This document shows positions 1 through 64,000 of a stretch of DNA of 64,000 bases, piece after piece. The stretch is from Candidatus Caldifonticola tengchongensis (lineage in GTDB: Bacteria > Sysuimicrobiota > Sysuimicrobiia > Sysuimicrobiales > Sysuimicrobiaceae), in the NCBI GenBank assembly GCA_031432545.1, contig JAVKGX010000003.1, forward strand, positions 57,861-121,860. Reading direction: 5' to 3'. Below the pieces are notes generated by a model. The model ran no database searches and was not told the origin of the DNA. It was given only the letters and a program-made list of their open reading frames with translations. Positions within the stretch are counted from its first letter, which is position 1; each line of letters starts with the position of its first letter. Made by a program: the position numbers and the translations under genes.

Positions 1-186
1 GAGGCGGTCGTCGTGTGCGCGTGCGGCGAGACGTTTGTGACCGGCAGCACCAAGAAGATGATCCGGGTGGAGGTCTGCTCGAAGTGCCACCCGCTGTACA
101 CCGGGCAGCGGCGCCTGGTTGACACCGAAGGGCGCGTTCAGAAGTTCATGAAGAAGTACGGCCTGGAGCCCGCCAAGACCGCCTAG
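1..186 (+). CDS. rpmE: 50S ribosomal protein L31 (3' portion; 5' end lies outside the window)
   Basis: Frame 1 reads ...[57 protein letters not shown]. Zn-ribbon CxxC...CxxH L31 signature. Stop TAG at 184-186. Confidence 0.85.
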
Positions 187-389
187 CCCAGCGATCCTCC
201 CCGCGGTCCGTGTCCGGAGGAGGGGACGCAGCTCCTCCCCGGTGACCTCGGCGCCTGCTGCATCCTCTCGCGCGGCTACTTTGCGTGTGCCGTCATGGGA
301 TCGAGCACCTCGAGCAGCGCGAAACGATGGGATTCGGCGTCGCGGGTGCGGATCGTCGTCACGCCGTCCAGTGGTACGATGGATTTGCA

Positions 390-1289
390 ATGGAACGACG
401 TGTACCTCAGATGATGATCGGCGGTCAGGCCGTGCTCGAGGGCGTGATGATGCGCGGTCCGAACTGGGTGACCACCGCGGTGCGGCGCCCGGACGGGGAG
501 GTCGTGCGCGAAGTGCAGCAGCGGCCCAGCCTGCTCGTGCAGAAGCGGTGGGCCCGCCTGCCGGTGCTGCGGGGGATGGTCGTGCTGTACGAGGCGCTGT
601 CCATCGGCGTCCACTCGCTGATCTATTCCGCGAACCAGGCGGCCACCCAAGCCGAGGGGCGCGAGCTGTCGGCCAGGGAGGTGGCGCTAAGCCTCGGGAT
701 CGGCCTGACCATCGCGGTGGGCTTGTTCTTCGTCCTGCCGACGGTCCTGGTGCGCTGGCTGGACCACCGGCTGCCGGGCACCCTCGCGTTCAACGTGACC
801 GAGGGCGCGATCCGGATCGCGATCGTGGTCGGGTACGTCGGCATCGTCGGGCTGCTGCCGGACCTGCGCCGCGTGTACATGTACCACGGTGCCGAGCACA
901 AAGCCGTCAACGCCTGGGAGCGGGGGGTCTCACTGGCCGTGCCCGAAGTCCAGAAGCAGAGCCGGTTCCACCCTCGGTGCGGGACGTCGTTCATCCTGAT
1001 CGTGATGGTGGTCGCCGTGCTCGTGTTCTCCGTCCTGGGGAAGCCGCCCCTGGGATGGCGCATCGTCTCCCGGATCCTCCTCATCCCCCTGATCGCCGGC
1101 CTGTCCTACGAGGTGATCCGCGCCGGCGCGCGCTACCGGTGGTTCCGGCCGCTGGTGGTCCCGGGGCTTTGGCTGCAGCGCCTGACGACGCGCGAACCCG
1201 ACGACGCGCAGGTCGAGGTGGCGATCCAGGCGCTGCGGGAAGTGGTGGACCGCGAAGACGAGCGGATGATCGAGCGCACGGTGGCGTGA
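390..1289 (+). CDS. DUF1385 (YqhQ-like) family protein
   Basis: Track ORF 285-1289, start moved to ATG 390. The ...[15 protein letters not shown]... N-terminus is typical of this family, which commonly sits between rpmE and prfA. The overlapping 242-1339 ORF in another frame is judged a high-GC artefact. Start uncertain (ATG 285 or 411 possible). Confidence 0.6.
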
Positions 1290-1320
1290 GGCCCTCGGTG
1301 CGCGGCGTGGGAGATCCAAG

Positions 1321-2403
1321 ATGCTGGCAGAGCAGCTGAACGGAATCGAGCAGCGGTACGCGGAGCTCAACGCGCTGTTGGGGGATCCCGCGGTGTTGGC
1401 GGACCCGGCCCGCTACCGTGCACTGGCGAAGGAACACGCCACGCTGGGGCAGTTGGTCGCACTCGTGCAGGAGCTGCGGCGGGTGAACCGGGAACGCGCC
1501 GACGCCGAGACGATGCTGGCCGACGGCGACGGAGAACTGCGCCAGCTGGCCGCGCAGGAGATCGCGCGGCTGGACGCGCGGCGTCGGGCCCTGCAGGCCG
1601 AGCTCGAGCAGCGGCTGGCGCCCCGCCATCCCCACGACGACCGCGACATCATCGTCGAGATCCGTGCGGGCGCCGGAGGCGAGGAGGCGGCGCTGTTCGC
1701 CGCCGATCTGCTCCGGATGTACACGCGGTACGCGGAGCGCCGCGGCTGGAAGACGGATGTCTTGGACCTGCAGCCGTCGGACCTCGGCGGCGTGCGGTCC
1801 GCGACGGTGGCGATCGCCGGAGAGGGCGCCTACAGCCGCATGAAGTACGAAAGCGGCGTCCACCGCGTGCAGCGGGTGCCGGCGACGGAAGCCGCGGGGC
1901 GGATCCACACCTCCACGGCGACCGTGGCGGTGCTCCCTGAGGCCGAAGAGGTCGACGTGGAGATCAAGCCCGACGAACTCGAGATCTCGACGTTCCGCGC
2001 CGGGGGTGCAGGGGGGCAGAACGTCAACAAGGTCGAGACGGCCGTGCGCGTCAAGCACCTGCCGACCGGGACGGTCGTCACGTGCCAGGACGAGAGGTCG
2101 CAGCACCAGAACCGCGAGAAGGCGATGCGCATCCTGCGGGCCCACCTGCTGGAGTTGCGCGAGCGCGAGCAGCAGGCGCAGATCGCCGCGGCGCGCCGCC
2201 AGCAGGTCGGCACGGGCGAGCGCAGCGAGAAGATCCGCACCTACAACTTCCCGCAAAACCGCGTCACCGACCACCGGATCGGTTTGACCCTCCACCGGCT
2301 GGAGTCGGTGATGGACGGAGACCTCGACGAGGTCCTCGACGCGCTCGCCGCGGCGGATCGGGCCGCCCGACTGGGACAGCCGGCGGCGAGCGGCGGAACA
2401 TGA
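1321..2403 (+). CDS. prfA: peptide chain release factor 1
   Basis: 360 aa with GGQ motif ([25 protein letters not shown]) and RF1-type domain order. Confidence 0.95.
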
Positions 2404-3383
2404 CGGGCCGGCGACCTCAACCTCCGATCGGTGCGCGGGCCGTCCCCTCGGACCCACCAACCGGCAAGGACATCCGGCCGGTTTCTTTCCGCGAAGCCTA
2501 CCTGTTCGGCCGCGAGCATCTGGCGGCGGCGGGCGTGGAGTCCGCGCCGATCGAAGCCGAGGTGCTTTTGCGGCACGCGGCGAGGCTGGACCGCGCCGGC
2601 CTGTACGTCCGCTGGACGCAGCCGGTCTCCGAGGCGGTCTGGCGGCGGTATGTCGATCTGCTCGAGGGCCGGGCGGCCGGTCGCCCCACGGCGTACCTGG
2701 TCGGGGAGCGGGAGTTCTGCGGCCTCGGGTTCGCCGTCGACGAGCGGGTCCTCATTCCTCGCCCGGAGACCGAGTTGCTGGTGGATGTGGCCCTGGAGGC
2801 GATCCGCGGGATCGCCGCACCGGTGGTGGTCGACGTGGGGACCGGCAGCGGCGCGGTGGCGGTGGTGTTGGCTGTGCGGCGCCCGGACCTGCGGGCCTAC
2901 GCCACCGACGTCTCGCGGGCGGCCCTCGAGGTGGCCTCTGGCAACGCCCGACGGCACGGAGTCGCCAGCAGGGTGACGCTGCTGGCAGGCCACGCCCTCG
3001 TGCCGGTCATCGAGCGCGGCGTGCGCGCGCATGCGGTCCTCGCCAACCCGCCCTATGTTCCGCGGCACGCACGCGACGAACTTCCGGCGGAGATCCGGGA
3101 TCACGAGCCTCCGGTTGCCCTGCTCTCTGAGGGTCCGCGCGGCACCGAGATCCACGAACGCATCGCCTTCCAGGCGCCGCGCGTTCTGCTCCCCGGCGGG
3201 ACGCTGGCGATGGAGGTGGCAGCAAAGTGGCATCAGGCCCAGGCGGTGGCGGAGCTGTTTGAGGGGCTCGGATTCGAACACGTCCGGATCCTGCGGGATC
3301 TCGCCGGGCTGGAGCGCGTGGTCGTGGGGACGTGGGCTATCGGGCGGCCCACCTCAGATCGATCACCTACGCCGACCCCGTGA
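2400..3383 (+). CDS. prmC: release factor glutamine N5-methyltransferase (HemK/PrmC)
   Basis: ATG 2400 overlaps the prfA stop (ATGA coupling) in the same frame as track ORF 2082-3383. NPPY motif (LANPPYVP) and SAM-binding VVDVGTGSG present. Confidence 0.9.
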
Positions 3384-3499
3384 TCGCGCGGCGCCGCTGC
3401 CCACAACTGTGAGAAGATTCCCGCTTGGGAGTCCAAACATACGATCGGTTGTATCGGATCCCGACGTGAAGTACCATCAACACGACTCAGCAGGGGGGA

Positions 3500-3964
3500 A
3501 TGGAGGTGAGGACGGTGAGGGTATCGCGGATCGTCGGCTTGATGCTCACGCTCGTCGTGGCTGCGTCCTTCCCCTTTGCGGTCTGGGGGCAGGAGAACGG
3601 CGAGGAACTCATCGTGGCCCGCATCAAGGCGGTCTACGGGGAGGACTTCGAGGACCTGGATGGGCTGATCGAGACGATGCGGGACGCCGGTTACGGCTGG
3701 GGCGAGGTGATCATGGCCCTGCATCTGGCGAAGCTCTCCGGGAAGAGTGTGGAAGAGATCATGGAGATGCGTGCCAGCGGTATGGGGTGGGGCGAGATCG
3801 CCATGGAGCTCGGCGTCCATCCGTCCCAGCTCGGTCTGGCGGTCGCCTACGTCATGTCCGAGGGCAAGTCTCCGCAGAATGCCGGCAAGCCCGAGACGAC
3901 GCCAGGTGGCCCGCCCTCCGGCACTCCCGGCGGTCCGCCGTCCGGGGTACCCGGCAAGCCGTAA
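3500..3964 (+). CDS. small secreted hypothetical protein with two GxGWGE(V/I) repeats and a Pro/Gly-rich tail
   Basis: 154 aa. N-terminal signal peptide (MLTLVVAASFPFAVWGQ). Internal repeat GYGWGEVIMALHLAKL / GMGWGEIAMELGV. C-terminal PGGPPSGTPGGPPSGVPGKP. RBS-like ggggggaatggagg before ATG 3500. High GC3 consistent with host coding. Confidence 0.55.
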   Translation: MEVRTVRVSRIVGLMLTLVVAASFPFAVWGQENGEELIVARIKAVYGEDFEDLDGLIETMRDAGYGWGEVIMALHLAKLSGKSVEEIMEMRASGMGWGEIAMELGVHPSQLGLAVAYVMSEGKSPQNAGKPETTPGGPPSGTPGGPPSGVPGKP

Positions 3965-3988
3965 CAGCAGACGGCAGGATTCGTGTAC

Positions 3989-4025
3989 GGAGGCCCGCGC
4001 GCTCGCGCGGGCCTCCGCCTTTGAG
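3989..4025 (+). terminator. GC-rich hairpin (12-bp stem ggaggcccgcgc / gcgcgggcctcc, 4-nt loop) followed by a weak U tract
   Basis: Perfect inverted repeat 3989-4016 then gccTTTg, 25 nt after the stop of the 3500-3964 ORF. The U tract is poor, so efficiency is uncertain. Confidence 0.4.
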
Positions 4026-4042
4026 GGCTATAATGGAAACGC

Positions 4043-4678
4043 ATGCCTCCCCTAACTTCTGCGGTGTCCGTCCTGCGTGTGACCCCCGATGCCCCCGCTC
4101 CACGGCGCGCCGTGGAGTTGCTCCGCACCGGCGGGGTGATCGTCTTCCCGACCGACACGGTCTACGGGCTGGGTTGTGACGCCACGGACGCTGCCGCGGT
4201 GCGGCGCGTGTTCGCGATCAAAGGACGCACCCCAGACCAGCCGGTACCCATCCTGCTCGCCGATCCAGACGACGCCGAGGGTCTTGCGTTCATCACGCCC
4301 GCTGCCCGCCTACTCATGGACCGCTTCTGGCCGGGCCCGCTAACGATCGTGCTGCGCGCCCGTGACAGGTTGCCCGACATCGTCACGGCGGGCACCGGAA
4401 ACGTAGGCTTGCGCGTTCCCGACCACGCGGTCCCACGCTCCCTCGCGCGCGAGCTGGGGCGGCCTCTGGTGGGCACGAGTGCCAACGTGCACGGCCAGCC
4501 TCCGGCCACCTCCGTCGTCCAGGTCCTCTCGCAGCTGGATGGGCGGCCAGACCTGATTCTCGACGGCGGGCGCTGCAGGTCGGCGGCCTCGACCGTGGTG
4601 GACTGCACCGCGCAGACGCCCCGCGTCCTGCGCCCCGGGCCGATCTCGGAGGCGGAGGTCCTGGCCGCGGCCGGGTGA
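4043..4678 (+). CDS. tsaC: L-threonylcarbamoyladenylate synthase, TsaC/YrdC/YwlC family (single-domain form)
   Basis: 211 aa with YrdC-domain motifs (VFPTDTVYGLGCDA, GTSANVHGQPP). Conserved prfA-prmC-ywlC neighbourhood. Confidence 0.85.
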   Translation: MPPLTSAVSVLRVTPDAPAPRRAVELLRTGGVIVFPTDTVYGLGCDATDAAAVRRVFAIKGRTPDQPVPILLADPDDAEGLAFITPAARLLMDRFWPGPLTIVLRARDRLPDIVTAGTGNVGLRVPDHAVPRSLARELGRPLVGTSANVHGQPPATSVVQVLSQLDGRPDLILDGGRCRSAASTVVDCTAQTPRVLRPGPISEAEVLAAAG

Positions 4679-5153
4679 AGGTTCGGTCCGAGGGCGAGGC
4701 GAAGTGAGCTGACGATGCGGATCGCCCTTGCCAGCGACCACGCCGGCTACGCTCTGAAGGAGGACCTCAAACGGATGCTGCGCGACCTCGGACACGAGGT
4801 GCGGGACTTCGGTACGCACGGGGAGGATCCCGTCGACTACCCCGACTTCGTCGTGCCGGTGGCCGAGGGGGTGGCGGCGGGCACATTCGACCGTGCGATC
4901 GTGATCGGCGGCACCGGAAACGGGGAGGCGATCGCAGCCAACAAGGTCCCCGGCGTGCGGTGCGCGGTGTGCTGGGAGAGCTACACGGCACGCATGGCGC
5001 GGGCGCACAACGACGCCAACGTGCTGTCATTGGGTGCGCGCGCGATCGGCGTCGAGGTGGCCAGGGATGTCGTTCGGGCGTGGCTGACGGCGGACTACGA
5101 GGGAGGCCGCCACGACGCCCGTCTCGCGAAGATCCGGGCCGTGGAGGAGAAGT

Positions 5154-6461
<1,308 letters not shown>

Positions 6462-6480
6462 CTGCCACCGGAGGCCCGCC

Positions 6481-7110
6481 TTGTCCAAGGTCTATGTCGT
6501 GGACCACCCGCTCATCCAGCACAAGGTTCGGATCCTGCGTGATCGGCACACCAATCACAAGGAGTTCCGCGAGCTCGTCGAAGAACTGGCGATGCTGCTC
6601 GCCTTCGAAGCCACGAGGGACCTGCGTACCCGTGACGCAAAGGTCGAGACGCCCCTGGCGGTGACGCGCGGCAAGACCATCTCCGGGTACGAACTAGCCG
6701 TTGTGCCGATCCTGCGCGCCGGGCTGGGCATGGAGCCCGGCATCACCAAGCTCATGCCCACCGCACGGGTGGGACACGTGGGCATCTGGCGCGACCCCGA
6801 GACGCTTGAGCCGGTGACGTACTACGTGAAGCTTCCGCCGGACATCGCACAGCGGGAGGTCATGGTGCTGGACCCCATGCTGGCCACGGGCGGGTCTGCC
6901 GCGGAGTGCGTGCGGCTCATCAAGGAGCGCGGGGCGACCCGGTTCAAGCTCATGTGCCTGATCGCCGCCCCGGAGGGGGTCGAGCGCGTCCACCGCGACC
7001 ACCCCGACGTGGTGATCTACACCGCCGCGATCGACGAGTACCTCAACGACCACGGCTACATCGTGCCCGGGCTGGGCGACGCGGGCGACCGCCTGTTCGG
7101 CACCCGGTGA
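6481..7110 (+). CDS. upp: uracil phosphoribosyltransferase
   Basis: Protein begins (L)[20 protein letters not shown], the typical Upp N-terminus. TTG start at 6481, in frame with track ORF 6310-7110, with ggagg 6 nt upstream. About 209 aa. Confidence 0.85.
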
Positions 7111-7559
7111 CCCGCCCTACCTGGGACGAGTACTTCATGAGCATGGCGGCACTCGCCGCCAGCCGGTCGACGTGCCTGCGGCGCCGGGTCGGGGCGGTGG
7201 TGGTCAAGGACCGCATGGTGCTGTCGACCGGGTACAACGACACGCCGCGCGGGCGTCCGAACTGCGGGGAAGGGGGATGTCCGCGCTGTGCCGGGGAGGC
7301 ACCGCCGGGGACTGGGCACGACACCTGCCTGTGCATCCACGCGGAACAGAACGCCATCCTCCAGGCTGCGTATCACGGGGTGAGCATCGCCGGCGGCGCG
7401 CTGTACTGTACCCACCAGCCGTGTCTGGTGTGCGCGAAGATGATCGTCAACGCCGGTCTGGTGCGCGTCGTCTACGGGGGCGACTATCCCGATCCGGCCG
7501 CCGCACAACTGTTGCAGGACGCGGGCGTGGACCTGGTGCGCCACGGTGACGGCCGATGA
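7107..7559 (+). CDS. dCMP deaminase (CMP/dCMP-type zinc deaminase, ComEB-like)
   Basis: GTG 7107 overlaps the upp stop (GTGA). N-terminus (V)[22 protein letters not shown]. Zinc motifs HAEQNA and PCLVCAKMI. In frame with track ORF 6906-7559. Confidence 0.8.
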
Positions 7560-7702
7560 CCCGCACCCCAGTCCTCCTGCCGAAGGGAGCGAGCGCTGGG
7601 AGTTGTCCCGCCCCGGCGCCTGGGGGAAGATGGGAACCGGGCGGCGGAACCTCGCACATACGGACGTCAGCCGCTGCCGCAAGCCGAGCGAGGGTCGAAA
7701 CG

Positions 7703-8374
7703 ATGGCCGAACGCATTCTCGTCGTCGACGATGAGCGACCGATCGCCGAGGCGGTCCGCTTCGCCCTCGAGCGCGAAGGTTATCAGGCGGTGGAAGCGCA
7801 CGACGGGGCCACCGCGCTGGACCTTGCCCGGACCCGGGCGTTCGACCTGATCGTCCTCGACGTCATGCTTCCGGAACTCAGCGGGTTCGAGGTGTGCCGC
7901 ATCCTGCGGCAGGAAAGCGACCTGCCGATCCTGCTCCTGACGGCCAAGGGCGACGAATCCGACCGCGTCGTCGGGCTGGACATCGGTGCGGATGACTACA
8001 TCGTGAAGCCGTTCTCCATGCGCGAGCTGGTAGCGCGGGTGCGGGCCGCCCTCCGGCGTCGCACCCCGGTCCGCGCCGCGCCTCTGACCGTGGGTGATCT
8101 CGTCCTCGACGCCGCGCGCCACGAGGTGCGCCGCGGGGAGTCCACCCTGCCCCTTGCGCCGAAGGAGTACGATCTGCTGGCGGTCCTGATGCAAAACGCC
8201 GGCATCGTGATGAGCCGCGGCCGGCTCCTGCAGAAGGTCTGGGGCTACGACTACACCGGCGACGAGCGCACCGTCGACGTGCACGTCTCCTGGCTGCGCC
8301 GCAAGCTGCGCGAAGCCGGCTCAAGCGTCCGCCTGGACACCGTGCGCGGCGTGGGCTACCGCCTCGAACCGTAG
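7703..8374 (+). CDS. OmpR/PhoB-family two-component response regulator
   Basis: ATG 7703 (MAERILVVDDE) with RBS gagggtcgaaacg. Receiver domain plus winged-helix (VHVSWLRRKL...GVGYRL). The upstream extension of track ORF 7556 is non-homologous. Confidence 0.85.
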   Translation: MAERILVVDDERPIAEAVRFALEREGYQAVEAHDGATALDLARTRAFDLIVLDVMLPELSGFEVCRILRQESDLPILLLTAKGDESDRVVGLDIGADDYIVKPFSMRELVARVRAALRRRTPVRAAPLTVGDLVLDAARHEVRRGESTLPLAPKEYDLLAVLMQNAGIVMSRGRLLQKVWGYDYTGDERTVDVHVSWLRRKLREAGSSVRLDTVRGVGYRLEP

Positions 8375-8380
8375 GGATCC

Positions 8381-9724
8381 ATGACGCCGCGACTGCTCGT
8401 GGGCATCGGCCTGGGCATCGCTGCCATCGGCCTGGCGCTGCCGGCGCTGCGTACGGGTGCACCGTGGGGCGTCGCGGCGCTCTTGGTCGCCGCCGGGGCG
8501 CTGCTGGTCGCCGCCGCCGCGTGGATGACCCGAGTGCTCCATGCCGTGGACCGGGCGAAACGCGGTCTGCAGGCGTTGGGCCTCGGTCAGCCGGCCGAGT
8601 ACCCCGTCGGGGACCTGGATCGTCAGCCCGCGGGTCTGGTGGCCGAGCTGGAGGCCGAGGTCCGGCGCATGGAGGGTGCAGTGCGGGCGGCGCAGCACGA
8701 GCGGGACCGCGTGCGCGCCGTGCTCGACGCGATGGGCGACGGCGTCCTGGTCTTCGACGCGCGACGTCGCCTGGTGCTGGCGAATCGGACGGCCAGGAGC
8801 CTGCTTGATCTCGGGGACCGCGAGCCGGCCGGCAGCACGGCGATGGCCCTGTTCCGCCACCACGGCGTCGATGCGCTGATGGATGCGGTCCAGCGGCAGC
8901 GCGAGACCGTCGAGGTCGAGTGGGAGACCCCGCCGTCAGGCCGGCGGGTCTTTCGGGTCAAAGCGGATCCGGTGCCCGGCGGAGGCGTGGTGCTCGCGGT
9001 CCGCGACGTCACGGAGGCGCGCCGGGCCGACGCCGTCCGTCGCGACTTCGTGGCGAATGTCTCACACGAACTGCGCACACCGCTTGCGTCGGTGCGCGCG
9101 ATGGCCGAAGCGCTCCAGCAGGGAGGGCTCGACGACCCCGCCTTCGCCCGTCGTTTTCTCGATCGGATGGTCGGCGAGATCGAACGGCTGACACGGCTGG
9201 TCAACGACCTTCTCGACCTGTCCACCCTGGAATCGGGGACAGTCAGGCTCCGACCGCAGAGGCTGTGGGCCGCAGACGTCCTGCACGACGTCGCCCAGCG
9301 GTTCTCCGACGCGGCGGCGCGGCGCGGGATCTCCGTCCGGGTGCACGCCGCCCACGACCTGACGGTGACCGCGGATCGCGATCGGCTCGAGCAGGCACTC
9401 GCAAACCTCGTCGATAACGCGGTGAAGTTCGCGGGCGGCACGGTGGAGCTGCGCGCGGAGGCCGGCGACGGCCGGATTTGCTTCGTGGTGGAAGACGACG
9501 GACCGGGGATTCCACCCGAGCACCTGCCCCGGGTCTTCGAGCGGTTCTACCGGGCCGACGCCGCGCGGGCACGAGCGGACGGGGGCGCGGGCCTGGGGCT
9601 GGCGATCGTCAAGCACGTCGTCTCGGCTTCGGGTGGCCGCGTGGACGCCGCCAACCGGCCGGAGGGGGGCGCACGGTTCGTGATCTCGCTGCCGCAGGAG
9701 TTGGGCTCTGCTGACGACAGATGA
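8381..9724 (+). CDS. sensor histidine kinase (2 TM, PAS, HisKA, HATPase_c; PhoR-like architecture)
   Basis: 447 aa. H-box FVANVSHELRTPL, N/G boxes (LVDNAVKF, DDGPGIP, GGAGLGLAIVK). 7 nt downstream of the regulator gene. Confidence 0.85.
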   Translation: MTPRLLVGIGLGIAAIGLALPALRTGAPWGVAALLVAAGALLVAAAAWMTRVLHAVDRAKRGLQALGLGQPAEYPVGDLDRQPAGLVAELEAEVRRMEGAVRAAQHERDRVRAVLDAMGDGVLVFDARRRLVLANRTARSLLDLGDREPAGSTAMALFRHHGVDALMDAVQRQRETVEVEWETPPSGRRVFRVKADPVPGGGVVLAVRDVTEARRADAVRRDFVANVSHELRTPLASVRAMAEALQQGGLDDPAFARRFLDRMVGEIERLTRLVNDLLDLSTLESGTVRLRPQRLWAADVLHDVAQRFSDAAARRGISVRVHAAHDLTVTADRDRLEQALANLVDNAVKFAGGTVELRAEAGDGRICFVVEDDGPGIPPEHLPRVFERFYRADAARARADGGAGLGLAIVKHVVSASGGRVDAANRPEGGARFVISLPQELGSADDR

Positions 9725-9785
9725 GGGTTCACTGCGTACGCGCGGTTGCCGGGATCCCTCGGTTCAGACGGAGCACGTGGAGGTG

Positions 9786-10127
9786 ATGCGCATGGCACAC
9801 GAGCTTTACCCCCAGCCCAGCCGCGAGCTGGCCGCCAGGCGCCGGGAGCTGGCGCCCCAGACGCTGGAGGCCTTCCGCCACTTCTCCCAGCAGGTGTTCG
9901 CGGACGGGGCGCTGCCGGCCAAGACCAAGCAGCTCATCGCCGTGGCCGTGGCCCACGTGACCCAGTGTCCGTACTGCATCCGCAGCCACACCCGGGCGGC
10001 GCGCCAGCACGGCGCCACGGCCGAAGAGATCATGGAGGCGGTCTGGGTGGCGGCCGAGATGCGGGCGGGGGCGGCCTACGCCCATTCGCTGCTGGCCTTG
10101 GACTCGCTGCATGAGCAGGACGTGTGA
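9786..10127 (+). CDS. carboxymuconolactone decarboxylase (AhpD-like) family protein
   Basis: CMD/AhpD signature HVTQCPYCIRSH (CxxC..H). Start set to ATG 9786 (ggaggtg 5 nt upstream); GTG 9777 or ATG 9792 are alternatives. Confidence 0.7.
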   Translation: MRMAHELYPQPSRELAARRRELAPQTLEAFRHFSQQVFADGALPAKTKQLIAVAVAHVTQCPYCIRSHTRAARQHGATAEEIMEAVWVAAEMRAGAAYAHSLLALDSLHEQDV

Positions 10128-10305
10128 CGGCTGCCCGAAGGCTCACGCGGTCGTACCGGGACATCGGCACGAGTCTGCGCCTCGCTTCGACTCCCGTCCC
10201 TCCACATCCCAGCCTCGGCCGGTCGGCCGGCGAGGAGAGGCGAGGCCATCCGCTCCGTGCCGGATTGCGAGCTGGACAGTCCTCCCGGTATTTTGGAAGT
10301 TGCCA

Positions 10306-10689
10306 ATGGGCGGGCGGTTCGCAGTCGTGCTCGGAGCTGTGCTCCTTTTGGGTCCGCTTGTGGATCCCCACGCCCACGACCCGTACCACACCCACTGGTA
10401 TCTCGCTGACGTCTCCCGGGTCCCCGGCCGCCATCTGTCAGTCGGGCACGTCGTGGGGCTCCGTGCTTCGCTTCGGCACCCCGCTGCGCACGCCACGGAC
10501 GTGGTGTGGATCCGCGGAGCCGACCTTTTGAACCCCCTGGTGCTCCACGCCGCCGCGTTCCTGTCCGCGGTTGCCGTGAAGTTCCTCCTCTTCCGGCCCG
10601 AGCCGACTCTCCGAGCTCCGACCGAGTACGGCCTCGTACGGGCCCTTGCAGATCCGGAGCCGGAGGTTCCCCCTCCCCGCACCGGCTGA
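10306..10689 (+). CDS. hypothetical His-rich membrane protein (2 predicted TM segments; HAHDPYHTHW motif)
   Basis: ATG 10306 in frame within track ORF 10111-10689. Hydrophobic stretches FAVVLGAVLLLGPLV and LVLHAAAFLSAVAVKFLLF. GC3-rich codons. No family recognised. Confidence 0.4.
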   Translation: MGGRFAVVLGAVLLLGPLVDPHAHDPYHTHWYLADVSRVPGRHLSVGHVVGLRASLRHPAAHATDVVWIRGADLLNPLVLHAAAFLSAVAVKFLLFRPEPTLRAPTEYGLVRALADPEPEVPPPRTG

Positions 10690-10753
10690 CGCCAGAGTCG
10701 GCAGACTCACCCATGGATCCCGGCGTGGCGGCGCGCCGGAGGGGAGGGTTGGG

Positions 10754-11368
10754 ATGGCCGGTAGGTCATTCGGAGTCCTTACTGCTGTTACCGTGGCGGT
10801 GGCGTGGGCGGCCGGATGCTCCCGCGTAGAGCCCCTTCGGGGCCAGCTGGTGGACCCGCCGCGCCCCCTGCCCGACCTGGTGGCGCTCGACCAACGCGGC
10901 CGGGTGTTCCGCCTGGCGGATCAGCGCGGCAAGGTCATTCTGTTGTTCTTCGGCTACACGACCTGTCCGGACGTCTGCCCCGCCACGCTCGGCCTGTGGA
11001 AGCGGGCCCGAGAACGCCTGGGCCAGGATGCTGAGCGCGTGCGCTTCGTGTTCGTCACCGTGGATCCGGAGCGCGACACAGCGGCCAAGGTGCAGGAATA
11101 CCTGGAGCTCTTCAGTTCGGACTTCGTGGGCCTCGTGGGTTCCGAGGCTGAGCTGCGGGCGTTCTCCGAAGCGTTCGGGGCTGCCTACGAAAAGGTGCCG
11201 CAGCCGGACAGCGCGACGGGCTACCTGGTGGCGCATACCGCTTCGGTCCCTGTGGTGGACACCCGGGGAAGGTGGAGGCTGCGGTTCAACCCCCAGACGT
11301 CCATCGACGACTACGTGCACGACGTGCGGATCCTGGTGCGGGAAGGTGCCAAAGGCCGCGGGATCTGA
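10754..11368 (+). CDS. SCO1/SenC family copper chaperone / thiol-disulfide oxidoreductase (lipoprotein)
   Basis: ATG 10754 with RBS ggggagggttggg. Lipobox AWAAGCS. CxxxC copper site GYTTCPDVCP; thioredoxin fold. Confidence 0.85.
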   Translation: MAGRSFGVLTAVTVAVAWAAGCSRVEPLRGQLVDPPRPLPDLVALDQRGRVFRLADQRGKVILLFFGYTTCPDVCPATLGLWKRARERLGQDAERVRFVFVTVDPERDTAAKVQEYLELFSSDFVGLVGSEAELRAFSEAFGAAYEKVPQPDSATGYLVAHTASVPVVDTRGRWRLRFNPQTSIDDYVHDVRILVREGAKGRGI

Positions 11369-11406
11369 CCGGGCCACGGAGCCGTTTTACGGGAGGTGTG
11401 CGGAAC

Positions 11407-11859
11407 ATGCGCAAGCTCCTTACCCTCGCAACCGTGCTCGTTCTGGTGGTGGCCTCGGGTTGGCCTGCAGCAGGACGAGGTTCACTGGAGGTCAGGCGCC
11501 CGTGGGCTCGGCCCGGCAACCGGGGGGCCAACAGCGCCATCTACCTGGAAATCCACAACTCCGGCGGCCAGCCGGATCGGCTCGTGTCCGCCGCCACGGA
11601 CGTGGCTCGCGCGGTGGAGCTGCATAACACCGTCATGGACCGGGGGATGCACCGCATGGTACGGGTCCAGTCGATTGCCGTGCCGGCCAATGGGGAGGTC
11701 GTCCTCCGCCCGGGCGGCTTTCACGTGATGCTCATCGGGCTCACACGCCGGCTGCACGTCGGAGATCGTTTTTCGCTGACCCTGCGCTTCCAGCGTACCG
11801 GCCGACTGACCGTCAGCGTGGAGGTGCGCGAGCAAGCCGGGGGAGGTCGAACGCACTGA
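11407..11859 (+). CDS. copper chaperone PCu(A)C (DUF461) family protein
   Basis: ATG 11407 (MRKLLTLATVLVLV signal peptide). His/Met-rich (HNSGG...HNTVMDRGMHRM). Directly follows the SCO1 gene, as is typical. Confidence 0.7.
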   Translation: MRKLLTLATVLVLVVASGWPAAGRGSLEVRRPWARPGNRGANSAIYLEIHNSGGQPDRLVSAATDVARAVELHNTVMDRGMHRMVRVQSIAVPANGEVVLRPGGFHVMLIGLTRRLHVGDRFSLTLRFQRTGRLTVSVEVREQAGGGRTH

Positions 11860-11979
11860 CGAGCCGAGCACCGTCTTGCGGGCAGAAGACCGGTTCCCCA
11901 TGATTCTTCGATCCGATCGGCCCGGAACCGTCACCGTCGGGGTGACGGCCCGGGAGCGTCCGGCGGGGGCACGCGGGGC

Positions 11980-12768
11980 ATGAAGTCGCGTACCTGCCGC
12001 CCCATCTGGCCCGTGGCGCTGCTGTCCGTGGCGGGCCTCGTGGTGAGCGGCTACCTGTGGTATGGGACCGGCGGGGCGGAACTTCGGCTTTGCCCCGCCG
12101 GGAGTGGCTGCCAAGTGGTGCAGGGCAGCCGGTACGCGTACCTCCTGGGCGTGCCGCTCCCCGTGTACGGGCTCGCGTACTACGGCACGCTTCTGGTCGC
12201 TTCATGCTGGAGCGTCGGGGCCGTGCGCCCGTGGCGGGTGGTGCTGTCCGTCTCTGCAGCGGGCTCTGCCGCATTCCTCGTCTTTTTGGGTGTCCAACGC
12301 TTCGTGCTGCACGCGTTCTGCTCTCTGTGTGTAGCCTCTGCCTTGATTTCCTTCGTTCTGCTCGGTCTGAGTTGGGCCTACGCCCGTACGCCGGTGCGCT
12401 GGCCTACGCTGGCGGTGCCCGCGCTGGCGGCGCTGATTTTCGTGGTGGGGGGCTACGCGGTCTCAGAGCGAAAGGTGGCGGCCAGCGCGTACGCGGAGGG
12501 ACTCGCCAAGCACCTCGCCGCCTCCGGTGCGAAGTTCTACGGGGCGTACTGGTGTCCCCACTGTACGGAGCAGAAGCGGATGTTCGGGGACGCAGCCCGC
12601 TACCTCCCGTATGTGGAGTGCGACGGTCGCGCCCCAGAGGGAAGGCCTGAAGAGTGCAGGCAGGCCGGGGTACAGGCATTCCCCACGTGGGTGATCGGCG
12701 GGCAAGCGTACGAAGGCACGATTCCCTTAGAAGAACTCGCGAGGCTGTCAGGGTATCGGTTGCCGTGA
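11980..12768 (+). CDS. vitamin K epoxide reductase (VKOR) domain fused to a thioredoxin-like domain
   Basis: Multi-pass membrane N-domain with the CxxC pair (CPAGSGCQ) and loop Cys pair typical of bacterial VKOR. C-terminal Trx-like domain with CPHC. Confidence 0.8.
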   Translation: MKSRTCRPIWPVALLSVAGLVVSGYLWYGTGGAELRLCPAGSGCQVVQGSRYAYLLGVPLPVYGLAYYGTLLVASCWSVGAVRPWRVVLSVSAAGSAAFLVFLGVQRFVLHAFCSLCVASALISFVLLGLSWAYARTPVRWPTLAVPALAALIFVVGGYAVSERKVAASAYAEGLAKHLAASGAKFYGAYWCPHCTEQKRMFGDAARYLPYVECDGRAPEGRPEECRQAGVQAFPTWVIGGQAYEGTIPLEELARLSGYRLP

Positions 12769-12830
12769 GCAGACGCCGTCACGGGGGCGCCGTACGTGTC
12801 GGAAGACGCGTGACGCAAAGCGACGAGGTT

Positions 12831-13238
12831 ATGGGCTACAGGCTTCTCAGGAACCGCGTCTTCTTGGTGTGCGTCGGTGTGCTCGTCCTTGCGACCATAG
12901 CCCTGACCTCTTACCGGGCGGTGAGGCCCTCGAAGTTCCCCCAACGCAATCCCATTCCTTCGACGACGCAGTCGGTTGAGGTGGGGCATCGCCTGTACCG
13001 CGCTTACTGTGCGGTCTGTCACGGCCCCGAAGGCTACGGAGACGGTCCGGCGGCGGCCAGCTTGGTGCCCAGACCCTCAGACCTGCGCCGCGCGGCCGAC
13101 ATGGATGATTCGGTTCTGTTCGCCCGGATCACCGAGGGCCTGCCGGGCACCGCCATGCCTGCGTTCCGCGATGTCCTGACCGAGGAGGAGCGCTGGCACG
13201 TGGTGAACTTCCTACGAACCTTGGGAAGCCTGCCGTGA
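12831..13238 (+). CDS. class I c-type cytochrome (membrane-anchored)
   Basis: ATG 12831. N-terminal TM anchor. Heme-binding CAVCH and a downstream Met ligand region (GTAMPAF). Confidence 0.8.
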   Translation: MGYRLLRNRVFLVCVGVLVLATIALTSYRAVRPSKFPQRNPIPSTTQSVEVGHRLYRAYCAVCHGPEGYGDGPAAASLVPRPSDLRRAADMDDSVLFARITEGLPGTAMPAFRDVLTEEERWHVVNFLRTLGSLP

Positions 13239-13318
13239 GACCTCCGCGGGCCAGATAGCAGACCCAGCGGCCCCCGAGGATGTCCGCGGCCTTGGCGTGA
13301 CGCCGTCTGGGTGGGACC

Positions 13319-14245
13319 GTGGAGTTGCATCAACTGGAAGCATTCGTGGCGGTTGCCACCTTTCGGAGCTTCCACCGCGCGGCGGAGGCGCTGTTCCTCT
13401 CCCAGCCCGCCGTGACCGCCCGGATCCAGTCCCTGGAGCGTGCCCTCGGCAAGCGGCTGTTCGAGCGCGACGGACGCACCGTGCGGCTCACGGACGCGGG
13501 AGAAGCCTTGCTGCCGTACGCGGAGCGGATCATCCAAGCCGTCGTGGAAGGCCAGCACGCGGTGCAGGAGACTTCCGGTCCGTCCGCGGGGCCCTTGACG
13601 TTGGCGGCCGTGCCCTCCCTGTGCACCTACTTGCTGCCCGAGGCTCTCAAGCAGTTCCGGCAAGAGTGCGAGGACTGCAAGGTGCTGATTCGCACCGGCC
13701 ATTCCCGGGACATCTTGGAGATGGTGCTCAGCGAGGAGGCCGAGATCGGGTTGGCGCGCTCCTTGAACCATCCCCAGGTGGAGACCAGCCACTTGGCCCG
13801 CGACCCGTTCGTGCTGGTGGTCTACCCTCGCCACCCTGCCGCGAAGGCGGGCCGGGTGACTTTGCCCGAGGTGGCCGGTGAGCCTCTCATCTTCTACGAC
13901 AGAGGGTCCAGCGACTGGACGCTGCTCAACGCCGCCTTCCGCCGGCAGGGCTTGATCCCCAACGTGGTCCTCGAGTTGGACACCATCGAGGCAACCAAGA
14001 AGATGGTCGAGCGAGGTGTCGGTATCTCCTTGCTGCCGAAGATCGCGGTTCGCCGGGAAGTGGCGGAGGGGAGTCTGGTCCCGGTACGTCTGCTCGGGGC
14101 GGGGATGCCCCAGCGGTTCGTGGACCTCATCTACCTCCGCGGACGCGGGCTCAACGAGTGGGCCAAGCGGTTCGTGCACACACTGCGAGCGACATTGCGC
14201 GGACACCAAGGTGTGGTCGGCCGGAAAGATCGGTCGGCCCGCTAG
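13319..14245 (+). CDS. LysR-family transcriptional regulator
   Basis: GTG 13319. HTH (FHRAAEALFLSQPAVTARIQSLE) plus LysR substrate-binding domain; 308 aa. Confidence 0.9.
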   Translation: MELHQLEAFVAVATFRSFHRAAEALFLSQPAVTARIQSLERALGKRLFERDGRTVRLTDAGEALLPYAERIIQAVVEGQHAVQETSGPSAGPLTLAAVPSLCTYLLPEALKQFRQECEDCKVLIRTGHSRDILEMVLSEEAEIGLARSLNHPQVETSHLARDPFVLVVYPRHPAAKAGRVTLPEVAGEPLIFYDRGSSDWTLLNAAFRRQGLIPNVVLELDTIEATKKMVERGVGISLLPKIAVRREVAEGSLVPVRLLGAGMPQRFVDLIYLRGRGLNEWAKRFVHTLRATLRGHQGVVGRKDRSAR

Positions 14246-14389
14246 ACTCCGACGGGCGATGCCTGCTGTTTCGCAGGGCGCGGAGTCGGACGCCCGGTGT
14301 ATGGTGGTGCCTACCCTGAATGTCGGTCGCCTGCAGCCAAAACGCCGGCAGTCGTGGTCCTCTAATAAGGAACGTGAATCGGTGTTGCG

Positions 14390-14418
14390 TTGACACGCAC
14401 CCGGCTCGCTGGTACAAG
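14390..14418 (+). promoter_or_regulatory. candidate sigma-A promoter (TTGACA - 17 nt - TACAAG) for the ilv-leu leader
   Basis: Perfect -35 at 14390-14395 and a 4/6 -10 at 14413-14418, about 140 nt upstream of the T-box proper. Prediction by sequence only. Confidence 0.35.
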
Positions 14419-14559
14419 TAAACGCACACCGAAAGGCTCGGTCGCACGGAAAGGGGGCTCTGACCACGGGCCGTCCTACCGTGTCCGACACCGGACCGCC
14501 AGGTCCGGGACAGCGCCCCGCCACCCGATCGGGGCTCTTCGGGTGTGCGTCTTTCAGCT

Positions 14560-14798
14560 GAACTCAAGCGAGGAAGGGAAGCAGTAGGCGCCAGCAGCTC
14601 TCGCAGAGAACCGGAGCCGGTGCGATCCGGTAGAGCGAAGCGCTGAACCTCGTCCCCGAGCTTGCCGGGCGAAAGGTCGAGTAGTCCGGCACGCGGCCAG
14701 CGTAAACGCCCAACGAGGTCCAAGTTCTCCTGGGGCTTGGAACTAAGGTGGTACCGCGGGAGCCAACCCGTCCTTAGGTTGGCTCCCGTTGTTTTCCG
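14560..14798 (+). promoter_or_regulatory. T-box riboswitch leader with intrinsic terminator, upstream of ilvB
   Basis: Canonical T-box sequence aaCTAAGGTGGTACCGCGG at 14745-14759 overlapping the 5' arm of a perfect 11-bp terminator stem (gggagccaacc / ggttggctccc, 14758-14788) followed by gttgttttcc. AGAGA and GNUGA-like elements and an AGUA box lie upstream (14600-14700). About 230 nt from leader start to terminator. Confidence 0.8.
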
Positions 14799-14826
14799 GA
14801 GCTTGCCAAACGAAGGGAGGGTGACG

Positions 14827-16527
14827 ATGCGGACCAGCACGGTGGAGGCGCGCGAGGCCACCCGCACCGTTTCAGGGGCCCGGGCGGTGGTGCGGGTGCT
14901 TGAGGAAGCCGGGGCGGAGTGGATCTTCGGACATCCCGGTGGCGCGTCCCTCCCCCTGTACGACGCTCTGTACGACGCGCCCAAGCTCCGCCACGTCTTG
15001 TGTCGGCACGAGCAGGTCGCTGCGCACGCGGCCACCGGCTACGCGCGGGCTTCCGGCCGGTTCGGGGTGTGCACCGCCACTTCAGGCCCCGGCGCTACCA
15101 ACCTGGTGACGGGCCTGGCCGACGCCATGATGGATTCCGCGGCGGTGCTGGCTATCACGGGCCAGGTGGTCCGCGCCAACATCGGCACCGACGCCTTTCA
15201 GGAGGCGGACGTCACTTCCATCACCACCCCCATCACGAAGCACAACGCGTTGGTGATCGAGCCCCACGGCCTCGTGCGGACCCTGCGAGAAGCCATCTAC
15301 CTGTGTCAGTCCGGTCGTCCCGGACCGGTCTTGGTGGACGTGCCCCGGGACGTCTTCCAGACCCAGATCCCCGCGGACCTGCTCGACGAACCCTTCGAGC
15401 CGCGGAGGCGTCCGGTCACGAAGGGGAACGCCACTCGGATCGCCCAGGCTGCCGACGCCATCTCCCGAAGTCGGAGGCCGGTCCTGTACGTAGGCGGCGG
15501 TGCCCAGGACGCCAGCGTCCCACTTGGGCGGCTGGCCCGGCGCTGCCGCATCCCCGTCATGGTCACCCTCATGGGGAAAGGCGCTTTCGACGAAACCGAT
15601 CCCCTGTGCCTGGGCATGCTGGGGATGCACGGGACCGCATACGCCAACTACGCCATCAACGCCGCGGACTTGGTGATCGCGGTGGGCGCGCGCTTCGACG
15701 ACCGTGTGACGGGTCGGCTGAAGGACTTCTGCCCCCACGCGCGGTTCATCCACATCGATATCGACCCGTCCGAGATCGGCAAGAACAAACCCGCGCACGT
15801 GCCGATCGTGGGCGATGCCCGGGAGGTCTTGGAGGCCCTGGAACCCCTTGCCCGGCCCCCCGAAACCGAGGCCTGGTGGAGACAGATCGAGGAGTGGCGG
15901 ACGCGTCACCCCCTCCGGTGGAAGCCCGGACCCCTGCTGAAGCCCCAGGAGGCCATCGAGGCCATCTACCGGGTGACCCGAGGGGAGGCGGTGGTGGTCA
16001 CGGACGTGGGTCAGCATCAGATGTGGGCGGCCCAGTACTACAAGTGCCGAAGGCCGCGCACCTTCATCTCCTCCGCCGGGCTGGGCGCCATGGGGTTCGG
16101 GTTTCCTGCCGCCATGGGAGCTCAGTTCGCCCGCCCCGACACCCTCGTGGTGGCCATCGTGGGCGACGGGGGATTTCAGATGACCCTGCAGGACCTCATC
16201 ACCGCAGTGGAGTGGAAGCTGCCCTTGAAGGTCTACGTGGTCAACAACACTTCTTTGGGGATGGTGCGGCAGTGGCAGGAGCTGTTCTACCAGGAGCGCT
16301 ACTGCGCGGTGCACCTGCGCAACCCAGATTTCGCCCGGGTCGCGGAGGCGTTCGGGGCGGTAGGGATCCGGGTGGAGCGGTCGGATGAGCTGGAGCCGGC
16401 CCTCCTGCGGTCCCTGGAGGTCACGGACCGGCCCGTGGTGGTGGACCTAGTCGTGGACCCGGAGGAAAACTGCTACCCCATGATCCCCTCCGGCCAGTCC
16501 GTGAAGGAAATGATCCTCGGTGACTGA
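14827..16527 (+). CDS. ilvB: acetolactate synthase large subunit (biosynthetic type)
   Basis: ATG 14827 with RBS gaagggaggg. TPP and FAD motifs (GHPGGASLPLYDAL, GDGGFQM...NN). Confidence 0.92.
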   Translation: MRTSTVEAREATRTVSGARAVVRVLEEAGAEWIFGHPGGASLPLYDALYDAPKLRHVLCRHEQVAAHAATGYARASGRFGVCTATSGPGATNLVTGLADAMMDSAAVLAITGQVVRANIGTDAFQEADVTSITTPITKHNALVIEPHGLVRTLREAIYLCQSGRPGPVLVDVPRDVFQTQIPADLLDEPFEPRRRPVTKGNATRIAQAADAISRSRRPVLYVGGGAQDASVPLGRLARRCRIPVMVTLMGKGAFDETDPLCLGMLGMHGTAYANYAINAADLVIAVGARFDDRVTGRLKDFCPHARFIHIDIDPSEIGKNKPAHVPIVGDAREVLEALEPLARPPETEAWWRQIEEWRTRHPLRWKPGPLLKPQEAIEAIYRVTRGEAVVVTDVGQHQMWAAQYYKCRRPRTFISSAGLGAMGFGFPAAMGAQFARPDTLVVAIVGDGGFQMTLQDLITAVEWKLPLKVYVVNNTSLGMVRQWQELFYQERYCAVHLRNPDFARVAEAFGAVGIRVERSDELEPALLRSLEVTDRPVVVDLVVDPEENCYPMIPSGQSVKEMILGD

Positions 16528-17041
16528 CGCGGTACCGATCCCCCAGGTGCGCTCCGAGCGCCGGGTGCTTGCCGTGCTGGTGGACAACGTGCCCGGGGTC
16601 CTGCTGCGCGTCGTTGCGTTGTTCCGGAGGCGGGGACTCAACATCCACAGCCTGGCGGTGTCGGTCACCGAGGACCCTGCGGTGTCCCGTATCACCATGA
16701 CCGTGGAGTGTCCGGCAATCCTGGCGGAGTCCGTGGTCAAGCAGGTCCGCCGAGTGATGGAGGTCCGTCGGGTGCGGGACGTCACCGATGCGCCCCGCAC
16801 GGAGCGGGAGCTGGCGTTGGTAAAGGTGAACGCGCCCGCAGGCGTGCGGTCGGAGATCCTGGAGGCAGCCCAGGTGTTCCGTGCTCGCCCCATCGACCTG
16901 ACGGAGAAGACCGTGACCCTGGAGGTTACCGGCAGCCCGGAGAAGATCGACGCCTTCTTGAACCTCGTGGCGCGTCACGGGGTGCGGGAGGTGGCCCGTA
17001 CCGGATCCGTCGCGCTCATCCGAGGTTCGGCCACGACGTAG
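16520..17041 (+). CDS. ilvN: acetolactate synthase small (regulatory) subunit
   Basis: 173 aa. ACT domain ([33 protein letters not shown]). 8-nt overlap with ilvB. Confidence 0.9.
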
Positions 17042-17063
17042 ATTACGACAGCCGAGGTGCGGA

Positions 17064-18095
17064 ATGGCAAAGACGTACTACGAACGCAACGCCAGTCCGG
17101 AACTCATCCGATCCAAGCGTGTGGCGGTGCTGGGGTACGGCAGCCAGGGGCACGCCCACGCCCTAAACCTGCGGGACCAAGGTGTGTCGGTGGTGGTGGG
17201 GCTGAAACCGGGCGGATCGTGGGACCGCGCACGGGCGGACAGATTCCGGGTGGTGGAGGTAGCCGAGGCAGTCCGGGAGGCGGACGTGGTCTCGGTGCTG
17301 CTGCCCGACATGGTACAGGCCCAGGTGTACCGGGAGGCCATCCGGCCGAACCTGCGCCGGGGACAGGCCATGGTCTTCGCCCACGGGTTCACGGTCCTGT
17401 ACGGCCAGGTGGAACCTCCCTCCGACGTGGACGTGCTCATGGTGGCTCCCAAGTCTCCCGGACACCGCATGCGGGAGGTGTTCGTGGAAGGCCAAGGGGT
17501 GCCCGGGCTCGTGGCCGTACACCAGGACACCACCGGTCAGGCCAAGGACCTCGCGTTGGCGTACGCGTGGGGGGTGGGCTGCCTGCGGGCTGGGGTGGTG
17601 GAGACCACCTTCCGGGAGGAGACCGAAAGTGACCTGTTTGGCGAGCAGGCGGTCCTGTGCGGCGGGGTCACGGCCCTGATCCAGGCGGGCTTCGAGACCC
17701 TCGTGGAGGCCGGTTACCAGCCGGAGATCGCCTACTTCGAGTGCCTGAATGAGCTGAAGCTGATCGTGGACCTCATCTACGAGGGCGGCATCCAGCGGAT
17801 GCGGTACTCCGTGTCGGACACGGCGGAATATGGAGACTACACCCGTGGCCCGCAGATCATCGACCAGCACGTGCGGCAGCGGATGAGGGAGATTCTCAAG
17901 GAGATCCAGGACGGGAGGTTCGCCCGGGAGTGGATCCTGGAGGGCCAGGCCAACTTCCCGTCCCTGCAGAACCTTCGGGTTCGGGCGGCGCAGCACCCCA
18001 TCGAGGAGGTAGGCCGTCAACTGCGGGCCATGATGCCATGGCTGCGGCGGCAGCCCAATGGCGCGCAGGCAGTAGGAGTTGGCACAGGCAGCTAG
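17064..18095 (+). CDS. ilvC: ketol-acid reductoisomerase
   Basis: 343 aa. NADP-binding [19 protein letters not shown] and the KARI C-terminal domain. Confidence 0.95.
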
Positions 18096-18100
18096 CGTTG

Positions 18101-19651
18101 ATGGATCGCGTCTACATCTTTGACACGACCCTGCGAGACGGGGAGCAGTCACCCGGATTCTCCATGACCGTCCAGGAGAAGCTGGAGATGGCGCGGGCCC
18201 TCGCTCGCCTGGGCGTGGACGTGATCGAGGCAGGGTTCCCCATCGCGTCCTCGGGCGACCTGGAGGCGGTCCGGCTCATCGCCCGCGAGGTGCGGGGCCC
18301 GGTGATCTGCGGCCTGGCCCGGGCTCAGCGGCAGGACATCGAGGTGTGCTGGGAAGGCGTACAGGAGGCGGAGCGACCCCGGATCCACACCTTCATCGCC
18401 ACCTCCCCCATCCACATGGAACGGAAGCTCCGGATGAGGCCGGAGGAGGTGCTGGACGCCGCGCGGCAGGCCGTCCGGCTGGCGCGCTCCCTGTGTCCGG
18501 AGGTGGAGTTCAGCTGTGAGGATGCCACCCGTTCCGACGTGGGGTTTTTGTGCCGGGTGGTGGAGGCGGCCATCCGTGAGGGAGCTGCGGTCATCAACCT
18601 CCCCGACACGGTCGGGTATGCGGTCCCCCACGAGTACGCGAACCTCATTCACACTGTGCGGGAACGGGTCCCGGACTCCGACCGGGTGGTGTGGAGCGTG
18701 CACTGTCACGACGACCTCGGAATAGCGGTGGCCAACTCGCTCGCGGGGGTGCAGGCGGGGGCGCGCCAGGTGGAAGGCACCATCAACGGCATCGGGGAGC
18801 GCGCGGGCAACGCGGCCCTAGAGGAGGTGATCATGGCGCTGGCCACCCGCCGCGATGCCTTCGGGCTGCGGGTGGACGTGGACACCACCCGCATCTACCC
18901 CACCAGCCGGCTGCTGTCCGCCCTGACCGGGGTGGACGTGCAGCCCAACAAGGCCGTCGTCGGGGCCAACGCCTTCGCCCACGAGGCGGGCATCCACCAG
19001 CACGGCGTTCTCAGCGACCCGAGGACCTACGAGATCATAACCCCCGCCTCCGTTGGAGTGCCGACCAACCGGCTGGTCCTCGGCAAGCACTCGGGCCGCC
19101 ACGGCCTGGTGCACGCACTCCGGGAGATGGGCTTTCAGCTCACCGAAGGAGAGGTGGAGCGGGTGTACACCCGCTTCAAGGCCCTGTGCGACCGCAAGAA
19201 GCGGGTGGAGGTGGGCGACCTGGTGGCCCTGGTGCAGGAGTGGTTCGCCGCCGCGCCCGAGACGTACCGGCTGGTGTCCTTCCGGGTCACCACGGCCAGC
19301 GACGAACCGCCGCACGCCGCGGTGCGTCTGGAGCGGTCCGGCCAGCTGCACGTGGCCGAGAGCAGCGGGGACGGACCCGTGGATGCCCTGTTCGCGGCCA
19401 TCAACGCGGCCACCGGGCGGCAGGTGCGGCTGGTGGACTACAGCCTGCGATCTGCCACCGGCGGCAGCGACGCCCTGGGCGAAGCGGTGTGTCGGCTGGT
19501 GGAGGGGGACCGGGTGGCCACGGGCCGCGGCAGCAGCACCGACGTCCTGGAGGCCAGCGCCCTGGCATACGTGGCAGCGCTGAACAAGCTGGTGGAGACC
19601 CGCCCTGCGGAGAAGGTCCCCGCGGGGCCGCAGGCAGCTTCCGGCCCCTGA
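18101..19651 (+). CDS. leuA: 2-isopropylmalate synthase
   Basis: ATG 18101 ([16 protein letters not shown]). [20 protein letters not shown]. Has the C-terminal LeuA regulatory domain (516 aa), consistent with leuA rather than cimA. Confidence 0.9.
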
Positions 19652-19661
19652 GGGAGAACCC

Positions 19662-20942
19662 ATGGGAATGACCATCACGGAAAAGATCCTGGCGTACCAC
19701 GCCAACCTGCCCAAGGTGGAGCCCGGCGATTTGGTGGAGTGCCGGGTGGACATGCTGTTCGCCAACGACATCACCGCACCGCTGGCGATCCAGCAGTTCC
19801 AGCGGATCGGCGTGGACCGGGTATTCGACCCGGACCGCGTGGCCTTCGTCCTGGATCACTACTCGCCTGCGAAGGACATCGCATCCGCAGAGCAGTGCCG
19901 CATCACCCGGGAGTTCGTCCGCAAGCACGGGCTGGCGCACTTCTACGACGTGGGACGGGCGGGCATCGCGCACGTGCTGCTGGCGGAGGAGGGATTCGTG
20001 GCGCCCGGGGAGGTGTTCGTGGGGGCGGACTCCCACACCTGCAACCACGGGGCGCTGGGGGCTTTCGCCACCGGGGTGGGTAGCTCGGACCTGGCCGCCG
20101 CCATGGCCACGGGACGCTTGTGGTTCCGGGTCCCGCCCACCCTGCACTTCGTGTTCCGCGGGACCCTGCCGCGCTGGGTAACGGGCAAGGACCTGGTGCT
20201 CCGGATCATCGGGGACATCGGGGTGGACGGGGCGCGGTACGCGGCCATGGAGTTCGCGGGACCGGTGCTCCAGCAGCTTTCCATGGACGAGCGGTTCTCC
20301 ATCACCAACATGGCGGTGGAGGCGGGCGCGAAGAACGGCATCATGGAACCCGACGAGGCGGTGTTGGACTGGGTTCGGCCACGGGCCCGGCGTCCGTTCC
20401 AGCCGGTGTACGGGGATCCGGACGCATCCTACGCTGCGGTGTACGAGTACGACGTGACGGACATGCAGCCCGTGGTGAGCGCGCCGCCGTCGCCGGCCAA
20501 CGTGCTCCCGGTCGCGGAGGTGTCGGGCGTGCGGGTGGACCAGTGCTTCATCGGCACGTGCACCAACGGGCGCATCGAGGACCTCCGTCAGGCAGCGCAG
20601 GTGCTGGCAGGCCGGCGGATCCATCCGAACGTGCGCCTGCTGGTGATCCCGGCCAGCCCCCACGTCTATCGCCAGGCCCTGGAGGAAGGGCTCATCCAGG
20701 TGTTCCTGGACGCGGGAGGTGCGGTGTCCACGCCCACCTGCGGGCCGTGCATCGGCGGGCACATGGGGGTGCTGGCCGAAGGGGAGGTGTGCGTGTCCAC
20801 CAGCAGCCGGAACTTCATCGGCCGCATGGGACACCGGGGCAGCAAGACGTACCTGTCCAACGCCGCGGTGGCGGCCGCAGCCGCGGTGGCAGGCAAGCTC
20901 GTGCACCCCGACGAGGTCGTGCGGGAACCGACGCGGGTGTGA
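19662..20942 (+). CDS. leuC: 3-isopropylmalate dehydratase large subunit
   Basis: 426 aa aconitase-family protein with Fe-S ligand cysteines (CNHG..., GTCTNGR, TCGPCIG). Confidence 0.92.
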   Translation: MGMTITEKILAYHANLPKVEPGDLVECRVDMLFANDITAPLAIQQFQRIGVDRVFDPDRVAFVLDHYSPAKDIASAEQCRITREFVRKHGLAHFYDVGRAGIAHVLLAEEGFVAPGEVFVGADSHTCNHGALGAFATGVGSSDLAAAMATGRLWFRVPPTLHFVFRGTLPRWVTGKDLVLRIIGDIGVDGARYAAMEFAGPVLQQLSMDERFSITNMAVEAGAKNGIMEPDEAVLDWVRPRARRPFQPVYGDPDASYAAVYEYDVTDMQPVVSAPPSPANVLPVAEVSGVRVDQCFIGTCTNGRIEDLRQAAQVLAGRRIHPNVRLLVIPASPHVYRQALEEGLIQVFLDAGGAVSTPTCGPCIGGHMGVLAEGEVCVSTSSRNFIGRMGHRGSKTYLSNAAVAAAAAVAGKLVHPDEVVREPTRV

Positions 20943-20944
20943 GG

Positions 20945-21457
20945 ATGTCGGCCATCGCGATCCGGGGTAGGGCGCACAAAGTCGGCGACCACGTCGACAC
21001 CGACCTCATCATCGCGGGGCGGTACCTGGTCACCACGGAACCTGCCGAACTCGCTGAGCACCTCTTCGAGGACCTGGATCCCGGGTTGCGCCAGCGCATC
21101 CGGCCCGGGGACGTCGTGGTGGCCGGCGAGAACTTTGGGCAGGGCAGCTCCCGGGAGCACGCTCCCCTGGCCCTGGTGGGTGCCGGCGTGGCTGCGGTGG
21201 TGGCGGCTTCCTACGCGCGCATCTTCTACCGAAACGCCTTCAACAACGGCCTGCTCCTGCTGGAGTGCCCGGAGGCCAGCCGCGCGGTGCAGGACGGCGA
21301 CGAGCTGGAGATCGACCCGCACACGGGGGAGATCCGGAACCTCACCCGGGGTGAAGTCTACCGGGCCAGGCCCATCCCGCCCTTCATGCAGGAGCTCACG
21401 CGACTCGGCGGGATCATCCCCTACGTGCGGCGCAGGCTCGGACTGGAGGCGTGCTGA
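20945..21457 (+). CDS. leuD: 3-isopropylmalate dehydratase small subunit
   Basis: ATG 20945, 3 nt after the leuC stop. LeuD/aconitase swivel domain, 170 aa. Confidence 0.9.
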   Translation: MSAIAIRGRAHKVGDHVDTDLIIAGRYLVTTEPAELAEHLFEDLDPGLRQRIRPGDVVVAGENFGQGSSREHAPLALVGAGVAAVVAASYARIFYRNAFNNGLLLLECPEASRAVQDGDELEIDPHTGEIRNLTRGEVYRARPIPPFMQELTRLGGIIPYVRRRLGLEAC

Positions 21458-21689
21458 TGCGGGTGGAGGTGTACGACACGACCTCCAAGACCGGACGCAT
21501 GGCGCGGACGTGGAGTTTTCCGTGAAGGAGACGCTGCGCTGTGCCCTGGCCTGGACGAGGTCGTGTGGACTTCGTGGAGGGCGGCAGTTAGCTCACGCGT
21601 GGTGGTGGACGGCCCCGTGGCGGTCGTACGGGCTGCATGCACGGGTAGCGGTGGCGATTGCGGGTGGGCATCAGGACGGAGGAGATACC

Positions 21690-21806
21690 ATGGAGGAGGT
21701 CTGGAAGGAGGAACTGGAGGCCGTGCTGGGCTGGCTGTGTGAGGCAGAGGCGTCGGAGCAGGACGAGGACAGCTGGACCATCGCCTGCATCCAGCAGATG
21801 TACTGA
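21690..21806 (+). CDS. candidate small acidic protein (38 aa) translationally coupled to leuB
   Basis: Strong RBS ggaggag 5 nt before ATG 21690. MEEVWKEELEAVLGWLCEAEASEQDEDSWTIACIQQMY. Stop TGA 21804-21806 lies 3 nt before the leuB GTG. GC3-rich. Confidence 0.4.
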   Translation: MEEVWKEELEAVLGWLCEAEASEQDEDSWTIACIQQMY

Positions 21807-21809
21807 CCC

Positions 21810-22865
21810 GTGGACGCGCGCATCCTCCTCCTGCCCGGGGACGGGATCGGCCCGGAGGTGGTGGGGCAAGCGGTCCGTGTGCTCGACGCCGTCGGACAGC
21901 GCTACCGGCACTGCTTCACCCACCGTACGGAACTCATCGGCGGCGAGGCCATCGACCGGTACGGCGACCCCCTTCCGGGCCCGACCCGCGACGCGCTGCG
22001 GGACTGCGACGCGATCCTCCTGGGTGCGGTGGGAGGCCCTCGTTGGGATCAAGTCCCGGTGCGGCCGGAGTCCGGGTTGCTCGCGTTGCGCTATGAACTC
22101 GGGGTGTACGCGAATCTCAGGCCCGCCACCTTGCTGGACGGCCTGGAGACCGCCTCACCCTTGCGCCCTGAGGTGGTTCGGGGTACGGACTTCCTCATCG
22201 TCCGCGAGCTCACGGGCGGACTTTACTTTGGCCAACCCAAGACCCGCGACATTCACCGAGCGGTGGACACCATGGCGTACACCGCTGCAGAGGTGGAGCG
22301 GGTAGCCCGGGTCGCCTTCGGTGCGGCGCAGGCACGCCGAAGGCGGGTGCACTCCGTGGACAAGGCGAACGTGCTCGAGACCTCGCGGCTTTGGCGCGAG
22401 GTGGTGACCCGCGTGAGCCAGGAGTTCCCGGACGTGACGTTGGAAAACCTGCTGGTCGACACCTGCGCCATGCAGCTGGTGCGCCGGCCCACCGCGTTCG
22501 ACGTGATCCTCGCCGAGAACACCTTCGGGGACATCCTGAGCGACGTAGCCGCGGCCGTGGTGGGTTCCATCGGAATCCTCCCCTCGGCCAGCCTCGGGGA
22601 CCGACCGCCGTTTCTGTACGAGCCGGTTCACGGATCGGCCCCCGACATCGCGGGACGTGGGGTCGCCAACCCGCTGGGCGCCATCCTGAGCGCCGCGCTG
22701 ATGCTTCGGTACTCGTTCGGCCTTGAAGCAGAGGCGCGCGCGGTGGACGAGGCGGTGCGTGCAGTGGTGCGGGAAGGGATTGCCACTCCCGATCTAGGCG
22801 GCGGAGCCCGGACCGACGAGGTGGGGGTTGCGGTAGCGAACCGCGTGCTCCACCTGGCGGGCTAG
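21810..22865 (+). CDS. leuB: 3-isopropylmalate dehydrogenase
   Basis: GTG 21810 ([17 protein letters not shown]). IDH/IMDH signatures; 351 aa. Confidence 0.92.
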
Positions 22866-22995
22866 ACACCGCGGCGTAACCCTTTACGGCCAAGGTACGG
22901 CCAGCGGTGCTGGCATTCCCTTTTCACGCAGCCCGTACGGTGCTGCCGGCGGATGCGCCGAAAGGGTTGACAGGAGCAGGCAAGGAGGTGGCGCC

Positions 22996-24660
22996 GTGCG
23001 GAGCGACGCGCTCAAGTCCGGGGTGCCCCGGTCGCCGGCCCGTGCGATGCTGCGGGCCGTGGGTCTACATGACGAAGACTTCCAGCGGCCCTTCGTGGGC
23101 GTGGTCAACACGTGGACGGACGGGATGCCGTGCAACTTCCACCTGCGGGAGCTGGCGGACGACTTGCAGATGGGGCTACGAGACGCGGGTGTGCTGGGGT
23201 TTCAGTTCGGCGCCCCGGCCGTAAACGACGCCATGGCGATGGGGACGGAGGCGATGCGCGCCAGCCTCATCAGCCGGGAAGTGGTGGCGGATGCGGTAGA
23301 GGTGGTAGCCCGCGGGTACCTGTACGACGGGATGGCCGTGCTGGTCGGGTGCGACAAGACCATCCCAGGCGGGGCCATGGGAGTGATCCGCAGCGGTGTT
23401 CCGGGCATCGTGCTGTATGGCGGCACCGTCGCCCCGGGCGTCCTCGGCGGCCGGAAGCTGACCATCGTGGATGCCTTCGAGGCGGTGGGCAAGTTCAGCG
23501 CGGGTCAGATGGGTCGGGAGGAGTTCGAGGCGGTGGAGCGGCGCGCGGTGCCGGGTCCGGGGGCGTGCGGAGGGCAGTACACCGCCAACACCATGGCCCT
23601 CGTGCTGGAGGCGTTGGGGTTGTCCCCAATGGGGTACAACGCCATTCCCGCCACCGTCCCCGAGAAGAAGGAAGCTACTCGCAGAGCCGGGGCGGTTTTG
23701 GCGGAAGCTGTACGTGCGGGGAGGGCGCCGCGCGAGTACCTGACTCGCGGTTCTTTCTTGAATGCCGTCGCGACGGTGGCGGCAACGGGAGGTTCCACCA
23801 ATGCGGTGCTGCACCTGCTCGCGCTGGCCCTCGAGCTGGGGATCCCACTGGAGCTGGACGACTTCGACCGGGTGTCGCGCCGCACACCAGTGATCGCCGA
23901 TTTGCGGCCGTGGGGCACCTACACGGCCTGGGAACTGTACGAGGCCGGCGGAACGCGCCTCGTGTTCCGCCGGATGTTGGAAGGCGGGCTGCTCGATGGC
24001 GACCAGAAGACCGTCACCGGCCGAACCCTCGCCGAAGAGGCGGGCGACGCGCAGGGGGCGCCCGGCCAGTCGGTCGTGTGGTCTGCCCACAGGCCGGTGA
24101 AGCGGCACGGGGGTCTGGCGATCCTTCGCGGTTCCCTGGCACCCCGGGGCGCGGTGATCAAGGTCGCGGGCACCGAACGCATGCAGTTCCATGGGCCCAC
24201 TCGTGTCTTCGACGGGGAGGCCGACGCGCTCCATGCGGTCTTGGAAGGACGGATCCGGCCCGGTGACGTGGTGGTCATCCGCTACGAAGGTCCCAAGGGG
24301 GCACCCGGGATGCCCGAGATGCTGTCGGTGACCGCCGCGTTGGTCGGGCGCGGCCTCGGCCCCGACGTGGCGCTGGTGACGGACGGGCGGTTCTCCGGCG
24401 GTACACGGGGGTTGATGGTGGGGCACGTGGACCCCGAAGCGCAGGTGGGTGGGCCCATTGCGTTGGTCCGAGACGGCGACCCCATCGTCGTCGACGTGGA
24501 GAGCAGGCGGTTGGATGTGGACGTACCACCCGAGGAGCTGGAGAGGAGGAAGCGGGACTTCGTGCCACCGGCGCCGCGCTATCGTGTCGGCCTGTTCGGC
24601 CGCTATGCGGCCCTCGTGGGGTCCGCCTCGGAGGGCGCGATCCTGCGCGTGGAGCCGTGA
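22996..24660 (+). CDS. ilvD: dihydroxy-acid dehydratase
   Basis: GTG 22996 with RBS caaggagg. ILVD/EDD family motifs (CDKTIPG, ...[11 protein letters not shown]...). 554 aa. Confidence 0.95.
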
Positions 24661-24841
24661 AGCCGCAGGTTCGCCACACGTGGCTTCGCGTCGCGTGCCG
24701 GGCTCTGCTGCTCGCGCGGCGCTGGCTGAAAGACGACCGCAACCCCCCGATGCGGAGTTGCCCACGTGTGACCATTGGGTCGGGCGGTGGGCCTCAGTCC
24801 TTTCGACCGCCACAGACGGGGTATGATGGCAGCGAGCGCCG

Positions 24842-25729
24842 ATGCCGGAGATCGTTGACAGCCACGTTCACTTGGTCACGCCGGGGATGGTACGCCGGTA
24901 CGCATCGCGCCCGCTGCCGATCCGGCAACGGGCGCTGGAGGCGGCGCAGGCGCACCGGATGAGGCGGCTGGGGGATGTGGGTGAGGAGTCGATCGCCGAG
25001 ATCGCCGCGCGCTGGCAGCGGGAGCTCGACGCGCACGGCGTGGCGGCGGCCTTCTTCATCGCGGTGGGCGAGGCCAACGAGGAACTCGCCGAGTTCGTCT
25101 CGCTCAACCCGAACCGGTTCTTCGGCTGGGGAAGCGTCGCCGATCCGTTGCATCCGGACGCCGCGCGCACCGTAGCACGCTTCCCACAGTGGGGCCTGCG
25201 GGGCCTGAAGCTCTACCCGCCGGTGCAGCGGTTCGACGCAAGCGACCGTGCTTTGTTCCCGCTCTACGAGAAGGCGGCCGAGCTCGGTCTTCCGGTGCTG
25301 TTTCACTTTGGGATCACGGTGGCCCCGCTGTACGACCTCAGGTACGCGAACCCCCTCAACCTATCGGCCGCGCTCAAGCAGTTCCCGGACGTGACGTTCG
25401 GGATTGCCCACTTCGGAGCGGGGTTCCTGCGGGAGACGCTGTTTTTGGCCTACCACACCGACAACGTGTTCGTGGACACCTCAGGCACGAACAACTGGCG
25501 CGAGTACCACCCAGGCAACCCCTCGCTGGAGTCGGTGTTCTCCGACGCACTGCGCGCGTTCGGACCGCAGCGTGTACTGTTTGGCACCGACACCGCGGTC
25601 GGTCCCTATCGCGGCCACATCCTCCGGGAGCAGGTGGACATCCTGCAGCGCCTGGAGCTCTCCGAAGCGGACCGTGCCCTGGTACTCGGCGGCAACGCCA
25701 GGCGCCTGTTCCGCATCGGCGGAGGGTAG
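24842..25729 (+). CDS. amidohydrolase-2 family metal-dependent hydrolase (TIM barrel)
   Basis: N-terminal DSHVHL metal-binding motif and later HFG/HFGAG histidines. 295 aa. Confidence 0.75.
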   Translation: MPEIVDSHVHLVTPGMVRRYASRPLPIRQRALEAAQAHRMRRLGDVGEESIAEIAARWQRELDAHGVAAAFFIAVGEANEELAEFVSLNPNRFFGWGSVADPLHPDAARTVARFPQWGLRGLKLYPPVQRFDASDRALFPLYEKAAELGLPVLFHFGITVAPLYDLRYANPLNLSAALKQFPDVTFGIAHFGAGFLRETLFLAYHTDNVFVDTSGTNNWREYHPGNPSLESVFSDALRAFGPQRVLFGTDTAVGPYRGHILREQVDILQRLELSEADRALVLGGNARRLFRIGGG

Positions 25730-25740
25730 ACGGCCGTCCC

Positions 25741-26697
25741 TTACGGCACCATCAGGTACTGCAGGGTGAACGGCGACACCGCGCGGCCGGGTGCGGTGGG
25801 CCGCGGAGGCCAAGCAGCAAGCCCTACCAGTGCCTGGAGCAACCCGCCGGGCGGATACTCCACGACACGCGCCCGATCCAGGTTCGTCCGCCGGAGGGCC
25901 TCAGCCAAGGCTTGGGGAAACTGCCCCAGGCTGTCCACCAGACCCGCTCGCAGCGCCTGCCGCCCGGTCAAGATGCGCCCGTCGGCGAACTGCAGCACGC
26001 GGGAGCGATCCATGCGGCGGCCCTCGGCGACCACGTCCACGAACCGCTGGTAGATCTCGTCCACGAGCCCGCGGAACAGCGCGGCCTCCTCGGGTGTGAT
26101 GGGGCGGTTGGGGTTGCCCATGTCTTTGAACCGCCCGCTCTTGAACACCACTGCCCGGATGCCGATCTTGCGGTTGAACTCCTCCAGGTTGGGCAGCGCC
26201 ACGATCACGCCGATGCTGCCGGTGATCGTGGACGGATCGGCGACGATGTGATCGGCGGCCGCGGCGACGTAGTAACCGCCCGAGGCCGCGGTCTCGGTCA
26301 TCCGCGCGATCACCGGCTTGCCGGCCCGGCGCAGCGAGGCGACCTTCGCGTGGATCTCGGCGCTTGCGACGACCGATCCACCCGGCGTGTTGAGTTCGAG
26401 GATCACCGCCTTGACCGCTGAGTCGCGCTCGGCGCGGTCGAGGAGCTCGACGATCTGCCGGCTGGAGGCGACCGGCCCGAAGACGGACATGCCGCCCTCG
26501 CGGACGATCGGCCCCGTAATCCGGATCAGCGCGATCTTGTCGGGCCCCTCACCGCTGACGTGACGTTCCTGTGCGGGGCCACCCCCGGCCAACCCCGCGC
26601 CTGCCACCAGCCCCAGGCCCGCGCCCACGACCATCGCAGCTCCCAGAGCCACGAGTGCCAAAACCACTCCGACGACGACCGCCACCGTCTGTCGCAT
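25741..26697 (-). CDS. sppA: signal peptide peptidase SppA (36K type)
   Basis: ClpP/crotonase-like S49 domain (ELNTPGGSVVASAEI..., TAASGGYYVAAAADHI). Start placed at the ATG at 26695-26697 (MRQTVAVVVG TM anchor) with SD GGGGGUGA. The longer track ORF extends to 26772. Confidence 0.85.
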   Translation of the reverse strand: MRQTVAVVVGVVLALVALGAAMVVGAGLGLVAGAGLAGGGPAQERHVSGEGPDKIALIRITGPIVREGGMSVFGPVASSRQIVELLDRAERDSAVKAVILELNTPGGSVVASAEIHAKVASLRRAGKPVIARMTETAASGGYYVAAAADHIVADPSTITGSIGVIVALPNLEEFNRKIGIRAVVFKSGRFKDMGNPNRPITPEEAALFRGLVDEIYQRFVDVVAEGRRMDRSRVLQFADGRILTGRQALRAGLVDSLGQFPQALAEALRRTNLDRARVVEYPPGGLLQALVGLAAWPPRPTAPGRAVSPFTLQYLMVP

Positions 26698-26778
26698 TCC
26701 GTCACCCCCGTCGATGTGACTGCCCGCGATCGATCTTCGTGAATCCCCCTTCGGTTGCCTGTCGGCCTTCACCGAGGT

Positions 26779-26817
26779 TTAACGCCGTGTCAACTGCGCC
26801 TTATCGCGCGGTGTGTA
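26779..26817 (+). promoter_or_regulatory. Pho-box-like 11-bp periodic direct repeats upstream of pstS (first copy)
   Basis: TTAACG(26779) / TCAACT(26790) / TTATCG(26801) / TGTGTA(26812), spaced exactly 11 bp, 38 nt upstream of the pstS ATG. Resembles PhoP/PhoB-type TT(A/T/C)ACA repeat arrays. Confidence 0.5.
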
Positions 26818-26854
26818 GCCTTGAAAGCAAACGGAGCGCAGGAGGCTAGCAAAG

Positions 26855-27994
26855 ATGCATCGCGCAGGTCGAATGCGCAGGTGGGCAGTTGGGGTCGCAT
26901 CGATCGCTGTCGTGGCGCTGGCGTCGGGCGTGGGCGCGCAGGGCCGTCCCGGGGGTACGACAAGCCCGCCGGGCACGATCGTCGTGGACGGCTCGAGCAC
27001 GGTGGCACCGATCACGAGCGCGATCGCCGAAGAGTTCGTCAAGACACCGCAAGGGCGCGGCGTCCGGATCACCGTGGGGGTCAGCGGCACGGGTGGGGGG
27101 TTCAAGAAGTTCTGCGCCGATAGCCCCCAGTCCCGTACCGACATCTCGAATGCGTCGCGGCCGATCCAGGCGACCGAAGACGAAGCGTGCCGTCGTCATC
27201 AAGTGAGCTACACGGAAGTGCCGGTCGGCATCGATGGACTGGCGGTGGTCGTGCACCCACGCAACACCTGGGCGACGTGCCTGACCGCGGGCGAACTGCG
27301 TCGGATTTGGGAGCCGGCGGCGGAACGACAGATCACCACCTGGCGTCAGGTGCGGCGCTCGTTCCCCGACCGCCCCCTGCGCCTGGCCGGGCCCGGCGCA
27401 GACTCAGGGACGTTCGACAGTTTCACGGAGGTGATCGTAGGCAAGGCGAAGTCGAGCCGGGGTGACTACCAGGCGAGCGAGGACGACAACGTCCTCGTGC
27501 AGTTCGTCCAGCGGGACGAGGGCGCGCTGGGGTACTTCGGCTTGGCCTATCTGGAAGAGAATCTGGGGCGGATCAAGGGCGTGGCCATCGATCCCAGCGA
27601 CAAGGTGGACCTCACGAGCGACAGCGAGTGTCAGGGTGTGGGCCCGACGTTCGAGAACGTCCTCGCGGGCCGGTACCGGCCACTCACGCGTCCGCTGTTC
27701 ATCTACGTGAACCGGGTGAGCGCGCAGACCAAGCCCGAGGTGCGCACGTTCGTCAACTACTACATCGGCCCCGACGGCGTCCGCCGCCAGGTCGACGACC
27801 CGCGTACAAGGGGCGCCAAGACGCCCCTGATCCGGGCGGTCGGCTACGTCGAGTTTCCCGCTGAGGTGTACACGCTGGCAGCCCGGTGCTTTGCGATGCT
27901 GCGCGCGGGGACCGCATTCACCCGGGATGGTCGCCCTGCTGGTTCGGCGTCGGTGGGAGACGTGGTGCAGCGGTACCGTCAGCGCTGTCGTTGA
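26855..27994 (+). CDS. pstS: phosphate ABC transporter substrate-binding protein PstS (paralog 1)
   Basis: 379 aa with signal peptide. PstS family ([20 protein letters not shown]). Confidence 0.9.
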
Positions 27995-28008
27995 CGGGCT
28001 GGGGCGCG

Positions 28009-28045
28009 GGTGGGAGGTCCCCTTGAGCCTCCCACCTTTCGGCTT
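28009..28045 (+). terminator. hairpin (ggtgggagg / cctcccacc, 10-nt loop) plus TTTCGGCTT after pstS paralog 1
   Basis: Perfect 9-bp GC-rich stem 28009-28036 followed by a U-rich tract, 15 nt after the pstS stop. Confidence 0.5.
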
Positions 28046-28054
28046 AGCCGTTTC

Positions 28055-28082
28055 TTAACGGTTCCTTATGGTGTTCCCAACG
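28055..28082 (+). promoter_or_regulatory. Pho-box-like 11-bp periodic direct repeats upstream of pstS (second copy)
   Basis: TTAACG(28055) / TTATGG(28066) / CCAACG(28077), the same periodicity and core as the site at 26779-26817. Confidence 0.45.
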
Positions 28083-28095
28083 ACCTCGTGGAACC

Positions 28096-29238
28096 GTGGG
28101 TGTCGTGCGACTCGCCGTGCTGGCGCTCGTGCTCGCTGTGGCAGGCTGCGGGCCCACGGGGCTCCGCCGCGCCGCTCCGGCCGACGTGCCGCCAGGGGGG
28201 ACCGCGAGCCCGCCGGGGACCATTGTGATCGATGGGTCCAGCACGGTGGCGCCGCTGACGGGTGCGGTCGCCGAGGAGTTCCGCAAGACCTCGCAGGGTC
28301 GCGACGTGCGGGTGACGGTCGGCGTCAGCGGCACGGGCGGAGGGTTCAAGAAGTTCTGCGCGGCCAGCGCGACGTCGCGCACCGACTTCCAGGGAGCCTC
28401 TCGGCCGATTCGCGCGGAGGAAGACGAAGCGTGTCGCCGAAACCAGGTGGCCTACATCGAGATCCCCGTCGCGATCGACGGCCTGGCCGTGGTGGTCCAC
28501 CCGCAGAACACGTGGGCGCGCTGCCTTACGGTGGGCGAACTTAGACGGATCTGGGAGCCGGGCGCTGAGGGACGCGTGACGAGCTGGAAGCAGGTACGGC
28601 GCACGTTCCCCGATCGACCCCTGCGGCTGGCAGGCCCGGGCGCAGATTCCGGCACGTTCGACTCGTTCACCGAGATCGTCGTCGGCACCGCGAAGGCGAG
28701 CCGGGGCGACTACCAGGCGAGCGAGGACGACAACGTCATCGTGCAGTTTGTGCAGCGGGACGTCGGGGCCCTCGGGTACTTCGGCCTGGCATACCTCGAG
28801 GAAAACGTGGGTCGTGTGAAAGGGGTGGCGATCGATCCCGCCGATGAGGTGGACCTGGCTTCCGACGCCGACTGCCGGGGCGTGGAGCCCACGTTCGACG
28901 CCATCCTCTCTGGCCGGTACCGGCCGCTGACGCGTCCTTTGTTCCTCTACGCCAACCGAGTCAGCGCGCAGATCAAGCCCGAGGTCGGGGAGTTCGTCGA
29001 CTACTACATCGGCCCCGATGGCCTGCGCGCCCGGGTTCCCGATCCCAGAAGCCCTGCGTCGGAGACGAAGCTGGTGAGGGCGGTCGGCTACGTGGAGTTC
29101 CCAGACGAGATCTACGACCTGGGACGGAGGTGCTTCGACGCAGGGGTCGTCGGCACTGCGTTCCAGGATCGAGGCCAACCGGCGGGCTCGGCGACCGTCG
29201 GCGATGTGGTCCGCGAGTACCGGCGACGCTGCCGATGA
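28096..29238 (+). CDS. pstS: phosphate ABC transporter substrate-binding protein PstS (paralog 2, lipoprotein)
   Basis: About 70-75% identical to the upstream copy. Lipobox LAVAGCG. GTG 28096; GTG 28105 ([15 protein letters not shown]) is an alternative start. Confidence 0.88.
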
Positions 29239-29281
29239 GGGTTGCCGCCCCGGAGAGCGTGATTTCGTGGCTTCGGTTCCC

Positions 29282-30271
29282 ATGACCCGGAAGAAGCGGC
29301 GCGTCGGCGAGCGTCTGATCGAGTCGGGTCTCGCCGTGTGCGGATTGTGGTCGATCCTCATCACCCTGAGCATCGTCGGTGTGCTGTTGTTCGAGACGGT
29401 TGCGTTCTTCCGCTTGCCCATCGAAGCCACCAACCCCGAGATCGTCTCCCGCCGTGCCGATCTGCAGCGATTCGCCGAGGCGCGTCCGGACCTCGTAGGC
29501 CGACCGCTCGCTTTGGTCCGGGAGTTCTTCACAGAGACCACCTGGAGCCCGCTGTTCAGCAACAAGCGGTTCGGGATCCTGCCGCTGGTGGCGGGTACGG
29601 TGCTAACGAGTTTGATCGCGCTGCTGGTTGCGGTCCCGATCGGGCTGCTGGCGGCGACCTATCTCAGCGAGTTCGCGTCCGCGCGCACGCGAGCCCGGGT
29701 CAAGCCGGTTCTGGAGATCCTCGCCGGCGTTCCGACGATCGTATACGGGTACTTCGCGCTGACGTTCGTGACGCCCCTGCTGCAGGACTACGTCTTCGGG
29801 CAGGCGATGGCCGGGCAGAACGCGCTGTCCGCCGGTCTGGTGATGGGCGTGATGATCCTGCCCCTGGTGGCTTCGCTCAGCGAAGACGTGATGCGGGCGG
29901 TGCCTGTCGACCTGCGACATGGTGCCTACGCACTGGGTGCGACCCGCATGGAGGTGGCGGTGCGCGTCGTGCTGCCGGCCGCGCTGTCCGGCATCGCCGC
30001 GGCGTGCATCCTGGCACTGTCGAGGGCGGTGGGCGAGACGATGATCGTCGCGCTGGCCGCCGGGCAGACGCCCAACTGGACGTTCAATCCCTTGGAGACC
30101 GTGTCGACGATCACCGCATTCATCGTCCAGGTGAGCCTGGGCGACACGCCCTACGGGTCGGTTGAGTACCGCACGCTGTTCGCGGTCGGGATGGTGCTGT
30201 TCCTGATGACCCTGGCGATGAACATCGTCAGCTATCGTATCGTGCGGCGCTTCCAGGAGGTGTACCTGTGA
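29282..30271 (+). CDS. pstC: phosphate ABC transporter permease PstC
   Basis: ATG 29282 ([12 protein letters not shown]). Multi-TM with the EAA-type loop ([18 protein letters not shown]). Confidence 0.88.
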
Positions 30272-31155
30272 GTGTCGTCGCGGCCGTCGGAGACGATGCG
30301 CTGGCCGCGCGTCTGCGTCGGCGGCAGCACGTGGCCAGGCTGTTCGTGGCCAGCTGCCAGGCTGCGACGCTGTTCGGCCTCCTGTTCTTGGCGGTGCTGC
30401 TGGTCGACGTGGTGCGGGCCGGGGCTCCTTACGTCCGACCGGAGCTGGTCACCAACTTCCCGTCGCGCTTCCCAGATCGTGCCGGATACCTGAGCGCGTT
30501 GGTCGGCACGGTGTACGTGGCCGGACTCATGGCGGTGCTGACATTCCCGGTGGCGATCGCCGCCGCGGTCTACCTCGTGGAGTACGCGCCGCGCGGCCGC
30601 CTCAGCACGCTCCTCCAGATCAACATCGCCAACTTGGCGGGGGTGCCCTCGATCATCTACGGGCTGCTGGGCCTGGGCCTGTTCGTGGAGTTCCTCAGGA
30701 TGGGCAAGAGCGTGATGGCGGGAGCACTTACGCTGGGGCTGCTGGTGCTGCCGATGGCGATGATCGCGTCGCGCGAGGCGATCGCCAGCGTCCCGTACTC
30801 GATGCGGGAGGCCGCCTACGCGCTCGGGGCCACGCGGTGGCAGGTGATCCGGCACCACGTCCTGCCCTACGCGATGCCCGGCATCCTCACCGGCACGATC
30901 CTGTCGCTGTCGCGGGCGGTGGGCGAGACCGCGCCGCTCATCATGCTCGGCGCCCTCCAGTACGTGCCGTTCCTACCGGACAGCGTATGGGACTTCTTCA
31001 CCGTGCTTCCGATTCAGATCTTCAACTACGTCTCGCTGCCGCAGCCGGAGTTTCGCCGGGTCGCGGCAGCGGGCATCATCCTGCTGCTGGCCATCCTGCT
31101 GACGCTGAACGCCGCAGCCATTTGGCTGCGCAATCGGTCACAAGTCCGCTGGTGA
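30268..31155 (+). CDS. pstA: phosphate ABC transporter permease PstA
   Basis: GTG 30268 overlaps the pstC stop. Multi-TM; [18 protein letters not shown]. Confidence 0.88.
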
Positions 31156-31163
31156 GGGAGACG

Positions 31164-31982
31164 ATGCGACAAGCCGTGGGCGTCCGTCCCAGCCTCGAGG
31201 TCGTGCACAGGGCACCGACGGTAACCGAGCCGGTGCTGCAGGTGCGTGACCTCCGTCTGTGGTATGGGGATGTCTTGGCGCTGCGGGGCGTGACGCTCGA
31301 CATCTCGTCGCAGCGCATCACAGCCATCATCGGACCGTCCGGTTGCGGCAAGAGCACCCTGGTCCGCTCTCTGAACCGAATGAATGACCTCATCCCGGGA
31401 GTCCGGATCGCGGGTACCGTGCTGTTCCGGGGACAAGACATCTACGCCGGGGACGTCGACCCCGTCGAAGTGCGTGTCCGGATCGGCATGGTGTTCCAGA
31501 AGCCCAACCCGTTTCCCAAGTCGATCTACGAGAACGTGGCGTTCGGGTTGCGTCTGCACAGCCGGCTGTCCCGCCGTGAACTCGACGAACGCGTGGAGCG
31601 GGCGCTGCGGAACGCCGCCCTGTGGGACGAGGTGAGAGACGTGTTGCACACCAAAGGCGGGTTGGAGCTGTCGGGGGGACAGCAGCAGCGGCTGTGCATC
31701 GCGCGAGCTCTGGCGGTCGAGCCGGAAGTCCTCCTGATGGACGAGCCGTGCTCCGCGCTCGATCCGGTCTCCACGGCGCGCATCGAGGCGCTGATGGAGG
31801 ATCTCAAGAGGCACTACACGATCGTCATCGTGACCCACAACATGCAGCAGGCCGCACGGGTGTCGGACTTCACGGCGTTCTTGCTGAACGGTGAGCTCAT
31901 CGAGTTCGGGGCCACGGATGACATCTTCACCCGGCCGAAGGACAGCCGGACGGAGGACTACATCACTGGCCGGTTCGGGTAG
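31164..31982 (+). CDS. pstB: phosphate ABC transporter ATP-binding protein PstB
   Basis: ATG 31164 with RBS gagggag. Walker [10 protein letters not shown], signature LSGGQQQRL, Walker B LLMDEP. Confidence 0.92.
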
Positions 31983-32011
31983 CAGAGTTCCAGCAGACCG
32001 GAGGTGGCAGG

Positions 32012-32686
32012 ATGGCGCCCGAGGCCCGGCACATCCGCGAGTCGTACGACGAGGCCCTGCGGTCCCTCGAAGAGGACCTGGTCCGCATGGGCAGCATCGC
32101 CGGCGAGTTGATCCACCGGTCCATCGAAGCACTGAAGAAGCAGGACGTGCAGGAAGCCGAGGCCGTGGTCGCGGAGGACGACCGCGTGGACGCCATGCAC
32201 CTGGACATCGAGCGCCGTGTGGTCAAGCTGCTGGCGACGCAGCAACCGATGGCGCGCGACCTGCGGGTCCTGACGTCGGCGCTGGCCATCTCGATCGATC
32301 TGGAGCGGCTCGCCGACCACGCGGAGGCCATCGCCAAGGCCACCAAGCGGTTGAGCCGGGAACCGCTCCTCAAACCCCTGGTCGACATCCCGTACATGGA
32401 GCAGATCGTACAGGAGATGCTGCAGGATGCGCTGCGGGCGTTCGTACAGCGCGACGCGCAGCTGGCCGAAGCGCTGGCGGCGAAGGACGACACCGTGGAC
32501 GCGTTGCGGTCGCAGGTGTTCCGCGAGTTGCTGACCTACATGGCCGAGGACCCCCGCACGATCTCGCGGGGGCTGGACCTCATCCTGGTCACCCAGAACC
32601 TAGAGCGTGCCGCCGACCACGTGACGAACATCGCCGAGCGCGTGATCTACATGATCACCGGTGAGATGAAGGAGCTGAACGTGTGA
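32012..32686 (+). CDS. phoU: phosphate transport system regulator PhoU
   Basis: 224 aa with two PhoU repeats (E..D..xD motifs). Confidence 0.9.
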   Translation: MAPEARHIRESYDEALRSLEEDLVRMGSIAGELIHRSIEALKKQDVQEAEAVVAEDDRVDAMHLDIERRVVKLLATQQPMARDLRVLTSALAISIDLERLADHAEAIAKATKRLSREPLLKPLVDIPYMEQIVQEMLQDALRAFVQRDAQLAEALAAKDDTVDALRSQVFRELLTYMAEDPRTISRGLDLILVTQNLERAADHVTNIAERVIYMITGEMKELNV

Positions 32687-33114
32687 GGGTGCTGTTCGTG
32701 TGCACCGGGAACTCGGCGCGGTCGCAGATGGCCGAGGGTCTGCTCCGGCATCTTGGGGGCGGGCGGATTGAGGTCTACAGCGCCGGCACCGAACCGAGGG
32801 GGCTGAACCCGTATGCGGTGCGGGCGATGGCCGAGCGTGGGATCGACATCTCCCATCACACGAGCAAAAGCCTGGAACCGTTCCTGGGCCAGAGGTTCGA
32901 CTGGGTGATCACGGTCTGTGACAGGGCGAAGCAATCCTGCCCCACGTTCACCGGTGCGGCCGGACGCATCCACTGGTCGGTCGGCGATCCCGCGGAGGTC
33001 CAAGGATCCGACGAACAAGTACTGTCTGCATTCCGGGCCGTCCGCGACGACCTGGAAGCCCGCATCCGCACGTTCCTTTCGCAGCGTGCACCGGCCGGCA
33101 CACCCTCCAGCTGA
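32683..33114 (+). CDS. arsC: arsenate reductase, thioredoxin-coupled LMW-PTP family (ArsC)
   Basis: P-loop CTGNSARSQMAEG (CX5R) plus a Cys triad (C7, C79, C86: VCDRAKQSCP) matching Bacillus-type ArsC C10/C82/C89 spacing. GTG overlaps the phoU stop (GTGA). Confidence 0.75.
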   Translation: MRVLFVCTGNSARSQMAEGLLRHLGGGRIEVYSAGTEPRGLNPYAVRAMAERGIDISHHTSKSLEPFLGQRFDWVITVCDRAKQSCPTFTGAAGRIHWSVGDPAEVQGSDEQVLSAFRAVRDDLEARIRTFLSQRAPAGTPSS

Positions 33115-33162
33115 CCCCCCGGGGGCGACGACGGGTCGTGTGGGTGGACTTGCGACCGCGCG

Positions 33163-33191
33163 TTGGACACCGGTGCGGCCGGTTGCTATAA
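33163..33191 (+). promoter_or_regulatory. strong sigma-A-type promoter (TTGGAC - 17 nt - TATAAT, with TGn extension)
   Basis: -35 at 33163-33168; extended -10 tTGcTATAAT at 33183-33191; about 55 nt upstream of rplY. Confidence 0.55.
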
Positions 33192-33252
33192 TCGGCTGCC
33201 GGGCTGGCCGGAGCACGGCGTTCGCCGCAGCGTCTGTGGACGGAGGATCTCG

Positions 33253-33915
33253 ATGCAGCGTCTTTCACTGGAAGCGGAAGTTCGGAGCCGGACCGGCAAG
33301 GAGGTGGCGCGCAAGTTGCGCGCGGCCGGCCGGATCCCGGCGGTCCTCTACGGGCGGGGGATCGACCCGGTGGCCTTGAGCGTCGAGGCGAAGGCGTTCG
33401 AGTCCGCGCTGCTCACGGCTGCGGGGACCAACGTCCTCCTCGACCTCGTCATCCGCGGCAACGGTGCGCCGCGCAATGAGATCGCCATGGTGCAGGAGAT
33501 CCAGCGCGATGTCCTGCGCAGGCGCATCGTACACGTCGACTTCCACAAGATCCACCTGACCGAGAAGATCCACGCACGGATCCCGGTGGTCCTCCGCGGG
33601 GAGGCACGCGGCGTCAAGGAGGGCGGCATCCTCGAACACCTTTTGCGCGAGGTCGAAGTGGAGTGCCTTCCCACTGCGCTGCCCGAACGCTTCGACCTGG
33701 ACGTATCCGACCTGATGGTGGGTCACTCGCTGCACGTCAGCGACCTCCGCGCCCCGGAAGGTGTCACGCTCCTGACTTCGCCCGAGGAGACGATCGTGAC
33801 GATCATCGCTCCGGCCGCCGGCGTGGAGGAGGAAGCGGCCCCGCCGGCGGAGGAGGCGGCGGAACCGGAACTGGTCGGCGCGGAGAAGAAGGGACCCGAG
33901 GAGTCCGAAGAATGA
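33253..33915 (+). CDS. rplY: 50S ribosomal protein L25 / general stress protein Ctc
   Basis: ATG 33253 with RBS ggaggatctcg. L25 N-domain plus Ctc-type C-terminal extension with acidic tail. 220 aa. Confidence 0.88.
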   Translation: MQRLSLEAEVRSRTGKEVARKLRAAGRIPAVLYGRGIDPVALSVEAKAFESALLTAAGTNVLLDLVIRGNGAPRNEIAMVQEIQRDVLRRRIVHVDFHKIHLTEKIHARIPVVLRGEARGVKEGGILEHLLREVEVECLPTALPERFDLDVSDLMVGHSLHVSDLRAPEGVTLLTSPEETIVTIIAPAAGVEEEAAPPAEEAAEPELVGAEKKGPEESEE

Positions 33916-33989
33916 AACGCTGACTGCCGGAGTCCGACCCTCCCGACCTCGAAGTCTGACCCCTGCCGCTGCCTGCTACACTGTCAGCG

Positions 33990-34565
33990 ATGAAGCTCGT
34001 CGTCGGCCTGGGGAACCCCGGACGCCGCTATCGCGGTACGCGTCACAACGTCGGGTGGGACGTACTGGACGTCCTGGCGCGTCGGTGGGACGTCGACGTC
34101 TCGCACGACGAGGGCTACGCGACGGTGGGCCGCGGAGTCGTCGCCGGCCGCCATGTCTGGCTGGCGAAGCCCTGGACGTACATGAACCTGAGCGGGGTCG
34201 CCGTGAGGGAACTGGCACGCCGCCACCGCTGGAAGCCACACGAGATCCTCGTGATCTATGACGACATGGATCTGCCGGTCGGGACGATCCGCGTGCGGGC
34301 GCGGGGCAGCGCGGGCGGACACCGCGGCATGGCCTCGGTGATCGAGGAACTGGGCACCTCCGAGATCCCCCGTGTGCGCATCGGCATCGGACGCTCCGGT
34401 GCTGACGCCGTCGATCACGTGCTGTCGCGTTTTGACTCCGCCGAAGAGCCGGTGATCCGGCAGGCGGTGGCCCGCGCGGCGGACGCCGTGGAGGCGATTT
34501 TGCGCGAGGGGATCGAGCAGGCCATGGATCGCTTCAACCGGAGGGCGGCGCTGTCTGCGCCGTGA
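33990..34565 (+). CDS. pth: peptidyl-tRNA hydrolase
   Basis: MKLVVGLGNPG...HNVGW...; 191 aa. Confidence 0.93.
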   Translation: MKLVVGLGNPGRRYRGTRHNVGWDVLDVLARRWDVDVSHDEGYATVGRGVVAGRHVWLAKPWTYMNLSGVAVRELARRHRWKPHEILVIYDDMDLPVGTIRVRARGSAGGHRGMASVIEELGTSEIPRVRIGIGRSGADAVDHVLSRFDSAEEPVIRQAVARAADAVEAILREGIEQAMDRFNRRAALSAP

Positions 34566-34572
34566 CAGGGCG

Positions 34573-35316
34573 ATGGCACGTGGCCGCGCCGAGATGACCT
34601 GGATCGAGCACCTGGAGGAACTCCGGGCGCGGCTGATCTGGAGCCTCGTCGGGCTTGCCGTCGGGACGGCCGTCTGCTGGGTGTTCTCCGAGGCGCTGCT
34701 GCGCGCCCTGCTGCGTCCGGCCGGGGTGCAGCTGCACGCCATCGGCATGCTCGAGCCGTTCCTGGCGAAGTTCCGGGTCGCGGTCACCGGCGGGTTCGCG
34801 CTCGCGATGCCGTGGATCGTCTACCAGGCGTTTCGGTTCGTCGACCCGGCGCTGAAGCCGGACGAGCGGCGGGTGCTGATTCCCGTGTCGATCGCGGCCG
34901 GGCTGCTGTTTCTGTCCGGCGCCGCGTTCAGTTACTTCTTCGTCGTCCCGGCCGCGTCCGAGTGGCTGCTCTCGCACGCCGGGGGGCTGATCCGGGTCCA
35001 GATCACCGCCCTGAACTACCTCCACTTCATCACGTGGCTGATGGTGGGGCTGGGGCTGGGGTTCCAGACGCCGCTGCTCGTGATCGCGGCCTGTGTGCTG
35101 GGGATCGTGACGCCGCGCCGGTTGCAGCAGGAGTGGCGGGTGGCGGTGATGGTCATCCTGGTCGTCTCGGCGGCCGTGACGCCGGACTGGAGCCCGGTGA
35201 CGATGTTCATGCTGGCGGCGCCGATGTTCCTGTTGTACGAGGGGGCGATCCTGGTATCGGCCCTCATCCTGCGCCGGCGTCAGGCGGCGCAGCGGTATGC
35301 GGTAGGGAGCCGGTAA
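34573..35316 (+). CDS. tatC: twin-arginine translocase subunit TatC
   Basis: 6-TM protein with the TatC N-terminal amphipathic motif ([11 protein letters not shown]). ATG 34594 is an alternative start. Confidence 0.85.
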
Positions 35317-35332
35317 GCCAAGACGGACGAGC

Positions 35333-35905
35333 ATGACAGACCGCCCTCGCGTCCCCCCGGGGCAGTACGTGACCGAGAAGTGGCCTGTGTTGCACTACGG
35401 GTCCGTGCCGCGCACGGACCTGAGCCGCTGGACGTTTCGTGTCTTCGGCGCGGTCGAGGAGGAGAAGACGTGGACGTACGAAGAGTTCCTCGCCCTCGGC
35501 CACATCGAGGTTCGGTGCGACGTGCACTGCGTGACCCGGTGGAGTAAGCTGGACAACGTCTTTGCGGGCGTACCGTTCCGCGCGGTCCTCGCTCGCGTCC
35601 GCCGCAGGCCCGAAGCCGACTGGGTCATGGTGCACGCGGAGGAAGGGTACACGACGAACGTGCCGCTGGTCGACCTGGACCGTGACGACGTACTGTTCGC
35701 CCACAGCCACAACGGCCATCCGCTCACGCCCGAGCACGGCTGGCCCCTGCGCCTGGTCGTACCGCACCTGTACTTCTGGAAGAGCGCGAAGTGGGTGCGC
35801 GGGCTGGAGTTCGGGACTGAGGACCGTCCCGGCTTTTGGGAGCAGGCCGGTTACCACATGCGCGGGGACCCCTGGCGCGAGCAGCGGTTCGGTGACGACG
35901 GGTAG
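35333..35905 (+). CDS. small molybdopterin-dependent oxidoreductase, sulfite-oxidase-family catalytic domain (YuiH-like)
   Basis: 190 aa. Moco-binding signature region (HCVTRWS...GVPF...) with no dimerisation domain, like short Firmicute YuiH-type proteins. Confidence 0.65.
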
Positions 35906-35917
35906 CGGGCCGCCGCC

Positions 35918-35946
35918 TTGACAGACGCGAAGCGGCCGCGTATGGT
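35918..35946 (+). promoter_or_regulatory. sigma-A-type promoter (TTGACA - 17 nt - TATGGT) for the metG leader
   Basis: Perfect -35 at 35918-35923, good -10 at 35941-35946. Confidence 0.5.
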
Positions 35947-35954
35947 CGGAGGCA

Positions 35955-36270
35955 CAGGCGAAGACGGAGCGGGAGTACACGCGGTCGGAGGGTCGGAGCG
36001 AGCCGGGTCGGTGAGAGCCGGTGCCCGGGCCGCGTCCCGAGGGGGGCGTCCCGCGGAGGGGTGTTTGAGTCCGCGGGACGGGAACATGGCTCCGGAGCCG
36101 CCGGGCGAAAAGCCGTTTCGTGAGTAGCCCATGCCGGGTCGGCCCGTGACAGCCGGCCGAGAGCCAGCGGATCTGAAGGTCGCGGTGTCGGCTTCGGATC
36201 CTTGGAAGCCTGGGTGGTACCGCGGAGAGCCCCTTCGTCCCAAAGGACGTCGGGGCTCTCGGCCGTTCGA
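35955..36270 (+). promoter_or_regulatory. T-box riboswitch leader with terminator, upstream of metG
   Basis: T-box sequence cctGGGTGGTACCGCGG at 36211-36225, then hairpin gagagcccc..ggggctctc (36226-36260) and ggccgUUcg. GUGAGAG K-turn-like element near 36005. Candidate AUG specifier in GAACAUGG at 36086-36088. Confidence 0.75.
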
Positions 36271-36275
36271 AAGAG

Positions 36276-38255
36276 GTGATCGGCGTGTCTGGAACGTTCT
36301 ACATCACCACGGCCATCGACTACGTGAACGCAACGCCGCACATCGGCCACGCGTACGAGAAGGTCCTCGCCGACGTGCTGGCCCGCTACCACCGGCTGGC
36401 CGGGGACGAGGTGTTCTTCTTGACGGGCACCGACGAGCACGGCCAGAACATCGCCACCGCCGCGGCCCAGGCGGGGGAGGACGTGCAGACGTTTGTGGAC
36501 CGCAACGCCGCTGCCTTCCGGCAGCTGTGCCGCGACCTGAACCTGTCCAACGACGACTTCATCCGCACCACCGACCGCAAGCGCCACTGGCCCGCGGTGC
36601 AGGAGATCTGGCGCCGGGCGGCGGCGGCCGGCGACCTGCACAAGAAGCACTACCGGGCTCTGTACTGCGTGCAGTGCGAGGCGTTCGTGACCCTCAGCGA
36701 GCTGGTGGACGGGCGGTGTCCCCGACACCTAACGGAGCCGCAGGTGGTGGAGGAGGAAAACTACTTCTTCCGGCTGTCGCGCTACCGCGACCGACTCCGT
36801 CAGCTGTTCGAGGAGCGGCGGGACTTCGTGGTGCCCGAGAGCCGGTGGGCGGAGATGCTGCAGCTGGTGGACACCCTCGAGGACGTCTCGGTCTCGCGGC
36901 CGGTGGAGAAGCTGTCGTGGGGGATTCCCGTGCCGGACGACCCGGGCCACGTGGTCTACGTGTGGTTCGACGCGCTCACCAACTACATCAGCGCCATCGG
37001 CTTCGGGCAGGATGAGGACCGCTTCCGGGCGTGGTGGCCCGCCCACCACCTCATCGGCAAGGACATCAACCGGTTCCACTCGCTGTTGTGGCCGGCCATG
37101 CTGCTCAGCGCGGGCGTGGAGCCGCCGCGGCAGGTGCTCGTGCACGGCTTTTTGACCCTTGAGGGGCAGAAGATCAGCAAGACGCTGGGCAACGTGGTGG
37201 ATCCCGTCGCGGTGGCTCGTGACCTGGCGGAGCGCAGCGGGGCGGAGCTGGACGTGTGCGTGGACGCGGTGCGCTACTTCCTGCTGCGGGAGATTCCGTT
37301 CGGTGCGGACGGAGACTTCAGCCGCGCGCAGCTGCTCGGGCGGTTCAACGCCGACCTGGCCAACGACTACGGGAACCTGCTGAACCGCACGCTGCCCCTG
37401 CTGGAGCGGTACTTCGGCGGTCTGCTCCCCGAGCCCGGGCCGGAAGAGGGCGGGGACGCGGCGCTGCGCGGCCAGGCCGAGGCGCTGGCCGATGCGGTGC
37501 TGGCGAGCGTGCGGCGGTGCGACTTCCAGCGGGCCTTGGGTGCGATCTGGCAGCTGCTGGGTGCGGCCAACCGCTACCTGGATCAGGAGGCGCCGTGGAA
37601 TCTCCACAAGGAGGGAAGGCGCGAACGGGCGGGCACCGTCCTCGTCAACACGCTGGAGGCACTGCGCGTCGCCAACGTGCTGCTCGAGCCGGTGTTGCCG
37701 TCGGCGACGTTGAAGGTCTGGACACAGCTGGGCCATCCGGAGTTCGAAGACCGTGCCCGCCAGGTGCGCGGGTCCGGACGGGTATGGCGCGGCACCGGGC
37801 TCACGGTGGACGACGCGCGTACCTGGCGGTGGCTGCGGGCGGGTACGCGGGTGCAGCCGGCAGCGCCGATCTTCCCGCGCGTGGATTCCAGGGCGGCGGC
37901 TGCAGGTGAACCGGAGGAGGCACAGATGTCGGGGGCGATCACCATCGAGGAGTTCCGCAGGCTGGATCTCCGTGTGGCCAAGGTGCTGGACGCGCGGCGT
38001 GTTCCGAACACCGACAAGCTGATCGAGGCCAGGGTCGACATCGGGGGCGAGGTCCGCACGATCGTCACCGGCCTGATCCCTCACTACGCACCCGAAGACC
38101 TGGTGGGCAAGACGATCGTGGTGTTGGCGAACCTGCAGCCGCGCAAGGTCCGCGGGGTCGAGTCCCGCGGCATGCTGCTGGCTGCGGAAGCCGACGACAC
38201 CCTGGGTCTGGTCGTCCTCGACAGAGACATGCCGGCCGGGGCGAGGGTGTCTTAG
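36276..38255 (+). CDS. metG: methionine--tRNA ligase with C-terminal EMAP/Trbp111-like tRNA-binding domain
   Basis: HIGH motif (TPHIGHAY), KMSKS (KISKT), Zn knuckle (CVQCEAF...CPRH). C-terminal OB-fold tRNA-binding domain. GTG 36276 (GTG 36285 is an alternative). Confidence 0.93.
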   Translation: MIGVSGTFYITTAIDYVNATPHIGHAYEKVLADVLARYHRLAGDEVFFLTGTDEHGQNIATAAAQAGEDVQTFVDRNAAAFRQLCRDLNLSNDDFIRTTDRKRHWPAVQEIWRRAAAAGDLHKKHYRALYCVQCEAFVTLSELVDGRCPRHLTEPQVVEEENYFFRLSRYRDRLRQLFEERRDFVVPESRWAEMLQLVDTLEDVSVSRPVEKLSWGIPVPDDPGHVVYVWFDALTNYISAIGFGQDEDRFRAWWPAHHLIGKDINRFHSLLWPAMLLSAGVEPPRQVLVHGFLTLEGQKISKTLGNVVDPVAVARDLAERSGAELDVCVDAVRYFLLREIPFGADGDFSRAQLLGRFNADLANDYGNLLNRTLPLLERYFGGLLPEPGPEEGGDAALRGQAEALADAVLASVRRCDFQRALGAIWQLLGAANRYLDQEAPWNLHKEGRRERAGTVLVNTLEALRVANVLLEPVLPSATLKVWTQLGHPEFEDRARQVRGSGRVWRGTGLTVDDARTWRWLRAGTRVQPAAPIFPRVDSRAAAAGEPEEAQMSGAITIEEFRRLDLRVAKVLDARRVPNTDKLIEARVDIGGEVRTIVTGLIPHYAPEDLVGKTIVVLANLQPRKVRGVESRGMLLAAEADDTLGLVVLDRDMPAGARVS

Positions 38256-38295
38256 CGGGCCGAACGCGCCCTCGCCCGGTTTCCGCCGACCGCCC

Positions 38296-39060
38296 GTGGT
38301 CGATACCCACCTGCACCTCGACAACCCCCAGTTCGACGGCGACCGCGAAGCGGTCGTCGAGCGCGCACTCCACGCCGGTGTGTGGTGCATGATCACAATG
38401 GGCGTTGACCTCGCCAGCAGCCGGCGAGCGGTGGCCCTGGCGGAGACCTACGACGCCGTCTTCGCGGCGGTCGGCATCCATCCGAACCAGGCCCACCGCG
38501 CCGGCGCCGACGACCTGGCGCGCATACGGGAACTGGCAGACCATCCACGCGTCGTCGCGATCGGTGAGTGCGGCCTGGACTATTACCGCGGATGGTGCCC
38601 GCCCGAGGTGCAGCGGGCGAACCTGCGCGCCCACATTCGGCTGAGCAACGAGATCGGAAAGCCCCTCGTGGTCCACAACCGCGAGGCACACGCCGACGTG
38701 ATGCGGATCCTAGAAGAAGAACAGGCCAGCCGCGTCGTCCTCCACGCCTTCGGCGGCCCCGCCGACCACACGGCGCAGGCCGCCGAACGCGGATACTGGA
38801 TGGGGCTGGGAGGATCGGTCACATACCCCAACGCGCACCAGGTGCGCGCGGCCGCCCGCGAGATCCCGTCGGAGTTGCTCCTCGTGGAGACGGACGCGCC
38901 CTACCTGCCGCCGGAGCCGCACCGGGGACGGCGCAACGAACCGGCCTACCTGCCGCGGATCGTGACGGCGATCGCGAAAGAACGAGGCCACAGCCTCCAG
39001 ACAGTCGGCGGACTCGCGGGCGAAAACGCGCTACGCTGTTTTGGGATCCGGATGCGCTAG
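38296..39060 (+). CDS. TatD-family metal-dependent DNase/hydrolase
   Basis: GTG 38296. (M)VDTHLHLD...GECGLDYY...HAFGG...ETDAPYL; 254 aa. Confidence 0.88.
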   Translation: MVDTHLHLDNPQFDGDREAVVERALHAGVWCMITMGVDLASSRRAVALAETYDAVFAAVGIHPNQAHRAGADDLARIRELADHPRVVAIGECGLDYYRGWCPPEVQRANLRAHIRLSNEIGKPLVVHNREAHADVMRILEEEQASRVVLHAFGGPADHTAQAAERGYWMGLGGSVTYPNAHQVRAAAREIPSELLLVETDAPYLPPEPHRGRRNEPAYLPRIVTAIAKERGHSLQTVGGLAGENALRCFGIRMR

Positions 39061-39152
39061 AGTCGGAAGACGATGGGCAGCAGGGTTCGTCTGTGGCTCC
39101 TTGGGAAAAGGGCCCGGGTTGGGTGCGCGGAGGACGAGAGGTCGAGGACAGC

Positions 39153-40235
39153 GTGCGCGCGGCGGTATGTCTGATCCTGAGCGTTGTGGCCCTGGCGGTG
39201 CCGGCGGCCGCGCAGTCCGCCGAGGACCGCGCGGAGATCGAACAGGGCCGCCGCGCGGCGCAGCAGATCGAGCGGCAGCTCAAGGTCGTCACCGACCCGG
39301 AGGTCAACGAGCGGGTGACGCGCATCGGCCGTGCGATCGCAGCCGTAACGGAGCGCCCGGACCTACCGTGGACGTTCAGGGTTGTCGAGCACAGGGTCCC
39401 CAATGCGGTCGCGCTGCCCGGCGGCTACATCTACCTGACCTCGGCGATCGTCCGCATCCTGCGCACCGACCACGAACTGGCCGGCCTGCTGGCGCACGAG
39501 GCCGCGCACGTGGCGCTGCGTCACCATCGTCGGATGGAGCGCGAGGCGCTGCGCACCAATCTCATCGTCATGCTGGTGGCGGTGCTGGTGCGCGACGCCA
39601 ACGTCGCCGCCGGCGCGCAGCTGCTCGGGGGCGGACTGCTGAGCGCCTTCACACGGGAGATGGAGCGCGAGGCCGACCGGGCCGCGGTGGGATACGTGCT
39701 CCAAACCGAATGGCACCCCGTGGGTGTCCTTACGTTGCTCGAACGCATGGCGTGGGAGGACCTGCTGACCGCCAACGTCGACCCCGGCGCCTTCCGCACG
39801 CATCCGACGTGGGCCGAGCGCCTGCGGGCCGTGGAGAACGAGCTGCACCGGCGCGGCGTGCCGATCCACCGCCGGATCTCGATGGGGTTCCTGCGGATCG
39901 ACGTCGCCGAGGAAGAGCTGCGGGGAGCTGCCGTGGGGGTGATCCGCGTCAATGGGGAGGTCGTGATGCGGCTGAGCGGCGGCCGGGCGCGGGCGGATCA
40001 GGTGGCCCGGCGGCTCGACCACGTGTTCAACGAGGACCCCTCGCCGTTCGACGTGCGCGCCGTGGGCGTGATGGACGAGTGGACGGTGCGCATCGGCGAC
40101 GAGCGCGTCCTGACGGTCACCGGGGACGACGTCCGCCTGCTCGGCCGCTCCGCCCGGGATCTGGCCAACGACTACGCGCAGCGCCTGCGTCAGGCGATCG
40201 CCGAGGACCGGCGGCGCAGGGCCCTCGGCGGTTAG
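39153..40235 (+). CDS. M48-family zinc metallopeptidase (secreted)
   Basis: GTG 39153 in frame within track ORF 38568-40235; signal peptide CLILSVVALAVPAAA; HEAAH zinc motif. Start is uncertain. The overlapping 39041-40330 ORF in another frame (Arg/Gly-rich) is judged an artefact. Confidence 0.65.
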   Translation: MRAAVCLILSVVALAVPAAAQSAEDRAEIEQGRRAAQQIERQLKVVTDPEVNERVTRIGRAIAAVTERPDLPWTFRVVEHRVPNAVALPGGYIYLTSAIVRILRTDHELAGLLAHEAAHVALRHHRRMEREALRTNLIVMLVAVLVRDANVAAGAQLLGGGLLSAFTREMEREADRAAVGYVLQTEWHPVGVLTLLERMAWEDLLTANVDPGAFRTHPTWAERLRAVENELHRRGVPIHRRISMGFLRIDVAEEELRGAAVGVIRVNGEVVMRLSGGRARADQVARRLDHVFNEDPSPFDVRAVGVMDEWTVRIGDERVLTVTGDDVRLLGRSARDLANDYAQRLRQAIAEDRRRRALGG

Positions 40236-40322
40236 GCCGCGTCCTGCCGCACCAAACGCACCGCATGAGCAGCCGGCGGTGGAAGACCTTGGGCCGGACA
40301 CCGTTCCCCAACACCGCGGTTC

Positions 40323-40331
40323 TGCTATGAT
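40323..40331 (+). promoter_or_regulatory. extended -10 promoter element TGcTATGAT for the tRNA
   Basis: tTGcTATGAT at 40323-40331, 12 nt before the mature tRNA 5' end. Confidence 0.4.
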
Positions 40332-40343
40332 GAGGTGTTGGAC

Positions 40344-40419
<76 letters not shown>

Positions 40420-40499
40420 GCCCTTCCACGTTGCGTCGTCTTCCGACCCCTCCGGATCGGTGCCCAGTTGCGACAACGGTGGGACCCGCTCCCGGCGCG

Positions 40500-41714
40500 T
40501 CACCGCGCCTGGTCGCGAGGCGCCAGCCAGCCGACCAGCGCCGCCGTCGCGATCAGGCTCGCCGCGATCAGAAAGACCGGCCGCGGTCCCATCGCCTCCG
40601 CGACGACGCCCGCCAGCAGCGGCGCGACGACGCCTCGCACCCCGAGCAGTGACGCGTACGCCCCAGTGTACTGGCTGACCCTGTCGGCGGGGGCGAGCTC
40701 CATCACCGCTGCCATCCACGCCAGGTCCATCGCGGCGATGACGAACCCGTCGGTGGCGAACGGCAGCAGCGCGTACCAAGTGGACGGAGCCAGGTAGAAG
40801 AGCAGGGGCGTCAAGATCCCTACGGCGAACACGATGCGAATCGCGGCCAGACCTGAGTGCCTGTCGATGAAGCGCCCCCACACGAAGAACGACAGGACCG
40901 AGCACGCCGACATCACCGCCGACAACACCCCCACTTGGCTGTTCGTCGCGCCCAGCTCGTCCACCAGCAGCAGCGGGACCGCCGGTGCCATCATCCATCC
41001 CCCGAAGCCGAAGACCGACGTCGTCACCAGCAACGCCCGAAACCGGGAGTCGGCGAGCGCCACGCGCCATGCTTCGTGCACGGAGGGCCGTTCGTTGGAC
41101 CGCGGCTGACCGGGTAGGTGGATGCGGCCGAAGACGAGCGCGCTCGCGATGCCGAAGACGGCGGCGACGGGGAACACCGCTGGGTAGCCAAAGCGCTGGA
41201 GGGCGGAGCCTGCGACGAGCGCGGCGAGAATCGATGCCAGGCTCAGCCCGACGCGCACCAGACCCAGCAACCTGCCGCGGTGCTCCCGCGGGAACACCGA
41301 GCGGATGGCCGCGGTGTAGGCCGGCAGGATCGTGCCGTGCACCAGGTGAAAGGCGATCACCAGGGCCACGAAGGCGTGCGGCCCGGAGACCAGAGGCGCG
41401 AGCAAGAACAGGCCCCGCGCGACCACCGACGGCCACACGACGAACGGGACGGGGTTGCGCCCGGCGATGATCGCGCTCCACCAGGCCGCGAACAGCAGTC
41501 CGATCGCCGGCCCCGCGGTCAGCAGGGAGACCTGGAGGGGGGTCGCACCCAGGCGGCGCGCCGTGACGCTCAAGAAGGGCAGGACCATGCCGGCGAACAG
41601 GCCGAACAGAACCGCGCCGCCGAGGTCGTACAGGAACGCACGCCGGGCCGCGGGCGGGATCGCAGGTAGGAAGCGCACGGTTCTGTTTGTACGGGCTCCA
41701 CTAGCGATTGTCAA
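40500..41714 (-). CDS. MFS transporter
   Basis: 404 aa with 12 predicted TM segments. TTG start at 41712-41714. Divergent from the psuG cluster. Confidence 0.75.
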   Translation of the reverse strand: MTIASGARTNRTVRFLPAIPPAARRAFLYDLGGAVLFGLFAGMVLPFLSVTARRLGATPLQVSLLTAGPAIGLLFAAWWSAIIAGRNPVPFVVWPSVVARGLFLLAPLVSGPHAFVALVIAFHLVHGTILPAYTAAIRSVFPREHRGRLLGLVRVGLSLASILAALVAGSALQRFGYPAVFPVAAVFGIASALVFGRIHLPGQPRSNERPSVHEAWRVALADSRFRALLVTTSVFGFGGWMMAPAVPLLLVDELGATNSQVGVLSAVMSACSVLSFFVWGRFIDRHSGLAAIRIVFAVGILTPLLFYLAPSTWYALLPFATDGFVIAAMDLAWMAAVMELAPADRVSQYTGAYASLLGVRGVVAPLLAGVVAEAMGPRPVFLIAASLIATAALVGWLAPRDQAR

Positions 41715-41739
41715 AGTCGGGGACGGTCCTCACGGCCGG

Positions 41740-41748
41740 TGCTAGAAT
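41740..41748 (+). promoter_or_regulatory. extended -10 element TGcTAGAAT upstream of psuG
   Basis: 41740-41748; no good -35 at 17 nt. Prediction only. Confidence 0.3.
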
Positions 41749-41799
41749 GAAGGAGACCGCCGGCCGCCCGAGCCGGCGTTTTCGTGTGCGGGGGTCGAG

Positions 41800-42687
41800 G
41801 TGCGCATCCACGCGGAGGTGGCCAGCGCTCTGGCGGGCGGCGTTCCGGTCGTCGCGCTGGAGACGACATTGTTTGCACATGGGCTGCCGTCCTCGGTGGT
41901 TCACCGGGTGCAGCAGGACGTGGAGGCGGCCGTGCGCGAGGAGGGCGCGGTCCCCGCTGCGATCGCCGTCCTGGAGGGGGAGATACGGGTCGGTCTGGGG
42001 CCGGAGGACTGGAGAGCCGTCTTCGATCGGCCACTGGACAAGGCGGGTCTGCGTGACCTGCCGGGGGCGGTGGCCAAGAGACGGGATGCGGCCACCACTG
42101 TCGCGTCGACGGCGTACCTCGCGTCGCGCGCGGGCATCCGCGTCTTCGCGACCGGTGGCATCGGCGGGGTGCACCGGGATGCGAGCCGTACCTGGGACGT
42201 GTCCGGCGACCTCACCGTCCTGAGCAGGACGCCGGTCGTGGTCGTCTGCTCCGGCGCGAAGTCGGTACTGGATCTGCCAGCCACGCTCGAGGCGCTGGAG
42301 ACGCTGCAGGTCACGGTGCTGGGCTTCCGAGTGGACCGGTTCCCAGCGTTCTACGTGGCCGACAGCGGGCTGCCGGTTCCGCGCGTGGAAAGCGAAGCGG
42401 AAGTGGCTGCGATCGTGCGTGCCCGCGACGCGCTCGGCCTGGCGTCCGCGGTGGTCGTCGCACAGCCCCCTCCGCCGGGCGCCGCGCTCGATCCCGAGGT
42501 GCACGACGCAGCCCTCGCGGATGCACTGCGCGCGGCGGAGGGCGTGCGGGGCAAGGAGGTCACGCCCGTGCTCCTGCGACGCCTGGCCGAGGCGACCGGC
42601 GGTGCAGCGGTCGAAGCCAACCGGCACCTCGCCGTCGCCAACGCGCGCCTGGCGGCGCGGATCGCGAGGGCACTGGTCGGGCACTGA
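41800..42687 (+). CDS. psuG: pseudouridine-5'-phosphate glycosidase
   Basis: GTG 41800 with RBS gcggggg. IndA/PsuG family N-terminus (...EVASALAGGVPVVALETTLFAHGLP...); 295 aa. Confidence 0.85.
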   Translation: MRIHAEVASALAGGVPVVALETTLFAHGLPSSVVHRVQQDVEAAVREEGAVPAAIAVLEGEIRVGLGPEDWRAVFDRPLDKAGLRDLPGAVAKRRDAATTVASTAYLASRAGIRVFATGGIGGVHRDASRTWDVSGDLTVLSRTPVVVVCSGAKSVLDLPATLEALETLQVTVLGFRVDRFPAFYVADSGLPVPRVESEAEVAAIVRARDALGLASAVVVAQPPPPGAALDPEVHDAALADALRAAEGVRGKEVTPVLLRRLAEATGGAAVEANRHLAVANARLAARIARALVGH

Positions 42688-42744
42688 CGGCACGTGGCGA
42701 ACGGGCGGTCTTCGGCGCACACGTGCTGCCCTCGGAGGATTGCC

Positions 42745-43833
42745 ATGCGACGCCTTCTCATCGACAGCGGCGGTAGTTCGGACGACGTCCTGGCGCTGCT
42801 GATGGCGGCCAGGTCTTCGGAGGTGGAGATCGTCGCGGTCACGGCGATCGCCGGCTGCGTGCGGGTCGGGCAGGCTGCGGAGAACCTCCTGTACGGTCTG
42901 GAGGTGGCGGGTGCGAGCCGCGTGCCGGTCTACCTCGGCTGCGAGCGCCCGTTGCTGCGACCCCACACACCGTTCGAGCCGCTGCACGGCCGCAGCGGGA
43001 TGGGTGCCCACAACCACCCGCGGGCCAAGCAGCGGCCCGAATCGGCGCACGCGGTGGATGCGATCCTGTCTTTGTGTCGCCACTACCGCAAGGAGTTGGA
43101 CATCGTGTGCCTGGGGCCGCCGACGAACCTGGCGGCGGCCCTGATCCAGTCGCCCAAGCTCGCCGAGATGCCCGGTCGGGTCTACGTCTACGGTGGCTCG
43201 TCCGATGGGGGGAACGTCACGGCGTCGGCGGAGTTCAACTTCCACACCGATCCAGAAGCGGCGTCTTTGGTGCTCGATAGCGGGCTGCCGATCACGCTGG
43301 TGGGCTGGGACCAGGCGCGCCAGCACATGACGATGCGCGAGGGCGACATCCACCGGATCCGCCAGGGAACCACGCGGGAGTGCCGGCTGTTTATGGAATC
43401 GACGCGGACGTTCGCCGAGTACTGCCGGCGCACCCTGCGGATGCGTGGGTCGGCGCTGGGAGCGGTCCTCACGATGGCCGTGGCCCTCGACCCCGGTGTG
43501 GTCCGGGAGTCGGTGCGCGTCCGCGCGGACGTCGAGACGCGTGGGGAGATCACCCGCGGACAGGTCGTCTTCGACGCGGTGGGCCTGTCCCACCGCCCGG
43601 CCAACGTCCAACGGGTCTGCGACGCCGACGGCGAGCGCGCGCGAGAGATGCTCTTTTCGGCCCTCGGCGCGCCGCCGGTGACGGTCGAGCGGCCGCAGCA
43701 GGTGCCGGAGATGGGCGAGTCAGAGTCTCCTCCGCAGCCCCCGGCCGAGGCGGAAACACCCGATCGCACACCACAAGGCTCGGCCGAGCCGGTGCCGGTT
43801 CCCGATGCACCGTCCGACACGACACGGGATTAG
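42745..43833 (+). CDS. nucleoside hydrolase (IU-NH family) with degenerate N-terminal Asp cluster
   Basis: ATG 42745 with RBS ggaggattgcc. IUNH fold (LGPPTNLAAAL..., HTDPEAA). The DxDxxxDD calcium motif reads DSGGSSDD, i.e. the second Asp is replaced by Gly. Low-complexity Pro/Glu-rich C-terminal tail. Confidence 0.7.
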   Translation: MRRLLIDSGGSSDDVLALLMAARSSEVEIVAVTAIAGCVRVGQAAENLLYGLEVAGASRVPVYLGCERPLLRPHTPFEPLHGRSGMGAHNHPRAKQRPESAHAVDAILSLCRHYRKELDIVCLGPPTNLAAALIQSPKLAEMPGRVYVYGGSSDGGNVTASAEFNFHTDPEAASLVLDSGLPITLVGWDQARQHMTMREGDIHRIRQGTTRECRLFMESTRTFAEYCRRTLRMRGSALGAVLTMAVALDPGVVRESVRVRADVETRGEITRGQVVFDAVGLSHRPANVQRVCDADGERAREMLFSALGAPPVTVERPQQVPEMGESESPPQPPAEAETPDRTPQGSAEPVPVPDAPSDTTRD

Positions 43834-43836
43834 CCC

Positions 43837-44724
43837 GTGCTGCTGACCGCGGGCGACCTGGTCCTCGACGTCCTGGTCCGGTCGGACACCGGGCCGCATC
43901 CCGGCTCCGAAGGCGACGGACAGATCGTCCTCGCCCCCGGCGGATCGGCCGCGAACGTCGCCCGTTGGGCCGCCCATCTGGGTTTTCCGGCCCGGTTCGT
44001 CGGATCCGTCGGCGACGACTTCGCGGGTCGGTGGCTGACCGAGGCGATGCGGTCGTCGGGTGTGGACGTCCGCGTGGACGCTGTCGCCGGTGAGCCCACC
44101 GGCGTCGTCGCGGTCTGGGTGGACCCGTCCGGGGAGCGCACGATGGTGACCGACCGCACCGCCAACCGCTACCTCCCCCCGCGGCTGCTCGACGAGGACA
44201 CGTGGTCGGACGTGACGCACTTCCACTTCACCGGATATTCGTTGCTGGCATCCCAGACACGTGAGCGCATTCTCGCCGCGAAGGCCATTGCGGTCCGCCG
44301 CGGTTGCACGCTGTCGTTCGACCCGGGGCCGCATCGGCGCCTCGTCCAGCACGTCGGCGCCGCTGCAATCCTGGCGGCGTGCGATGGCGTCGATGTGCTT
44401 TTGCCCAACGAGGCGGAGGCAGTTGCGCTGGCGGCAGCGAAGAGTGTCGAGGAGGCGATCGATCGGCTGAGCGCGAGGAGTTCGATCGTGTGCATCAAGC
44501 GAGGCTCTGCTGGATGCCTGCTGGCCCGTGGCGCGCAGCGGCTTAGCATCGTGCCGCCGGGCCACACCGCCGTGGACACGACCGGTGCGGGGGATGCGTT
44601 CGCCGCCGGCTTTCTGGCGGTGTGGAAACGCGGCGCCTCCGTTCCGGAAGCGGCTGCCGCCGGCGTGCGCGCCGCAGCGCGAGCGGTGTCGCACGTCGGT
44701 GCCGGGCCGCAGGGATGGGCGTAG
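43837..44724 (+). CDS. PfkB-family carbohydrate/nucleoside kinase (pseudouridine kinase candidate)
   Basis: GTG 43837. PfkB signatures (GGSAANVA, DTTGAGDAFAAGFL). Adjacent to psuG as in the psuK-psuG arrangement. Confidence 0.75.
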   Translation: MLLTAGDLVLDVLVRSDTGPHPGSEGDGQIVLAPGGSAANVARWAAHLGFPARFVGSVGDDFAGRWLTEAMRSSGVDVRVDAVAGEPTGVVAVWVDPSGERTMVTDRTANRYLPPRLLDEDTWSDVTHFHFTGYSLLASQTRERILAAKAIAVRRGCTLSFDPGPHRRLVQHVGAAAILAACDGVDVLLPNEAEAVALAAAKSVEEAIDRLSARSSIVCIKRGSAGCLLARGAQRLSIVPPGHTAVDTTGAGDAFAAGFLAVWKRGASVPEAAAAGVRAAARAVSHVGAGPQGWA

Positions 44725-45414
44725 ATGGGCCTGCCGCTGATCCTCTCGCTGGTCTTCGGGGCGGGAGCCAACGCGGCCGCGAACCTGCGACGGGTTGCCG
44801 ACGGGCGCGTGTGGGTGGCGTTCGCCGTCGGCGGTGGGGTGTTCTTCGTCGTGCAGTTCGTCAGCCGTCCTCTGGTTGCGCTGGTCTCGATGTTGGGCGG
44901 CTGGCAGGCCGACGGGACGTTCCCGAGCTGGCTGTTCGTGGCCGTCAACGTCGTCTTGGCCGAGCTGTTCAAGTTGACGGCCGCCCTGGTCCTGCACTCG
45001 GCGTACCGATCGCCGGTCGGGGAAGCCTCCGGGACCGGGGCGGCCGTCGGAGCGGGTTTCGCAGTCTGGTACGAGTCGCTGATCCTGTCGTCGGCGTTCC
45101 AGATCTCGCGCCTGGCCCTGCCCGGCGGGCAGTCGCTGGTTGCCGCACTCGTGGCTTCGTTGGCCCGCGTGCTGGCCGGGTCGGCGACCACGGGGCTGGG
45201 TGCCGGGCTGGCGGTGCGCGGGCAGCTGGCTGGCGGCGTCGTGCTGGCGGTGGCGGCTCAGCTGCTGTTGGATCCCGGTCTTCGGGTGCTGCTGTGGCGC
45301 CCCTGGATGACCGTCGCCGCCACCGCCCTCGTGAGCGGCGTGCTGTTCGCGTGGCTGGTCGTGTGGGGCGGCGGGAGGACCCGGGCAGTGCCCCCCGGAT
45401 CGGACGGACCGTAG
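44725..45414 (+). CDS. hypothetical integral membrane protein
   Basis: ATG 44725 immediately after the kinase stop. 229 aa, 6-7 hydrophobic segments, no family recognised. Confidence 0.5.
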   Translation: MGLPLILSLVFGAGANAAANLRRVADGRVWVAFAVGGGVFFVVQFVSRPLVALVSMLGGWQADGTFPSWLFVAVNVVLAELFKLTAALVLHSAYRSPVGEASGTGAAVGAGFAVWYESLILSSAFQISRLALPGGQSLVAALVASLARVLAGSATTGLGAGLAVRGQLAGGVVLAVAAQLLLDPGLRVLLWRPWMTVAATALVSGVLFAWLVVWGGGRTRAVPPGSDGP

Positions 45415-45435
45415 CGGTCGAGGAGCGAAACGCCC

Positions 45436-45750
45436 ATGCCGGTAAATCCGAAGCTGCGCGACCGCAACACCGACCGGCTGTTCGAGGCCATCTTACAGCT
45501 GCGTTCCCTCGAGGAATGCTACCGCTTCTTCGAAGACCTCTGCACCGTCCACGAGCTGCACGCGTTGGCCCAGCGGTTTCACGTGGCCCGACTGCTGCAC
45601 GAGGGGGCGACCTACGAAGAGGTCGTGCGCAAGACAGGCGCGAGCTCGGCCACCGTCAGCCGCGTGAAGCGGTTTTTGGAGTACGGCGCGGACGGATACC
45701 GGCTCGTGCTGCGCCGGATGGGCGCTCGAAAACCCCGCCCCCGAAGTTGA
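45436..45750 (+). CDS. TrpR-like YerC/YecD family protein
   Basis: 104 aa. Family signature region (LFEAILQL...ECYRFFEDLCT..EL...QR..VA..L..G.TY.E......S.ATVSRVKR). Sits immediately upstream of the his operon. Confidence 0.7.
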   Translation: MPVNPKLRDRNTDRLFEAILQLRSLEECYRFFEDLCTVHELHALAQRFHVARLLHEGATYEEVVRKTGASSATVSRVKRFLEYGADGYRLVLRRMGARKPRPRS

Positions 45751-45792
45751 CACCGGCCCGCTCCTCGTGGTATCGTGAGCGCTACTTCCATT

Positions 45793-45808
45793 CTTTAGCG
45801 CGATAAAG
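45793..45808. promoter_or_regulatory. inverted repeat CTTTAgcgcgaTAAAG between the yerC-like gene and hisZ (candidate operator)
   Basis: Perfect 5-bp arms separated by 6 bp, in an unusually AT-rich 70-nt intergenic stretch 16 nt upstream of the hisZ ATG. Confidence 0.3.
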
Positions 45809-45823
45809 GACTAAATCACTGCG

Positions 45824-47044
45824 ATGCCGAGCCGCACGGCTCCCTTCCGAGGGCATCGGATCCCCGACGGCCTGCGCGACTGGCTCCCCGACGAGTGGGG
45901 GCGGGTGCGGGCACTGGAGGCGCGGCTTCGTGCGCTGTTCGGCGCATGGGGATACTGCGAGGTGGCTACGCCGGTGCTGGAATGTCTGGACAGCGTCGCG
46001 CGCGGGATCGGCCAGACGCCGCAAGACTGGTTCGTCGTCGTGGACCGCACCGGTGAACTTTTGGTGCTGCGCCCGGAGATGACCGTGCCGATGGCGCGCC
46101 TGGCCGCGGGCCACCTGACGGGGCGGACGGTGCGGCTGTGCTACTTCGCCGAGGTGTTTCGAGGCCGACGGGCGCGGGGCGCGGCCCGGGAGTTCCGTCA
46201 GGCAGGGGTGGAGCGGATCGGGGATCGGGGGTGCGAGGCCGACGGGGAGGTGATCGCGCTGGCCGCGCACGCGCTGCGGGAGGCCGGCGTGCGTGACTTC
46301 CGCATCGGCGTCGGGCACGTGGGGTTGTTGCGCGCGTTGTTGGAGGCGGCCGGTCTGGACGCCGGGGACCGGCACACGGCGCAGGTGCTGCTGTACCGCC
46401 GCGACTTCGTGACGCTGCGCGGGCTGCTGGCGGGCAGCCCCGCCCGGGTTCGCGATGTCATCTTTTCGCTGCCCGAGTTGCGGGGCGGGGACGCCTCTGC
46501 GGCCGTGCGTGACGTCGGGGTCGGGGCCGAGGCTGTGGCGGAAGTCGATGCGGTGCTGGCGACCCTGCCGGCCTTCGGAGTGGGGGATGCGGTGGAGATG
46601 GACCTGGGCTTGATCCGCGACTTCGACTACTACACGGGCGTCGTGTTCGAGGGATACACCCGGGGGCTTGGGTTGCCGCTGCTGGGCGGGGGCCGCTACG
46701 ACGAACTGCTGGGGCGCTTTGGGGCCGACCGCCCGGCCATGGGGTTCGCGATCGAACTCGAGCGCGTTCTGCCGGCTGCTGACGCGTTGGCCGAGCGGCG
46801 ACCTGCGCTGCAGATCGTCTACGAGCCGCAGGCGCGCGCCGCAGCGCTGGACGTGGCGCGGCGTGCGCGCGATGCCGGGTGGGCGGTGACGGTGGATCCG
46901 CACCCGGCGGAGCCGCTGGGAGGCGCGCCGACCCTGGCGTTCACGACGGCGGGCGTCCGTCTTTCCGATCCGGACGGTACCCAACGCGAGGTGCCGGGGG
47001 CCCACTGGCAGCAGATCCGCGGCCTGTTGGACGGTGCCCGGTGA
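45824..47044 (+). CDS. hisZ: ATP phosphoribosyltransferase regulatory subunit HisZ (HisRS paralog)
   Basis: 406 aa class-II aaRS-like core with no anticodon-binding domain. Followed by a short-form hisG. Confidence 0.85.
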   Translation: MPSRTAPFRGHRIPDGLRDWLPDEWGRVRALEARLRALFGAWGYCEVATPVLECLDSVARGIGQTPQDWFVVVDRTGELLVLRPEMTVPMARLAAGHLTGRTVRLCYFAEVFRGRRARGAAREFRQAGVERIGDRGCEADGEVIALAAHALREAGVRDFRIGVGHVGLLRALLEAAGLDAGDRHTAQVLLYRRDFVTLRGLLAGSPARVRDVIFSLPELRGGDASAAVRDVGVGAEAVAEVDAVLATLPAFGVGDAVEMDLGLIRDFDYYTGVVFEGYTRGLGLPLLGGGRYDELLGRFGADRPAMGFAIELERVLPAADALAERRPALQIVYEPQARAAALDVARRARDAGWAVTVDPHPAEPLGGAPTLAFTTAGVRLSDPDGTQREVPGAHWQQIRGLLDGAR

Positions 47045-47709
47045 AGAAGCTGACGGTGGCGGTCCCCGCCGGGCGCCTGCGCGCAGACGCGCTGCGCGCC
47101 CTCCGATCCGCAGGCTACGCGGGTGCGGCCGATCCCGACGACCGCAGCCTGTTGCTGCCGTGGGGTGAGTTGACGGTGCTGGTGGCGAAACCGGTCGATC
47201 TGCTGACGTACGTGGAACGCGGTGCGGCCGACTGCGGGATTGTCGGCAAGGACGTGCTCCTCGAGCAGTCGCACCACGTCTACGAGTTGCTCGACCTGGG
47301 CTTCGGGCGGTGCCGGGGCGTGGTGGCCGTCCCGCGCGGGCGAACCGCGCTCTGGGACGACGCGCGCCGGCCGCTGCGCATCGCCACGAAGTACCCGCGG
47401 GTCGCCGAGGGCTTCTTCCGGGAGCGCGGGCGCCCGGTCGAGATCGTCGAGATGTACGGGTCGGTCGAACTCGCCCCGCGCGTGGGGCTCAGCGACGGCA
47501 TCCTCGACGTGGTGATGACCGGCGCTACGTTGCGTGCCAACGACCTGGTGGAGGTGGCGCAGGCGTTCGTCTCCACCGCGCGCCTGGTCGTGAACCCCGT
47601 GAGCCTGCGCGCCCGGTCCGACGCAGTGCAGACCCTGTTGGACCGTTTGAGGGGTCGCAGCGGCGGTGCGGCCATCGCCTCGGCCTCGCAGGGGGAGGGA
47701 TCGGCGTGA
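47041..47709 (+). CDS. hisG: ATP phosphoribosyltransferase, short form
   Basis: GTG 47041 overlaps the hisZ stop (GTGA). 222 aa, (V)KKLTVAVPAGRL..., no C-terminal regulatory domain, consistent with HisZ dependence. Confidence 0.88.
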   Translation: MKKLTVAVPAGRLRADALRALRSAGYAGAADPDDRSLLLPWGELTVLVAKPVDLLTYVERGAADCGIVGKDVLLEQSHHVYELLDLGFGRCRGVVAVPRGRTALWDDARRPLRIATKYPRVAEGFFRERGRPVEIVEMYGSVELAPRVGLSDGILDVVMTGATLRANDLVEVAQAFVSTARLVVNPVSLRARSDAVQTLLDRLRGRSGGAAIASASQGEGSA

Positions 47710-49031
47710 GGGTCGTGCGCCTCCGTGACGTCCCGCCGGGCGACCTGCGCCGGTTGCTGGCGCGTTCCCGGGATCGGATCTTCGACCCCCAGACGCAGGA
47801 CGCAGTTCGCCGGCTGCTCGACGACGTGCGCGCGCGGGGCGACCAGGCCGTTGTGGACGCCACGGCCCGATTCGATGGGGTGCGGCTTCGGCCCGATGAA
47901 CTCGCCGTCTCCCGGCAGCAGATCCGTTCCGCGCACCGGCGGGTGGACGATGCGGTGCGGGCTGCTCTGGAGGCGGCGATCGAACGCAGCCGGCGGTTCT
48001 CCGAGTGGCTGCGGCCGCCGGAGACGGTCGTCGAGGAGATCGAGCCCGGCATCACCGTCGGCGTGCGCCACACGTCGATCGCATCGGTCGGCGCGTACGT
48101 CCCCTCCGGCAAGGGGAGGTTCCCCTCGACGGTTGCGACGATGCTCACGCCGGCCGTGGTGGCCGGCGTTCCGGACATCGCCCTCGTCGTCCCGCCAGGG
48201 CCAGACGGTTCGGTGGATCCCGCGGTGCTCCTCGCGGCGGACTTGCTGGGGATCGAGCGCGTGTTCTGCGCCAACGGCCCCGCGGGCATTGCCGCGCTCA
48301 GCGTGGGGACGGCGACCTTCCCGCGGGTGGAGGCGGTCGTGGGTCCGGGCAGTCCTCACGTCGTAGCGATGCAACTGACCATCTCGTCGTTGGGCGTGCG
48401 CGCGCTGGGACTGATGGGACCCACGGAATCCGTGGTGCTGGCCGACGGCCGGGCTCCGGTGGACCTCGTGGCGCTCGACTTGGTGAACGAAGCCGAGCAC
48501 GGCAGTGACTCGGCCTGTTGGCTCGTCACCCCCAGCGCCGCGCTGGCCGAGGAGGCGGTCGCACGTGTGAGGGACCTGCTGGACCGAATCCCCGAGCCGC
48601 GGCGTACCTACGCGCGCGATGCGCTGTCCGATCTGGGCGGGGCCCTCGTGGTCGATAGCTGGGAGGAAGCGGTGTCGTTCGTGGACGCCTACGCCCCCGA
48701 ACACCTCCTCATCCACGCCGCCGAGGCGTGGGAGACGGCGTGGCGCATCCGCCACGCGGGGGAGATTCTCATCGGACCACACACGCCGTTTTCGGCGGCG
48801 AACTACGCGATCGGCATACCGGCGGCGCTGCCCACGGGCGGGGCGGCACGCCGCGAGGGTGGCATTACGGTCCTCAGCTTCCTCAAGACCACGTCTGTGG
48901 GACATCTGGATCCGCGTGGCCTGGAGAAGGTGCGAGGCGTCGTGCAGGCGCTGGGTGCGTATGAGGGTTTCCCCGCGCACGTGATGGCGGTGACCGGTCG
49001 ACCCGTTGGGCCCTCGGGGCCCGGAGGGTAG
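47706..49031 (+). CDS. hisD: histidinol dehydrogenase
   Basis: GTG 47706 overlaps the hisG stop. HisD motifs (...GPSGPG at the C-terminus); 441 aa. Confidence 0.9.
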   Translation: MRVVRLRDVPPGDLRRLLARSRDRIFDPQTQDAVRRLLDDVRARGDQAVVDATARFDGVRLRPDELAVSRQQIRSAHRRVDDAVRAALEAAIERSRRFSEWLRPPETVVEEIEPGITVGVRHTSIASVGAYVPSGKGRFPSTVATMLTPAVVAGVPDIALVVPPGPDGSVDPAVLLAADLLGIERVFCANGPAGIAALSVGTATFPRVEAVVGPGSPHVVAMQLTISSLGVRALGLMGPTESVVLADGRAPVDLVALDLVNEAEHGSDSACWLVTPSAALAEEAVARVRDLLDRIPEPRRTYARDALSDLGGALVVDSWEEAVSFVDAYAPEHLLIHAAEAWETAWRIRHAGEILIGPHTPFSAANYAIGIPAALPTGGAARREGGITVLSFLKTTSVGHLDPRGLEKVRGVVQALGAYEGFPAHVMAVTGRPVGPSGPGG

Positions 49032-49037
49032 GGGGCC

Positions 49038-50117
49038 ATGCGGGTCCGACCCAGACCGGAGGTCGACGCGCTGCCGGGTTACCGGCTGACGGTGGTGCCC
49101 GCCCCGATCAAGTTGAACCAGAACGAATCCCCCTACGACCTTCCGCCCGAGGTCAAGGAAGAGGTGCTCGGAACGTTGCGGTCGGTGCCCTGGAACCGCT
49201 ATCCGCCGATGCGCGCCGGGCGACTGCGGGAAGCGATCGCCCGGTTACAGGGTGTAAAGCCTGAGAAGGTGATCCTCACCAACGGCTCCAACGAGGCGAT
49301 CCTCGCGCTGATCTCTGCCTTCGCCGCCGGCGGCACGGTCGTTCTGCCGGAGCCGGGCTACTCGATGGCCAGACCCCTGGCCGTGACCGCGGGCGCCCAC
49401 GCGGTGGCCGTTCGGCTGCGCGAAGACCTCAGCATGGATCCGGACGCGCTCCTTTCCGCCGCGGCCGCCTCCTGCGCATCGATGATCTTCTTCGCCTCCC
49501 CGAACAACCCGACGGGCCGCGCCGTACCCCCCGACGACGTGGAGCGCATCGTGGCGGGCTTTCGTGGCCTGGTGGTCGTCGACGAGGCATACTGGGGTTT
49601 CTCGGAAGGGACGGCGCTGCGGCTGCTGCCCGAGCGGGCGAACGTGGCGGTCGTGCGAACGGCGTCCAAGGCGTTCGGTCTTGCCGGCGTGCGAGTCGGC
49701 TGGGTCACCGCGTCGAGGGACGTGATCGCGGCGTTGGACAAAACCCTGCCACCGTACAACCTGGACGTCTTCGCCCAGGCCGCGGCGGAGGCGATGGTGC
49801 GCCGGCCGGATCTGGTGCGCGAGCGCGCATCGCAGGTCGTGCGGGAGCGCGAACGCGTCCTGGAGGCCCTGCGCGCGCTCGGGGTCGAAGCGTTCGCGAG
49901 CGAGGCGAACTTCATCCTGTTCCGCACGCCCGACGCGGCTGCGACGTTCGACGGCCTGGCGCGGCGCGGCGTGCTCGTGCGGGACGTCTCGCACTTCCCC
50001 ATGCTCGACGGCTGCCTGCGTGTGACTGTGGGGACGCCTCCCGACAACGACGCGTTCTTGCAGGCGCTGCGTCAGGCCCTGCCCCGGGTGCGGGCGTCCG
50101 GCGGGAGGTCTGTATGA
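49038..50117 (+). CDS. hisC: histidinol-phosphate aminotransferase
   Basis: 359 aa class-II aminotransferase. PLP lysine region (RTASKAFGLAG). Confidence 0.9.
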   Translation: MRVRPRPEVDALPGYRLTVVPAPIKLNQNESPYDLPPEVKEEVLGTLRSVPWNRYPPMRAGRLREAIARLQGVKPEKVILTNGSNEAILALISAFAAGGTVVLPEPGYSMARPLAVTAGAHAVAVRLREDLSMDPDALLSAAAASCASMIFFASPNNPTGRAVPPDDVERIVAGFRGLVVVDEAYWGFSEGTALRLLPERANVAVVRTASKAFGLAGVRVGWVTASRDVIAALDKTLPPYNLDVFAQAAAEAMVRRPDLVRERASQVVRERERVLEALRALGVEAFASEANFILFRTPDAAATFDGLARRGVLVRDVSHFPMLDGCLRVTVGTPPDNDAFLQALRQALPRVRASGGRSV

Positions 50118-50692
50118 GGTCTGCGACGGTCGCGCGCACCACGGCCGAGACCTCGGTCCGGGTGTCGCTGAACCTGGACGGCACCGGCCGGCACGATGTG
50201 CGGACCGGCATCGGCTTCTTCGACCACGTGCTGGCGCAGCTCGCCTGCCACGGCGGGTTCGACCTGACCGTTGTGGCGGAGGGCGATCTCGAGGTGGACG
50301 CCCACCACACCGTCGAGGACGTGGGCATCACGCTGGGCCAGGCCCTCTCTGAGGCGCTGTCCGACCGCAGCGGGATCGCCCGGTTCGCCAGCCTCCACGC
50401 CGCGATGGACGACGCGCTCGTGCTCTGCGCGGTGGACGCAGGCGGCCGGCCGTTTCTGGCGTGCGACCTGCGGTTCTCTCTGCCGGTGGTCGGTGCGTTT
50501 CCGACGGAACTCGTCGAGGAGTTCCTGCGGGCGTTCGTCACGCACGGACGCCTCACCGCCCACGTCAGACTCGTTGACGGCCACAACAGCCACCACATCG
50601 TCGAGGCCGTCTTCAAGGGGTTGGGTGTGGTTCTGCGCCGCGCGGTCGCGGTCGAGCGGCAGGGCGTGCCGTCCACGAAGGGTGTGCTGTGA
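50114..50692 (+). CDS. hisB: imidazoleglycerol-phosphate dehydratase (monofunctional, no HAD phosphatase domain)
   Basis: 192 aa with IGPD motifs (GIGFFDHVL, HHTVEDVGI, HH..E). ATGA overlap with hisC. Confidence 0.92.
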   Translation: MRSATVARTTAETSVRVSLNLDGTGRHDVRTGIGFFDHVLAQLACHGGFDLTVVAEGDLEVDAHHTVEDVGITLGQALSEALSDRSGIARFASLHAAMDDALVLCAVDAGGRPFLACDLRFSLPVVGAFPTELVEEFLRAFVTHGRLTAHVRLVDGHNSHHIVEAVFKGLGVVLRRAVAVERQGVPSTKGVL

Positions 50693-51315
50693 AGGACACA
50701 GCGTGCCGGGCCGCCGTCGTGGACTACGGCGCCGGCAATCTGCACAGCGTGGAGCGTGCTCTCGCCCGAGTGGGGTTCGCCGCCTGGCGGGCGGTGCGGC
50801 CGGAGGCGTTGGACGGCGCCGACGTGGTCGTGCTGCCGGGGGTGGGTGCGTTCGGTCCGGCGTCGCGTCGCCTGCGCGAGGAGGGGTTCTTCGAGGCGAT
50901 CCGCGCCGCGCTGCGCGAGGGGCGATGGCTCGTCGGGCTGTGCCTGGGGATGCAGATGCTGTTCGAGGAGAGTGAGGAGGACGGAACCCACGAGGGACTC
51001 GGACTGCTGGCGGGCCGGGTCGTGCGGCTGCCCGACGGGATGAAGGTGCCACACATGGGCTGGAACACGCTGACGGTCGCCCGCGGTTGCCCGTTCCCTC
51101 TGGGCGTGAGGTCCGGGGAGTACGTGTACTTCGTGCACTCCTTCTACGCCCGAGCCCGCGAGGAGGACACGGTCGCCTGGACCCCGTACGGGGTCCGCGT
51201 TCCGGCCATCGTCGCGGCAGGGAGGGTGTTGGGTTTTCAGTTCCACCCCGAAAAGAGCGGCGAGGTGGGCCTGCGCCTGCTGCGGGGCCTGGCCGGCGCG
51301 GTCGGGCGGTCATGA
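50689..51315 (+). CDS. hisH: imidazole glycerol phosphate synthase, glutamine amidotransferase subunit
   Basis: 208 aa class-I GATase (GLCLGMQ catalytic Cys; HPE). Confidence 0.9.
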
Positions 51316-52856
51316 CGGTCCTGCCCGCCGTCGACGTCCTCGGCGGGCGGGTCGTCCGGCTGCGCCGGGGCGATTTCGCGCAGGCCACGGTCTACGACTC
51401 TGATCCGGTACGGGCCGCGCGACGGTGGACGGCACGGGGTGCGCGGTGGCTGCACGTCGTGGATCTGGACGGCGCGCGCGTGGGCGCCCCAAGGCAGTTG
51501 GGGGTGCTGGCCGCGATCGCGAAGTCAGTCGGTGTCCCCGTGCAATTCGGGGGCGGCCTCCGGTCGGTCGAATCGGTCGGGCGTGCGCTCGATGCGGGAG
51601 CGGCGAGGGTCGTGATCGGCACGTCGGCGCTGACCGATCCCGCGACGCTGGCGTCGGTGTGCGACCGGTTCGGCGAGCGCGTCGCGGTCGGCCTGGACGT
51701 GGAGGACGGGATCGTCCGCATTCGCGGCTGGACCGAGAGTGCGAGTGTGCACCTCGAAGAGGCGGCCAGGCGTGTGCTGGCGGCGGGCGCGCGCAGGTTG
51801 GTCGTCACCGACGTGGTGGCGGACGGGACGATGGCCGGTCCGAACCTGGAGCTGTACCGACGCCTGGTGCCCCTGGGCGTGCCAGTCGTCGCGTCGGGGG
51901 GCGTCCGCGACGTCGACGACCTGCGGGCCCTGCGGGAGATCGGAGTGGAGGGCGCGATCGTCGGCCGGGCCCTGTACGAGGGGACCATCGACCTCCGGGA
52001 GGCCGTCGACGCGGTGCAAGGCGCACGGTCCGAGGAGTGCGGCTCCGCGCTCGCCCGGCGCATCATCGCCTGCCTGGATGTCTCGCCGGTGGGTGGACGG
52101 GCCCGCGTGGTCAAGGGCGTGCACTTCGTCCGGCTGCGCGACGCAGGCGACCCGGTCGAGCTCGCTTTTCTGTACGAGCGGGAAGGCGCGGACGAAATCG
52201 TGTTCTTGGACATCACCGCTTCATCGTCGGGTCGCCCGACGCTCGAGGACGTCGTCCGGCGGACGGCGTCGGAGGTGTTCATCCCCCTGACCGTGGGCGG
52301 GGGCGTCGGTTCGGTCGAAGACGTGCGGCGCTTGCTGCGGGCCGGGGCGGACAAGGTCGCGGTCAACACCGCGGCGGTGCATCGGCCCGAGCTGGTGTGT
52401 GAGGCGGCGGAGATGTTCGGATCGCAGTGCGTCGTCGTCGCGATCGACGCGCGGCGGCGGCGCGGAGGCTGGGAGGTCTGCACCCACGGGGGGCAGAAGC
52501 CCACGGGCCTGGACGCCGTGGCGTGGGCCCGGAGGGTGGCCGACCTGGGCGCCGGCGAGATCCTGCTGACCAGCATGGACCGCGACGGAACGACCGAGGG
52601 ATTCGACGTCGCGCTGACGCGCGCGGTGACCGACGCCGTCGGCATCCCGGTGATCGCATCGGGTGGGGCGGGAGACGTCTCGCACTTCGCGGAAGTCCTC
52701 GCCGAGGGCGGCGCGGACGCGGCGCTGGCCGCATCGGTCTTCCACTTCGGCCGTCTGCGCATCGGCGATCTGAAGGATGCGTTGCGGGCCGCCGGCGTGC
52801 CGGTGCGCCCGGCGTTGGGCGGTGCCGGCGGCCGGACACAAGCGATGGGACGGTGA
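51312..52856 (+). CDS. hisA-hisF: apparent HisA-HisF fusion: ProFAR isomerase domain followed in frame by the IGP synthase cyclase (HisF) domain
   Basis: ATG 51312 overlaps the hisH stop. The first ~235 aa carry HisA hallmarks ([33 protein letters not shown]). Without any stop codon the frame continues into HisF hallmarks ([21 protein letters not shown], ..VFLDITAS.., [16 protein letters not shown]). The junction at 52015-52050 was checked codon by codon. Confidence 0.8.
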
Positions 52857-52881
52857 CGCCCAGCGTGCGGATGTTCCCTCG

Positions 52882-53550
52882 ATGACCGACCGGGAGGATC
52901 CGCGGGTGGAGATCCCACAGGGTCGTGGCCCCGTCGCTTTCGACGACCTGGGGTTGGTGCCCGTCGTGGTCCAGGACCGCTGCACGGGCGCCGTCCTGAT
53001 GCTCGCCTACGCCGACGCCGCGGCGATCGCCCGAACGGAACGGACGGGTCTCGCCCACTTCTGGAGCCGCTCGCGCGGACGCCCCTGGCAGAAGGGCGAG
53101 ACGAGCGGCCACGTCCTGCGCGTGCACCGGATCTTGACCGACTGCGACGGCGATGCGGTGCTGTACGTCGTCGATCCCTCCGGCCCGGCGTGCCACACGG
53201 GAGAACGATCCTGTTTCCATCGAGACTTGTCCGGCGCGCGGGGCGTTGCGCCCGCGGCGGTGCTGGCGGATCTGGCGGCGCTCGTCGCCTCGCGGCGCGC
53301 ACACCCCGTGGAAGGCTCGTATACCGCCGCGCTGCTGTCCGACGTCCCGTCGCGCCTACACGCGAAGATCTACGAGGAAGCCGCCGAGGTCGTGCGTGCC
53401 GCGCGCGAGGAAGGGCCTCGTCGCCTGGCGGAGGAGGCGGCCGACCTCCTGTACCATCTGCTGGTGCTGCTCGCCCGGCATGACGTGGCGCTGTCCGATG
53501 TGCTGGACGTGCTGGAGCGCCGGCGAGGCGCAACGGGGGCCGAATCGTAG
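52882..53550 (+). CDS. hisIE: bifunctional phosphoribosyl-AMP cyclohydrolase / phosphoribosyl-ATP pyrophosphatase
   Basis: ATG 52882, in frame within track ORF 52777-53550. HisI region (GLVPVVVQD...CDGDAVLY..D....CH.GERSCF) then HisE region (E.....EE..E...A). Confidence 0.85.
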   Translation: MTDREDPRVEIPQGRGPVAFDDLGLVPVVVQDRCTGAVLMLAYADAAAIARTERTGLAHFWSRSRGRPWQKGETSGHVLRVHRILTDCDGDAVLYVVDPSGPACHTGERSCFHRDLSGARGVAPAAVLADLAALVASRRAHPVEGSYTAALLSDVPSRLHAKIYEEAAEVVRAAREEGPRRLAEEAADLLYHLLVLLARHDVALSDVLDVLERRRGATGAES

Positions 53551-53646
53551 GCCCCGCGCTCGACCCTGACCGCTGGCTCGCCACTTCGAACTTCGATACC
53601 ACGCGGACCCGCGGTGGATGCTTGCGCTATGCTGAGACATGCGGGG

Positions 53647-54378
53647 ATGCTGTACGCGATCCTGTCCGACGTGCACGCCAACCTCGACGCGCTCGAGGTC
53701 GTCCTCGCCGATGTGGCCGGCAGCGGGGCGGAGCAGGTGATCTGCCTGGGTGATTTCGTCGGGTACGGACCGGAGCCGAACGAGTGCACCGAGCGGTTGC
53801 GCTCCGTCGCGACCGTGGCGCTGGTGGGCAACCACGACCTGGCTGCCCTCGACCGACTGGACGCCGGCCGCTTCAACCTGTTTGCGCGTCTGGCGGTGGA
53901 GTGGACCAAGCTGCAGCTGGAAGAGTCGATCCGCCACTACCTGGAGTCGCTGCCCGCCACGCGGGAGTACGGAGGGCTGCTGCTCGTGCACGGGAGCCCG
54001 CGGGATCCCGTCGAAGAGTACATCATGGATCTGGAGACTGCAGACGACAATTTTCGGGCCGCGGATTTCGAAATCTGTTTTTTCGGCCACACACACTATC
54101 CCGTGTGGTTCGTGCACGACGGCGAGCGTACCCGCATGCGCGCCCTCGCGCCGGGCGAGCGTGCGGCGCTTCGCGGTGGGCAGCGCCATCTGATCAACGT
54201 CGGCAGCGTCGGCCAGCCCCGGGACGGCGATCCGCGCGCCGCCTACTGCCTGTTCGATTCGGACGCCCGGGTCGTGGAGCTCCGGCGATTGCCCTACCCG
54301 ATCGAGTCGGTGCAGCAGAAGATGCGCGACAGGGAACTGCCGCGGCCGCTGTGGGAGAGGCTGGCGGAGGGGCGGTAG
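53647..54378 (+). CDS. calcineurin-like metallophosphoesterase (YfcE/MJ0936-type)
   Basis: MLYAILSDVHAN...GDFVGYGPEP...GNHD...GHTH motif series. Start chosen at ATG 53647; GTG 53614 and ATG 53629 are in-frame alternatives. Confidence 0.75.
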   Translation: MLYAILSDVHANLDALEVVLADVAGSGAEQVICLGDFVGYGPEPNECTERLRSVATVALVGNHDLAALDRLDAGRFNLFARLAVEWTKLQLEESIRHYLESLPATREYGGLLLVHGSPRDPVEEYIMDLETADDNFRAADFEICFFGHTHYPVWFVHDGERTRMRALAPGERAALRGGQRHLINVGSVGQPRDGDPRAAYCLFDSDARVVELRRLPYPIESVQQKMRDRELPRPLWERLAEGR

Positions 54379-54442
54379 CGCAGAATCGCCCCTTCTCTCG
54401 GGCCGGAGCCTGAGGTCGGCAGCGGGGCGGGGGTGAGGGGGC

Positions 54443-55783
54443 ATGACCGTCGAGAAGCGCGAGGAACTGGTGGCGAAAGCGTTTGCGGCCGCCAAGGTCG
54501 CAGAGCAGATGCACCGCTTCTACCGCGGCAAGATCCAGATCCAGCCCAAGTGCGCGATCCGCGGCGTCGAGGACTTCGCGATCTGGTACACACCCGGCGT
54601 GGCCGAAGCCTGCCGGGCGATCGTCCGCGACCCGCTGGAAGTGTACGAGCAGACGAACAAGTGGAACACGGTCGCGATCGTGACCAACGGTACGCGCGTG
54701 CTCGGGTTGGGCAACATCGGGCCGGAGGCCGCGCTGCCCGTGATGGAGGGCAAGGCGCTGCTGTTCAAGTACCTGGGGGGTGTTGACGCGGTGCCGATCT
54801 GCCTGGATGCGCGCGATCCGGAGGAGATGATCCGGACCACCCGCCACCTGCAGCCGGCGTTCGGAGGGATCAACCTCGAGGACATCGAGCAGCCGGCCTG
54901 CTTTCACATCCTCGATCGCCTGCGGGAGGAAATGACGATCCCGGTCTTCCACGACGACCAGCAGGGGACCGCAACGGTGACGCTGGCGGGCCTACTGAAT
55001 GCCCTGCGGATCGTCGGCAAGCCCCTGGCCGACGTGCGGATCGCGATGGTCGGCGCCGGTGCGTCGAACATCGCGATCGCCCGCATCCTGATCGCCGCGG
55101 GAGCCGATCCGGGCAACATCGTCATGACCGACAGCCGCGGCATCCTCAACCGGCGCCGTACAGAGTTGCGCGATACGCACCGCCAGAAGTGGACCCTCTG
55201 CTTGGTCACCAATGCTGAAAACCTGAGCGGTGGTCCCGCCGAGGCGATGCGGGGGGCTGACGTCCTGATCGCGCTCAGTACGCCGGGACCTGACGTCATC
55301 AAGCCAGAGTGGGTACGAGAGATGGCGCCTGATCCGGTGGTGTTCGCGTGCGCGAACCCCGTGCCGGAGATCTGGCCCTGGGACGCAAAGGAAGCGGGCG
55401 CACGGATCGTCGCCACCGGACGCAGCGACTTCCCCAATCAGATCAACAACTCTCTGGGGTTTCCCGCCATCTTTCGCGGGGCGCTGGACGTTCGCGCGCG
55501 CACGATCACGGACGAGATGTGCGTCGCCGCGGCGCAGGCGCTCGCCGGCTATGCCCAGGAGCGGGGGCTGCACGAGGACTACATCGTCCCGTCGATGGTC
55601 GAGTGGGAGGTCTATCCGCTCGTTGCCGCTGCGGTGGGCGAGCGGGCGATCGCACAGGGCGTGGCGCGGCTGCGCCCTCCGCGCGAACAACTGGAGGCAA
55701 GCGCGCGAGAGATGATCCGCTCGGCGCGCGAGGGGACACGCCTGCTGATGGAGCACGGCTACATTCCGATCTTGAATCTGTAA
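54443..55783 (+). CDS. NAD(P)-dependent malic enzyme (short bacterial type)
   Basis: 446 aa with malic enzyme N- and NAD-binding domains (GKIQIQPK, VTNGTRVLGLGNIGP, MVGAGASNIA). Confidence 0.88.
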   Translation: MTVEKREELVAKAFAAAKVAEQMHRFYRGKIQIQPKCAIRGVEDFAIWYTPGVAEACRAIVRDPLEVYEQTNKWNTVAIVTNGTRVLGLGNIGPEAALPVMEGKALLFKYLGGVDAVPICLDARDPEEMIRTTRHLQPAFGGINLEDIEQPACFHILDRLREEMTIPVFHDDQQGTATVTLAGLLNALRIVGKPLADVRIAMVGAGASNIAIARILIAAGADPGNIVMTDSRGILNRRRTELRDTHRQKWTLCLVTNAENLSGGPAEAMRGADVLIALSTPGPDVIKPEWVREMAPDPVVFACANPVPEIWPWDAKEAGARIVATGRSDFPNQINNSLGFPAIFRGALDVRARTITDEMCVAAAQALAGYAQERGLHEDYIVPSMVEWEVYPLVAAAVGERAIAQGVARLRPPREQLEASAREMIRSAREGTRLLMEHGYIPILNL

Positions 55784-55833
55784 GCCGTCTGGCGGACGGA
55801 GGTTCGCTGCGCACATCATGGAGGTTGTTGCGA

Positions 55834-57924
55834 ATGCGACCGATCACCATCGAGGATTTGCTGAGACTCAGGTTCGTCTCCGACGTTCAGATCAGCCCCG
55901 ACGGCAGCCGTGTCTGCTACGTGCAGACGGTCATCGAGCGCGATGCGGGCAAGGACGAGGATGTGTATCGCTCTCACCTCTGGATCGTGGCGGCGGCCGG
56001 GGGAGAACCTCGGCAGTTCACGTTCGGCCCTCATCGGGATTCCCAGCCGCGCTGGTCGCCCGACGGACGCCGGATCGCGTTCCTCTCCGACCGGGGCGGA
56101 GACAAGCACCTGTGGGTGATCCCGGCGGACGGGGGCGAGGCGCGACAGGTGACGAAGCTGAAAGGAGGAGCTTCCGAACACCGGTGGTCACCGGACGGAC
56201 GCAGCATCGCGTTCGTCAGCAAGGTGGGCCCGGATCCCCTCGACGACGAGCCCGACCGGGAGAAGGCCAAGCGCAAGAAGCAAAACCGTCTACGCGTCTA
56301 CACGCGCATCCGCTACAAGCTCGACAGTGAGGGTTTTTGGGACGGCAAGTGGAAACAGATCTTCGTGGTGGACGCCGAAGGTGGCGAACCGCGACAGGTC
56401 ACCTTCGGGGAGTTCGACCACGTGGGCCCGGCGTGGGCGCCCGACAGCCGGCACGTCGCCTACGTAGCCAATCCGCAGCCGGACGCCGACTTCACGAACG
56501 TCACCGACGTGTGGGTGATCCCGGCCGGGGGCGGTGAGCCACGTAAGGTCACGCGTTCGCTGGGACCGGCTGGCAATCTCGCGTGGTCGCCAGACGGGCA
56601 GTGGATCGCCTACTTCGGGCACGACAACCGGTTCATGACCGCGACGCTCACCGGCGTGTGGATCGCGGCGTCCGACGGCAGCGGGGTGCGAAACCTGACG
56701 GACGGGTGGGACCGGGCGGTGGGCAACCACGTGCTCGATGACATGCGGGCGCACCCCGTTGCCGGCGGGCCTATCTGGCGACCGGACGGCCGCGAGATCC
56801 TGTTCTTGGGCGGCGATGGGGGTACCACGCAACTGTATGCGGTCAGCACCGAGGGGCAGGTCCGCGCCCTGACGCAGGGTCGTCGCGTGATCTACGGCTA
56901 CTCGTTCGACGCCGCCGCCGGACGCGCCGCGGTCGGGGTCTCGACGCCGACCGTCCCCGGGGACGTGTACCTGATCGAGTTCGGTGAGGGCGTGCGCGAG
57001 CGGCGGCTGACCGACGTGAACCGGGAGACGCTGGGCCATGTGCGCCTCAGCGAGCCCGAGCCGGCGTGGTTCGAGGGGGTGGACGGGTGGAAGATCGAAG
57101 GGTGGCTGCTGCGTCCGGTCGACTTCCAGGAAGGTCGGCGCTACCCGGTGGTGTTGCAGGTCCACGGCGGCCCGCACGCCGCATACGGCTGGTCGTTCTT
57201 CCACGAGTTCCAGGTCCTGGCGGCGTCGGGCATGGCGGTGCTGTACACGAACCCTCGCGGCAGCCAAGGATACGGCCAGACGTTCAACGCTGCGACGCGC
57301 AACGACTGGGGCGGCAACGACTACCGGGACCTGATGATGGCCCTCGACCAGGCTCTGGATCGCTGGCCGTGGCTGGATCGCGAACGCATGGGCGTGGCGG
57401 GGGGATCCTACGGCGGCTACATGACCAACTGGATTGTGGGCCACACGGACCGCTTCCGCGCCGCCGTCACGATGCGGTCGATCGCCAACTGCTACAGCCA
57501 GTGGGGGACGAGCGACCTCGCCTTCATGAAGGGCTTCTGGGAATTCCCTGGTGAGCCGTGGGACCACCCTGAGTTCTACCTGGAGCGCTCACCCATCACG
57601 TACGTGAACAACGTGCGCACGCCGATGCTGATCATCCACAGCGAAAACGACCTGCGCTGCCCGATTGGGGAGGCGGAGCAGCTGTTCGCGGCGCTGACCA
57701 AGCGCGGGGTGAAGACCGTGTTCTTGCGTTTCCCCAACGAGTCACACGACCTGTCCAGGGCGGGGCAGCCCGAGCACCGCATCCAGCGGCTCCAGTGGAT
57801 CGTCCGCTGGTTCGTCGAGCACCTCACTGAAGTCGCGAGCCCGCATGCCGCAGCCCGGGAGCCCGTTGCGGCCGCGGCCGAAAACCTGCAGGCGACCGTC
57901 GCCCCCGACCCCGAGCACCCATGA
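55834..57924 (+). CDS. S9-family serine peptidase (prolyl oligopeptidase / acylaminoacyl-peptidase type) with N-terminal beta-propeller
   Basis: ATG 55834. Repeated WSPDG propeller motifs. Catalytic GGSYGGYM (Ser nucleophile), Asp and His in the C-terminal alpha/beta hydrolase domain. Confidence 0.85.
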   Translation: MRPITIEDLLRLRFVSDVQISPDGSRVCYVQTVIERDAGKDEDVYRSHLWIVAAAGGEPRQFTFGPHRDSQPRWSPDGRRIAFLSDRGGDKHLWVIPADGGEARQVTKLKGGASEHRWSPDGRSIAFVSKVGPDPLDDEPDREKAKRKKQNRLRVYTRIRYKLDSEGFWDGKWKQIFVVDAEGGEPRQVTFGEFDHVGPAWAPDSRHVAYVANPQPDADFTNVTDVWVIPAGGGEPRKVTRSLGPAGNLAWSPDGQWIAYFGHDNRFMTATLTGVWIAASDGSGVRNLTDGWDRAVGNHVLDDMRAHPVAGGPIWRPDGREILFLGGDGGTTQLYAVSTEGQVRALTQGRRVIYGYSFDAAAGRAAVGVSTPTVPGDVYLIEFGEGVRERRLTDVNRETLGHVRLSEPEPAWFEGVDGWKIEGWLLRPVDFQEGRRYPVVLQVHGGPHAAYGWSFFHEFQVLAASGMAVLYTNPRGSQGYGQTFNAATRNDWGGNDYRDLMMALDQALDRWPWLDRERMGVAGGSYGGYMTNWIVGHTDRFRAAVTMRSIANCYSQWGTSDLAFMKGFWEFPGEPWDHPEFYLERSPITYVNNVRTPMLIIHSENDLRCPIGEAEQLFAALTKRGVKTVFLRFPNESHDLSRAGQPEHRIQRLQWIVRWFVEHLTEVASPHAAAREPVAAAAENLQATVAPDPEHP

Positions 57925-58481
57925 AGATCTACACGAAGACCGGAGATGCCGGCCAGACCAGTCTGTTCGGAGGCGAGCGGGTCTTTAAGACGCACCCGCG
58001 CGTGGAGGCGTACGGCGCGGTCGATGAACTCAACAGCGTGCTCGGTGTGCTGCGGAGCCGACTCGCATCGGACGATCTGGAACGTCTGGTGGCGCGGATC
58101 CAGAACACGCTGTTCGACGTGGGGGCGCAGCTGGCGACGCCCAGGCCAGACGATCCGAAGCTGGCGTCGCACCTGCCGGCCGTCTCGGCTGCCCGCGTAG
58201 AAGAACTGGAGGATTGGATCGACCGGCTAGACGCAGACCTGCCTGCGCTGCGGGCCTTCGTCCTCCCGGGCGGTGTCGAGGCGGCCGCGTGGGCGCACGT
58301 GGCCCGATCCGTGTGCCGGCGGGCCGAGCGGCGCGTGGTGGCGCTCGCATCCACGGAAACCGTCGATCCCGAAATCCTACGGTACCTGAACCGTTTGGGA
58401 GACTTGCTGTTCGTGATGGCCCGCTGGCTCAACCGCCGCGAGGGCGTCGCCGACATCGAGTGGGAACGGGGGAGAGGGTAG
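57921..58481 (+). CDS. ATP:cob(I)alamin adenosyltransferase, PduO type
   Basis: ATGA overlap with the upstream peptidase. MKIYTKTGDAGQTSL...; 186 aa. Confidence 0.85.
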   Translation: MKIYTKTGDAGQTSLFGGERVFKTHPRVEAYGAVDELNSVLGVLRSRLASDDLERLVARIQNTLFDVGAQLATPRPDDPKLASHLPAVSAARVEELEDWIDRLDADLPALRAFVLPGGVEAAAWAHVARSVCRRAERRVVALASTETVDPEILRYLNRLGDLLFVMARWLNRREGVADIEWERGRG

Positions 58482-58527
58482 CGGGCGGGATCGGCGTCGA
58501 TCGTCGATGGGGAAGACGGAGGGTGCG

Positions 58528-60549
58528 ATGGGCAAACGACGGATTCAGGTCGACGATCTGTTGAGGTTCGCGATGCCGTCCGATCCGCAGATCAGCCCGG
58601 ACGGCACGCGTGCCGTCTTCGGCCTGCACCGCCTGGACCTGGAGTCCAACGGGTTTGCCAGCGTGCTGTGGATGGTCTCGCTGAGCGGTGGCGATGCCAA
58701 GCAGTTCACCGCCGGTGCGAAGCGGGATCACTCCCCCCGCTGGTCGCCCGACGGCCGGTGGGTGGCATTCCTCTCCAACCGATCCGGCAAGGACCAGATC
58801 TGGCTGATCCCCGCCGACGGCGGGGAGGCACGCCAGATCACCCACCTGCGCGACGGCGTCAAGGATCTGTCTTGGGCACCGGATTCGCGGCGCCTGTGCT
58901 TTTTGTCCCGCAGCCGCCCGGACGAGCGCGAGGAGGAGCAGGCCAAGCCGGATCCGGTCGTCGTACGGCGTTACACACGCATGGCGTACAAGTTCGACGG
59001 CGTGGGCTTGTTCGACGAGGACCGTCCGCCGCAGATCCACACGGTCGACGTCGTCACCGGCGAAGTGGTGCGGATCACCGACGACCCCTACCCGGTGCAG
59101 TTCCCCGTGTGGTCGGTCGACGGCGAGGAGATCCTGTTCGTCGGTACGCGCGAAGATCGGTGGGACGACACGTACGTCCGCGACGTGTACGCGATGCGCC
59201 CCCGCGACGGCCGCCTGCGGTGCCTGACCCGCAGCCGCGGTCCCGTCCAGGCACCGACCCCGTCGCCCGACGGCCGCTGGGTCGCGTACGCGGGGCACGA
59301 CGACCGCTCCGGGCACGCGACAAACGTGCGCGTGTGGGTCGTGCCGTTTGAGGGCGGGGAGTCCGTCGACCTGACCGACGCCATGGACCGGTCCGTCGGA
59401 GGGTACATGGGCAGCGACGTGCGCGTCGCGCCCATGGTGCTGCCGATCCGCTGGAACCCGGAGGGAACCCACGTATACTTCGTTGCCGGTGACCACGGCA
59501 ACGCGCACCTCTACGCGGTCGACGTCGCCACCCGCCGCGTCCAGCGTGTCACGACGCGCGCTGTGGAGGCCGTATCCTGCTTCGACGTCGGCCCGCTCGG
59601 GCGGGTCGTCTACCAGGCCATGGACGCGGTGACACCCGAGGAGATCTGGCTGCACGAAGCCACCACCGACAGACCGCTCACCGACTTCAACGGGGCGCTG
59701 ACCGGGGAGCTCGACCTCGGTGAAGTCGAGGTGTTCCAGTACGCGGGCGCCGACGACTGGCCGATCGACGCCTGGCTGTACAAGCCGCCGGATTTCGTGG
59801 AGGGCAGGAAGTACCCACTGATCCTCCAGATCCACGGCGGTCCGCACTCGGCGTACGGGAACATCTTCTCCCACGGCACCTTCCTGCTCGCCGCCGCCGG
59901 GTATCTAGTGCTGCGTACGAACCCGCGTGGGAGCCAGGGCTACGGCGAGGCATTTGCGCGCGCGGTCATCGAGGATTGGGGCGGCCGCGACTTCCAGGAC
60001 CTGATGCGGGGCGTGGATGCGGTGATCCAGCGTGGGTACGTCGATACGGCACGCATGGGCGTGACCGGCGGATCGTACGGCGGCTTCATGACCAACTGGG
60101 TGATCTCCCACACCGACCGTTTCCGCGCGGCGGTCACCGAGGTGTGCATCTGCAACCTGCTGTCGTTCTACGGGACGAGCGACATCGGCTACCTGTTCGG
60201 CGAGCGGCAGCTGGGGGGCCGCCCCTGGACGAATCCACAGCGGCTGTGGGAGTTCTCGCCCCTCAAGTATGTCGAACGCGTCGCCACACCCGTTCTGATC
60301 ATCGGCAACGAGGAAGACCACCGCTGCCCGATCGAGCAGTCCGAACAATGGTTCATCGCGTTGCGCAAGCTCGGCAGAGATGCCGAGTTCGTGCGCTATC
60401 CGGGTGAGGCCCACACAATGCAGAGCAATGGCCGTCCGAAGCCACGGATCGACCGTCTGCGCCGCTTGCTGGCGTGGTGGGGTCGCCACCTCGGCGGGGA
60501 CGCCGCAGCCGTCGAACGCCCCCTCGCCCAGGCCGAGGCCGCGGAGTGA
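58528..60549 (+). CDS. S9-family serine peptidase, paralog 2
   Basis: ATG 58528 with RBS ggaggg (ATG 58507 is an alternative). Same architecture as the 55834-57924 protein (WSPDG repeats, GGSYGGFM). Confidence 0.85.
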   Translation: MGKRRIQVDDLLRFAMPSDPQISPDGTRAVFGLHRLDLESNGFASVLWMVSLSGGDAKQFTAGAKRDHSPRWSPDGRWVAFLSNRSGKDQIWLIPADGGEARQITHLRDGVKDLSWAPDSRRLCFLSRSRPDEREEEQAKPDPVVVRRYTRMAYKFDGVGLFDEDRPPQIHTVDVVTGEVVRITDDPYPVQFPVWSVDGEEILFVGTREDRWDDTYVRDVYAMRPRDGRLRCLTRSRGPVQAPTPSPDGRWVAYAGHDDRSGHATNVRVWVVPFEGGESVDLTDAMDRSVGGYMGSDVRVAPMVLPIRWNPEGTHVYFVAGDHGNAHLYAVDVATRRVQRVTTRAVEAVSCFDVGPLGRVVYQAMDAVTPEEIWLHEATTDRPLTDFNGALTGELDLGEVEVFQYAGADDWPIDAWLYKPPDFVEGRKYPLILQIHGGPHSAYGNIFSHGTFLLAAAGYLVLRTNPRGSQGYGEAFARAVIEDWGGRDFQDLMRGVDAVIQRGYVDTARMGVTGGSYGGFMTNWVISHTDRFRAAVTEVCICNLLSFYGTSDIGYLFGERQLGGRPWTNPQRLWEFSPLKYVERVATPVLIIGNEEDHRCPIEQSEQWFIALRKLGRDAEFVRYPGEAHTMQSNGRPKPRIDRLRRLLAWWGRHLGGDAAAVERPLAQAEAAE

Positions 60550-60634
60550 GTCCTGTGGGCCGCAGGGACCTCACGGGGGTTGTCGGTGGCCGCAATGTAG
60601 ACTAGTATTTACGTACTGGTAATCGAAAGACTAC

Positions 60635-61714
60635 ATGGCGCGGGCGATCCTGCTCTCACCCCATCCCAGCGCCCTCCACGTCCGCGTGGAGGCCTGTGCG
60701 GTTTACGACTTCCTGGCCGCGCTGTTCGTTGTGCACCGGCACGGGCGGGGGCTGGCGTTCGACGTGGCGGACGCGTGGGTCGAGCGCGCCCGCCGCGGAC
60801 TGGGCCAGCGTTCGCTGCGGGACTTGGATCTGTTAAGTTGTGAGCGCGGCACGTTGCTGTCGCTGGTGGCCCTGCTGGACCGCCGCGCTGTCGACGACAC
60901 CGTCGCCGGCTTCGTCGGCCACGTGCGCGAGGTTCCCGCGGACGAGCTGGTGTTGACGTTGCTGGCCAGCGCGCGGGCAGCCCGCCCGGTGCGCCAGCAC
61001 CTGCGCGAGGCGTTGCGCACCCGCGGCGTCGCGCGCGAAGCGGCGCTGGCCCGGTTCGCCGCCGGGCTGCCGCAGGAACTGCGGCCGGAGGCGGCGGTGG
61101 AGCTTGCGCGGATGGACCCGCAGGCGGTGCGCGACCGGCTCGTGCGTCTGCTGACCCGTTTCCACGAGCGCGTCTACGCTGGCGAGGAGCCCCGGGTGCT
61201 GCCGCTGCTGCGCGCCGACGCCGAGCGCAAGCGCCGGCGGGCGCAGCATCTGTCGCCGCAGGCGTTCGTCGAGGAAGCGACCGGCGGGCACGTCCTGGAC
61301 CCGACACAGGTGACCGAGGTCGTCGTCGTCCCCTCGTACTTCGTGCGTCCGTTCAACCTGATCGCGGACCACGTCGGGGTGCGCACCTACGTCGTGCCGC
61401 TGGGGGAGGACGAGTCGGTGGGGGAGCCGACGGAGGTCGTGGTGCGCGTCGCCAAGGCATTGGGCGACGAGACGCGCCTGCGCATCCTCCGCATGCTCAT
61501 GGACAGGGAGATGTACACGCAGCAGGTGGCCGAGGCGCTGGGCACGAGCCACGTCACCGCCATCCATCACCTGGCGGCGCTGCGGGCGGCGCACCTCATC
61601 CGCATCGTCGAGAGACAGAACCTGAAGTTCTACGTGTTGCGGCCGGAGGGGCTTCAGGAGGCGCTGGGCGTCCTGTCGCGGTTCCTGCGGCCGGGCGCGT
61701 CACCTGCGAGTTGA
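60635..61714 (+). CDS. ArsR-family transcriptional regulator with a large N-terminal domain of unknown function
   Basis: C-terminal ArsR/SmtB HTH (LGDETRLRILRMLMDREMYTQQVAEALGTSHVTAIHHLAALRAAHLI). N-terminal ~250 aa with no recognised catalytic motif. Confidence 0.7.
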   Translation: MARAILLSPHPSALHVRVEACAVYDFLAALFVVHRHGRGLAFDVADAWVERARRGLGQRSLRDLDLLSCERGTLLSLVALLDRRAVDDTVAGFVGHVREVPADELVLTLLASARAARPVRQHLREALRTRGVAREAALARFAAGLPQELRPEAAVELARMDPQAVRDRLVRLLTRFHERVYAGEEPRVLPLLRADAERKRRRAQHLSPQAFVEEATGGHVLDPTQVTEVVVVPSYFVRPFNLIADHVGVRTYVVPLGEDESVGEPTEVVVRVAKALGDETRLRILRMLMDREMYTQQVAEALGTSHVTAIHHLAALRAAHLIRIVERQNLKFYVLRPEGLQEALGVLSRFLRPGASPAS

Positions 61715-61724
61715 GGAGACGACC

Positions 61725-61934
61725 GTGAACGCTGTGGCGCTTGACGATCTGCCCGAGGTGCTGACGGTCGAACAGGCCGCCGGCTACCTGCAACTGCACA
61801 AGGTGACGGTCTACAAGTACATCCGCGAAGGATTGCTCCCGGCCGCACGGATCGGCAAGGTGTACCGGATCCTGCGACCGGATCTGGAGCGCTTCCTTCG
61901 CTTGGCGACCGAGGAGCAGCAGACCGGCGAGTAG
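61725..61934 (+). CDS. excisionase/MerR-like helix-turn-helix DNA-binding protein (69 aa)
   Basis: GTG 61725 with RBS gaggagacgacc. LTVEQAAGYLQLHKVTVYKYIREGLLPAARIGKVYRI, the classic excisionase-family HTH. 11 nt after the ArsR-like gene. Confidence 0.7.
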   Translation: MNAVALDDLPEVLTVEQAAGYLQLHKVTVYKYIREGLLPAARIGKVYRILRPDLERFLRLATEEQQTGE

Positions 61935-61974
61935 CCTCCATATGCCGCCCGCCGCCGGCCGTGACGGCTAACCC

Positions 61975-63252
61975 ATGACCACGTTCCGCGCGTTTCGCCA
62001 CGCCAATTACCGCCGGTTCTGGTACGGCATGCTCGTGTCGCTGGTCGGCACGTGGATGCAGGGTACCGCGCAGTCGTTCCTCGTCTACGAGATGACCGGC
62101 TCGGCGCTGCGGACGGGGATGGTGATGTTCGCGTTTACGCTGCCCTCGCTGCTGTTCTCGCTGTTTGGAGGCGCCATCGCCGACCGCTACGACCGCCGGC
62201 GTCTGCTGGTCGGTACGCAGATCGCCTTCATGACGTCGGCGGCGGTCCTGGCGACGTTGACGCTGACGGGGGTTGTGCAGGTCTGGCACATCCTCGTCCT
62301 GGCGTTCGCCAACGGGGTCACGATGGCGGTCGACGCGCCAGCACGGCAGGCGATGCTTCCGACGCTGGTCGGCCGCGAGGATCTGCAGAACGCCGTCGCG
62401 CTCAACGCCGCGGTGTTCAACGGGTCGCGCATCTTCGGCCCGGCGCTGGCCGGGATCGTCTACAAGATCGGGGGGCCGGGCTGGTGCTTTGCGGTCAACG
62501 CGATCTCGTACCTGGCGGTGATCTGGCCGCTGGTGCGGATGCGGTTGGTGATGGCGTCGGGTGACGCGCCCTCCGAGCCGATGACCGCGCAGATCCGGGA
62601 TGGGCTGGCGTACGTGCGTTCCCACGCGGCGGTGCGGTCGCTCCTGCTCCTCCTCGCCGGGGTGGGCACCTTCGGGTTCGCCTGGATGGTGCTCGCGCCG
62701 GCCTTCACGGTGAGGGTGCTGGGTATGGGTCCGGTAGAAAATGGTTACCTGCTGACGGCGACGGGTGTCGGCGCGACCGCGGGTGCGCTCACCGTTGCCA
62801 CGCTCCAGGGATTGCGGCGGCCCGGAGTCTTCGTCGTCACCTGCGCCACGCTGGCCGGAGGGATGCTCGTTGCCTTTTCGTTCACCCGAGCACTGCCGGT
62901 CGCGCTCCTGGCACTGGGGGTCGTCGGGTTCTTCTTGACGGCGTTCATGTCGTCGACGAATTCCACCATTCAGTCGCTGGTGGAGGACCGTTATCGCGGT
63001 CGGGTGATGAGCCTGTACACGCTGGCGCTGATCGGCAGCGGCCCGGTGGGGAGCCTGCTGGCGGGATCCGTCGCCGACGCACTGGGCGTCCCTACGAGTC
63101 TTGCGATCAACGGCGCCCTGGTGGTCGTGTGCGCGGCGCTGACCTACCTGCTCGCGCCGGCGGTCGTGGGGCTACGGGTCGTGATTCCCCCGCATCCGGT
63201 CAGTCTCCCCTCTTCCATCGGTACGACCGCCGGGCGTGCCGCCGCGCGCTGA
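61975..63252 (+). CDS. MFS transporter (EntS/MFS_3-like, 12 TM)
   Basis: 425 aa; N-terminus MTTFRAFRHANYRRFWYGMLVSLVGTWMQ is typical of this MFS subfamily. Confidence 0.85.
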   Translation: MTTFRAFRHANYRRFWYGMLVSLVGTWMQGTAQSFLVYEMTGSALRTGMVMFAFTLPSLLFSLFGGAIADRYDRRRLLVGTQIAFMTSAAVLATLTLTGVVQVWHILVLAFANGVTMAVDAPARQAMLPTLVGREDLQNAVALNAAVFNGSRIFGPALAGIVYKIGGPGWCFAVNAISYLAVIWPLVRMRLVMASGDAPSEPMTAQIRDGLAYVRSHAAVRSLLLLLAGVGTFGFAWMVLAPAFTVRVLGMGPVENGYLLTATGVGATAGALTVATLQGLRRPGVFVVTCATLAGGMLVAFSFTRALPVALLALGVVGFFLTAFMSSTNSTIQSLVEDRYRGRVMSLYTLALIGSGPVGSLLAGSVADALGVPTSLAINGALVVVCAALTYLLAPAVVGLRVVIPPHPVSLPSSIGTTAGRAAAR

Positions 63253-63360
63253 CTGAGCCGTCGCCCCAACCCCAGCAGAGGGCCGGCCCGCCGGTGGGAG
63301 AGCAAGACCCCGGCATTCTCACTTTGCGTGAGGAAACGGAATCCGCACTGGGTAGCAGTG

Positions 63361-64000
63361 CTAGGCGCGGCTGAGGACGATCGCCTGCTTGATCTCCTGG
63401 ATGGCCTTGGTGATCTCGATCCCCTGCGGGCAGGCTTCGGTGCAGTTGAAGACCGTACGGCAGCTGAATGCGCCGCTGCGTTCGGCGAGGATCGCCAGCC
63501 GCTCGTCCGTCCCACGATCGCGGCTGTCGAAGACGAACCGGTGGGCCGCCACGAGCGCCGCGGGTCCCAGGAACTGCCCACTCCCCCAGTAGATCGGGCA
63601 GGCGGTCGTGCAGACCGCGCAGAGGATGCACTTCGTGGTGTCGTCGTAGCGGGCGCGCTCTTCGGGCGACTGCAGGCGCTCCCGCTGCGGCGGCGGTTCG
63701 TCGTTGATCAGCCACGGCCGGATCTGCCGGTACTTCGCGAAGAACGGCTCCATGTCCACGACTAGATCCTTGATGACCGGCAGGCCGCGAATCGGTTCGA
63801 CGGTGATCCGGTTCCCCACGTCACGGACCAGGACCTTGCAGGCCAGGCGGTTGCGTCCGTTGATCAGCATCGCGTCGGAGCCGCAGATCCCGTGCGCGCA
63901 CGACCGCCGCAGCGCCAGCGAGCCGTCCTGGTACCACTTGATCCGGTGCAGGACGTCCAGCACCCGGTCGAAAGGGTCGGCGGTGACGCGATAGGTGGCC
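63361..64000 (-). CDS. sdhB: succinate dehydrogenase / fumarate reductase iron-sulfur subunit (3' part; N-terminus beyond window end)
   Basis: Reverse-strand frame gives ...CHGICGSDAMLINGRNRLACK...CILCAVCTTACP...FSCRTVFNCTEACPQGI... (2Fe-2S/4Fe-4S/3Fe-4S cysteine clusters). Stop is the reverse complement of cta at 63361-63363. Confidence 0.88.
   Translation of the reverse strand, partial: ATYRVTADPFDRVLDVLHRIKWYQDGSLALRRSCAHGICGSDAMLINGRNRLACKVLVRDVGNRITVEPIRGLPVIKDLVVDMEPFFAKYRQIRPWLINDEPPPQRERLQSPEERARYDDTTKCILCAVCTTACPIYWGSGQFLGPAALVAAHRFVFDSRDRGTDERLAILAERSGAFSCRTVFNCTEACPQGIEITKAIQEIKQAIVLSRA

Follow-up and report, generated by a model that had tools for sequence, protein, structure and literature searches.

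A small, probably exported protein with two GWGE repeats encoded between prmC and tsaC, and the broad uncurated family to which its core belongs

By position, the closest described counterpart of the gene studied here is SpoIIR, which, together with ywlA/ywlB, occupies the equivalent slot in Bacillus subtilis. In both cases a small gene with a signal peptide, predicted in ours, lies between prmC and tsaC, and the surrounding order, prfA-prmC...tsaC-rpiB-glyA-upp, is Firmicutes-like. The likeness ends there, however: the protein encoded in our window, by which we mean the whole 64,000-nucleotide stretch of DNA analyzed, is modelled as all-alpha and has no Spore_II_R match, and the two are unrelated. 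The original prediction saw no features of SpoIIR in it, and with no Spore_II_R match at E<=1 in the Pfam scan, nothing speaks for a SpoIIR identity. By sequence, the recurring though weak similarity of what we call the GWGE module is to simple tri-helical helix-turn-helix (HTH) domains (HTH_38 PF13936, HTH_23, HTH_7 and DUF433 PF04255), which have the pattern G-x-x-x-x-E-I-A-x-E-L-G-V-x-x-S-x-L in common with helices 4-6 of our model. Unlike such domains, the window protein stays below every gathering cut-off, has a predicted signal peptide and an acidic pI, and carries its GWGE modules as tandem 30-aa repeats; among its relatives there are Cys pairs and partner domains of the extracytoplasmic kind. 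Homologous modules also stand at the C-terminal end of anti-sigma-like proteins with FecR and DUF5666 and of DUF5667 proteins (P0070, P0079 and P0014), whereas the window protein is stand-alone, without a transmembrane anchor or any of these domains. Finally, the de novo designed left-handed alpha/alpha toroid repeat proteins known as dTor (PDB 5BYO, 4YXZ and 4YY2) resemble it in that both consist of helix-loop-helix repeats, 30-33 residues long and capped in a similar way (SVEE...G...).

The ORF between prmC and tsaC is a real gene. Its dN/dS of 0.17-0.20 (Nei-Gojobori; against the orthologues of the relatives L004, L001 and L002), or about 0.18, points to purifying selection, its codon-position GC (0.67/0.47/0.86) is like that of prfA, prmC, tsaC, rpiB and glyA, and orthologues have been called independently in several assemblies. 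The native codon usage that had been proposed agrees with a GC3 of 0.86, within the 0.83-0.91 of the adjoining genes. Long chance ORFs are common in GC-rich DNA, and several in other frames overlap the locus, as is the usual by-product of 69% GC; yet there is next to no chance that the gene itself is a spurious ORF in GC-rich intergenic DNA. Against this speak the dN/dS, a GC3 pattern typical of a coding frame, a confident AF2 fold and the homologues, whose absence, together with a lack of expression, the original prediction had named as the mark of a spurious ORF and which reach E 2e-49 and fall into 1395 family clusters; the conservation data exclude it. The original proposal of a true gene coding for an exported small protein is thus supported by dN/dS, orthologues and signal-peptide-like features.

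The placement of the start codon needs some revision. The ORF had been read as 154 aa long from ATG 3500, following the longest-ORF rule, and while the ORF stands, its start is most likely GTG 3515, giving 149 aa, because a perfect Shine-Dalgarno sequence (GGAGGTGA) lies upstream of the GTG, L004 reads ACG in place of ATG 3500, and the 99%-identical protein of a metagenome-assembled genome (MAG) is 149 aa long in both the NCBI and other gene calls. Immediately upstream of ATG 3500 there is nothing but a G-run. The ribosome-binding site that had been ascribed to the gene is therefore present, and its GGAGGTG is kept in L004 together with the GTG-AGG start. The features of the locus are collected in Table 1, where residue numbers follow the 154-aa count.

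Table 1. Features in and around the GWGE gene, in window coordinates
Feature	Position	Strand	Basis or remark
prmC, 5' neighbour	2400-3383		PrmC_N and MTS domains
Promoter-like pair TTGTAT (3449-3454) and TACCAT (3472-3477)	3449..3477	+	17-nt spacer; read from sequence
GWGE gene, longest ORF	3500..3964	+	ATG 3500; 154 aa by longest-ORF rule
Shine-Dalgarno sequence GGAGGTGA	3502..3509	+	Read from sequence; 5 nt upstream of GTG 3515
GWGE gene, CDS as placed	3515..3964	+	GTG start; 149 aa + stop
Predicted Sec signal peptide MRVSRIVGLMLTLVVAASFPFAVWG	3515..3589	+	Hydropathy profile; cleavage before Q
All-alpha core domain, six helices (modelled)	3599..3859	+	Residues 34-120; AF2 model, family-profile region
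Repeat motif 1, GYGWGEVIMAL	3689..3721	+	Residues 64-74; invariant among close homologues
Repeat motif 2, GMGWGEIAMEL	3779..3811	+	Residues 94-104; within the family's most conserved stretch
Disordered Pro/Gly-rich tail (predicted)	3860..3961	+	Residues 121-154; pLDDT about 50
Tail units PGGPPSGT/PGGPPSGV	3902-3949	+	Tail PGGPPSGT-PGGPPSGV-PGKP, ending GKP-COOH
12-bp GC-rich hairpin GGAGGCCCGCGC-GCTC-GCGCGGGCCTCC	3989..4016	+	Then GCCTTTG; terminator-like, short T run
tsaC, 3' neighbour	4043 or 4064 to 4678		Sua5_yciO_yrdC domain

The flanks of the gene suggest that it is transcribed on its own. The promoter-like pair upstream matches the consensus hexamers at 7 of 12 positions, too few for the promoter/terminator scan, which reports no sites at the locus. 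In L004, the otherwise diverged spacer keeps the block CGGTTGTATCGG and a -10-like TAGAAT with an 18-nt spacer, so that its form of the pair (TTGTAT-18-TAGAAT) has a better -10 than the TACCAT of the window. The possible promoter pointed out in the original prediction is accordingly there and has been kept in L004; only its coordinates (3448-3476) were one base off. The strong hairpin noted 3' of the gene is likewise real as a sequence feature: its fold z-score is -2.83, and the stem is kept with compensatory changes in L001, L010 and L004, in each followed by a short T-containing stretch. An intrinsic terminator is defined by a GC-rich stem and then a run of at least five T, and since only three T stand behind the stem, the terminator scan makes no call there; Rfam has nothing in or around the locus. 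As the promoter-like block, the Shine-Dalgarno sequence and the hairpin are all conserved, the gene appears to form its own single-gene transcription unit nested in the cluster. On the far side of the hairpin, the tsaC ATG at 4043 has no Shine-Dalgarno sequence in front of it but, 8 nt upstream, an exact TATAAT (4029-4034), and the tsaC mRNA could be leaderless; in the near-identical MAG, the NCBI call starts tsaC at GTG 4064.

A word-indexed protein search returned only seven close homologues of the window protein at 57-99% identity. None has a name other than 'hypothetical', and the best match belongs to a MAG labelled 'Armatimonadota bacterium'; a second such search, with a 40-sequence profile, returned the same seven and no names or domain data. 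Checking the same position in relatives, as had been proposed, we found the order prmC - gene - (tsaC) - rpiB - glyA - upp to be common to the close relatives L001, L004, L010 (Bacterium HR32) and L088. Equally small orthologues with 47-63% identity sit in unrelated contexts (P0006, P0010, P0012 and the proteins of L008, L009 and L011), and the position between prmC and tsaC is therefore confined to a single narrow clade. L004 (JGI Ga0484004_004064) has an intact GWGE gene but no tsaC in the stretch from there to rpiB (2989-3275), where a relic of 32 aa at 3111-3200, 56% identical to TsaC residues 17-48, is left. With only the closest relatives sharing the prmC/tsaC context, orthologues found elsewhere and tsaC decayed in L004, the position appears incidental, and the protein is probably unconnected in function to prfA and prmC (translation termination) and to tsaC (t6A synthesis). 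The window holds a single copy of the family (profile search, E 5e-36), and tblastn against plasmids gave no match to the window protein.

Some further observations concern the neighbourhood and its relatives. L004 also lacks the DUF1385 gene between rpmE and prfA. In the window, rpiB (4715-5194) and the longest glyA ORF (5154-6461) overlap by 41 nt, and the gene calls of the near-identical MAG have a similar overlap of 38 nt. The C-terminal fragment of a second family copy lies just upstream of P0006 (L002:77-277), and tandem family paralogues are found in L055, L074 and L087. Elsewhere in the window there are a T-box leader (14562-14778, + strand; 112 bits, higher than its gathering score) and, at 40344-40416 on the + strand, a gene for a tRNA. 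The T-box and the Firmicutes-like order prfA-prmC...tsaC-rpiB-glyA-upp would fit a kinship of this MAG lineage to Gram-positive-type phyla; the NCBI label for the MAG is Armatimonadota.

The N-terminus of the protein fits a signal peptide of the Sec/SPase I type. By inspection and hydropathy, a positively charged n-region (MRVSR) is followed by an 18-residue hydrophobic h-region (IVGLMLTLVVAASFPFAV), with a Kyte-Doolittle value of 2.83 over IVGLMLTLVVA, and by a candidate cleavage site with small residues at -3 and -1 (V-W-G|Q); orthologues carry V-F-A|Q, A-L-A|Q and similar sites at the same place. The signal peptide of the original prediction is in this sense recovered. Other routes fit less well: the protein is without any Cys and so has no lipobox for SPase II, and with no S/T-R-R-x-F-L-K motif and no RR pair in the n-region, it has no twin-arginine signal for Tat. 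Removal of the signal peptide would leave a mature protein of about 124 aa with a pI of about 4.6 and a net charge of -9; the core has -10 and the tail only +1. The Pro/Gly-rich tandem tail that had been described is present, although at the protein level only, as TRF finds no tandem repeat in the DNA of the tail; the number of units varies between orthologues.

The core is predicted to be a compact helical domain. In the AF2 model, built from an 8-sequence alignment, residues 34-120 have a pLDDT of 90-97, and helices span residues 31-46, 53-62, 67-80, 84-92, 97-103 and 109-119. Two GWGE motifs had been reported some 42 residues apart; both are found, and their spacing is exactly 30 residues (W67 and W97). 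The internal repeat is beyond chance: the 18-residue segments IETMRDAGYGWGEVIMAL and IMEMRASGMGWGEIAMEL have a local alignment score of 53, compared with 20.6 +/- 4.2 and a maximum of 42 among 5000 shuffles. Two tandem 30-residue helix-G(Y/M)GWGE-helix modules can be recognized in the core, and as its six helices are modelled with a pLDDT above 90 and Pfam and NCBIfam hold no catalytic-family match for the protein, we regard the domain as a non-enzymatic helical module. Searches of the PDB by sequence and profile and with Foldseek gave no natural solved relative, only chance-level matches or designed repeat proteins. The best PDB match by profile was dTor, at an E-value of 7e-7 summed over 10 individually insignificant repeats, and a designed three-repeat dTor was also the top Foldseek match, with nothing below its E of 0.22; we read this likeness as convergent helix-capping patterns and not as homology. 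Two further candidates were dropped: a UBA-like similarity (CBL-B UBA, E 0.06 in the PDB profile search) is at chance level, and an EF-hand reading of EDFEDLDG fails on inspection, its spacing misfitting the canonical 12-residue loop.

A further departure from the original prediction concerns the distribution of the protein, which had been thought lineage-specific. This was wrong, as the core domain belongs to a large, uncurated multi-phylum family. A search for the GWGE repeat had been suggested; with a profile made from the 92-residue core, 1.84 billion representative proteins yielded 1395 clusters with E<=1e-3, of which 153 have E<=1e-10, counted at the 50% identity level. The family is defined by profiles A2 and A6, which the window protein matches over a core of roughly 90 aa that includes the motifs G(Y/M)GWGE(I/V) and GxGWGxIAxELG; relatives at 25-57% identity align along the whole core. 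Among genomes taken one per GTDB species, 210 stretches were confirmed, with members in Bdellovibrio (including B. bacteriovorus), Desulfobacterota, Campylobacterota, Clostridia, Bacilli (Aquibacillus and Robertmurraya), Nitrospirota, Nitrospinota, Elusimicrobiota and a few Pseudomonadota. The most conserved stretch of the family reads MRxxGMGWGEIAxELGVHPSxLGL, and residues 71-108 of the window protein are 76% identical to proteins of Arcobacteraceae and Desulfopila. A clear match to a known family, the other outcome that was to count against a novel protein, did not turn up: the window protein and the small members stay below the cut-offs of all Pfam and NCBIfam models, so no curated family applies at threshold. 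The 20 relatives looked up by cluster are either nameless or called 'hypothetical protein', and we found no publications on the GWGE motif strings, on secreted HTH proteins or on the ECF/TPR/OmpA context described below.

The only similarity to curated families, and a point against the reading that we favour below, is to cytoplasmic DNA-binding HTH domains. In the window protein, HTH_38 (PF13936) scores 22.3 bits (E 1e-4) against a gathering cut-off of 27, other Pfam HTH matches have E>=0.1, and NCBIfam gives only an E of 0.12, to a sigma-factor model. In relatives with several repeats, the summed scores of HTH families become significant, and DUF433 is matched in 16 of 104 family members, with a best E of 1e-14. 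Since nothing but simple HTH families recurs among the similarities and these sum to significance in the multi-repeat members, the GWGE module is plausibly a diverged HTH-type hairpin. It hardly follows that the protein is a cytoplasmic HTH transcription regulator whose hydrophobic N-terminus is a mis-called start or a membrane anchor. The HTH_38 match and the weaker ones to other HTH families speak for such a regulator, yet 22.3 bits is under the cut-off, the hydrophobic N-terminus is conserved family-wide, no in-frame start with a Shine-Dalgarno sequence lies downstream of the hydrophobic segment, and both paired Cys and partner domains of extracytoplasmic type are seen in relatives; we find the idea scarcely credible. 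A regulator of this kind would be expected in the cytoplasm with a basic DNA-contact surface, and here we have a signal-peptide-like N-terminus, a pI of 4.6 and a charge of -9. Very unlikely, too, is an extracellular nucleic-acid binder resembling the helix-hairpin-helix (HhH) proteins of ComEA type, in which the G-x-G hairpins would contact the phosphate backbone. The G(Y/M)G hairpin motifs recur at a distance of 30 residues, a spacing reminiscent of (HhH)2 domains, and the sub-threshold HTH matches point the same way. Against it speaks the marked acidity of the mature protein (pI 4.6, core charge -10), and no HhH family is found in Pfam at E<=1; on its charge and with no match to an HhH model or to the fold of ComEA or RuvA domain II, (HhH)2/ComEA-like DNA binding was rejected. 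That the window protein binds DNA by any of these means is implausible.

The traits of the family as a whole point to a place outside the cytoplasm. An N-terminal hydrophobic segment is found in 140 of the 158 analyzed family sequences that start with M, and the window protein, with its hydrophobic N-terminus and low-complexity C-terminal tail, is typical in this respect. Members with several repeats (P0011, P0014 and P0070) have two Cys per repeat, and the fusion partners of the module include DUF5667 (11/104), DUF5666 (5/104), FecR (3/104), one PKD and one LysM; P0070 and P0079 are anti-sigma-like proteins in which FecR and DUF5666 come first and the GWGE modules last, at the C-terminus. In all 16 Bdellovibrio-type loci (L012-L065), the family gene, encoding roughly 170 aa, follows a gene for a protein of roughly 310 aa with a weak match to BBP2-like beta-barrels (e.g. 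L028:3910-5375), and this neighbour may be an outer-membrane protein. In L028, the family gene of B. bacteriovorus spans 4857-5375. From N-termini, Cys pairs, partner domains and gene contexts combined, we infer that the GWGE family proteins are extracytoplasmic.

A second recurring context raises the question of signalling. In 34 of 80 loci from GTDB representatives, the family gene lies directly downstream of a gene encoding TPR and OmpA-like domains, and in 28 of these 34, an ECF sigma gene is present as well. The cassette, ECF sigma followed by the TPR + OmpA-like protein and a GWGE protein with a long Gly/Asn-rich tail, occurs in loci within L015-L086 (e.g. L057:3597-5357 and L039:1618-4401) from Desulfobacterota, Campylobacterota and a few Pseudomonadota; its TPR + OmpA-like protein is sometimes extended N-terminally and possibly anti-sigma-like, and in L057, where the GWGE gene of Desulfopila aestuarii DSM 18488 spans 4626-5357, a weakly VKOR-like membrane protein comes after it. 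Together with the modules fused after FecR/DUF5666 in anti-sigma-like proteins and with conserved Pro-rich tail motifs, this context would suit a partner in envelope-stress signalling, acting in the periplasm or extracellularly, and not a passive adaptor: the protein or its Pro-rich tail would be a ligand or modulator of a sensor such as a TPR anti-sigma factor or a histidine kinase. Pro-rich motifs are typical ligands of TPR or SH3-type domains. In the window, however, no ECF/TPR cassette stands beside the GWGE gene and no sigma, anti-sigma or TPR gene adjoins it, the nearest two-component system begins some 3.6 kb off, at 7556, and what the ECF-linked proteins have in common with ours is the second module alone (residues 71-108), so that we consider this role unlikely for the window protein.

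The low-complexity tails differ by lineage, being Pro/Gly-rich here, Gly/Asn-rich in Desulfobacterota and Lys/Glu-rich in Bacilli. Pro/Gly-rich tails of variable unit number among orthologues, positively charged tails in 79% of the small members and the single LysM and PKD fusions might also indicate a spacer at the wall or surface, in which the Pro/Gly tail would span or contact peptidoglycan or an S-layer and the helical domain would be kept on the surface of the cell. The window protein has no sortase, SLH, LysM or lipobox signal that could anchor it, however, and with the tail at a net charge of only +1 and the core at -10, we judge the spacer distinctly unlikely. The tail ends in (K/R)P-COOH in 23 of 155 representatives (P0001-P0155), against 2.6 +/- 1.6 in shuffled tails, and no known sorting signal fits this ending; several relatives have a common tail motif, GKPD(W/H)(T/A)PG(G)PPxGxPG(K/R)P.

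Overall, we favour, with moderate confidence, the reading that the locus is a single-gene unit for a small, Sec-exported, acidic and non-enzymatic all-alpha protein whose role in the cell envelope is that of a binding or adaptor module. The locus would be transcribed independently, and cleavage of the signal peptide would release a compact six-helix domain with a flexible Pro/Gly tail; the domain would consist of two tandem 30-residue helix-G(Y/M)GWGE-helix modules, in a pattern resembling simple tri-helical HTH domains, and the family would comprise extracytoplasmic proteins with one to several such modules, which would make protein-protein or protein-envelope contacts in the cell envelope. 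Actual export, monocistronic transcription and the binding or adaptor role are deduced from sequence and model, and 'adaptor' is the default assignment for a helical repeat. A bolder reading, which we put forward tentatively and hold rather doubtful, is that GWGE is an undescribed, phylum-spanning, exported HTH-derived alpha-hairpin. The 30-residue repeat would have been re-used outside the cell as a recognition unit for envelope sensing, in cassettes with ECF sigma, TPR-OmpA-like and FecR-DUF5666 anti-sigma proteins, and the conserved Pro-rich tail, with its frequent (K/R)P-COOH terminus, would serve as a novel short linear motif for recognition or sorting.

What is new here is the widespread uncurated domain and not the position of the gene. 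The gene itself is of modest importance, encoding a small accessory protein, probably exported, in a housekeeping cluster of one hot-spring lineage. The domain, on the other hand, has no curated model, although its conserved stretch of 25 residues reaches up to 76% identity across phyla and it occurs in more than 1000 protein clusters, including those of Bdellovibrio bacteriovorus and many sulfate reducers. Defining the family would remove many 'hypothetical protein' labels and would guard against taking members that appear to be exported for HTH regulators; it would also draw attention to a recurrent gene beside ECF sigma and TPR-OmpA-like genes, which could be tested in culturable organisms.

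Follow-up and report, generated by a model that had tools for sequence, protein, structure and literature searches.

Two genes for PstS-type phosphate-binding proteins lie in tandem in a 64,000-nucleotide stretch of DNA (hereafter the window) from an uncultured hot-spring lineage, and each is preceded by hexamers that recur every 11 bp. This arrangement raises the questions of whether the hexamers are phosphate-starvation operators, which regulator reads them, and whether the second array is a promoter in its own right. The two arrays (Table 1) are probably Pho boxes that form the promoters of the pst system under a PhoB/PhoP/SphR-type regulator, most likely the response regulator encoded at 7703-8374. 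The Pho-box system of this locus is ordinary in kind, and its mechanism is ordinary Pho regulation.

Table 1. Features of the pst locus and the candidate regulatory genes, in window coordinates.
Feature	Position	Strand	Details	Basis
OmpR/PhoB-family response regulator	7703..8374	+	candidate cognate Pho regulator	NCBIfam, structure, synteny
PhoR-like histidine kinase	8381..9724	+		NCBIfam, Pfam, N-terminal sequence
Pho-box array 1	26767..26810	+	units CTTCACCGAGG / TTTAACGCCGT / GTCAACTGCGC / CTTATCGCGCG	matrix score and relatives
Putative (extended) -10 of pstS1	26812..26821	+	TGTG + TAGCCT (26816-26821)	spacing rule, inferred
Shine-Dalgarno sequence of pstS1	26840..26845	+	AGGAGG, 9 nt 5' of the ATG	read from sequence
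pstS1	26855..27994	+	phosphate-binding protein, signal-peptidase-I-type signal peptide	TIGR02136, 250 bits, above cut-off
Compound hairpin	27997..28049	+	GC-rich, 3' of pstS1	-39.7 kcal/mol, z -3.6
Pho-box array 2	28043..28086	+	units CTTAGCCGTTT (in hairpin 3' arm) / CTTAACGGTTC / CTTATGGTGTT / CCCAACGACCT (weak)	
Candidate internal-promoter -10	28092..28097	+	AACCGT	spacing rule and relatives' geometry, inferred
pstS2	28105..29238	+	lipoprotein signal; paralogue, 75% identical	family match and NCBI annotation
pstC	29267..30271	+		TIGR02138, 256 bits
pstA	30268..31155	+		TIGR00974, 260 bits
pstB	31152..31982	+	start codon approximate	TIGR00972, 395 bits
phoU	32012..32686	+		TIGR02135, 214 bits

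The preliminary description listed the hexamers TTAACG (26779-26784), TCAACT (26790-26795), TTATCG (26801-26806), and TGTGTA (26812-26817) before pstS1 and TTAACG (28055-28060), TTATGG (28066-28071), and CCAACG (28077-28082) before pstS2, and all are found at these positions in exact 11 bp steps. The repeats stand, but their boundaries do not: each array moves one unit upstream, to first units that had been overlooked (TTCACC at 26768-26773 and TTAGCC at 28044-28049), while TGTGTA fits poorly as a fourth box (-5.4 bits) and CCAACG is a weak one (-1.2 bits). Array 1 accordingly reads TTCACC, TTAACG, TCAACT, and TTATCG, and array 2 reads TTAGCC, TTAACG, TTATGG, and the weak CCAACG. By definition, a PHO box comprises two 11-nt direct-repeat units (PMC4415409); array 1 (26767-26810) has four such units and array 2 (28043-28086) three to four, each array directly upstream of a PstS-family gene heading the pstSCAB-phoU cluster.

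The units were scored with an 11-mer matrix derived from the pstS upstream arrays of nine relatives (L001-L009), window sequence excluded, and three consecutive units were sought on both strands of the 64 kb window. The four best matches, at 28043-75 (23.9), 26778-810 (19.0), 26767-99 (17.9), and 28054-86 (16.1), all fall on the two pst sites, and the best unrelated match scores 10.0. No further box pairs occur anywhere in the 64 kb window. Over four units, the pstS1 array reaches 27.2 bits, the best score in the window, and the pstS2 array 22.7 bits; dinucleotide shuffles of the window average 9.7 with a maximum of 20.3, and 0/300 attain either observed score. The three-unit score of the 28043-28086 array, the window's highest, is also matched by 0/300 shuffles. 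When the intergenic regions are shuffled individually, the observed score is attained in 3/2000 and 0/2000 trials. The information content of the matrix is low, amounting essentially to cTT followed by A/C-A-C, and a generic repeat finder does not report such degenerate arrays.

Array 1 occupies the divergent sppA-pstS1 intergenic region, and its four units would be enough for two regulator dimers. TAGCCT, which begins 9 nt past the last box and is adjoined or overlapped by TGTGTA, is likely the pstS1 -10. Array 1 would direct pstS1 transcription from a predicted start near 26828, with a leader of ~26 nt that includes the Shine-Dalgarno sequence. A consensus promoter scan found no TTGACA-17-TATAAT promoter, as would be anticipated where promoters depend on an activator and the genome has 69% GC. 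Autocorrelation of TT runs is uninformative on the pstS1 spacer because one unit opens with TTT and another with TC. No RNA families of Rfam were detected in 26400-28400.

The Pho-box reading of the repeats, as originally proposed, gains its support from comparison, namely from the arrays of relatives, their lag-11 spacing, and a fixed distance to the -10. An 11-bp-period cTTaAC array precedes the single pstS in 14/14 related loci (Sysuimicrobiota/CSP1-3-like), so that the boxes are conserved at orthologous promoters whose flanks have diverged. The period also emerges without a model: among eight relatives, TT runs are spaced at lag 11 in 19 instances and at lag 22 in 15, and every other lag occurs at most 3 times. 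In 17/20 sites, a nAnnnT hexamer lies exactly 9 nt past the last box, and two more have it at 10 nt; for L005 and L008, a degenerate fourth unit was picked post hoc to place the -10. As a control, the same matrix detects arrays of the TTAAC type ahead of pstS in cyanobacterial (for example, CTTAACCTTTT TTTAACTTGAC), Chloroflexota, and Armatimonadota loci, and several gammaproteobacterial loci carry TGTCAC-type repeats in their place.

The gene content of the locus is that of a pstSCAB-phoU cluster with a duplicated binding protein. NCBI likewise gives pstS1 a protein of 379 aa. For pstS2, the longest open reading frame starts at GTG 28096, and the NCBI protein of 377 aa implies GTG 28105. The longest pstC frame opens at 29204, while the probable start is GTG 29267, with GGAGAG 9 nt upstream; the resulting pstS2-pstC junction of ~28 nt lacks boxes. 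No other candidate Pho-regulon genes are present among the annotated genes of the window. The pstS duplication is, judging by a neighbour-joining tree, old: the PstS proteins of the relatives group together to the exclusion of both window copies in 300/300 bootstraps, and PstS1 and PstS2 are sisters in just 116/300. Scans of genomic and metagenomic contigs and of the protein database yielded neither relatives at 73%-99% PstS2 identity nor relatives with two pstS genes, and the two-copy state may derive from tandem duplication or from loss in the relatives. The regions upstream of pstS1 and pstS2 align at 67% identity, chiefly via the boxes, and may or may not be homologous.

Between the two pstS genes, the compound hairpin is followed by GTTTCTT (28050-28056), which has T at 5/7 positions and is reached only past a bulged outer stem. 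The hairpin proposed for this spacer is real and strong, and a simple terminator scan returns no call for 27997-28056; the structure may be terminator-like or a stabiliser of the mRNA 3' end. Array 2 starts within the 3' arm of this hairpin and extends across the T-rich tail. Its -10 can be placed in two registers. AACCGT lies 9 nt past CCAACG and 7 nt ahead of GTG 28105, and this register needs the fourth unit of -1.2 bits. The other candidate, CGACCT (28081-28086), lies 9 nt past TTATGG in the register shared with the pair of the relatives; alone among the 20 sites, it has no A at position 2, the key base. At pstS2, the nAnnnT hexamer at 9 nt is thus found only in the AACCGT register, the alternative to the conserved one.

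The second site has counterparts elsewhere. In ten related loci (L002-L008, L081, L082, and L085), a hairpin-rich spacer and a cTTAAC-N5-cTTAAC pair separate pstS from pstC, and the pair is retained together with nAnnnT at 9 nt in six independent lineages of relatives despite variable spacers. Stable hairpins after pstS (z <= -2.6) are present in 6/8 relative lineages (L002-L005, L007, and L008). The internal site is absent in the clade of L001, L009, and L083 (the L084 locus stops before pstC). The pstS2 array corresponds in position to this conserved pstS/pstC site, which makes pstS2-pstCAB-phoU the second transcription unit. Of the two independently regulated pstS copies that had been suggested, the second site therefore remains, but as the head of this unit rather than of pstS2 alone, and as a putative promoter. 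A candidate pstC start codon lies 6-7 nt past the nAnnnT hexamer in L002-L005 and L008, and in L008 it is the sole candidate; at pstS2, the NCBI start GTG 28105 keeps the 7-nt distance to AACCGT, the same spacing as in L002-L004. A point against this reading is that, in some relatives, the stretch from the internal boxes to pstC contains Shine-Dalgarno-like sequences, which would be useful to read-through transcripts only.

The candidate regulator is the only OmpR/PhoB-family regulator of the window and, with its kinase, is encoded 18 kb from the pst cluster. The PhoP/PhoR-like architecture attributed earlier to the 7703-9724 pair is borne out by domain layouts as expected, a receiver and a winged helix (Pfam) for the regulator and two N-terminal membrane helices, a short loop, and then PAS, HisKA, and HATPase domains (Pfam and sequence) for the kinase, and by family-level matches that are PhoB/RegX3- and PhoR-like. 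The best NCBIfam match of the regulator is PhoB (TIGR02154, 249 bits; cut-off 296), followed by MtrA (244 bits), and among solved structures it matches M. tuberculosis RegX3 best. The kinase matches PnpS (299 bits; cut-off 400) and PhoR (TIGR02966, 284 bits; cut-off 334). PhoB and PnpS/PhoR thus rank top, although the scores lie below the equivalog cut-offs for PhoB and PhoR. Homologues of the pair are linked to pst genes in related genomes: the order regulator-kinase-pstS recurs in at least eight Chloroflexota/Anaerolineae loci, at identities of 43-53% for the regulator and 35-40% for the kinase, and relative L164, of the same group, has the order second pstSCAB operon, regulator, kinase, the operon directly adjoining the pair, with a regulator 75% identical and that locus's best box array ahead of the pst operon. 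Upstream of the regulator gene, boxes are absent both in the window and in L161-L163, and autoregulation is thus not indicated. The 7703-9724 pair is a plausible cognate Pho regulatory system.

Taken together, these features suggest the following scheme. At low phosphate, phosphorylated dimers of a PhoB/PhoP/SphR-type regulator, most likely that of 7703-8374 with the PhoR-like kinase of 8381-9724 as its partner, would assemble head-to-tail on the boxes, whose core is cTT(A/C)AC in tandem 11-bp direct repeats. The arrays would take the -35 position, 9 nt upstream of the nAnnnT -10, a placement and spacing from which the regulator would recruit RNA polymerase like E. coli PhoB. The hairpin after pstS1 would end or stabilise most of the pstS1 transcript, and array 2 would restart Pi-dependent transcription of pstS2-pstC-pstA-pstB-phoU, probably as a leaderless or nearly leaderless message from GTG 28105. 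A more specific version, which we put forward as a tentative possibility, is that of a terminator-promoter module in which the hairpin ends the pstS message and the box pair launches a Pi-inducible leaderless transcript, of pstC in the relatives and of pstS2 here. If this were true, one regulator would set binding-protein and permease levels independently, and the first base of the leaderless transcript would be that of the next gene's start codon.

Other explanations can be weighed against this evidence. Coincidence of periodic hexamers in AT-richer intergenic DNA, or bending in phase with the helix without specific binding, could draw on the low information content of the motif and the silence of the generic repeat finder, but it is highly improbable given the individual intergenic shuffles (3/2000 and 0/2000), the whole-window four-unit result (0/300), and arrays whose location is conserved across 14 related loci despite diverged flanks. 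It is unlikely, to a lesser degree, that array 1 works while the pstS2 site is a decayed or regulatory-only relic, either of a duplicated pstS promoter or of the ancestral internal site. Most expression of pstS2-pstCAB-phoU would then come from transcripts that start at the pstS1 promoter and read through the hairpin, and the hairpin would only tune the ratio of pstS1 to downstream message. CGACCT as the -10 of the conserved register, deviating at position 2 in a way seen at no other of the 20 sites, agrees with such decay, as do the mere 13-22 nt between last box and start codon, which hold no Shine-Dalgarno sequence, the short T-tract GTTTCTT without a terminator-scan call, and the relatives L001, L009, and L083 that do without an internal site. 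A relic would nevertheless have to carry the top array score of the window (23.9), the internal pair and its nAnnnT at 9 nt have been retained in six independent lineages while spacers varied, and the alternative register offers AACCGT at 9 nt and then GTG 28105 after 7 nt, as in L002-L004.

The remaining alternative accepts the repeats as operators but assigns them to another winged-helix regulator, either a PhoU_div fusion or an OmpR-family protein encoded outside the window. In favour of this, the PhoB score of the window regulator falls short of the cut-off, its similarity to MtrA is nearly as high, and its gene has no upstream box. In L001, a PhoU_div + Trans_reg_C protein is encoded directly upstream of the pstS array, and tblastn gives a winged-helix-only match upstream of pstS in L009, L083, and L084, directly so in L083 and L084. 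The fusion gene is, however, absent in the window, and it is limited to a clade with differing boxes and no internal site, whereas in Chloroflexota genes homologous to the window's regulator and kinase are found in linkage with pstS, and in L164 they lie downstream of a pst operon that is headed by a box array. Assignment to another regulator is accordingly quite improbable, and Pho boxes read by the regulator of 7703-8374 are the preferred explanation.

In a limited literature search, this is apparently the first description at sequence level of a phosphate-starvation operator for the uncultured CSP1-3/Sysuimicrobiota-like group. It offers a motif (cTT[A/C]AC at an 11-bp period), a geometry (box-9 nt-nAnnnT), and a likely regulator, which could together allow prediction of the Pho regulon across CSP1-3/Sysuimicrobiota-like genomes. 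The TTAAC-type box recurs at pstS in loci with Cyanobacteria, Chloroflexota, and Armatimonadota labels. Just two points would be mildly unusual, the conserved internal promoter that follows a hairpin and the possibly leaderless transcripts.

The closest known motifs are the cyanobacterial CTTAACCT and the Bacillus TT(A/T/C)ACA Pho boxes. The SphR box of Synechocystis consists of at least three tandem 8-bp repeats of CTTAACCT type with 3-bp linkers, and separate boxes are predicted in cyanobacteria for pstS and for pstCAB units (PMC1906773). The present arrays share with it the core cTTAAC, the 11-bp period, and at least three tandem units before pstS-type genes. They differ in their host, a 69% GC uncultured Sysuimicrobiota-like lineage, in unit positions 7-8 and the linker, which are GC-rich and unconserved, and in the internal site, which lies within one operon directly after a hairpin. 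The PhoP boxes of Bacillus subtilis, reportedly described by the Hulett laboratory, are TT(A/T/C)ACA repeats ~11 bp apart; strong promoters there typically have four repeats (two dimers), and B. subtilis PhoP also uses additional in-gene sites. The hexamer here is near-identical and array 1 likewise has four repeats, whereas organism and GC content differ and in-gene sites are without evidence in this locus.

The E. coli PhoB box has a CTGTCAT core and is placed ~10 bp ahead of the -10 (PMC4415409, PMC1906773). Both systems have tandem 11-bp units that replace the -35, a fixed short distance to a TAnnnT-like -10, and pstS as target. The core is TTAAC here and TGTCA in E. coli, the main promoter has four units rather than two, and the distance to the -10 is 9 nt when measured from the hexamer end, compared with ~10 bp. 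In Streptomyces, PhoP recognizes 11-nt direct-repeat units with GTTCACC (PMC2275107, PMC4415409). High-GC hosts, 11-nt units, and a variable unit number are common to both; the dominant core here is TTAAC instead of TTCAC, and the regulators are similar at family level only. The first unit of array 1, cTTCACC (26767-73), is nevertheless close to the Streptomyces GTTCACC core.

Both 11-bp repeat arrays stand at the head of the phosphate-transport cluster of the window (69% GC), and their reading as Pho boxes, first put forward in the preliminary description, is supported by (i) conserved 11-bp arrays in relatives, (ii) shuffle statistics, and (iii) the spacing to a downstream nAnnnT hexamer. 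A sequence check places each originally listed hexamer at its quoted coordinate with a period of exactly 11 bp. Matrix scores preserve these positions but move the boundaries of both arrays one unit upstream, and TGTGTA, formerly taken as the last pstS1 unit, scores −5.4 bits and is dropped.

To avoid circularity, the weighted 11-mer matrix was trained solely on pstS-upstream units from the nine genomes that encode the closest relatives of PstS1 (68–75% identical, a single pstS each). These genomes are MAGs filed under the labels Sysuimicrobiota, Tepidifontimicrobium, Calidihabitans, HR32, or “Armatimonadota”. A scan of both window strands for three consecutive units returns 28043–75 (23.9 bits), 26778–810 (19.0), 26767–99 (17.9), and 28054–86 (16.1) as its four top matches, the highest-scoring unrelated match being 10.0. 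Over four units the arrays score 27.2 and 22.7, while 300 dinucleotide shuffles average 9.7 and never exceed 20.3; with each spacer shuffled alone, the observed score is reached in 3/2000 and 0/2000 trials. No box pairs beyond these arrays were found across the 64 kb, and no Rfam family overlaps the array region. Because TTAAC is nearly palindromic, array 1 also yields a minus-strand box pair, GTTGACACGGC GTTAAACCTCG (26773–26794, 14.3 bits), facing the divergent S49 peptidase gene, which probably starts at ATG 26698.

Features of the phosphate-transport region, its candidate regulatory pair, and associated promoter elements (window coordinates)
Feature	Position	Detail
Regulator gene	7703–8374 (+)	OmpR/PhoB-family
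Kinase gene	8381–9724 (+)	PhoR-like
S49 peptidase gene	upstream of pst cluster	divergent
Array 1 (pstS1)	26767–26810	TTCACC, TTAACG, TCAACT, TTATCG (matrix)
pstS1	26855–27994	
Hairpin after pstS1	27997–28049	−39.7 kcal/mol, z −3.6
Array 2 (pstS2)		TTAGCC, TTAACG, TTATGG, plus CCAACG at −1.2 (matrix)
pstS2	28096–29238	longest ORF
pstC	end 30271	
pstA	30268–31155	
pstB	end 31982	
phoU	32012–32686	
nAnnnT, window pstS1		TAGCCT
nAnnnT, relatives' upstream sites		CACGCT, CAACCT, CACCCT, AAACAT, GACCAT
nAnnnT, relatives' internal sites		CAAGGT (x4), AAGCCT, GACCCT, GACGTT, GAGGCT

In all nine relatives pstS is preceded by 3–5 units of the form cTTnACnnnnn, repeated every 11 bp, and matching upstream arrays occur in five additional related metagenome loci that were not used for the matrix. 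When the distances separating the starts of TT runs are tallied in eight relatives without any model, 19 fall at lag 11, 15 at lag 22, and at most 3 at any other lag. In loci with the labels Chloroflexota, Anaerolineae, Cyanobacteria, and Armatimonadota, the matrix likewise picks out TTAAC-type arrays 5′ of pstS, and several gammaproteobacterial loci have TGTCAC-type repeats instead; this comparison acts as a built-in control.

An nAnnnT hexamer lies exactly 9 nt past the last box hexamer at 17 of 20 sites, a count in which a degenerate fourth unit, chosen post hoc, serves as the last box in relatives L005 and L008. In L001 and L009 the distance is 10 nt, and the hexamer is almost absent elsewhere within 4–15 nt. 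The one exception is the window pstS2 site, with CGACCT in the relatives' register; counting the weak CCAACG as last box puts AACCGT (28092–97) at 9 nt, and GTG 28105, NCBI's pstS2 start (377 aa), is 7 nt past AACCGT.

In ten relative loci (L002–L008 and metagenome loci L081, L082, and L085), the pstS–pstC spacer holds another site, a (c/g)TTAAC-N5-cTTAAC pair 17–44 nt before pstC. In most lineages it is preceded by one or two stable hairpins (z ≤ −2.6 in L002–L005, L007, and L008; weaker in L006 and L082), and the TTTTTT ending the L005 hairpin continues into the first box. The window repeats this order after pstS1 (hairpin, tail GTTTCTT, boxes) with pstS2 as the next gene, and the pstS2–pstC junction (~28 nt) has no boxes; the pstS2 site is therefore the counterpart of the conserved internal site. 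The earlier proposal of separately controlled pstS copies is refined accordingly, the predicted second transcription unit being pstS2-pstCAB-phoU. Since candidate pstC start codons fall 6–7 nt past nAnnnT in L002–L005 and L008 (the sole candidate in L008), the internal transcripts may be leaderless, all start sites being sequence predictions; L007 (10 nt) and L082 (27 nt) fit this pattern less well. First-hairpin loops 3′ of pstS in L002–L007 (e.g., L002:4066–4103) share a CAAGCCA / AAGCCAAG motif despite differing stems; the window loop, CCCCTTGA, lacks it.

In a second clade (L001, L009, L083, and L084), the three members with an available pstS–pstC junction (L001, L009, and L083) have a short one without boxes; all four have a pstS leader of ~170–200 nt and slightly different boxes. 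Directly upstream of its pstS array, L001 encodes a PhoU_div/DUF47 and OmpR-type winged-helix fusion without a receiver domain (1781–2740, +), which could be a one-component phosphate regulator. Winged-helix-only tblastn matches occur upstream of pstS in L009 (505–780), L083 (1852–2124), and L084 (1838–2107), in the latter two near pstS. The fusion gene is absent from the window.

PstS1 and PstS2 are 75% identical. PstS1 has a signal-peptidase-I-type signal (26855–26970), as does the relatives' single PstS, and PstS2 has the lipoprotein box LAVAGC (28096–28160), so they are probably soluble and membrane-anchored forms, respectively. The longest pstC ORF (ATG 29204) runs over the end of pstS2 (29204–29282); the N-terminus common to relatives (R/K-rich …ERW/L) and GGAGAG 9 nt upstream point to GTG 29267 as the true start. 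A low-molecular-weight phosphotyrosine-phosphatase/ArsC-like gene 3′ of phoU (32683–33114) and a fragment of this phosphatase family 3′ of pstB in L164 (5710–5946), a relative's regulator locus, suggest a recurring association with pst genes.

The single response-regulator/kinase pair of the window, earlier proposed as cognate to the arrays, is quite likely their Pho system. The regulator best matches the NCBIfam models PhoB (249 bits, cut-off 296) and MtrA (244), and among solved structures the mycobacterial phosphate regulator RegX3 ranks first and MtrA second. In the kinase, two N-terminal membrane helices with a short connecting loop precede PAS, HisKA, and HATPase domains; its best matches, PnpS and PhoR, are both below cut-off. 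Orthologues 71–87% identical are found across the group's databases, and the order upp, dCMP deaminase, regulator, kinase occurs in 4/4 contexts examined. L164, whose regulator is 75% identical, has a second pstSCAB operon between the deaminase and regulator genes, with the top array of that locus (1943–1986, four units, 22.9 bits) 5′ of the operon. The operon (pstS-pstC-pstA-pstB) encodes a different PstS type and, with its array and the phosphatase fragment, spans 1943–5946. Chloroflexota/Anaerolineae loci have homologues (43–53% and 35–40% identity) directly upstream of pstS. Counting against the assignment, boxes are missing upstream of the regulator gene both in the window and in regulator loci L161–L163.

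Proteins identical to the window's carry the NCBI label 'Armatimonadota bacterium' MAG. The closest PstS and regulator relatives come from Sysuimicrobiota/CSP1-3/GAL15-type hot-spring MAGs, and the window PstS copies branch outside all of these in the PstS tree; hence the label may no longer be current, and the window's lineage seems to branch deeply.

The Bacillus Pho box, TT(A/T/C)ACA, and the cyanobacterial box are nearest to the core found in the window and its relatives. PHO boxes consist of two 11-nt direct-repeat units with a core that varies by species: the E. coli core is CTGTCAT, the Streptomyces core GTTCACC (PMC4415409). The Synechocystis SphR box, CTTAACCT, is repeated in tandem at least three times with linkers of 3 bp, and cyanobacteria are predicted to have separate pstCAB boxes (PMC1906773). 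The box-to-hexamer geometry is also like that of E. coli, where the Pho box lies ~10 bp upstream of TAN3T (PMC1906773). These sequence comparisons support a promoter system of the familiar Pho-box type in a lineage that has received little study, in which only the predicted internal terminator–promoter module, with its possibly leaderless transcripts, would go beyond textbook Pho regulation.

Follow-up and report, generated by a model that had tools for sequence, protein, structure and literature searches.

The window, the whole 64,000-nt stretch of DNA analysed here, carries a histidine-biosynthesis operon preceded by a small gene for a TrpR-like protein and by a short inverted repeat, which raises the question of whether the two are a repressor of the his genes and its operator, as a sequence-only reading of this DNA had proposed. 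The genes on which the question turns are the following.

45436-45750, plus strand: hisR, encoding a predicted 104-aa YerC/YecD-type TrpR-family repressor (PF01371, TIGR02531)
45824-47044, plus strand: hisZ, first gene of the operon (TIGR00443, 285.7 bits against a cutoff of 271.65; PF13393)
47041-47709, plus strand: hisG (Pfam/NCBIfam matches, gene calls on the public contig)
47706-49031, plus strand: hisD (Pfam/NCBIfam matches, gene calls on the public contig)
49038-50117, plus strand: hisC (Pfam/NCBIfam matches, gene calls on the public contig)
50114-50692, plus strand: hisB (Pfam/NCBIfam matches, gene calls on the public contig)
50689-51315, plus strand: hisH (Pfam/NCBIfam matches, gene calls on the public contig)
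51312-52856, plus strand: hisA-hisF as a single ORF (Pfam/NCBIfam matches, translation)
ending at 53550, plus strand: hisIE (Pfam/NCBIfam matches)

The operon downstream of hisR is complete from hisZ to hisIE and begins 73 nt after the end of hisR, and its genes abut or overlap, consistent with a single transcription unit. Within it, hisA and hisF form one uninterrupted ORF (514 aa) in which about 10 residues link the two barrels, and the junction is also free of stop codons in two independent read-level assemblies, over at least 422 residues. The 514-aa product had no recorded match in an exact look-up. Many proteins with lengths of about 490-500 aa align to 97% of it, with identities of 45-57%; an end-to-end hisA-hisF fusion is absent from the list given in a 2007 review of his gene fusions.

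The translation of hisR (104 aa, MPVNPKLRDRNTDRLFEAILQLRSLEECYRFFEDLCTVHELHALAQRFHVARLLHEGATYEEVVRKTGASSATVSRVKRFLEYGADGYRLVLRRMGARKPRPRS) matches the Pfam family PF01371 (Trp_repressor) with an E value of 7.6e-29 and 100.1 bits against a cutoff of 27, and the NCBIfam family TIGR02531, "YerC/YecD family TrpR-related protein", with 135.4 bits against a cutoff of 42.2. Together with the TIGR00443 match of the downstream gene, these assignments bear out the earlier description of a 104-aa TrpR-fold YerC/YecD protein ending 73 nt before hisZ. The nearest solved structures in the PDB are 3FRW (E 2.9e-30), 3G1C (E 5e-29), and 3KOR (E 4.9e-28), of which 3G1C is the structure of E. eligens HisR, HisR being the orthologue of B. 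subtilis YerC (Ashniev et al. 2022, PMC9413887). The helix-turn-helix of HisR is characterized by a conserved Ala-Thr-x-Ser-Arg in its second helix and by a Tyr in place of Arg69 of TrpR (PMC9413887). In the window protein, the recognition stretch reads S71-A72-T73-V74-S75-R76 and Y60 is also present, so that all residues named for the family (Y60, A72, T73, S75, and R76) are found; in an alignment with 26 relatives, Y60, A72, T73, and R76 show no variation and S75 almost none. Conserved acidic residues of the long helix 2, five Glu and one Asp named without positions, mark the proposed histidine-sensing region of HisR (PMC9413887); the acidic residues E27, E33, D34, and E40 do not vary among the aligned sequences.

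The gap between hisR and hisZ (45751-45823, 73 nt) has a GC content of 54.8%, compared with 69.2% for the window, placing it among the lowest 0.6% of 73-nt windows, and its final 41 nt fall to 41.5% GC (lowest 0.04%), in agreement with the earlier description of this stretch as unusually AT-rich. The inverted repeat CTTTA-gcgcga-TAAAG (CTTTAgcgcgaTAAAG) occupies 45793-45808, leaving 15 nt between the repeat and the ATG at 45824; direct reading of the sequence and a pattern search both confirm its earlier placement at 16 nt upstream of the hisZ start. A repeat search with a minimum seed of 6 nt passed over this element because its 5-nt arms are shorter than the seed. A 16-mer pattern with two mismatches allowed is expected about once per window and is uninformative, and the exact core and a weight matrix were used instead. 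Over both strands of the 64 kb, the exact core, TTTA-N6-TAAA, is present a single time, and 100 dinucleotide-preserving shuffles produced no copy of it. The weight matrix (32 columns), built from 18 sites of other genomes with the window left out, assigns 36.0 bits to the predicted operator, whereas the next unrelated position in the window scores 1.4 bits and the mean of all positions is -45; no second HisR site above 1.4 bits was found before hisR, before the upstream nucleoside cluster, or elsewhere in the 64 kb. The elements identified around the gap are listed below.

45747-45776, plus strand: predicted his promoter, TTGACA-18-TGgTATCGT
45747-45752, plus strand: its -35 element, TTGACA, overlapping the hisR stop codon
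45768-45769 (TG) and 45771-45776 (hexamer TATCGT), plus strand: its extended -10 element, separated from the -35 element by an 18-nt spacer
45791-45810: predicted 20-bp HisR operator, ttcTTTAgcgcgaTAAAgga, containing the perfect inverted repeat CTTTA-N6-TAAAG at 45793-45808 and ending 13 nt before the hisZ ATG

The core of the operator is that of the common HisR consensus, cacTTTAnnnnnnTAAAgtg (PMC9413887), whereas its flanks, ttc...gga, differ from the consensus flanks, cac...gtg. The window site ttctttagcgcgataaagga is close to the published hisZ site of B. subtilis, catattagcgaactaaagga, and to the published yuiF site of B. endophyticus, tagtttatcacgataaagga. Judged by sequence, the locus thus bears the family, recognition-helix, and operator hallmarks by which HisR is recognized, and the label "YerC/YecD family TrpR-related protein" in a MAG such as this one can be replaced by the name HisR.

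A HisR alignment used to scan one genome per GTDB species returned 80 loci. An identical HisR protein, for which NCBI gives the source as "Armatimonadota bacterium", is encoded on a public MAG contig (GCA_031432495.1 / JAVKHG010000016.1), and sequencing runs SRR27730017 and SRR27730049 also contain the locus. The closest loci, at 92-93% identity, belong to MAGs titled Armatimonadota and Candidatus Sysuimicrobiota, the latter (CSP1-3) being an uncultivated phylum that neighbours Armatimonadota in genome trees. Other loci are titled Bacillati bacterium ANGP1, Bacillota, Symbiobacteriaceae, Thermaerobacter, and others. At 34 of the 80 species-level loci, hisR has a his gene downstream of it in the same orientation. 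The exact TTTA-N6-TAAA core is located between hisR and the his gene at 22 of these 34 loci and within 150 nt upstream of hisR at 5, and 6 of the remaining 7 have a core with one mismatch in the expected place. The palindrome that the sequence-only reading suggested seeking before his genes of related genomes is thus conserved, with at most one mismatch before the his gene or before hisR at 33 of 34 loci. Among the 35 loci with at least 60% GC (194 kb), 19 cores were counted against 0.12 expected from shuffles (maximum 2), and nearly all of these lie directly before hisZ. The median ungapped identity of the flanks outside the motif is only 0.275, and the conservation is specific to the motif because the flanks do not align. 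Both the linkage of hisR with his genes and the operator persist to relatives with 56-60% HisR identity.

The predicted his promoter is the sole sigma-70-like match in 40000-56500, agreeing with the consensus at 10 of 12 positions plus the TG extension. Its layout is shared by all 19 related loci anchored on the core, each of which has TTGAC, a 17-18-nt spacer, and TAnnnT upstream of the site (with the TG extension in 14 of 19), and the distance from the end of the -10 element to TTTA is 17-29 nt. Transcription of the his genes would start about 7 nt past the -10 element, at approximately 45782-45785, which would place the operator at about +8 to +27. This region is covered by RNA polymerase in the open complex, and occlusion of the polymerase or blocked promoter escape is likely because the operator lies inside that footprint.

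These observations make it very probable that the 104-aa HisR-type repressor, the orthologue of B. subtilis YerC, acts together with L-histidine at 45791-45810 to repress the his promoter, and the proposal of a his repressor with its operator fits the published HisR system (PMC9413887). With L-histidine in good supply, a dimer of HisR with bound histidine as its co-repressor would occupy the palindrome at 45791-45810 and block initiation or promoter escape, shutting off hisZGDCBH(AF)(IE); when histidine falls, HisR would be released and the operon transcribed. No terminator-like element was found between hisR and hisZ, and bound HisR may therefore also serve as a roadblock to read-through from the nucleoside cluster upstream.

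The alternative that best withstands this evidence, although improbable, is that a HisR-family regulator occupies the site but responds to an effector other than free histidine, or acts as an activator. Some HisR paralogues have apparently switched to tyrosine/tyramine or histidine-utilization genes, and ligand specificity is not readable from the HisR sequence because the histidine-binding residues are undefined (PMC9413887). However, the operon that follows the site encodes histidine biosynthesis, which HisR canonically controls, and histidine is the co-repressor of the sole tested orthologue, the distant one of R. gnavus, which in purified form binds its site in fluorescence polarization assays with 0.75 mM L-histidine but not without it (PMC9413887). 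By analogy with that protein, histidine would be the effector of the window HisR as well. The role of this family had been described in the sequence-only reading as proposed by comparative genomics; such a proposal does exist, but partial in vitro validation is also available for the R. gnavus protein. An activator is additionally difficult to reconcile with a site that lies downstream of the conserved -35 and -10 elements in 19 of 19 loci, which is the position of a repressor.

It is rather less probable, indeed quite unlikely, that the YerC-like gene serves the nucleoside/pseudouridine cluster upstream or has some other role, with the palindrome bound by another factor. This cluster comprises the following features.

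41758-41778: terminator-like hairpin ahead of the nucleoside cluster
41800-42687, plus strand: Indigoidine_A/psuG-like gene (Pfam)
42694-43833, plus strand: nucleoside hydrolase gene (Pfam)
43837-44724, plus strand: PfkB kinase gene (Pfam)
44725-45414, plus strand: gene for a 229-aa membrane protein, with neither a Pfam nor an NCBIfam match

From 41800 through hisR, the intergenic gaps measure 0 to 21 nt, with hisR only 21 nt from the membrane-protein gene, and no promoter for hisR itself was found in 40000-45436. Because of these short gaps, the lack of a detectable hisR promoter, and the terminator-like hairpin ahead of the cluster, hisR is probably co-transcribed with the nucleoside cluster as its last gene, and HisR would thus probably be made constitutively from this nucleoside-catabolism cluster. 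The nucleoside hydrolase gene is also found upstream of hisR in the three closest relatives (loci L003-L005). Co-transcription accounts for the expression of hisR, not for what it regulates, and, with no matrix site in or ahead of it, the nucleoside cluster seems to lie outside the HisR regulon. The sequence-only reading had put forward co-transcription with, and a functional tie to, the upstream genes as the competing outcome; the co-transcription is probable, but the nucleoside linkage is limited to those three relatives, whereas the adjacency of hisR to his genes and the operator motif extend further. As for another factor, the motif is the one published for the HisR family.

Less probable still is control at the RNA level, in which the inverted repeat would form a hairpin in the 5' leader governing translation or stability, or belong to a T-box or attenuator. 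A start near 45783 would place the repeat within the transcript, and the right arm of the repeat overlaps a probable Shine-Dalgarno sequence, AAGGA (45806-45810). However, the predicted hairpin has a folding energy of -3.9 kcal/mol (z +0.88), a stability equalled or exceeded by 158 of 200 shuffles. Across relatives, the arms stay CTTTA/TAAAG and compensatory changes are absent, a pattern that fits DNA recognition by a protein and not selection for base pairing. A T-box or His-leader was rejected: 45300-46100 has no Rfam match at E values up to 1, the 73-nt gap contains no run of His codons, and a leader of about 40 nt is too short for a T-box. Finally, a chance palindrome in an AT-rich intergenic stretch might seem conceivable for arms of just 5 nt, given that a 16-mer with two mismatches is expected about once per window, but chance is effectively refuted by the conservation data (19 cores against 0.12 in the high-GC relatives, nearly all directly before hisZ) and by the absence of the exact core from all 100 shuffles.

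Beyond the proposed repression by HisR at the 20-bp palindrome, the region around the operator contains weaker copies of its half-sites, arranged as follows.

45785-45816: extended half-site array, CTTCC-att-CTTTA-gcgcga-TAAAG-gac-TAAAT
45785-45789 and 45812-45816: outer half-site-like elements CTTCC (3/5 matches) and TAAAT (4/5 matches), each 8 bp outside a core half-site

When the 19 sites of related loci were anchored on the core and each offset was scored against CTTTA or TAAAG (background 1.03/5, sd 0.25), CTTTA reached a mean of 3.47/5 at offset -9 (z 10.0) and 2.68/5 at offset -17 (z 6.8), and TAAAG reached 3.21/5 at offset +18 (z 8.9). Measured outward from the core half-sites, the peaks fall at exactly 8 and 16 bp. 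A further set of loci, lower in GC, gives a weaker +18 signal (2.69), and some lower-GC loci carry clear repeats, such as TGTTA-tca-TGTTA-tca-CTTTA. The element at +18 is not simply a ribosome-binding site, because the hisZ start lies more than 60 nt further on in several loci; moreover, "ATAAA" directly 3' of the 20-mer is also present in the published footprint alignments of Clostridia and Eubacterium/Acetobacterium. The outer half-sites suggest, as a reasonable hypothesis, that further HisR dimers bind in tandem, and the elements at 45785-45789 and 45812-45816 may take up such dimers in the manner of E. coli TrpR. Because the outer half-sites in the window are imperfect, it is chiefly the cross-genome profile that speaks for tandem binding. 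A wider proposal, tentative and with somewhat less than an even chance of being correct, is that the HisR operator consists of four to five half-sites phased by 8 bp (CTTTA-like at -17, -9, and -1; TAAAG-like at +10 and +18), extends from the transcription start to the ribosome-binding site, and is bound cooperatively by several dimers in tandem, with the HisR regulon also operating in MAGs labelled Armatimonadota and Sysuimicrobiota. If true, the 8-bp-phased array would characterize the HisR family in general, a property not described to date, and tandem binding could be tested in the cultivable Firmicutes already studied.

The locus is not surprising in itself, since HisR, its motif, and its co-repressor are already published, and its novelty is modest. 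The new elements, each of modest weight, are a host lineage outside the published survey; the lack of autoregulation, with hisR appended to a nucleoside-catabolism cluster; and a conserved operator position just past the predicted transcription start, with 8-bp-phased outer half-sites. Nevertheless, the his operon gains a predicted promoter, operator, and effector, and the range of HisR is extended to poorly known, uncultivated lineages of high GC. The operator architecture is unusually clear in such genomes because an AT-rich operator stands far above the background of a genome with about 70% GC.

Three known systems offer comparisons. The closest is the published HisR system, which has been described in 395 Firmicutes genomes and in 97 further genomes of Actinobacteria, Proteobacteria, Synergistetes, Dictyoglomi, Elusimicrobia, and Mollicutes, with hisR directly upstream of the his operon in Peptococcaceae, many Negativicutes, and others (PMC9413887). 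The window shares with it the PF01371/TIGR02531 family, the 20-bp site with its TTTA-N6-TAAA core, the hisZG... target, and the gene order. The hosts differ, published HisR coming from Firmicutes and some other phyla, whereas the window derives from an uncultivated MAG with about 69% GC, labelled Armatimonadota; Armatimonadota and Candidatus Sysuimicrobiota are not among the phyla covered in PMC9413887, and "Armatimonad" does not occur in its text. Also unlike published HisR, the hisR of the window lacks an autoregulatory site and follows a nucleoside-catabolism cluster. The main text of PMC9413887 mentions neither tandem HisR sites nor 8-bp-phased outer half-sites, nor the position of sites relative to the promoter, but the outer half-sites and the position downstream of the -10 element are both visible in its supplementary alignments. 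A literature search found no newer HisR experiments beyond Ashniev et al. 2022.

Histidine T-box riboswitches and leader attenuators have the same role and place, providing histidine feedback before hisZ or hisG. These are RNA-based and have leaders of at least 100 nt, however, in contrast to the short leader of the window with its lack of an Rfam match or His-codon run.

E. coli TrpR has the same fold as HisR and belongs to the same Pfam family, and it is likewise a small dimer with an amino-acid co-repressor and a 20-bp palindrome at the promoter. The two differ in their operators (TGTAcTnGTnnACnAgTACA for TrpR, cacTTTAnnnnnnTAAAgtg for HisR) and in their targets, which are trp/aro genes for TrpR and his genes for HisR. 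Of the nine TrpR residues that contact tryptophan, HisR retains only two, and TrpR half-sites have been described with 8-bp phasing (PMC9413887). An assignment to TrpR sensu stricto was rejected, as the site before hisZ is of the TTTA-N6-TAAA type and not of the TGTAcTnGTnnACnAgTACA type; the protein has the fold of the family without being orthologous to TrpR. Tandem TrpR dimers bind the E. coli trp operator, and it is this tandem arrangement that the phased half-sites of the window resemble.

HisR, a histidine repressor of the YerC/YecD-type TrpR family, recognizes the core palindrome TTTA-N6-TAAA, and the placement of this site relative to hisR differs among the related loci that carry the gene. 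In the clade of the window, the HisR site lies between hisR and hisZ, and there is no sign of autoregulation, whereas in six related loci (L028, L044, L060, L065, L073, and L075) it precedes hisR by approximately 40-70 nt instead of lying between this gene and the his genes. In four of these (L028, L044, L060, and L075), hisR is followed by a his gene (hisZ or hisC) and thus apparently heads an autoregulated operon. In addition, an extra gene encoding a product of about 165-190 aa separates hisR from hisZ in several more distant relatives (L006, L009, L010, and L011). With its signal-like N-terminus and the motif LDDRVYAvAr.LMCPVC, this product is reminiscent of CcmH/NrfF-type proteins of cytochrome c maturation. 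Where a HisR site was found in the loci with the inserted gene, it still lies directly upstream of hisZ, as an exact core in L009, L010, and L011 and as a one-mismatch variant in L006.

On its 5' side, hisR adjoins a tightly packed gene cluster, identified by Pfam matches:

41800-45414, + strand, cluster adjoining hisR

This cluster encodes an Indigoidine_A/PsuG-like protein, an inosine-uridine nucleoside hydrolase, a PfkB kinase, and a hydrophobic protein of 229 aa, the last having no Pfam or NCBIfam match. This membrane protein, of which a 57%-identical segment occurs in only one of the related hisR loci (L003), is a possible uncharacterised transporter of nucleosides or pseudouridine.

Some MAG records with close relatives of HisR (L016, L028, L046, and L082) bear titles that are implausible for a high-GC, Firmicutes-like HisR context, such as 'Mycobacterium leprae isolate MAG73', 'Chitinophagales bacterium', and 'Patescibacteria group bacterium'. 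Such titles point to bins with wrong labels or to contigs from contaminants, and the taxon labels around the HisR relatives should thus be taken with caution.

Within the his operon, translation revealed hisA and hisF as one unbroken ORF:

51312-52856, + strand, hisA-hisF, 514 aa

The product runs from the HisA barrel through a 10-residue linker into the HisF N-terminus, and the junction is continuous across at least 422 residues in two independent Logan assemblies. An exact look-up returned no identical protein on record, and an end-to-end hisA-hisF fusion is absent from a review of fused his genes published in 2007. Two-domain relatives, about 490-500 aa long, are numerous and share 45-57% identity at 97% coverage.

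Outside the core palindrome, elements resembling half-sites recur with 8-bp phasing at 45785-45816 of the window and around the HisR sites of the related loci L003-L081. Alignment of 19 sites anchored on the core revealed CTTTA-like elements at offsets -9 and -17 and a TAAAG-like element at +18, with z values of 7 to 10. These outer half-sites are not discussed in the text of the HisR paper (Ashniev et al. 2022, PMC9413887). The same 8-bp-phased pattern is also visible, though more weakly, in lower-GC loci, and it can be seen in the published Clostridia/Eubacterium alignments.

What the first reader, a model, noticed from the sequence alone, without database searches (positions are those of the whole stretch)
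51312..52856. hisA and hisF are a single uninterrupted reading frame (apparent HisA-HisF fusion)
Translating from ATG 51312 gives a complete HisA (ProFAR isomerase) barrel that runs straight into a complete HisF (cyclase) barrel, with no stop or frame change. The junction codons at 52015-52050 read ...[27 protein letters not shown]..., about 515 aa in total. In Bacillus-type his operons, and in most bacteria I know of, hisA and hisF are separate adjacent genes. They are ancient paralogous (beta-alpha)8 barrels, so a natural covalent fusion would be notable for substrate channelling or evolution studies. Alternatively a stop codon may have been lost by sequencing or assembly error.
Basis: seen in the sequence. 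Interest (0 to 1): 0.6.

Follow-up and report, generated by a model that had tools for sequence, protein, structure and literature searches.

The report
Natural HisA–HisF two-barrel gene fusion
[quoted passage not shown] The merger looks real and recent in this lineage, and it is a rare, recurrent event that the histidine literature I could search does not catalogue.

Summary
Window 51312-52856 (+) is one 514-aa ORF made of a complete HisA barrel (res 1-236), a ~10-residue disordered linker and a complete HisF barrel (res 247-500). All catalytic and ammonia-gate residues are present. It sits in an intact hisZ-G-D-C-B-H-[AF]-IE operon.

The three closest relatives found have the same operon but separate hisA and hisF, 1-6 nt apart. 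Compared with the closest one, the window has the stop TGA changed to TGC, 2 extra nt that restore the frame, and the hisF start GTG changed to GCG. No stop lies nearby in any frame and no hisF start remains. A single base error therefore cannot explain the ORF.

Complete HisA-HisF fusions exist elsewhere in public data: 114 of the 120 best 90%-identity protein clusters and 21 of the 150 best 50%-identity representatives. One exact fused protein lies on 22 contigs. Their HisA halves are at most 53% identical to the window, against 72% for the unfused relative, so the window's fusion arose independently.

Fusions are rare: 1 of 46 adjacent hisA-hisF pairs in two scans. Some database cases sit on contigs with broken neighbouring genes. 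The sources that name them call them only "HisF", and four reviews of his-gene fusions omit hisA.

Verdict: a real, ordinary-mechanism gene fusion of moderate interest.

The parts
50689..51315 (+). hisH, the glutaminase subunit of imidazole glycerol phosphate (IGP) synthase. It is a separate gene whose stop overlaps the hisAF start (ATGA).
   Evidence: TIGR01855 at 216 bits over the full length. Overlap read in the sequence.
51312..52856 (+). Fused hisA-hisF ORF of 514 codons plus the TGA stop.
51312..52019 (+). HisA (ProFAR isomerase) barrel, residues 1-236. The catalytic Asp residues D8 and D129 are present.
   Evidence: TIGR00007 at 251 bits for this half alone. Matches solved HisA/PriA chains over residues 3-236. 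AF2 pLDDT above 90. Residue conservation.
52020..52049 (+). Linker, residues 237-246 ([11 protein letters not shown]), predicted disordered. It derives from the former hisA 3' end, the spacer and the hisF start.
   Evidence: pLDDT below 50 for residues 238-246. Alignment to the relatives' junctions.
52038..52040 (+). TGC (Cys243), at the position of the hisA stop codon TGA in the closest relative L081.
52047..52049 (+). GCG (Ala246), at the position of the hisF start codon in the relatives (GTG in L081, TTG in L082, ATG in L083). No start codon remains here.
52050..52811 (+). HisF (cyclase subunit) barrel, residues 247-500. It carries D256 (=D11) and D379 (=D130), and the ammonia-gate residues R250, E295, K348 and E416.
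   Evidence: TIGR00735 at 360.7 bits for this half alone. Matches solved HisF chains, 1ka9_F and 1gpw_A. Foldseek TMt 0.94 to 1gpw_A. Residues.
52812..52853 (+). C-terminal tail, residues 501-514, with no profile match. Most of it is predicted disordered.
   Evidence: pLDDT below 50 for residues 504-514. The tail is absent from the aligned homologues.
51997..52016 (+). GGGAGG (51997-52002) followed, after an 11-nt spacer, by the in-frame GTG of Val235 (52014-52016). This could be an internal start giving free HisF. It is hypothetical.
   Evidence: Read in the sequence. Not tested.
45824..51315 (+). Upstream operon genes: hisZ 45824-47044, hisG 47041-47709, hisD 47706-49031, hisC 49038-50117, hisB 50114-50692 and hisH 50689-51315. 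All give full-length profile matches.
52882..53550 (+). hisIE, which starts 25 nt after the hisAF stop.
   Evidence: NF002747 at 224.6 bits. Start codon.

Best explanation
This is a genuine, lineage-specific in-frame fusion of the adjacent paralogous genes hisA and hisF.

It arose from tightly spaced, separately translated neighbours. The hisA stop became a sense codon (TGA to TGC). Two extra nucleotides brought hisF into the hisA frame. The hisF start codon then decayed (GTG to GCG). I infer this order of events by comparison with the closest relative.

The product is one 514-aa polypeptide with two independent (beta-alpha)8 barrels joined by a flexible linker of about 10 residues. The N-terminal barrel converts ProFAR to PRFAR (step 4 of the pathway). 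The C-terminal barrel, together with the separately encoded HisH from the gene immediately upstream, converts PRFAR plus glutamine-derived ammonia to IGP and AICAR (step 5). That the barrels are complete and carry the catalytic residues is shown here. That both are active is inferred.

The most likely consequence is obligatory 1:1 co-expression and proximity of two consecutive enzymes. A sealed substrate tunnel is unlikely. I judge the fusion near-neutral or mildly beneficial, tolerated because both joined termini lie on the barrel face away from the active sites. That geometric point rests on my knowledge of (beta-alpha)8 topology and is an inference.
For: - **One ORF with two complete domains.**
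- **Functional residues kept.** The catalytic Asp residues and the HisF ammonia-gate residues are conserved in the window, as in nearly all fused homologues.
- **Predicted structure.** The AF2 model has two barrels at pLDDT above 90 and a linker below 50. Each barrel superposes on solved HisF or HisA at TMt 0.91-0.94.
- **Relatives are unfused.** L081, L082 and L083 share the operon order. Their operon proteins are 72-82% (L081) and 52-81% (L082, L083) identical to the window's. All three keep a hisA stop and a hisF start, with spacers of 4, 1 and 6 nt.
- **An error would need several changes.** The window differs from L081 at the junction by stop loss, 2 extra nt and loss of the start. No stop occurs in any frame within 150 nt of the junction. 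The next stops in the other two frames are at 52290 and 52402. A single indel or substitution error therefore cannot restore two genes.
- **Good local sequence quality.** Seven neighbouring his genes are intact over their full profiles. Linker GC3 is 0.87.
- **Such fusions exist in nature.** The exact fused protein P0105 lies on 22 contigs, and the 5 places shown come from 5 different samples. A subset of fused proteins shares a conserved linker.
Against: - No reads, transcript or peptide data are available for this window.
- No second assembly of the same organism was found, and the exact protein is not in the collections searched.
- Some database fusions sit on contigs with obviously split or merged neighbouring genes (L087, L086). 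Artefactual fusions do occur.
- pTM is 0.55, so the relative orientation of the barrels is unknown.
- The HisF N-terminus lies at the HisH docking face in the solved complex (my knowledge of 1GPW). A tethered HisA could hinder HisH binding. This was not tested.
Confidence: 0.8

Rival explanations
1. Sequencing or assembly artefact. The real genome has separate hisA and hisF, and base errors removed the stop.
For: Fused ORFs of this kind occur on contigs with evident indel damage. On L087, hisD and hisC are merged while hisB and hisH are split. On L086, hisH and hisC are shortened. No independent copy of the window's sequence was found.
Against: At least two substitutions within 12 nt would be needed, TGC to TGA and GCG to GTG. 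No single indel works because no stop lies in any frame near the junction. All seven neighbouring his genes give full-length, unbroken profile matches. There is no homopolymer at the junction and the window has no N.
Confidence: 0.07
2. The fusion is real at the DNA level, but HisF is made mainly as a separate protein. Internal initiation would occur at the in-frame GTG (Val235, 52014-52016), downstream of GGGAGG (51997-52002). The cell would then still run on a free HisF:HisH complex, with a HisA-HisF read-through product as well.
For: The Shine-Dalgarno-like hexamer and an in-frame GTG with an 11-nt spacer are present. The GAGGAG that serves as the ribosome-binding site for hisF in the relatives is also retained as Glu241-Glu242.
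Against: The 11-nt spacing is long. These bases also encode conserved-length HisA C-terminal residues, so the motif may be coincidental in a 69% GC genome. The ancestral start codon was allowed to decay, which suggests independent initiation is no longer selected.
Confidence: 0.1
3. The fusion is an adaptive channelling device. It hands the labile PRFAR directly from the HisA site to the HisF site, and to the HisH allosteric switch, and it was selected for that.
For: HisA and HisF catalyse consecutive steps. A clade of fused proteins with a conserved linker, and a fused protein recurring on 22 contigs, show that such fusions can persist. Some relatives of the window carry accession prefixes that I recall as hot-spring MAG series. 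That is from memory and unverified.
Against: Fusions are rare and scattered: 1 of 46 adjacent pairs in two scans and 21 of the best 150 among 50%-identity representatives. The closest relatives do without it. Linkers vary from 5 to 51 residues and are unrelated in sequence. The joined termini lie opposite the active-site faces (inference from barrel topology). pTM of 0.55 gives no fixed interface.
Confidence: 0.15

Closest known systems
Stand-alone bacterial HisA (TIGR00007) and HisF (TIGR00735), for example T. maritima HisA 1QO2 and HisF:HisH 1GPW
   Same: Each half is a full-length orthologue above the equivalog cutoff. Each has the catalytic Asp pair, the (beta-alpha)8 fold and, in HisF, the ammonia-gate residues. 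HisH is encoded next door.
   Different: The two halves are covalently joined by about 10 residues. hisA has no stop and hisF has no start.
Other natural HisA-HisF fused ORFs in public data. Examples are P0105 (489 aa, on 22 contigs), MBP7892044.1 (498 aa, Bacillota MAG) and L013 (Acidobacteriota MAG).
   Same: Same domain order, A then F. Same position between hisH and hisI(E). Short variable linker. Catalytic residues kept.
   Different: No shared origin. Their HisA halves are at most 53% identical to the window (median 42%), against 72% for the unfused relative. Their linkers are unrelated.
Catalogued his-gene fusions: hisIE, hisNB, hisHF/HIS7 (yeast 1JVN) and hisIED/HIS4
   Same: They fuse neighbouring or functionally linked his genes into bifunctional proteins. 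HIS7 also attaches a domain to the N-terminus of the HisF barrel (PMC1963479; 1jvn appears).
   Different: The partner here is HisA, which is not HisH, HisI or HisE. Reviews list hisD, B, N, I, E, F and H as the genes that underwent fusion and do not list hisA (PMC7284861, PMC10138114).
The 'gene elongation' model for the origin of hisA and hisF (Fani et al.)
   Same: The mechanism is the one the model describes. Tandem paralogues lose the spacer and the first copy's stop becomes a sense codon (PMC7284861; junction).
   Different: Here it joins two whole, functionally diverged barrels into a two-barrel protein. The model joins two half-barrels into one barrel.
Engineered HisAF chimeras (Sterner and Hocker laboratories; from my own knowledge)
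   Same: They combine HisA and HisF sequence in one chain.
   Different: Those are single barrels built from one half of each protein. This is a natural tandem of two complete barrels.

Membership tests
HisA, ProFAR isomerase (TIGR00007) | Full-length profile match above the curated cutoff | tested here: met
   Residues 3-230 match profile positions 1-230 of 231. The half alone scores 251.1 bits against a cutoff of 228.95.
HisA, ProFAR isomerase (TIGR00007) | Catalytic Asp pair (T. maritima D8 and D127) | tested here: met
   D8 and D129 are present. These columns are D in 111/116 and D or E in 116/116 of the aligned sequences (window plus 115 fused homologues).
HisA, ProFAR isomerase (TIGR00007) | (beta-alpha)8 fold | tested here: met
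   AF2 pLDDT above 90. Foldseek TMt 0.91 to S. enterica HisA 5a5w. This is a prediction and no structure has been solved.
HisA, ProFAR isomerase (TIGR00007) | ProFAR to PRFAR isomerase activity | not testable with these tools
   Needs an enzyme assay or complementation.
HisF, IGP synthase cyclase subunit (TIGR00735) | Full-length profile match above the curated cutoff | tested here: met
   Residues 247-499 match profile positions 2-254 of 254. The half alone scores 360.7 bits against a cutoff of 294.55.
HisF, IGP synthase cyclase subunit (TIGR00735) | Catalytic D11 and D130, and the ammonia gate R5, E46, K99 and E167 (T. maritima numbering) | tested here: met
   D256, D379, R250, E295, K348 and E416 are all present.
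HisF, IGP synthase cyclase subunit (TIGR00735) | A partner glutaminase HisH is available | tested here: met
   hisH at 50689-51315 scores 216 bits on TIGR01855 and overlaps the hisAF start. Physical binding was not tested.
PriA, bifunctional HisA/TrpF (TIGR01919) | Profile score above the cutoff | tested here: not met
   197.6 bits for the HisA half against a cutoff of 306.45.
HIS7-type HisH-HisF fusion | Glutaminase domain on the same chain as HisF | tested here: not met
   HisH is a separate ORF. The fused chain gives no glutaminase-family match among the 10 Pfam families reported at E <= 0.01.
Natural HisA-HisF fusions in public data (unnamed class) | One ORF, complete HisA then complete HisF, short linker, inside a his cluster | tested here: met
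   Compare.
Natural HisA-HisF fusions in public data (unnamed class) | Common descent with the other fused genes | tested here: not met
   All 120 closest HisA relatives are unfused, and the best is 72% identical. The HisA halves of fused proteins are at most 53% identical.

The most novel reading that the evidence does not exclude
Natural HisA-HisF fusions, including this independently arisen one, might form a defined two-barrel assembly with HisH. In such an assembly PRFAR made by the HisA barrel would pass preferentially to the HisF site and switch on HisH in cis. These proteins would then be living examples of 'gene elongation' between whole paralogous barrels with a selectable kinetic benefit. 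The class has gone unrecognised because annotation pipelines label the proteins simply 'HisF'.
Probability: 0.15. Interest if true: 0.6.

Novelty: new variant of a known kind. Interest (0 to 1): 0.4.

Why it matters
HisA and HisF are the textbook pair for (beta-alpha)8-barrel evolution by duplication and fusion. Fusions of his genes have been catalogued for decades without hisA among them (PMC1963479, PMC7284861, PMC10138114).

Here the mutational path is legible against unfused relatives: stop to sense, a 2-nt frame correction and decay of the second start. It recapitulates the proposed gene-elongation mechanism, this time with two whole paralogous barrels.

The fusion also offers a natural construct for two questions. 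Does tethering consecutive enzymes help with a labile intermediate? Can the HisH docking face of HisF tolerate an N-terminal barrel?

On the practical side, more than 100 such proteins in public databases are named only 'HisF'. Pathway reconstructions may wrongly score hisA as missing in those genomes.

Tried and rejected
1. **Loci that looked like widespread fusions.** The genome-contig scan seemed at first to show fusions in many phyla. Checking the DNA showed that tblastn had read through a stop codon in 12 of 13 same-frame loci. Only L013 is stop-free. I dropped the idea that fusions are common among species representatives.
2. **Independent copy of the organism.** I looked for a second copy of the window's organism to confirm the junction. 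The exact protein is not in the 15-billion-protein collection. No relative above about 59% identity turned up in the genome or metagenome scans.
3. **Single-error explanation.** Rejected, because no stop lies in any frame near the junction and no hisF start remains.
4. **PriA-type bifunctional HisA.** Rejected, because the score is below the cutoff.
5. **Second hisA or hisF copy in the window.** None found.
6. **Literature.** Searches for a described natural HisA-HisF fusion found none. The library lacks most subscription-journal papers, so absence is not proof.
7. **AlphaFold-database fold search.** I wanted to see how UniProt names such fusions, but the library was unavailable.
8. **Taxon of the window.** Not determined, because the source names came back truncated.

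Full report
**1. The observation**

The ORF list and the sequence show one open frame through both genes. The likely start is the ATG at 51312. It overlaps the hisH stop as ATGA, the arrangement also seen in a close relative. The stop is TGA at 52854-52856. The product has 514 residues.

Scored separately, the N-terminal half matches TIGR00007 (HisA) over residues 3-230, profile positions 1-230 of 231, at 251.1 bits (cutoff 228.95). The C-terminal half matches TIGR00735 (HisF) over profile positions 2-254 of 254, at 360.7 bits (cutoff 294.55). Pfam finds two PF00977 stretches.

Both halves align end to end with solved HisA/PriA and HisF chains. The open frame is the frame in which both profiles match. 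Linker GC3 (0.87) equals that of the flanking coding sequence (0.89).

**2. Anatomy**

An AlphaFold2 model built on an alignment of 20 fused sequences gives two (beta-alpha)8 barrels at pLDDT above 90. The linker (residues 238-246) and the C-terminal tail (504-514) are below 50. pTM is 0.55, so the relative orientation of the barrels is undefined.

Foldseek against the PDB matches each barrel singly. The HisF half reaches TMt 0.94 to 1gpw_A and the HisA half reaches TMt 0.91 to 5a5w. No solved chain covers both barrels (TMq at most 0.47).

The catalytic residues are present: HisA D8 and D129, and HisF D256 (=D11) and D379 (=D130). So are the HisF ammonia-gate residues R250, E295, K348 and E416.

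The gene lies in an intact operon, hisZ-hisG-hisD-hisC-hisB-hisH-[hisAF]-hisIE. Every member gives a full-length profile match. There is no other hisA or hisF copy in the window.

**3. Relatives and the origin of the fusion**

I searched with the HisA half alone. All 120 best hits are stand-alone HisA proteins of 233-342 aa, and the best are 72%, 63% and 62% identical.

Their contigs L081, L082 and L083 have the same gene order. L082 also has the downstream metallophosphoesterase and malic enzyme, and L083 the metallophosphoesterase. Operon proteins are 72-82% identical in L081 and 52-81% in L082 and L083. In all three, hisA ends with a stop and hisF has its own start (GTG, TTG or ATG) after a spacer of 4, 1 or 6 nt.

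The junctions aligned at the DNA level:

- L081: ...GAG TGA CTCC GTG TTG GCA AAG CGC ATC...
- window: ...GAG TGC GGC TCC GCG CTC GCC CGG CGC ATC...

Relative to L081 the window has:

- lost the stop (TGA to TGC, 52038-52040);
- gained 2 nt, which puts hisF in the hisA frame;
- lost the hisF start (GTG to GCG, 52047-52049).

No stop occurs in any of the three frames in the 150 nt around the junction. The next stops in the other two frames are at 52290 and 52402.

One indel therefore cannot recreate a hisA end. One substitution (TGC to TGA) would leave hisF without a start upstream of its catalytic Asp. At least two precisely placed substitutions would be needed. With the seven intact neighbouring his genes, this makes an artefact unlikely. 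I put it at about 7%.

**4. How common such fusions are**

*Protein collections.* The full-length query returned 120 best hits, nearly all 470-550 aa at 97% coverage. Of these, 114 have both halves complete. In the library of 50%-identity representatives, 4447 proteins match at E <= 1e-30. Among the best 150, 21 are complete fusions.

*Evidence that some are real.*

- The exact fused protein P0105 lies on 22 contigs. The five places shown come from five different samples, and the operon around it (hisG-D-C-NB-H-AF-IE) is intact on the four contigs that span it.
- Several clusters have tens of member sequences.
- A subset shares a conserved linker (...AA-x-P-x-S-x-L-T/A-K-R-I-I-P-C-L-D), which indicates a clade that has kept the fusion.

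*Caveats.*

- In the genome scan, tblastn read through stop codons. Of the adjacent hisA-hisF pairs found in the genome and metagenome scans, 1 is truly fused (L013), 22 are in the same frame with a stop and 23 are in different frames. That is 1 of 46, in a sample ranked in a way that favours fusions.
- Two fused proteins sit on contigs whose neighbouring his genes are visibly split or merged (L087, L086). Some database fusions are therefore probably indel artefacts.

*Independent origin.* The HisA halves of the fused proteins are at most 53% identical to the window (median 42%). That is well below the 72% of the unfused relative. Linkers range from 5 to 51 residues and are unrelated to the window's. 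The window's fusion is an independent event.

**5. Mechanism**

*Shown.* One ORF, two complete barrels with their catalytic residues, a disordered linker, and a separate adjacent hisH.

*Inferred.* The protein carries out steps 4 and 5 of histidine synthesis. The N-terminal barrel isomerises ProFAR to PRFAR. The C-terminal barrel, with HisH-derived ammonia, cleaves and cyclises PRFAR to IGP and AICAR.

The C-terminus of a (beta-alpha)8 barrel and the N-terminus of the next both lie at the face opposite the active sites. A 10-residue tether should therefore leave both sites free, and it does not obviously bring them together. In the solved HisF:HisH complex and in yeast HIS7, the HisF N-terminus lies at the HisH face (my own knowledge of 1GPW and 1JVN). 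An N-terminal appendage is tolerated there, but steric competition between HisA and HisH was not tested.

I favour a near-neutral or mildly beneficial fusion, giving fixed stoichiometry and proximity, over a dedicated channelling device. The reasons are that fusions are rare and scattered, that the closest relatives lack it, and that the linkers are unconstrained.

An in-frame GTG (Val235, 52014-52016) lies 11 nt after GGGAGG and could also give free HisF. This is untested.

**6. Comparison with what is known**

[quoted passage not shown] They treat hisA and hisF only as products of ancient elongation and duplication (PMC1963479, PMC7284861, PMC8305728, PMC10138114). An archaeal survey reports HisA/F joined to HisIE in four MAGs (PMC11237513).

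I found no description of a natural HisA-HisF two-barrel protein. The library is incomplete, so this is not proof of absence.

NCBI and JGI name such proteins only 'HisF', 'cyclase' or 'isomerase'. No NCBIfam model covering both halves appeared among the 25 best of the 32 families that matched.

The junction change matches the textbook description of gene elongation, in which the spacer is lost and the first copy's stop becomes sense (PMC7284861). Here it applies to two whole paralogous barrels.

**7. Verdict**

The finding is real and correctly read. It is an independently arisen member of a rare, recurrent and under-described class of his-gene fusion, produced by an ordinary mutational route.

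Novelty: new variant of a known kind. Interest: 0.4.

The most novel reading not excluded is a defined HisAF:HisH assembly with a kinetic benefit. I give it about 15% probability and an interest of 0.6 if true.

Noticed in passing
window 53614-54378 (+): A 254-aa protein directly after hisIE has 67%-identical homologues in the same position in L082 and L083. There they carry metallophosphoesterase hits (PF00149, PF12850). The operon has no recognisable histidinol-phosphate phosphatase, since hisB is the 192-aa dehydratase only. This conserved neighbour is therefore a candidate non-orthologous HolPase.
   Followed up: partly
L081 1859-2056 and 5789-5992: The closest relative's contig keeps only residues 9-56 of HisZ and 138-205 of HisH, while the other his genes are intact. 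This is either gene decay or an assembly collapse.
   Followed up: partly
P0254, P0265, P0262 and P0274 (public proteins): Still larger single ORFs exist in public data. HisH-HisA-HisF occurs at 707 and 784 aa, HisH-HisA-HisF-HisIE at 933 aa and HisA-HisF-HisIE at 773 aa. They were not checked for assembly artefacts.
   Followed up: partly
L087 1-3512 and L086 2826-5004: Contigs named 'contig_N' that carry fused hisAF also show merged hisD-hisC, split hisB and hisH, or shortened hisC and hisH. Indel-rich assemblies apparently inflate the count of database fusions.
   Followed up: partly
window 14562-14778 (+) and 40344-40416 (+): A T-box leader (112 bits) and a tRNA gene. The T-box is about 31 kb upstream of the his operon and no Rfam element was found immediately upstream of hisZ.
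   Followed up: no
window 52074-52100 (residues 255-263 of the fused protein): The HisF half has a 4-residue insertion ([13 protein letters not shown] against the consensus LDVxxGRVV) between the first two strands. L081 shares it ([10 protein letters not shown]), which marks the two as one lineage.
   Followed up: no
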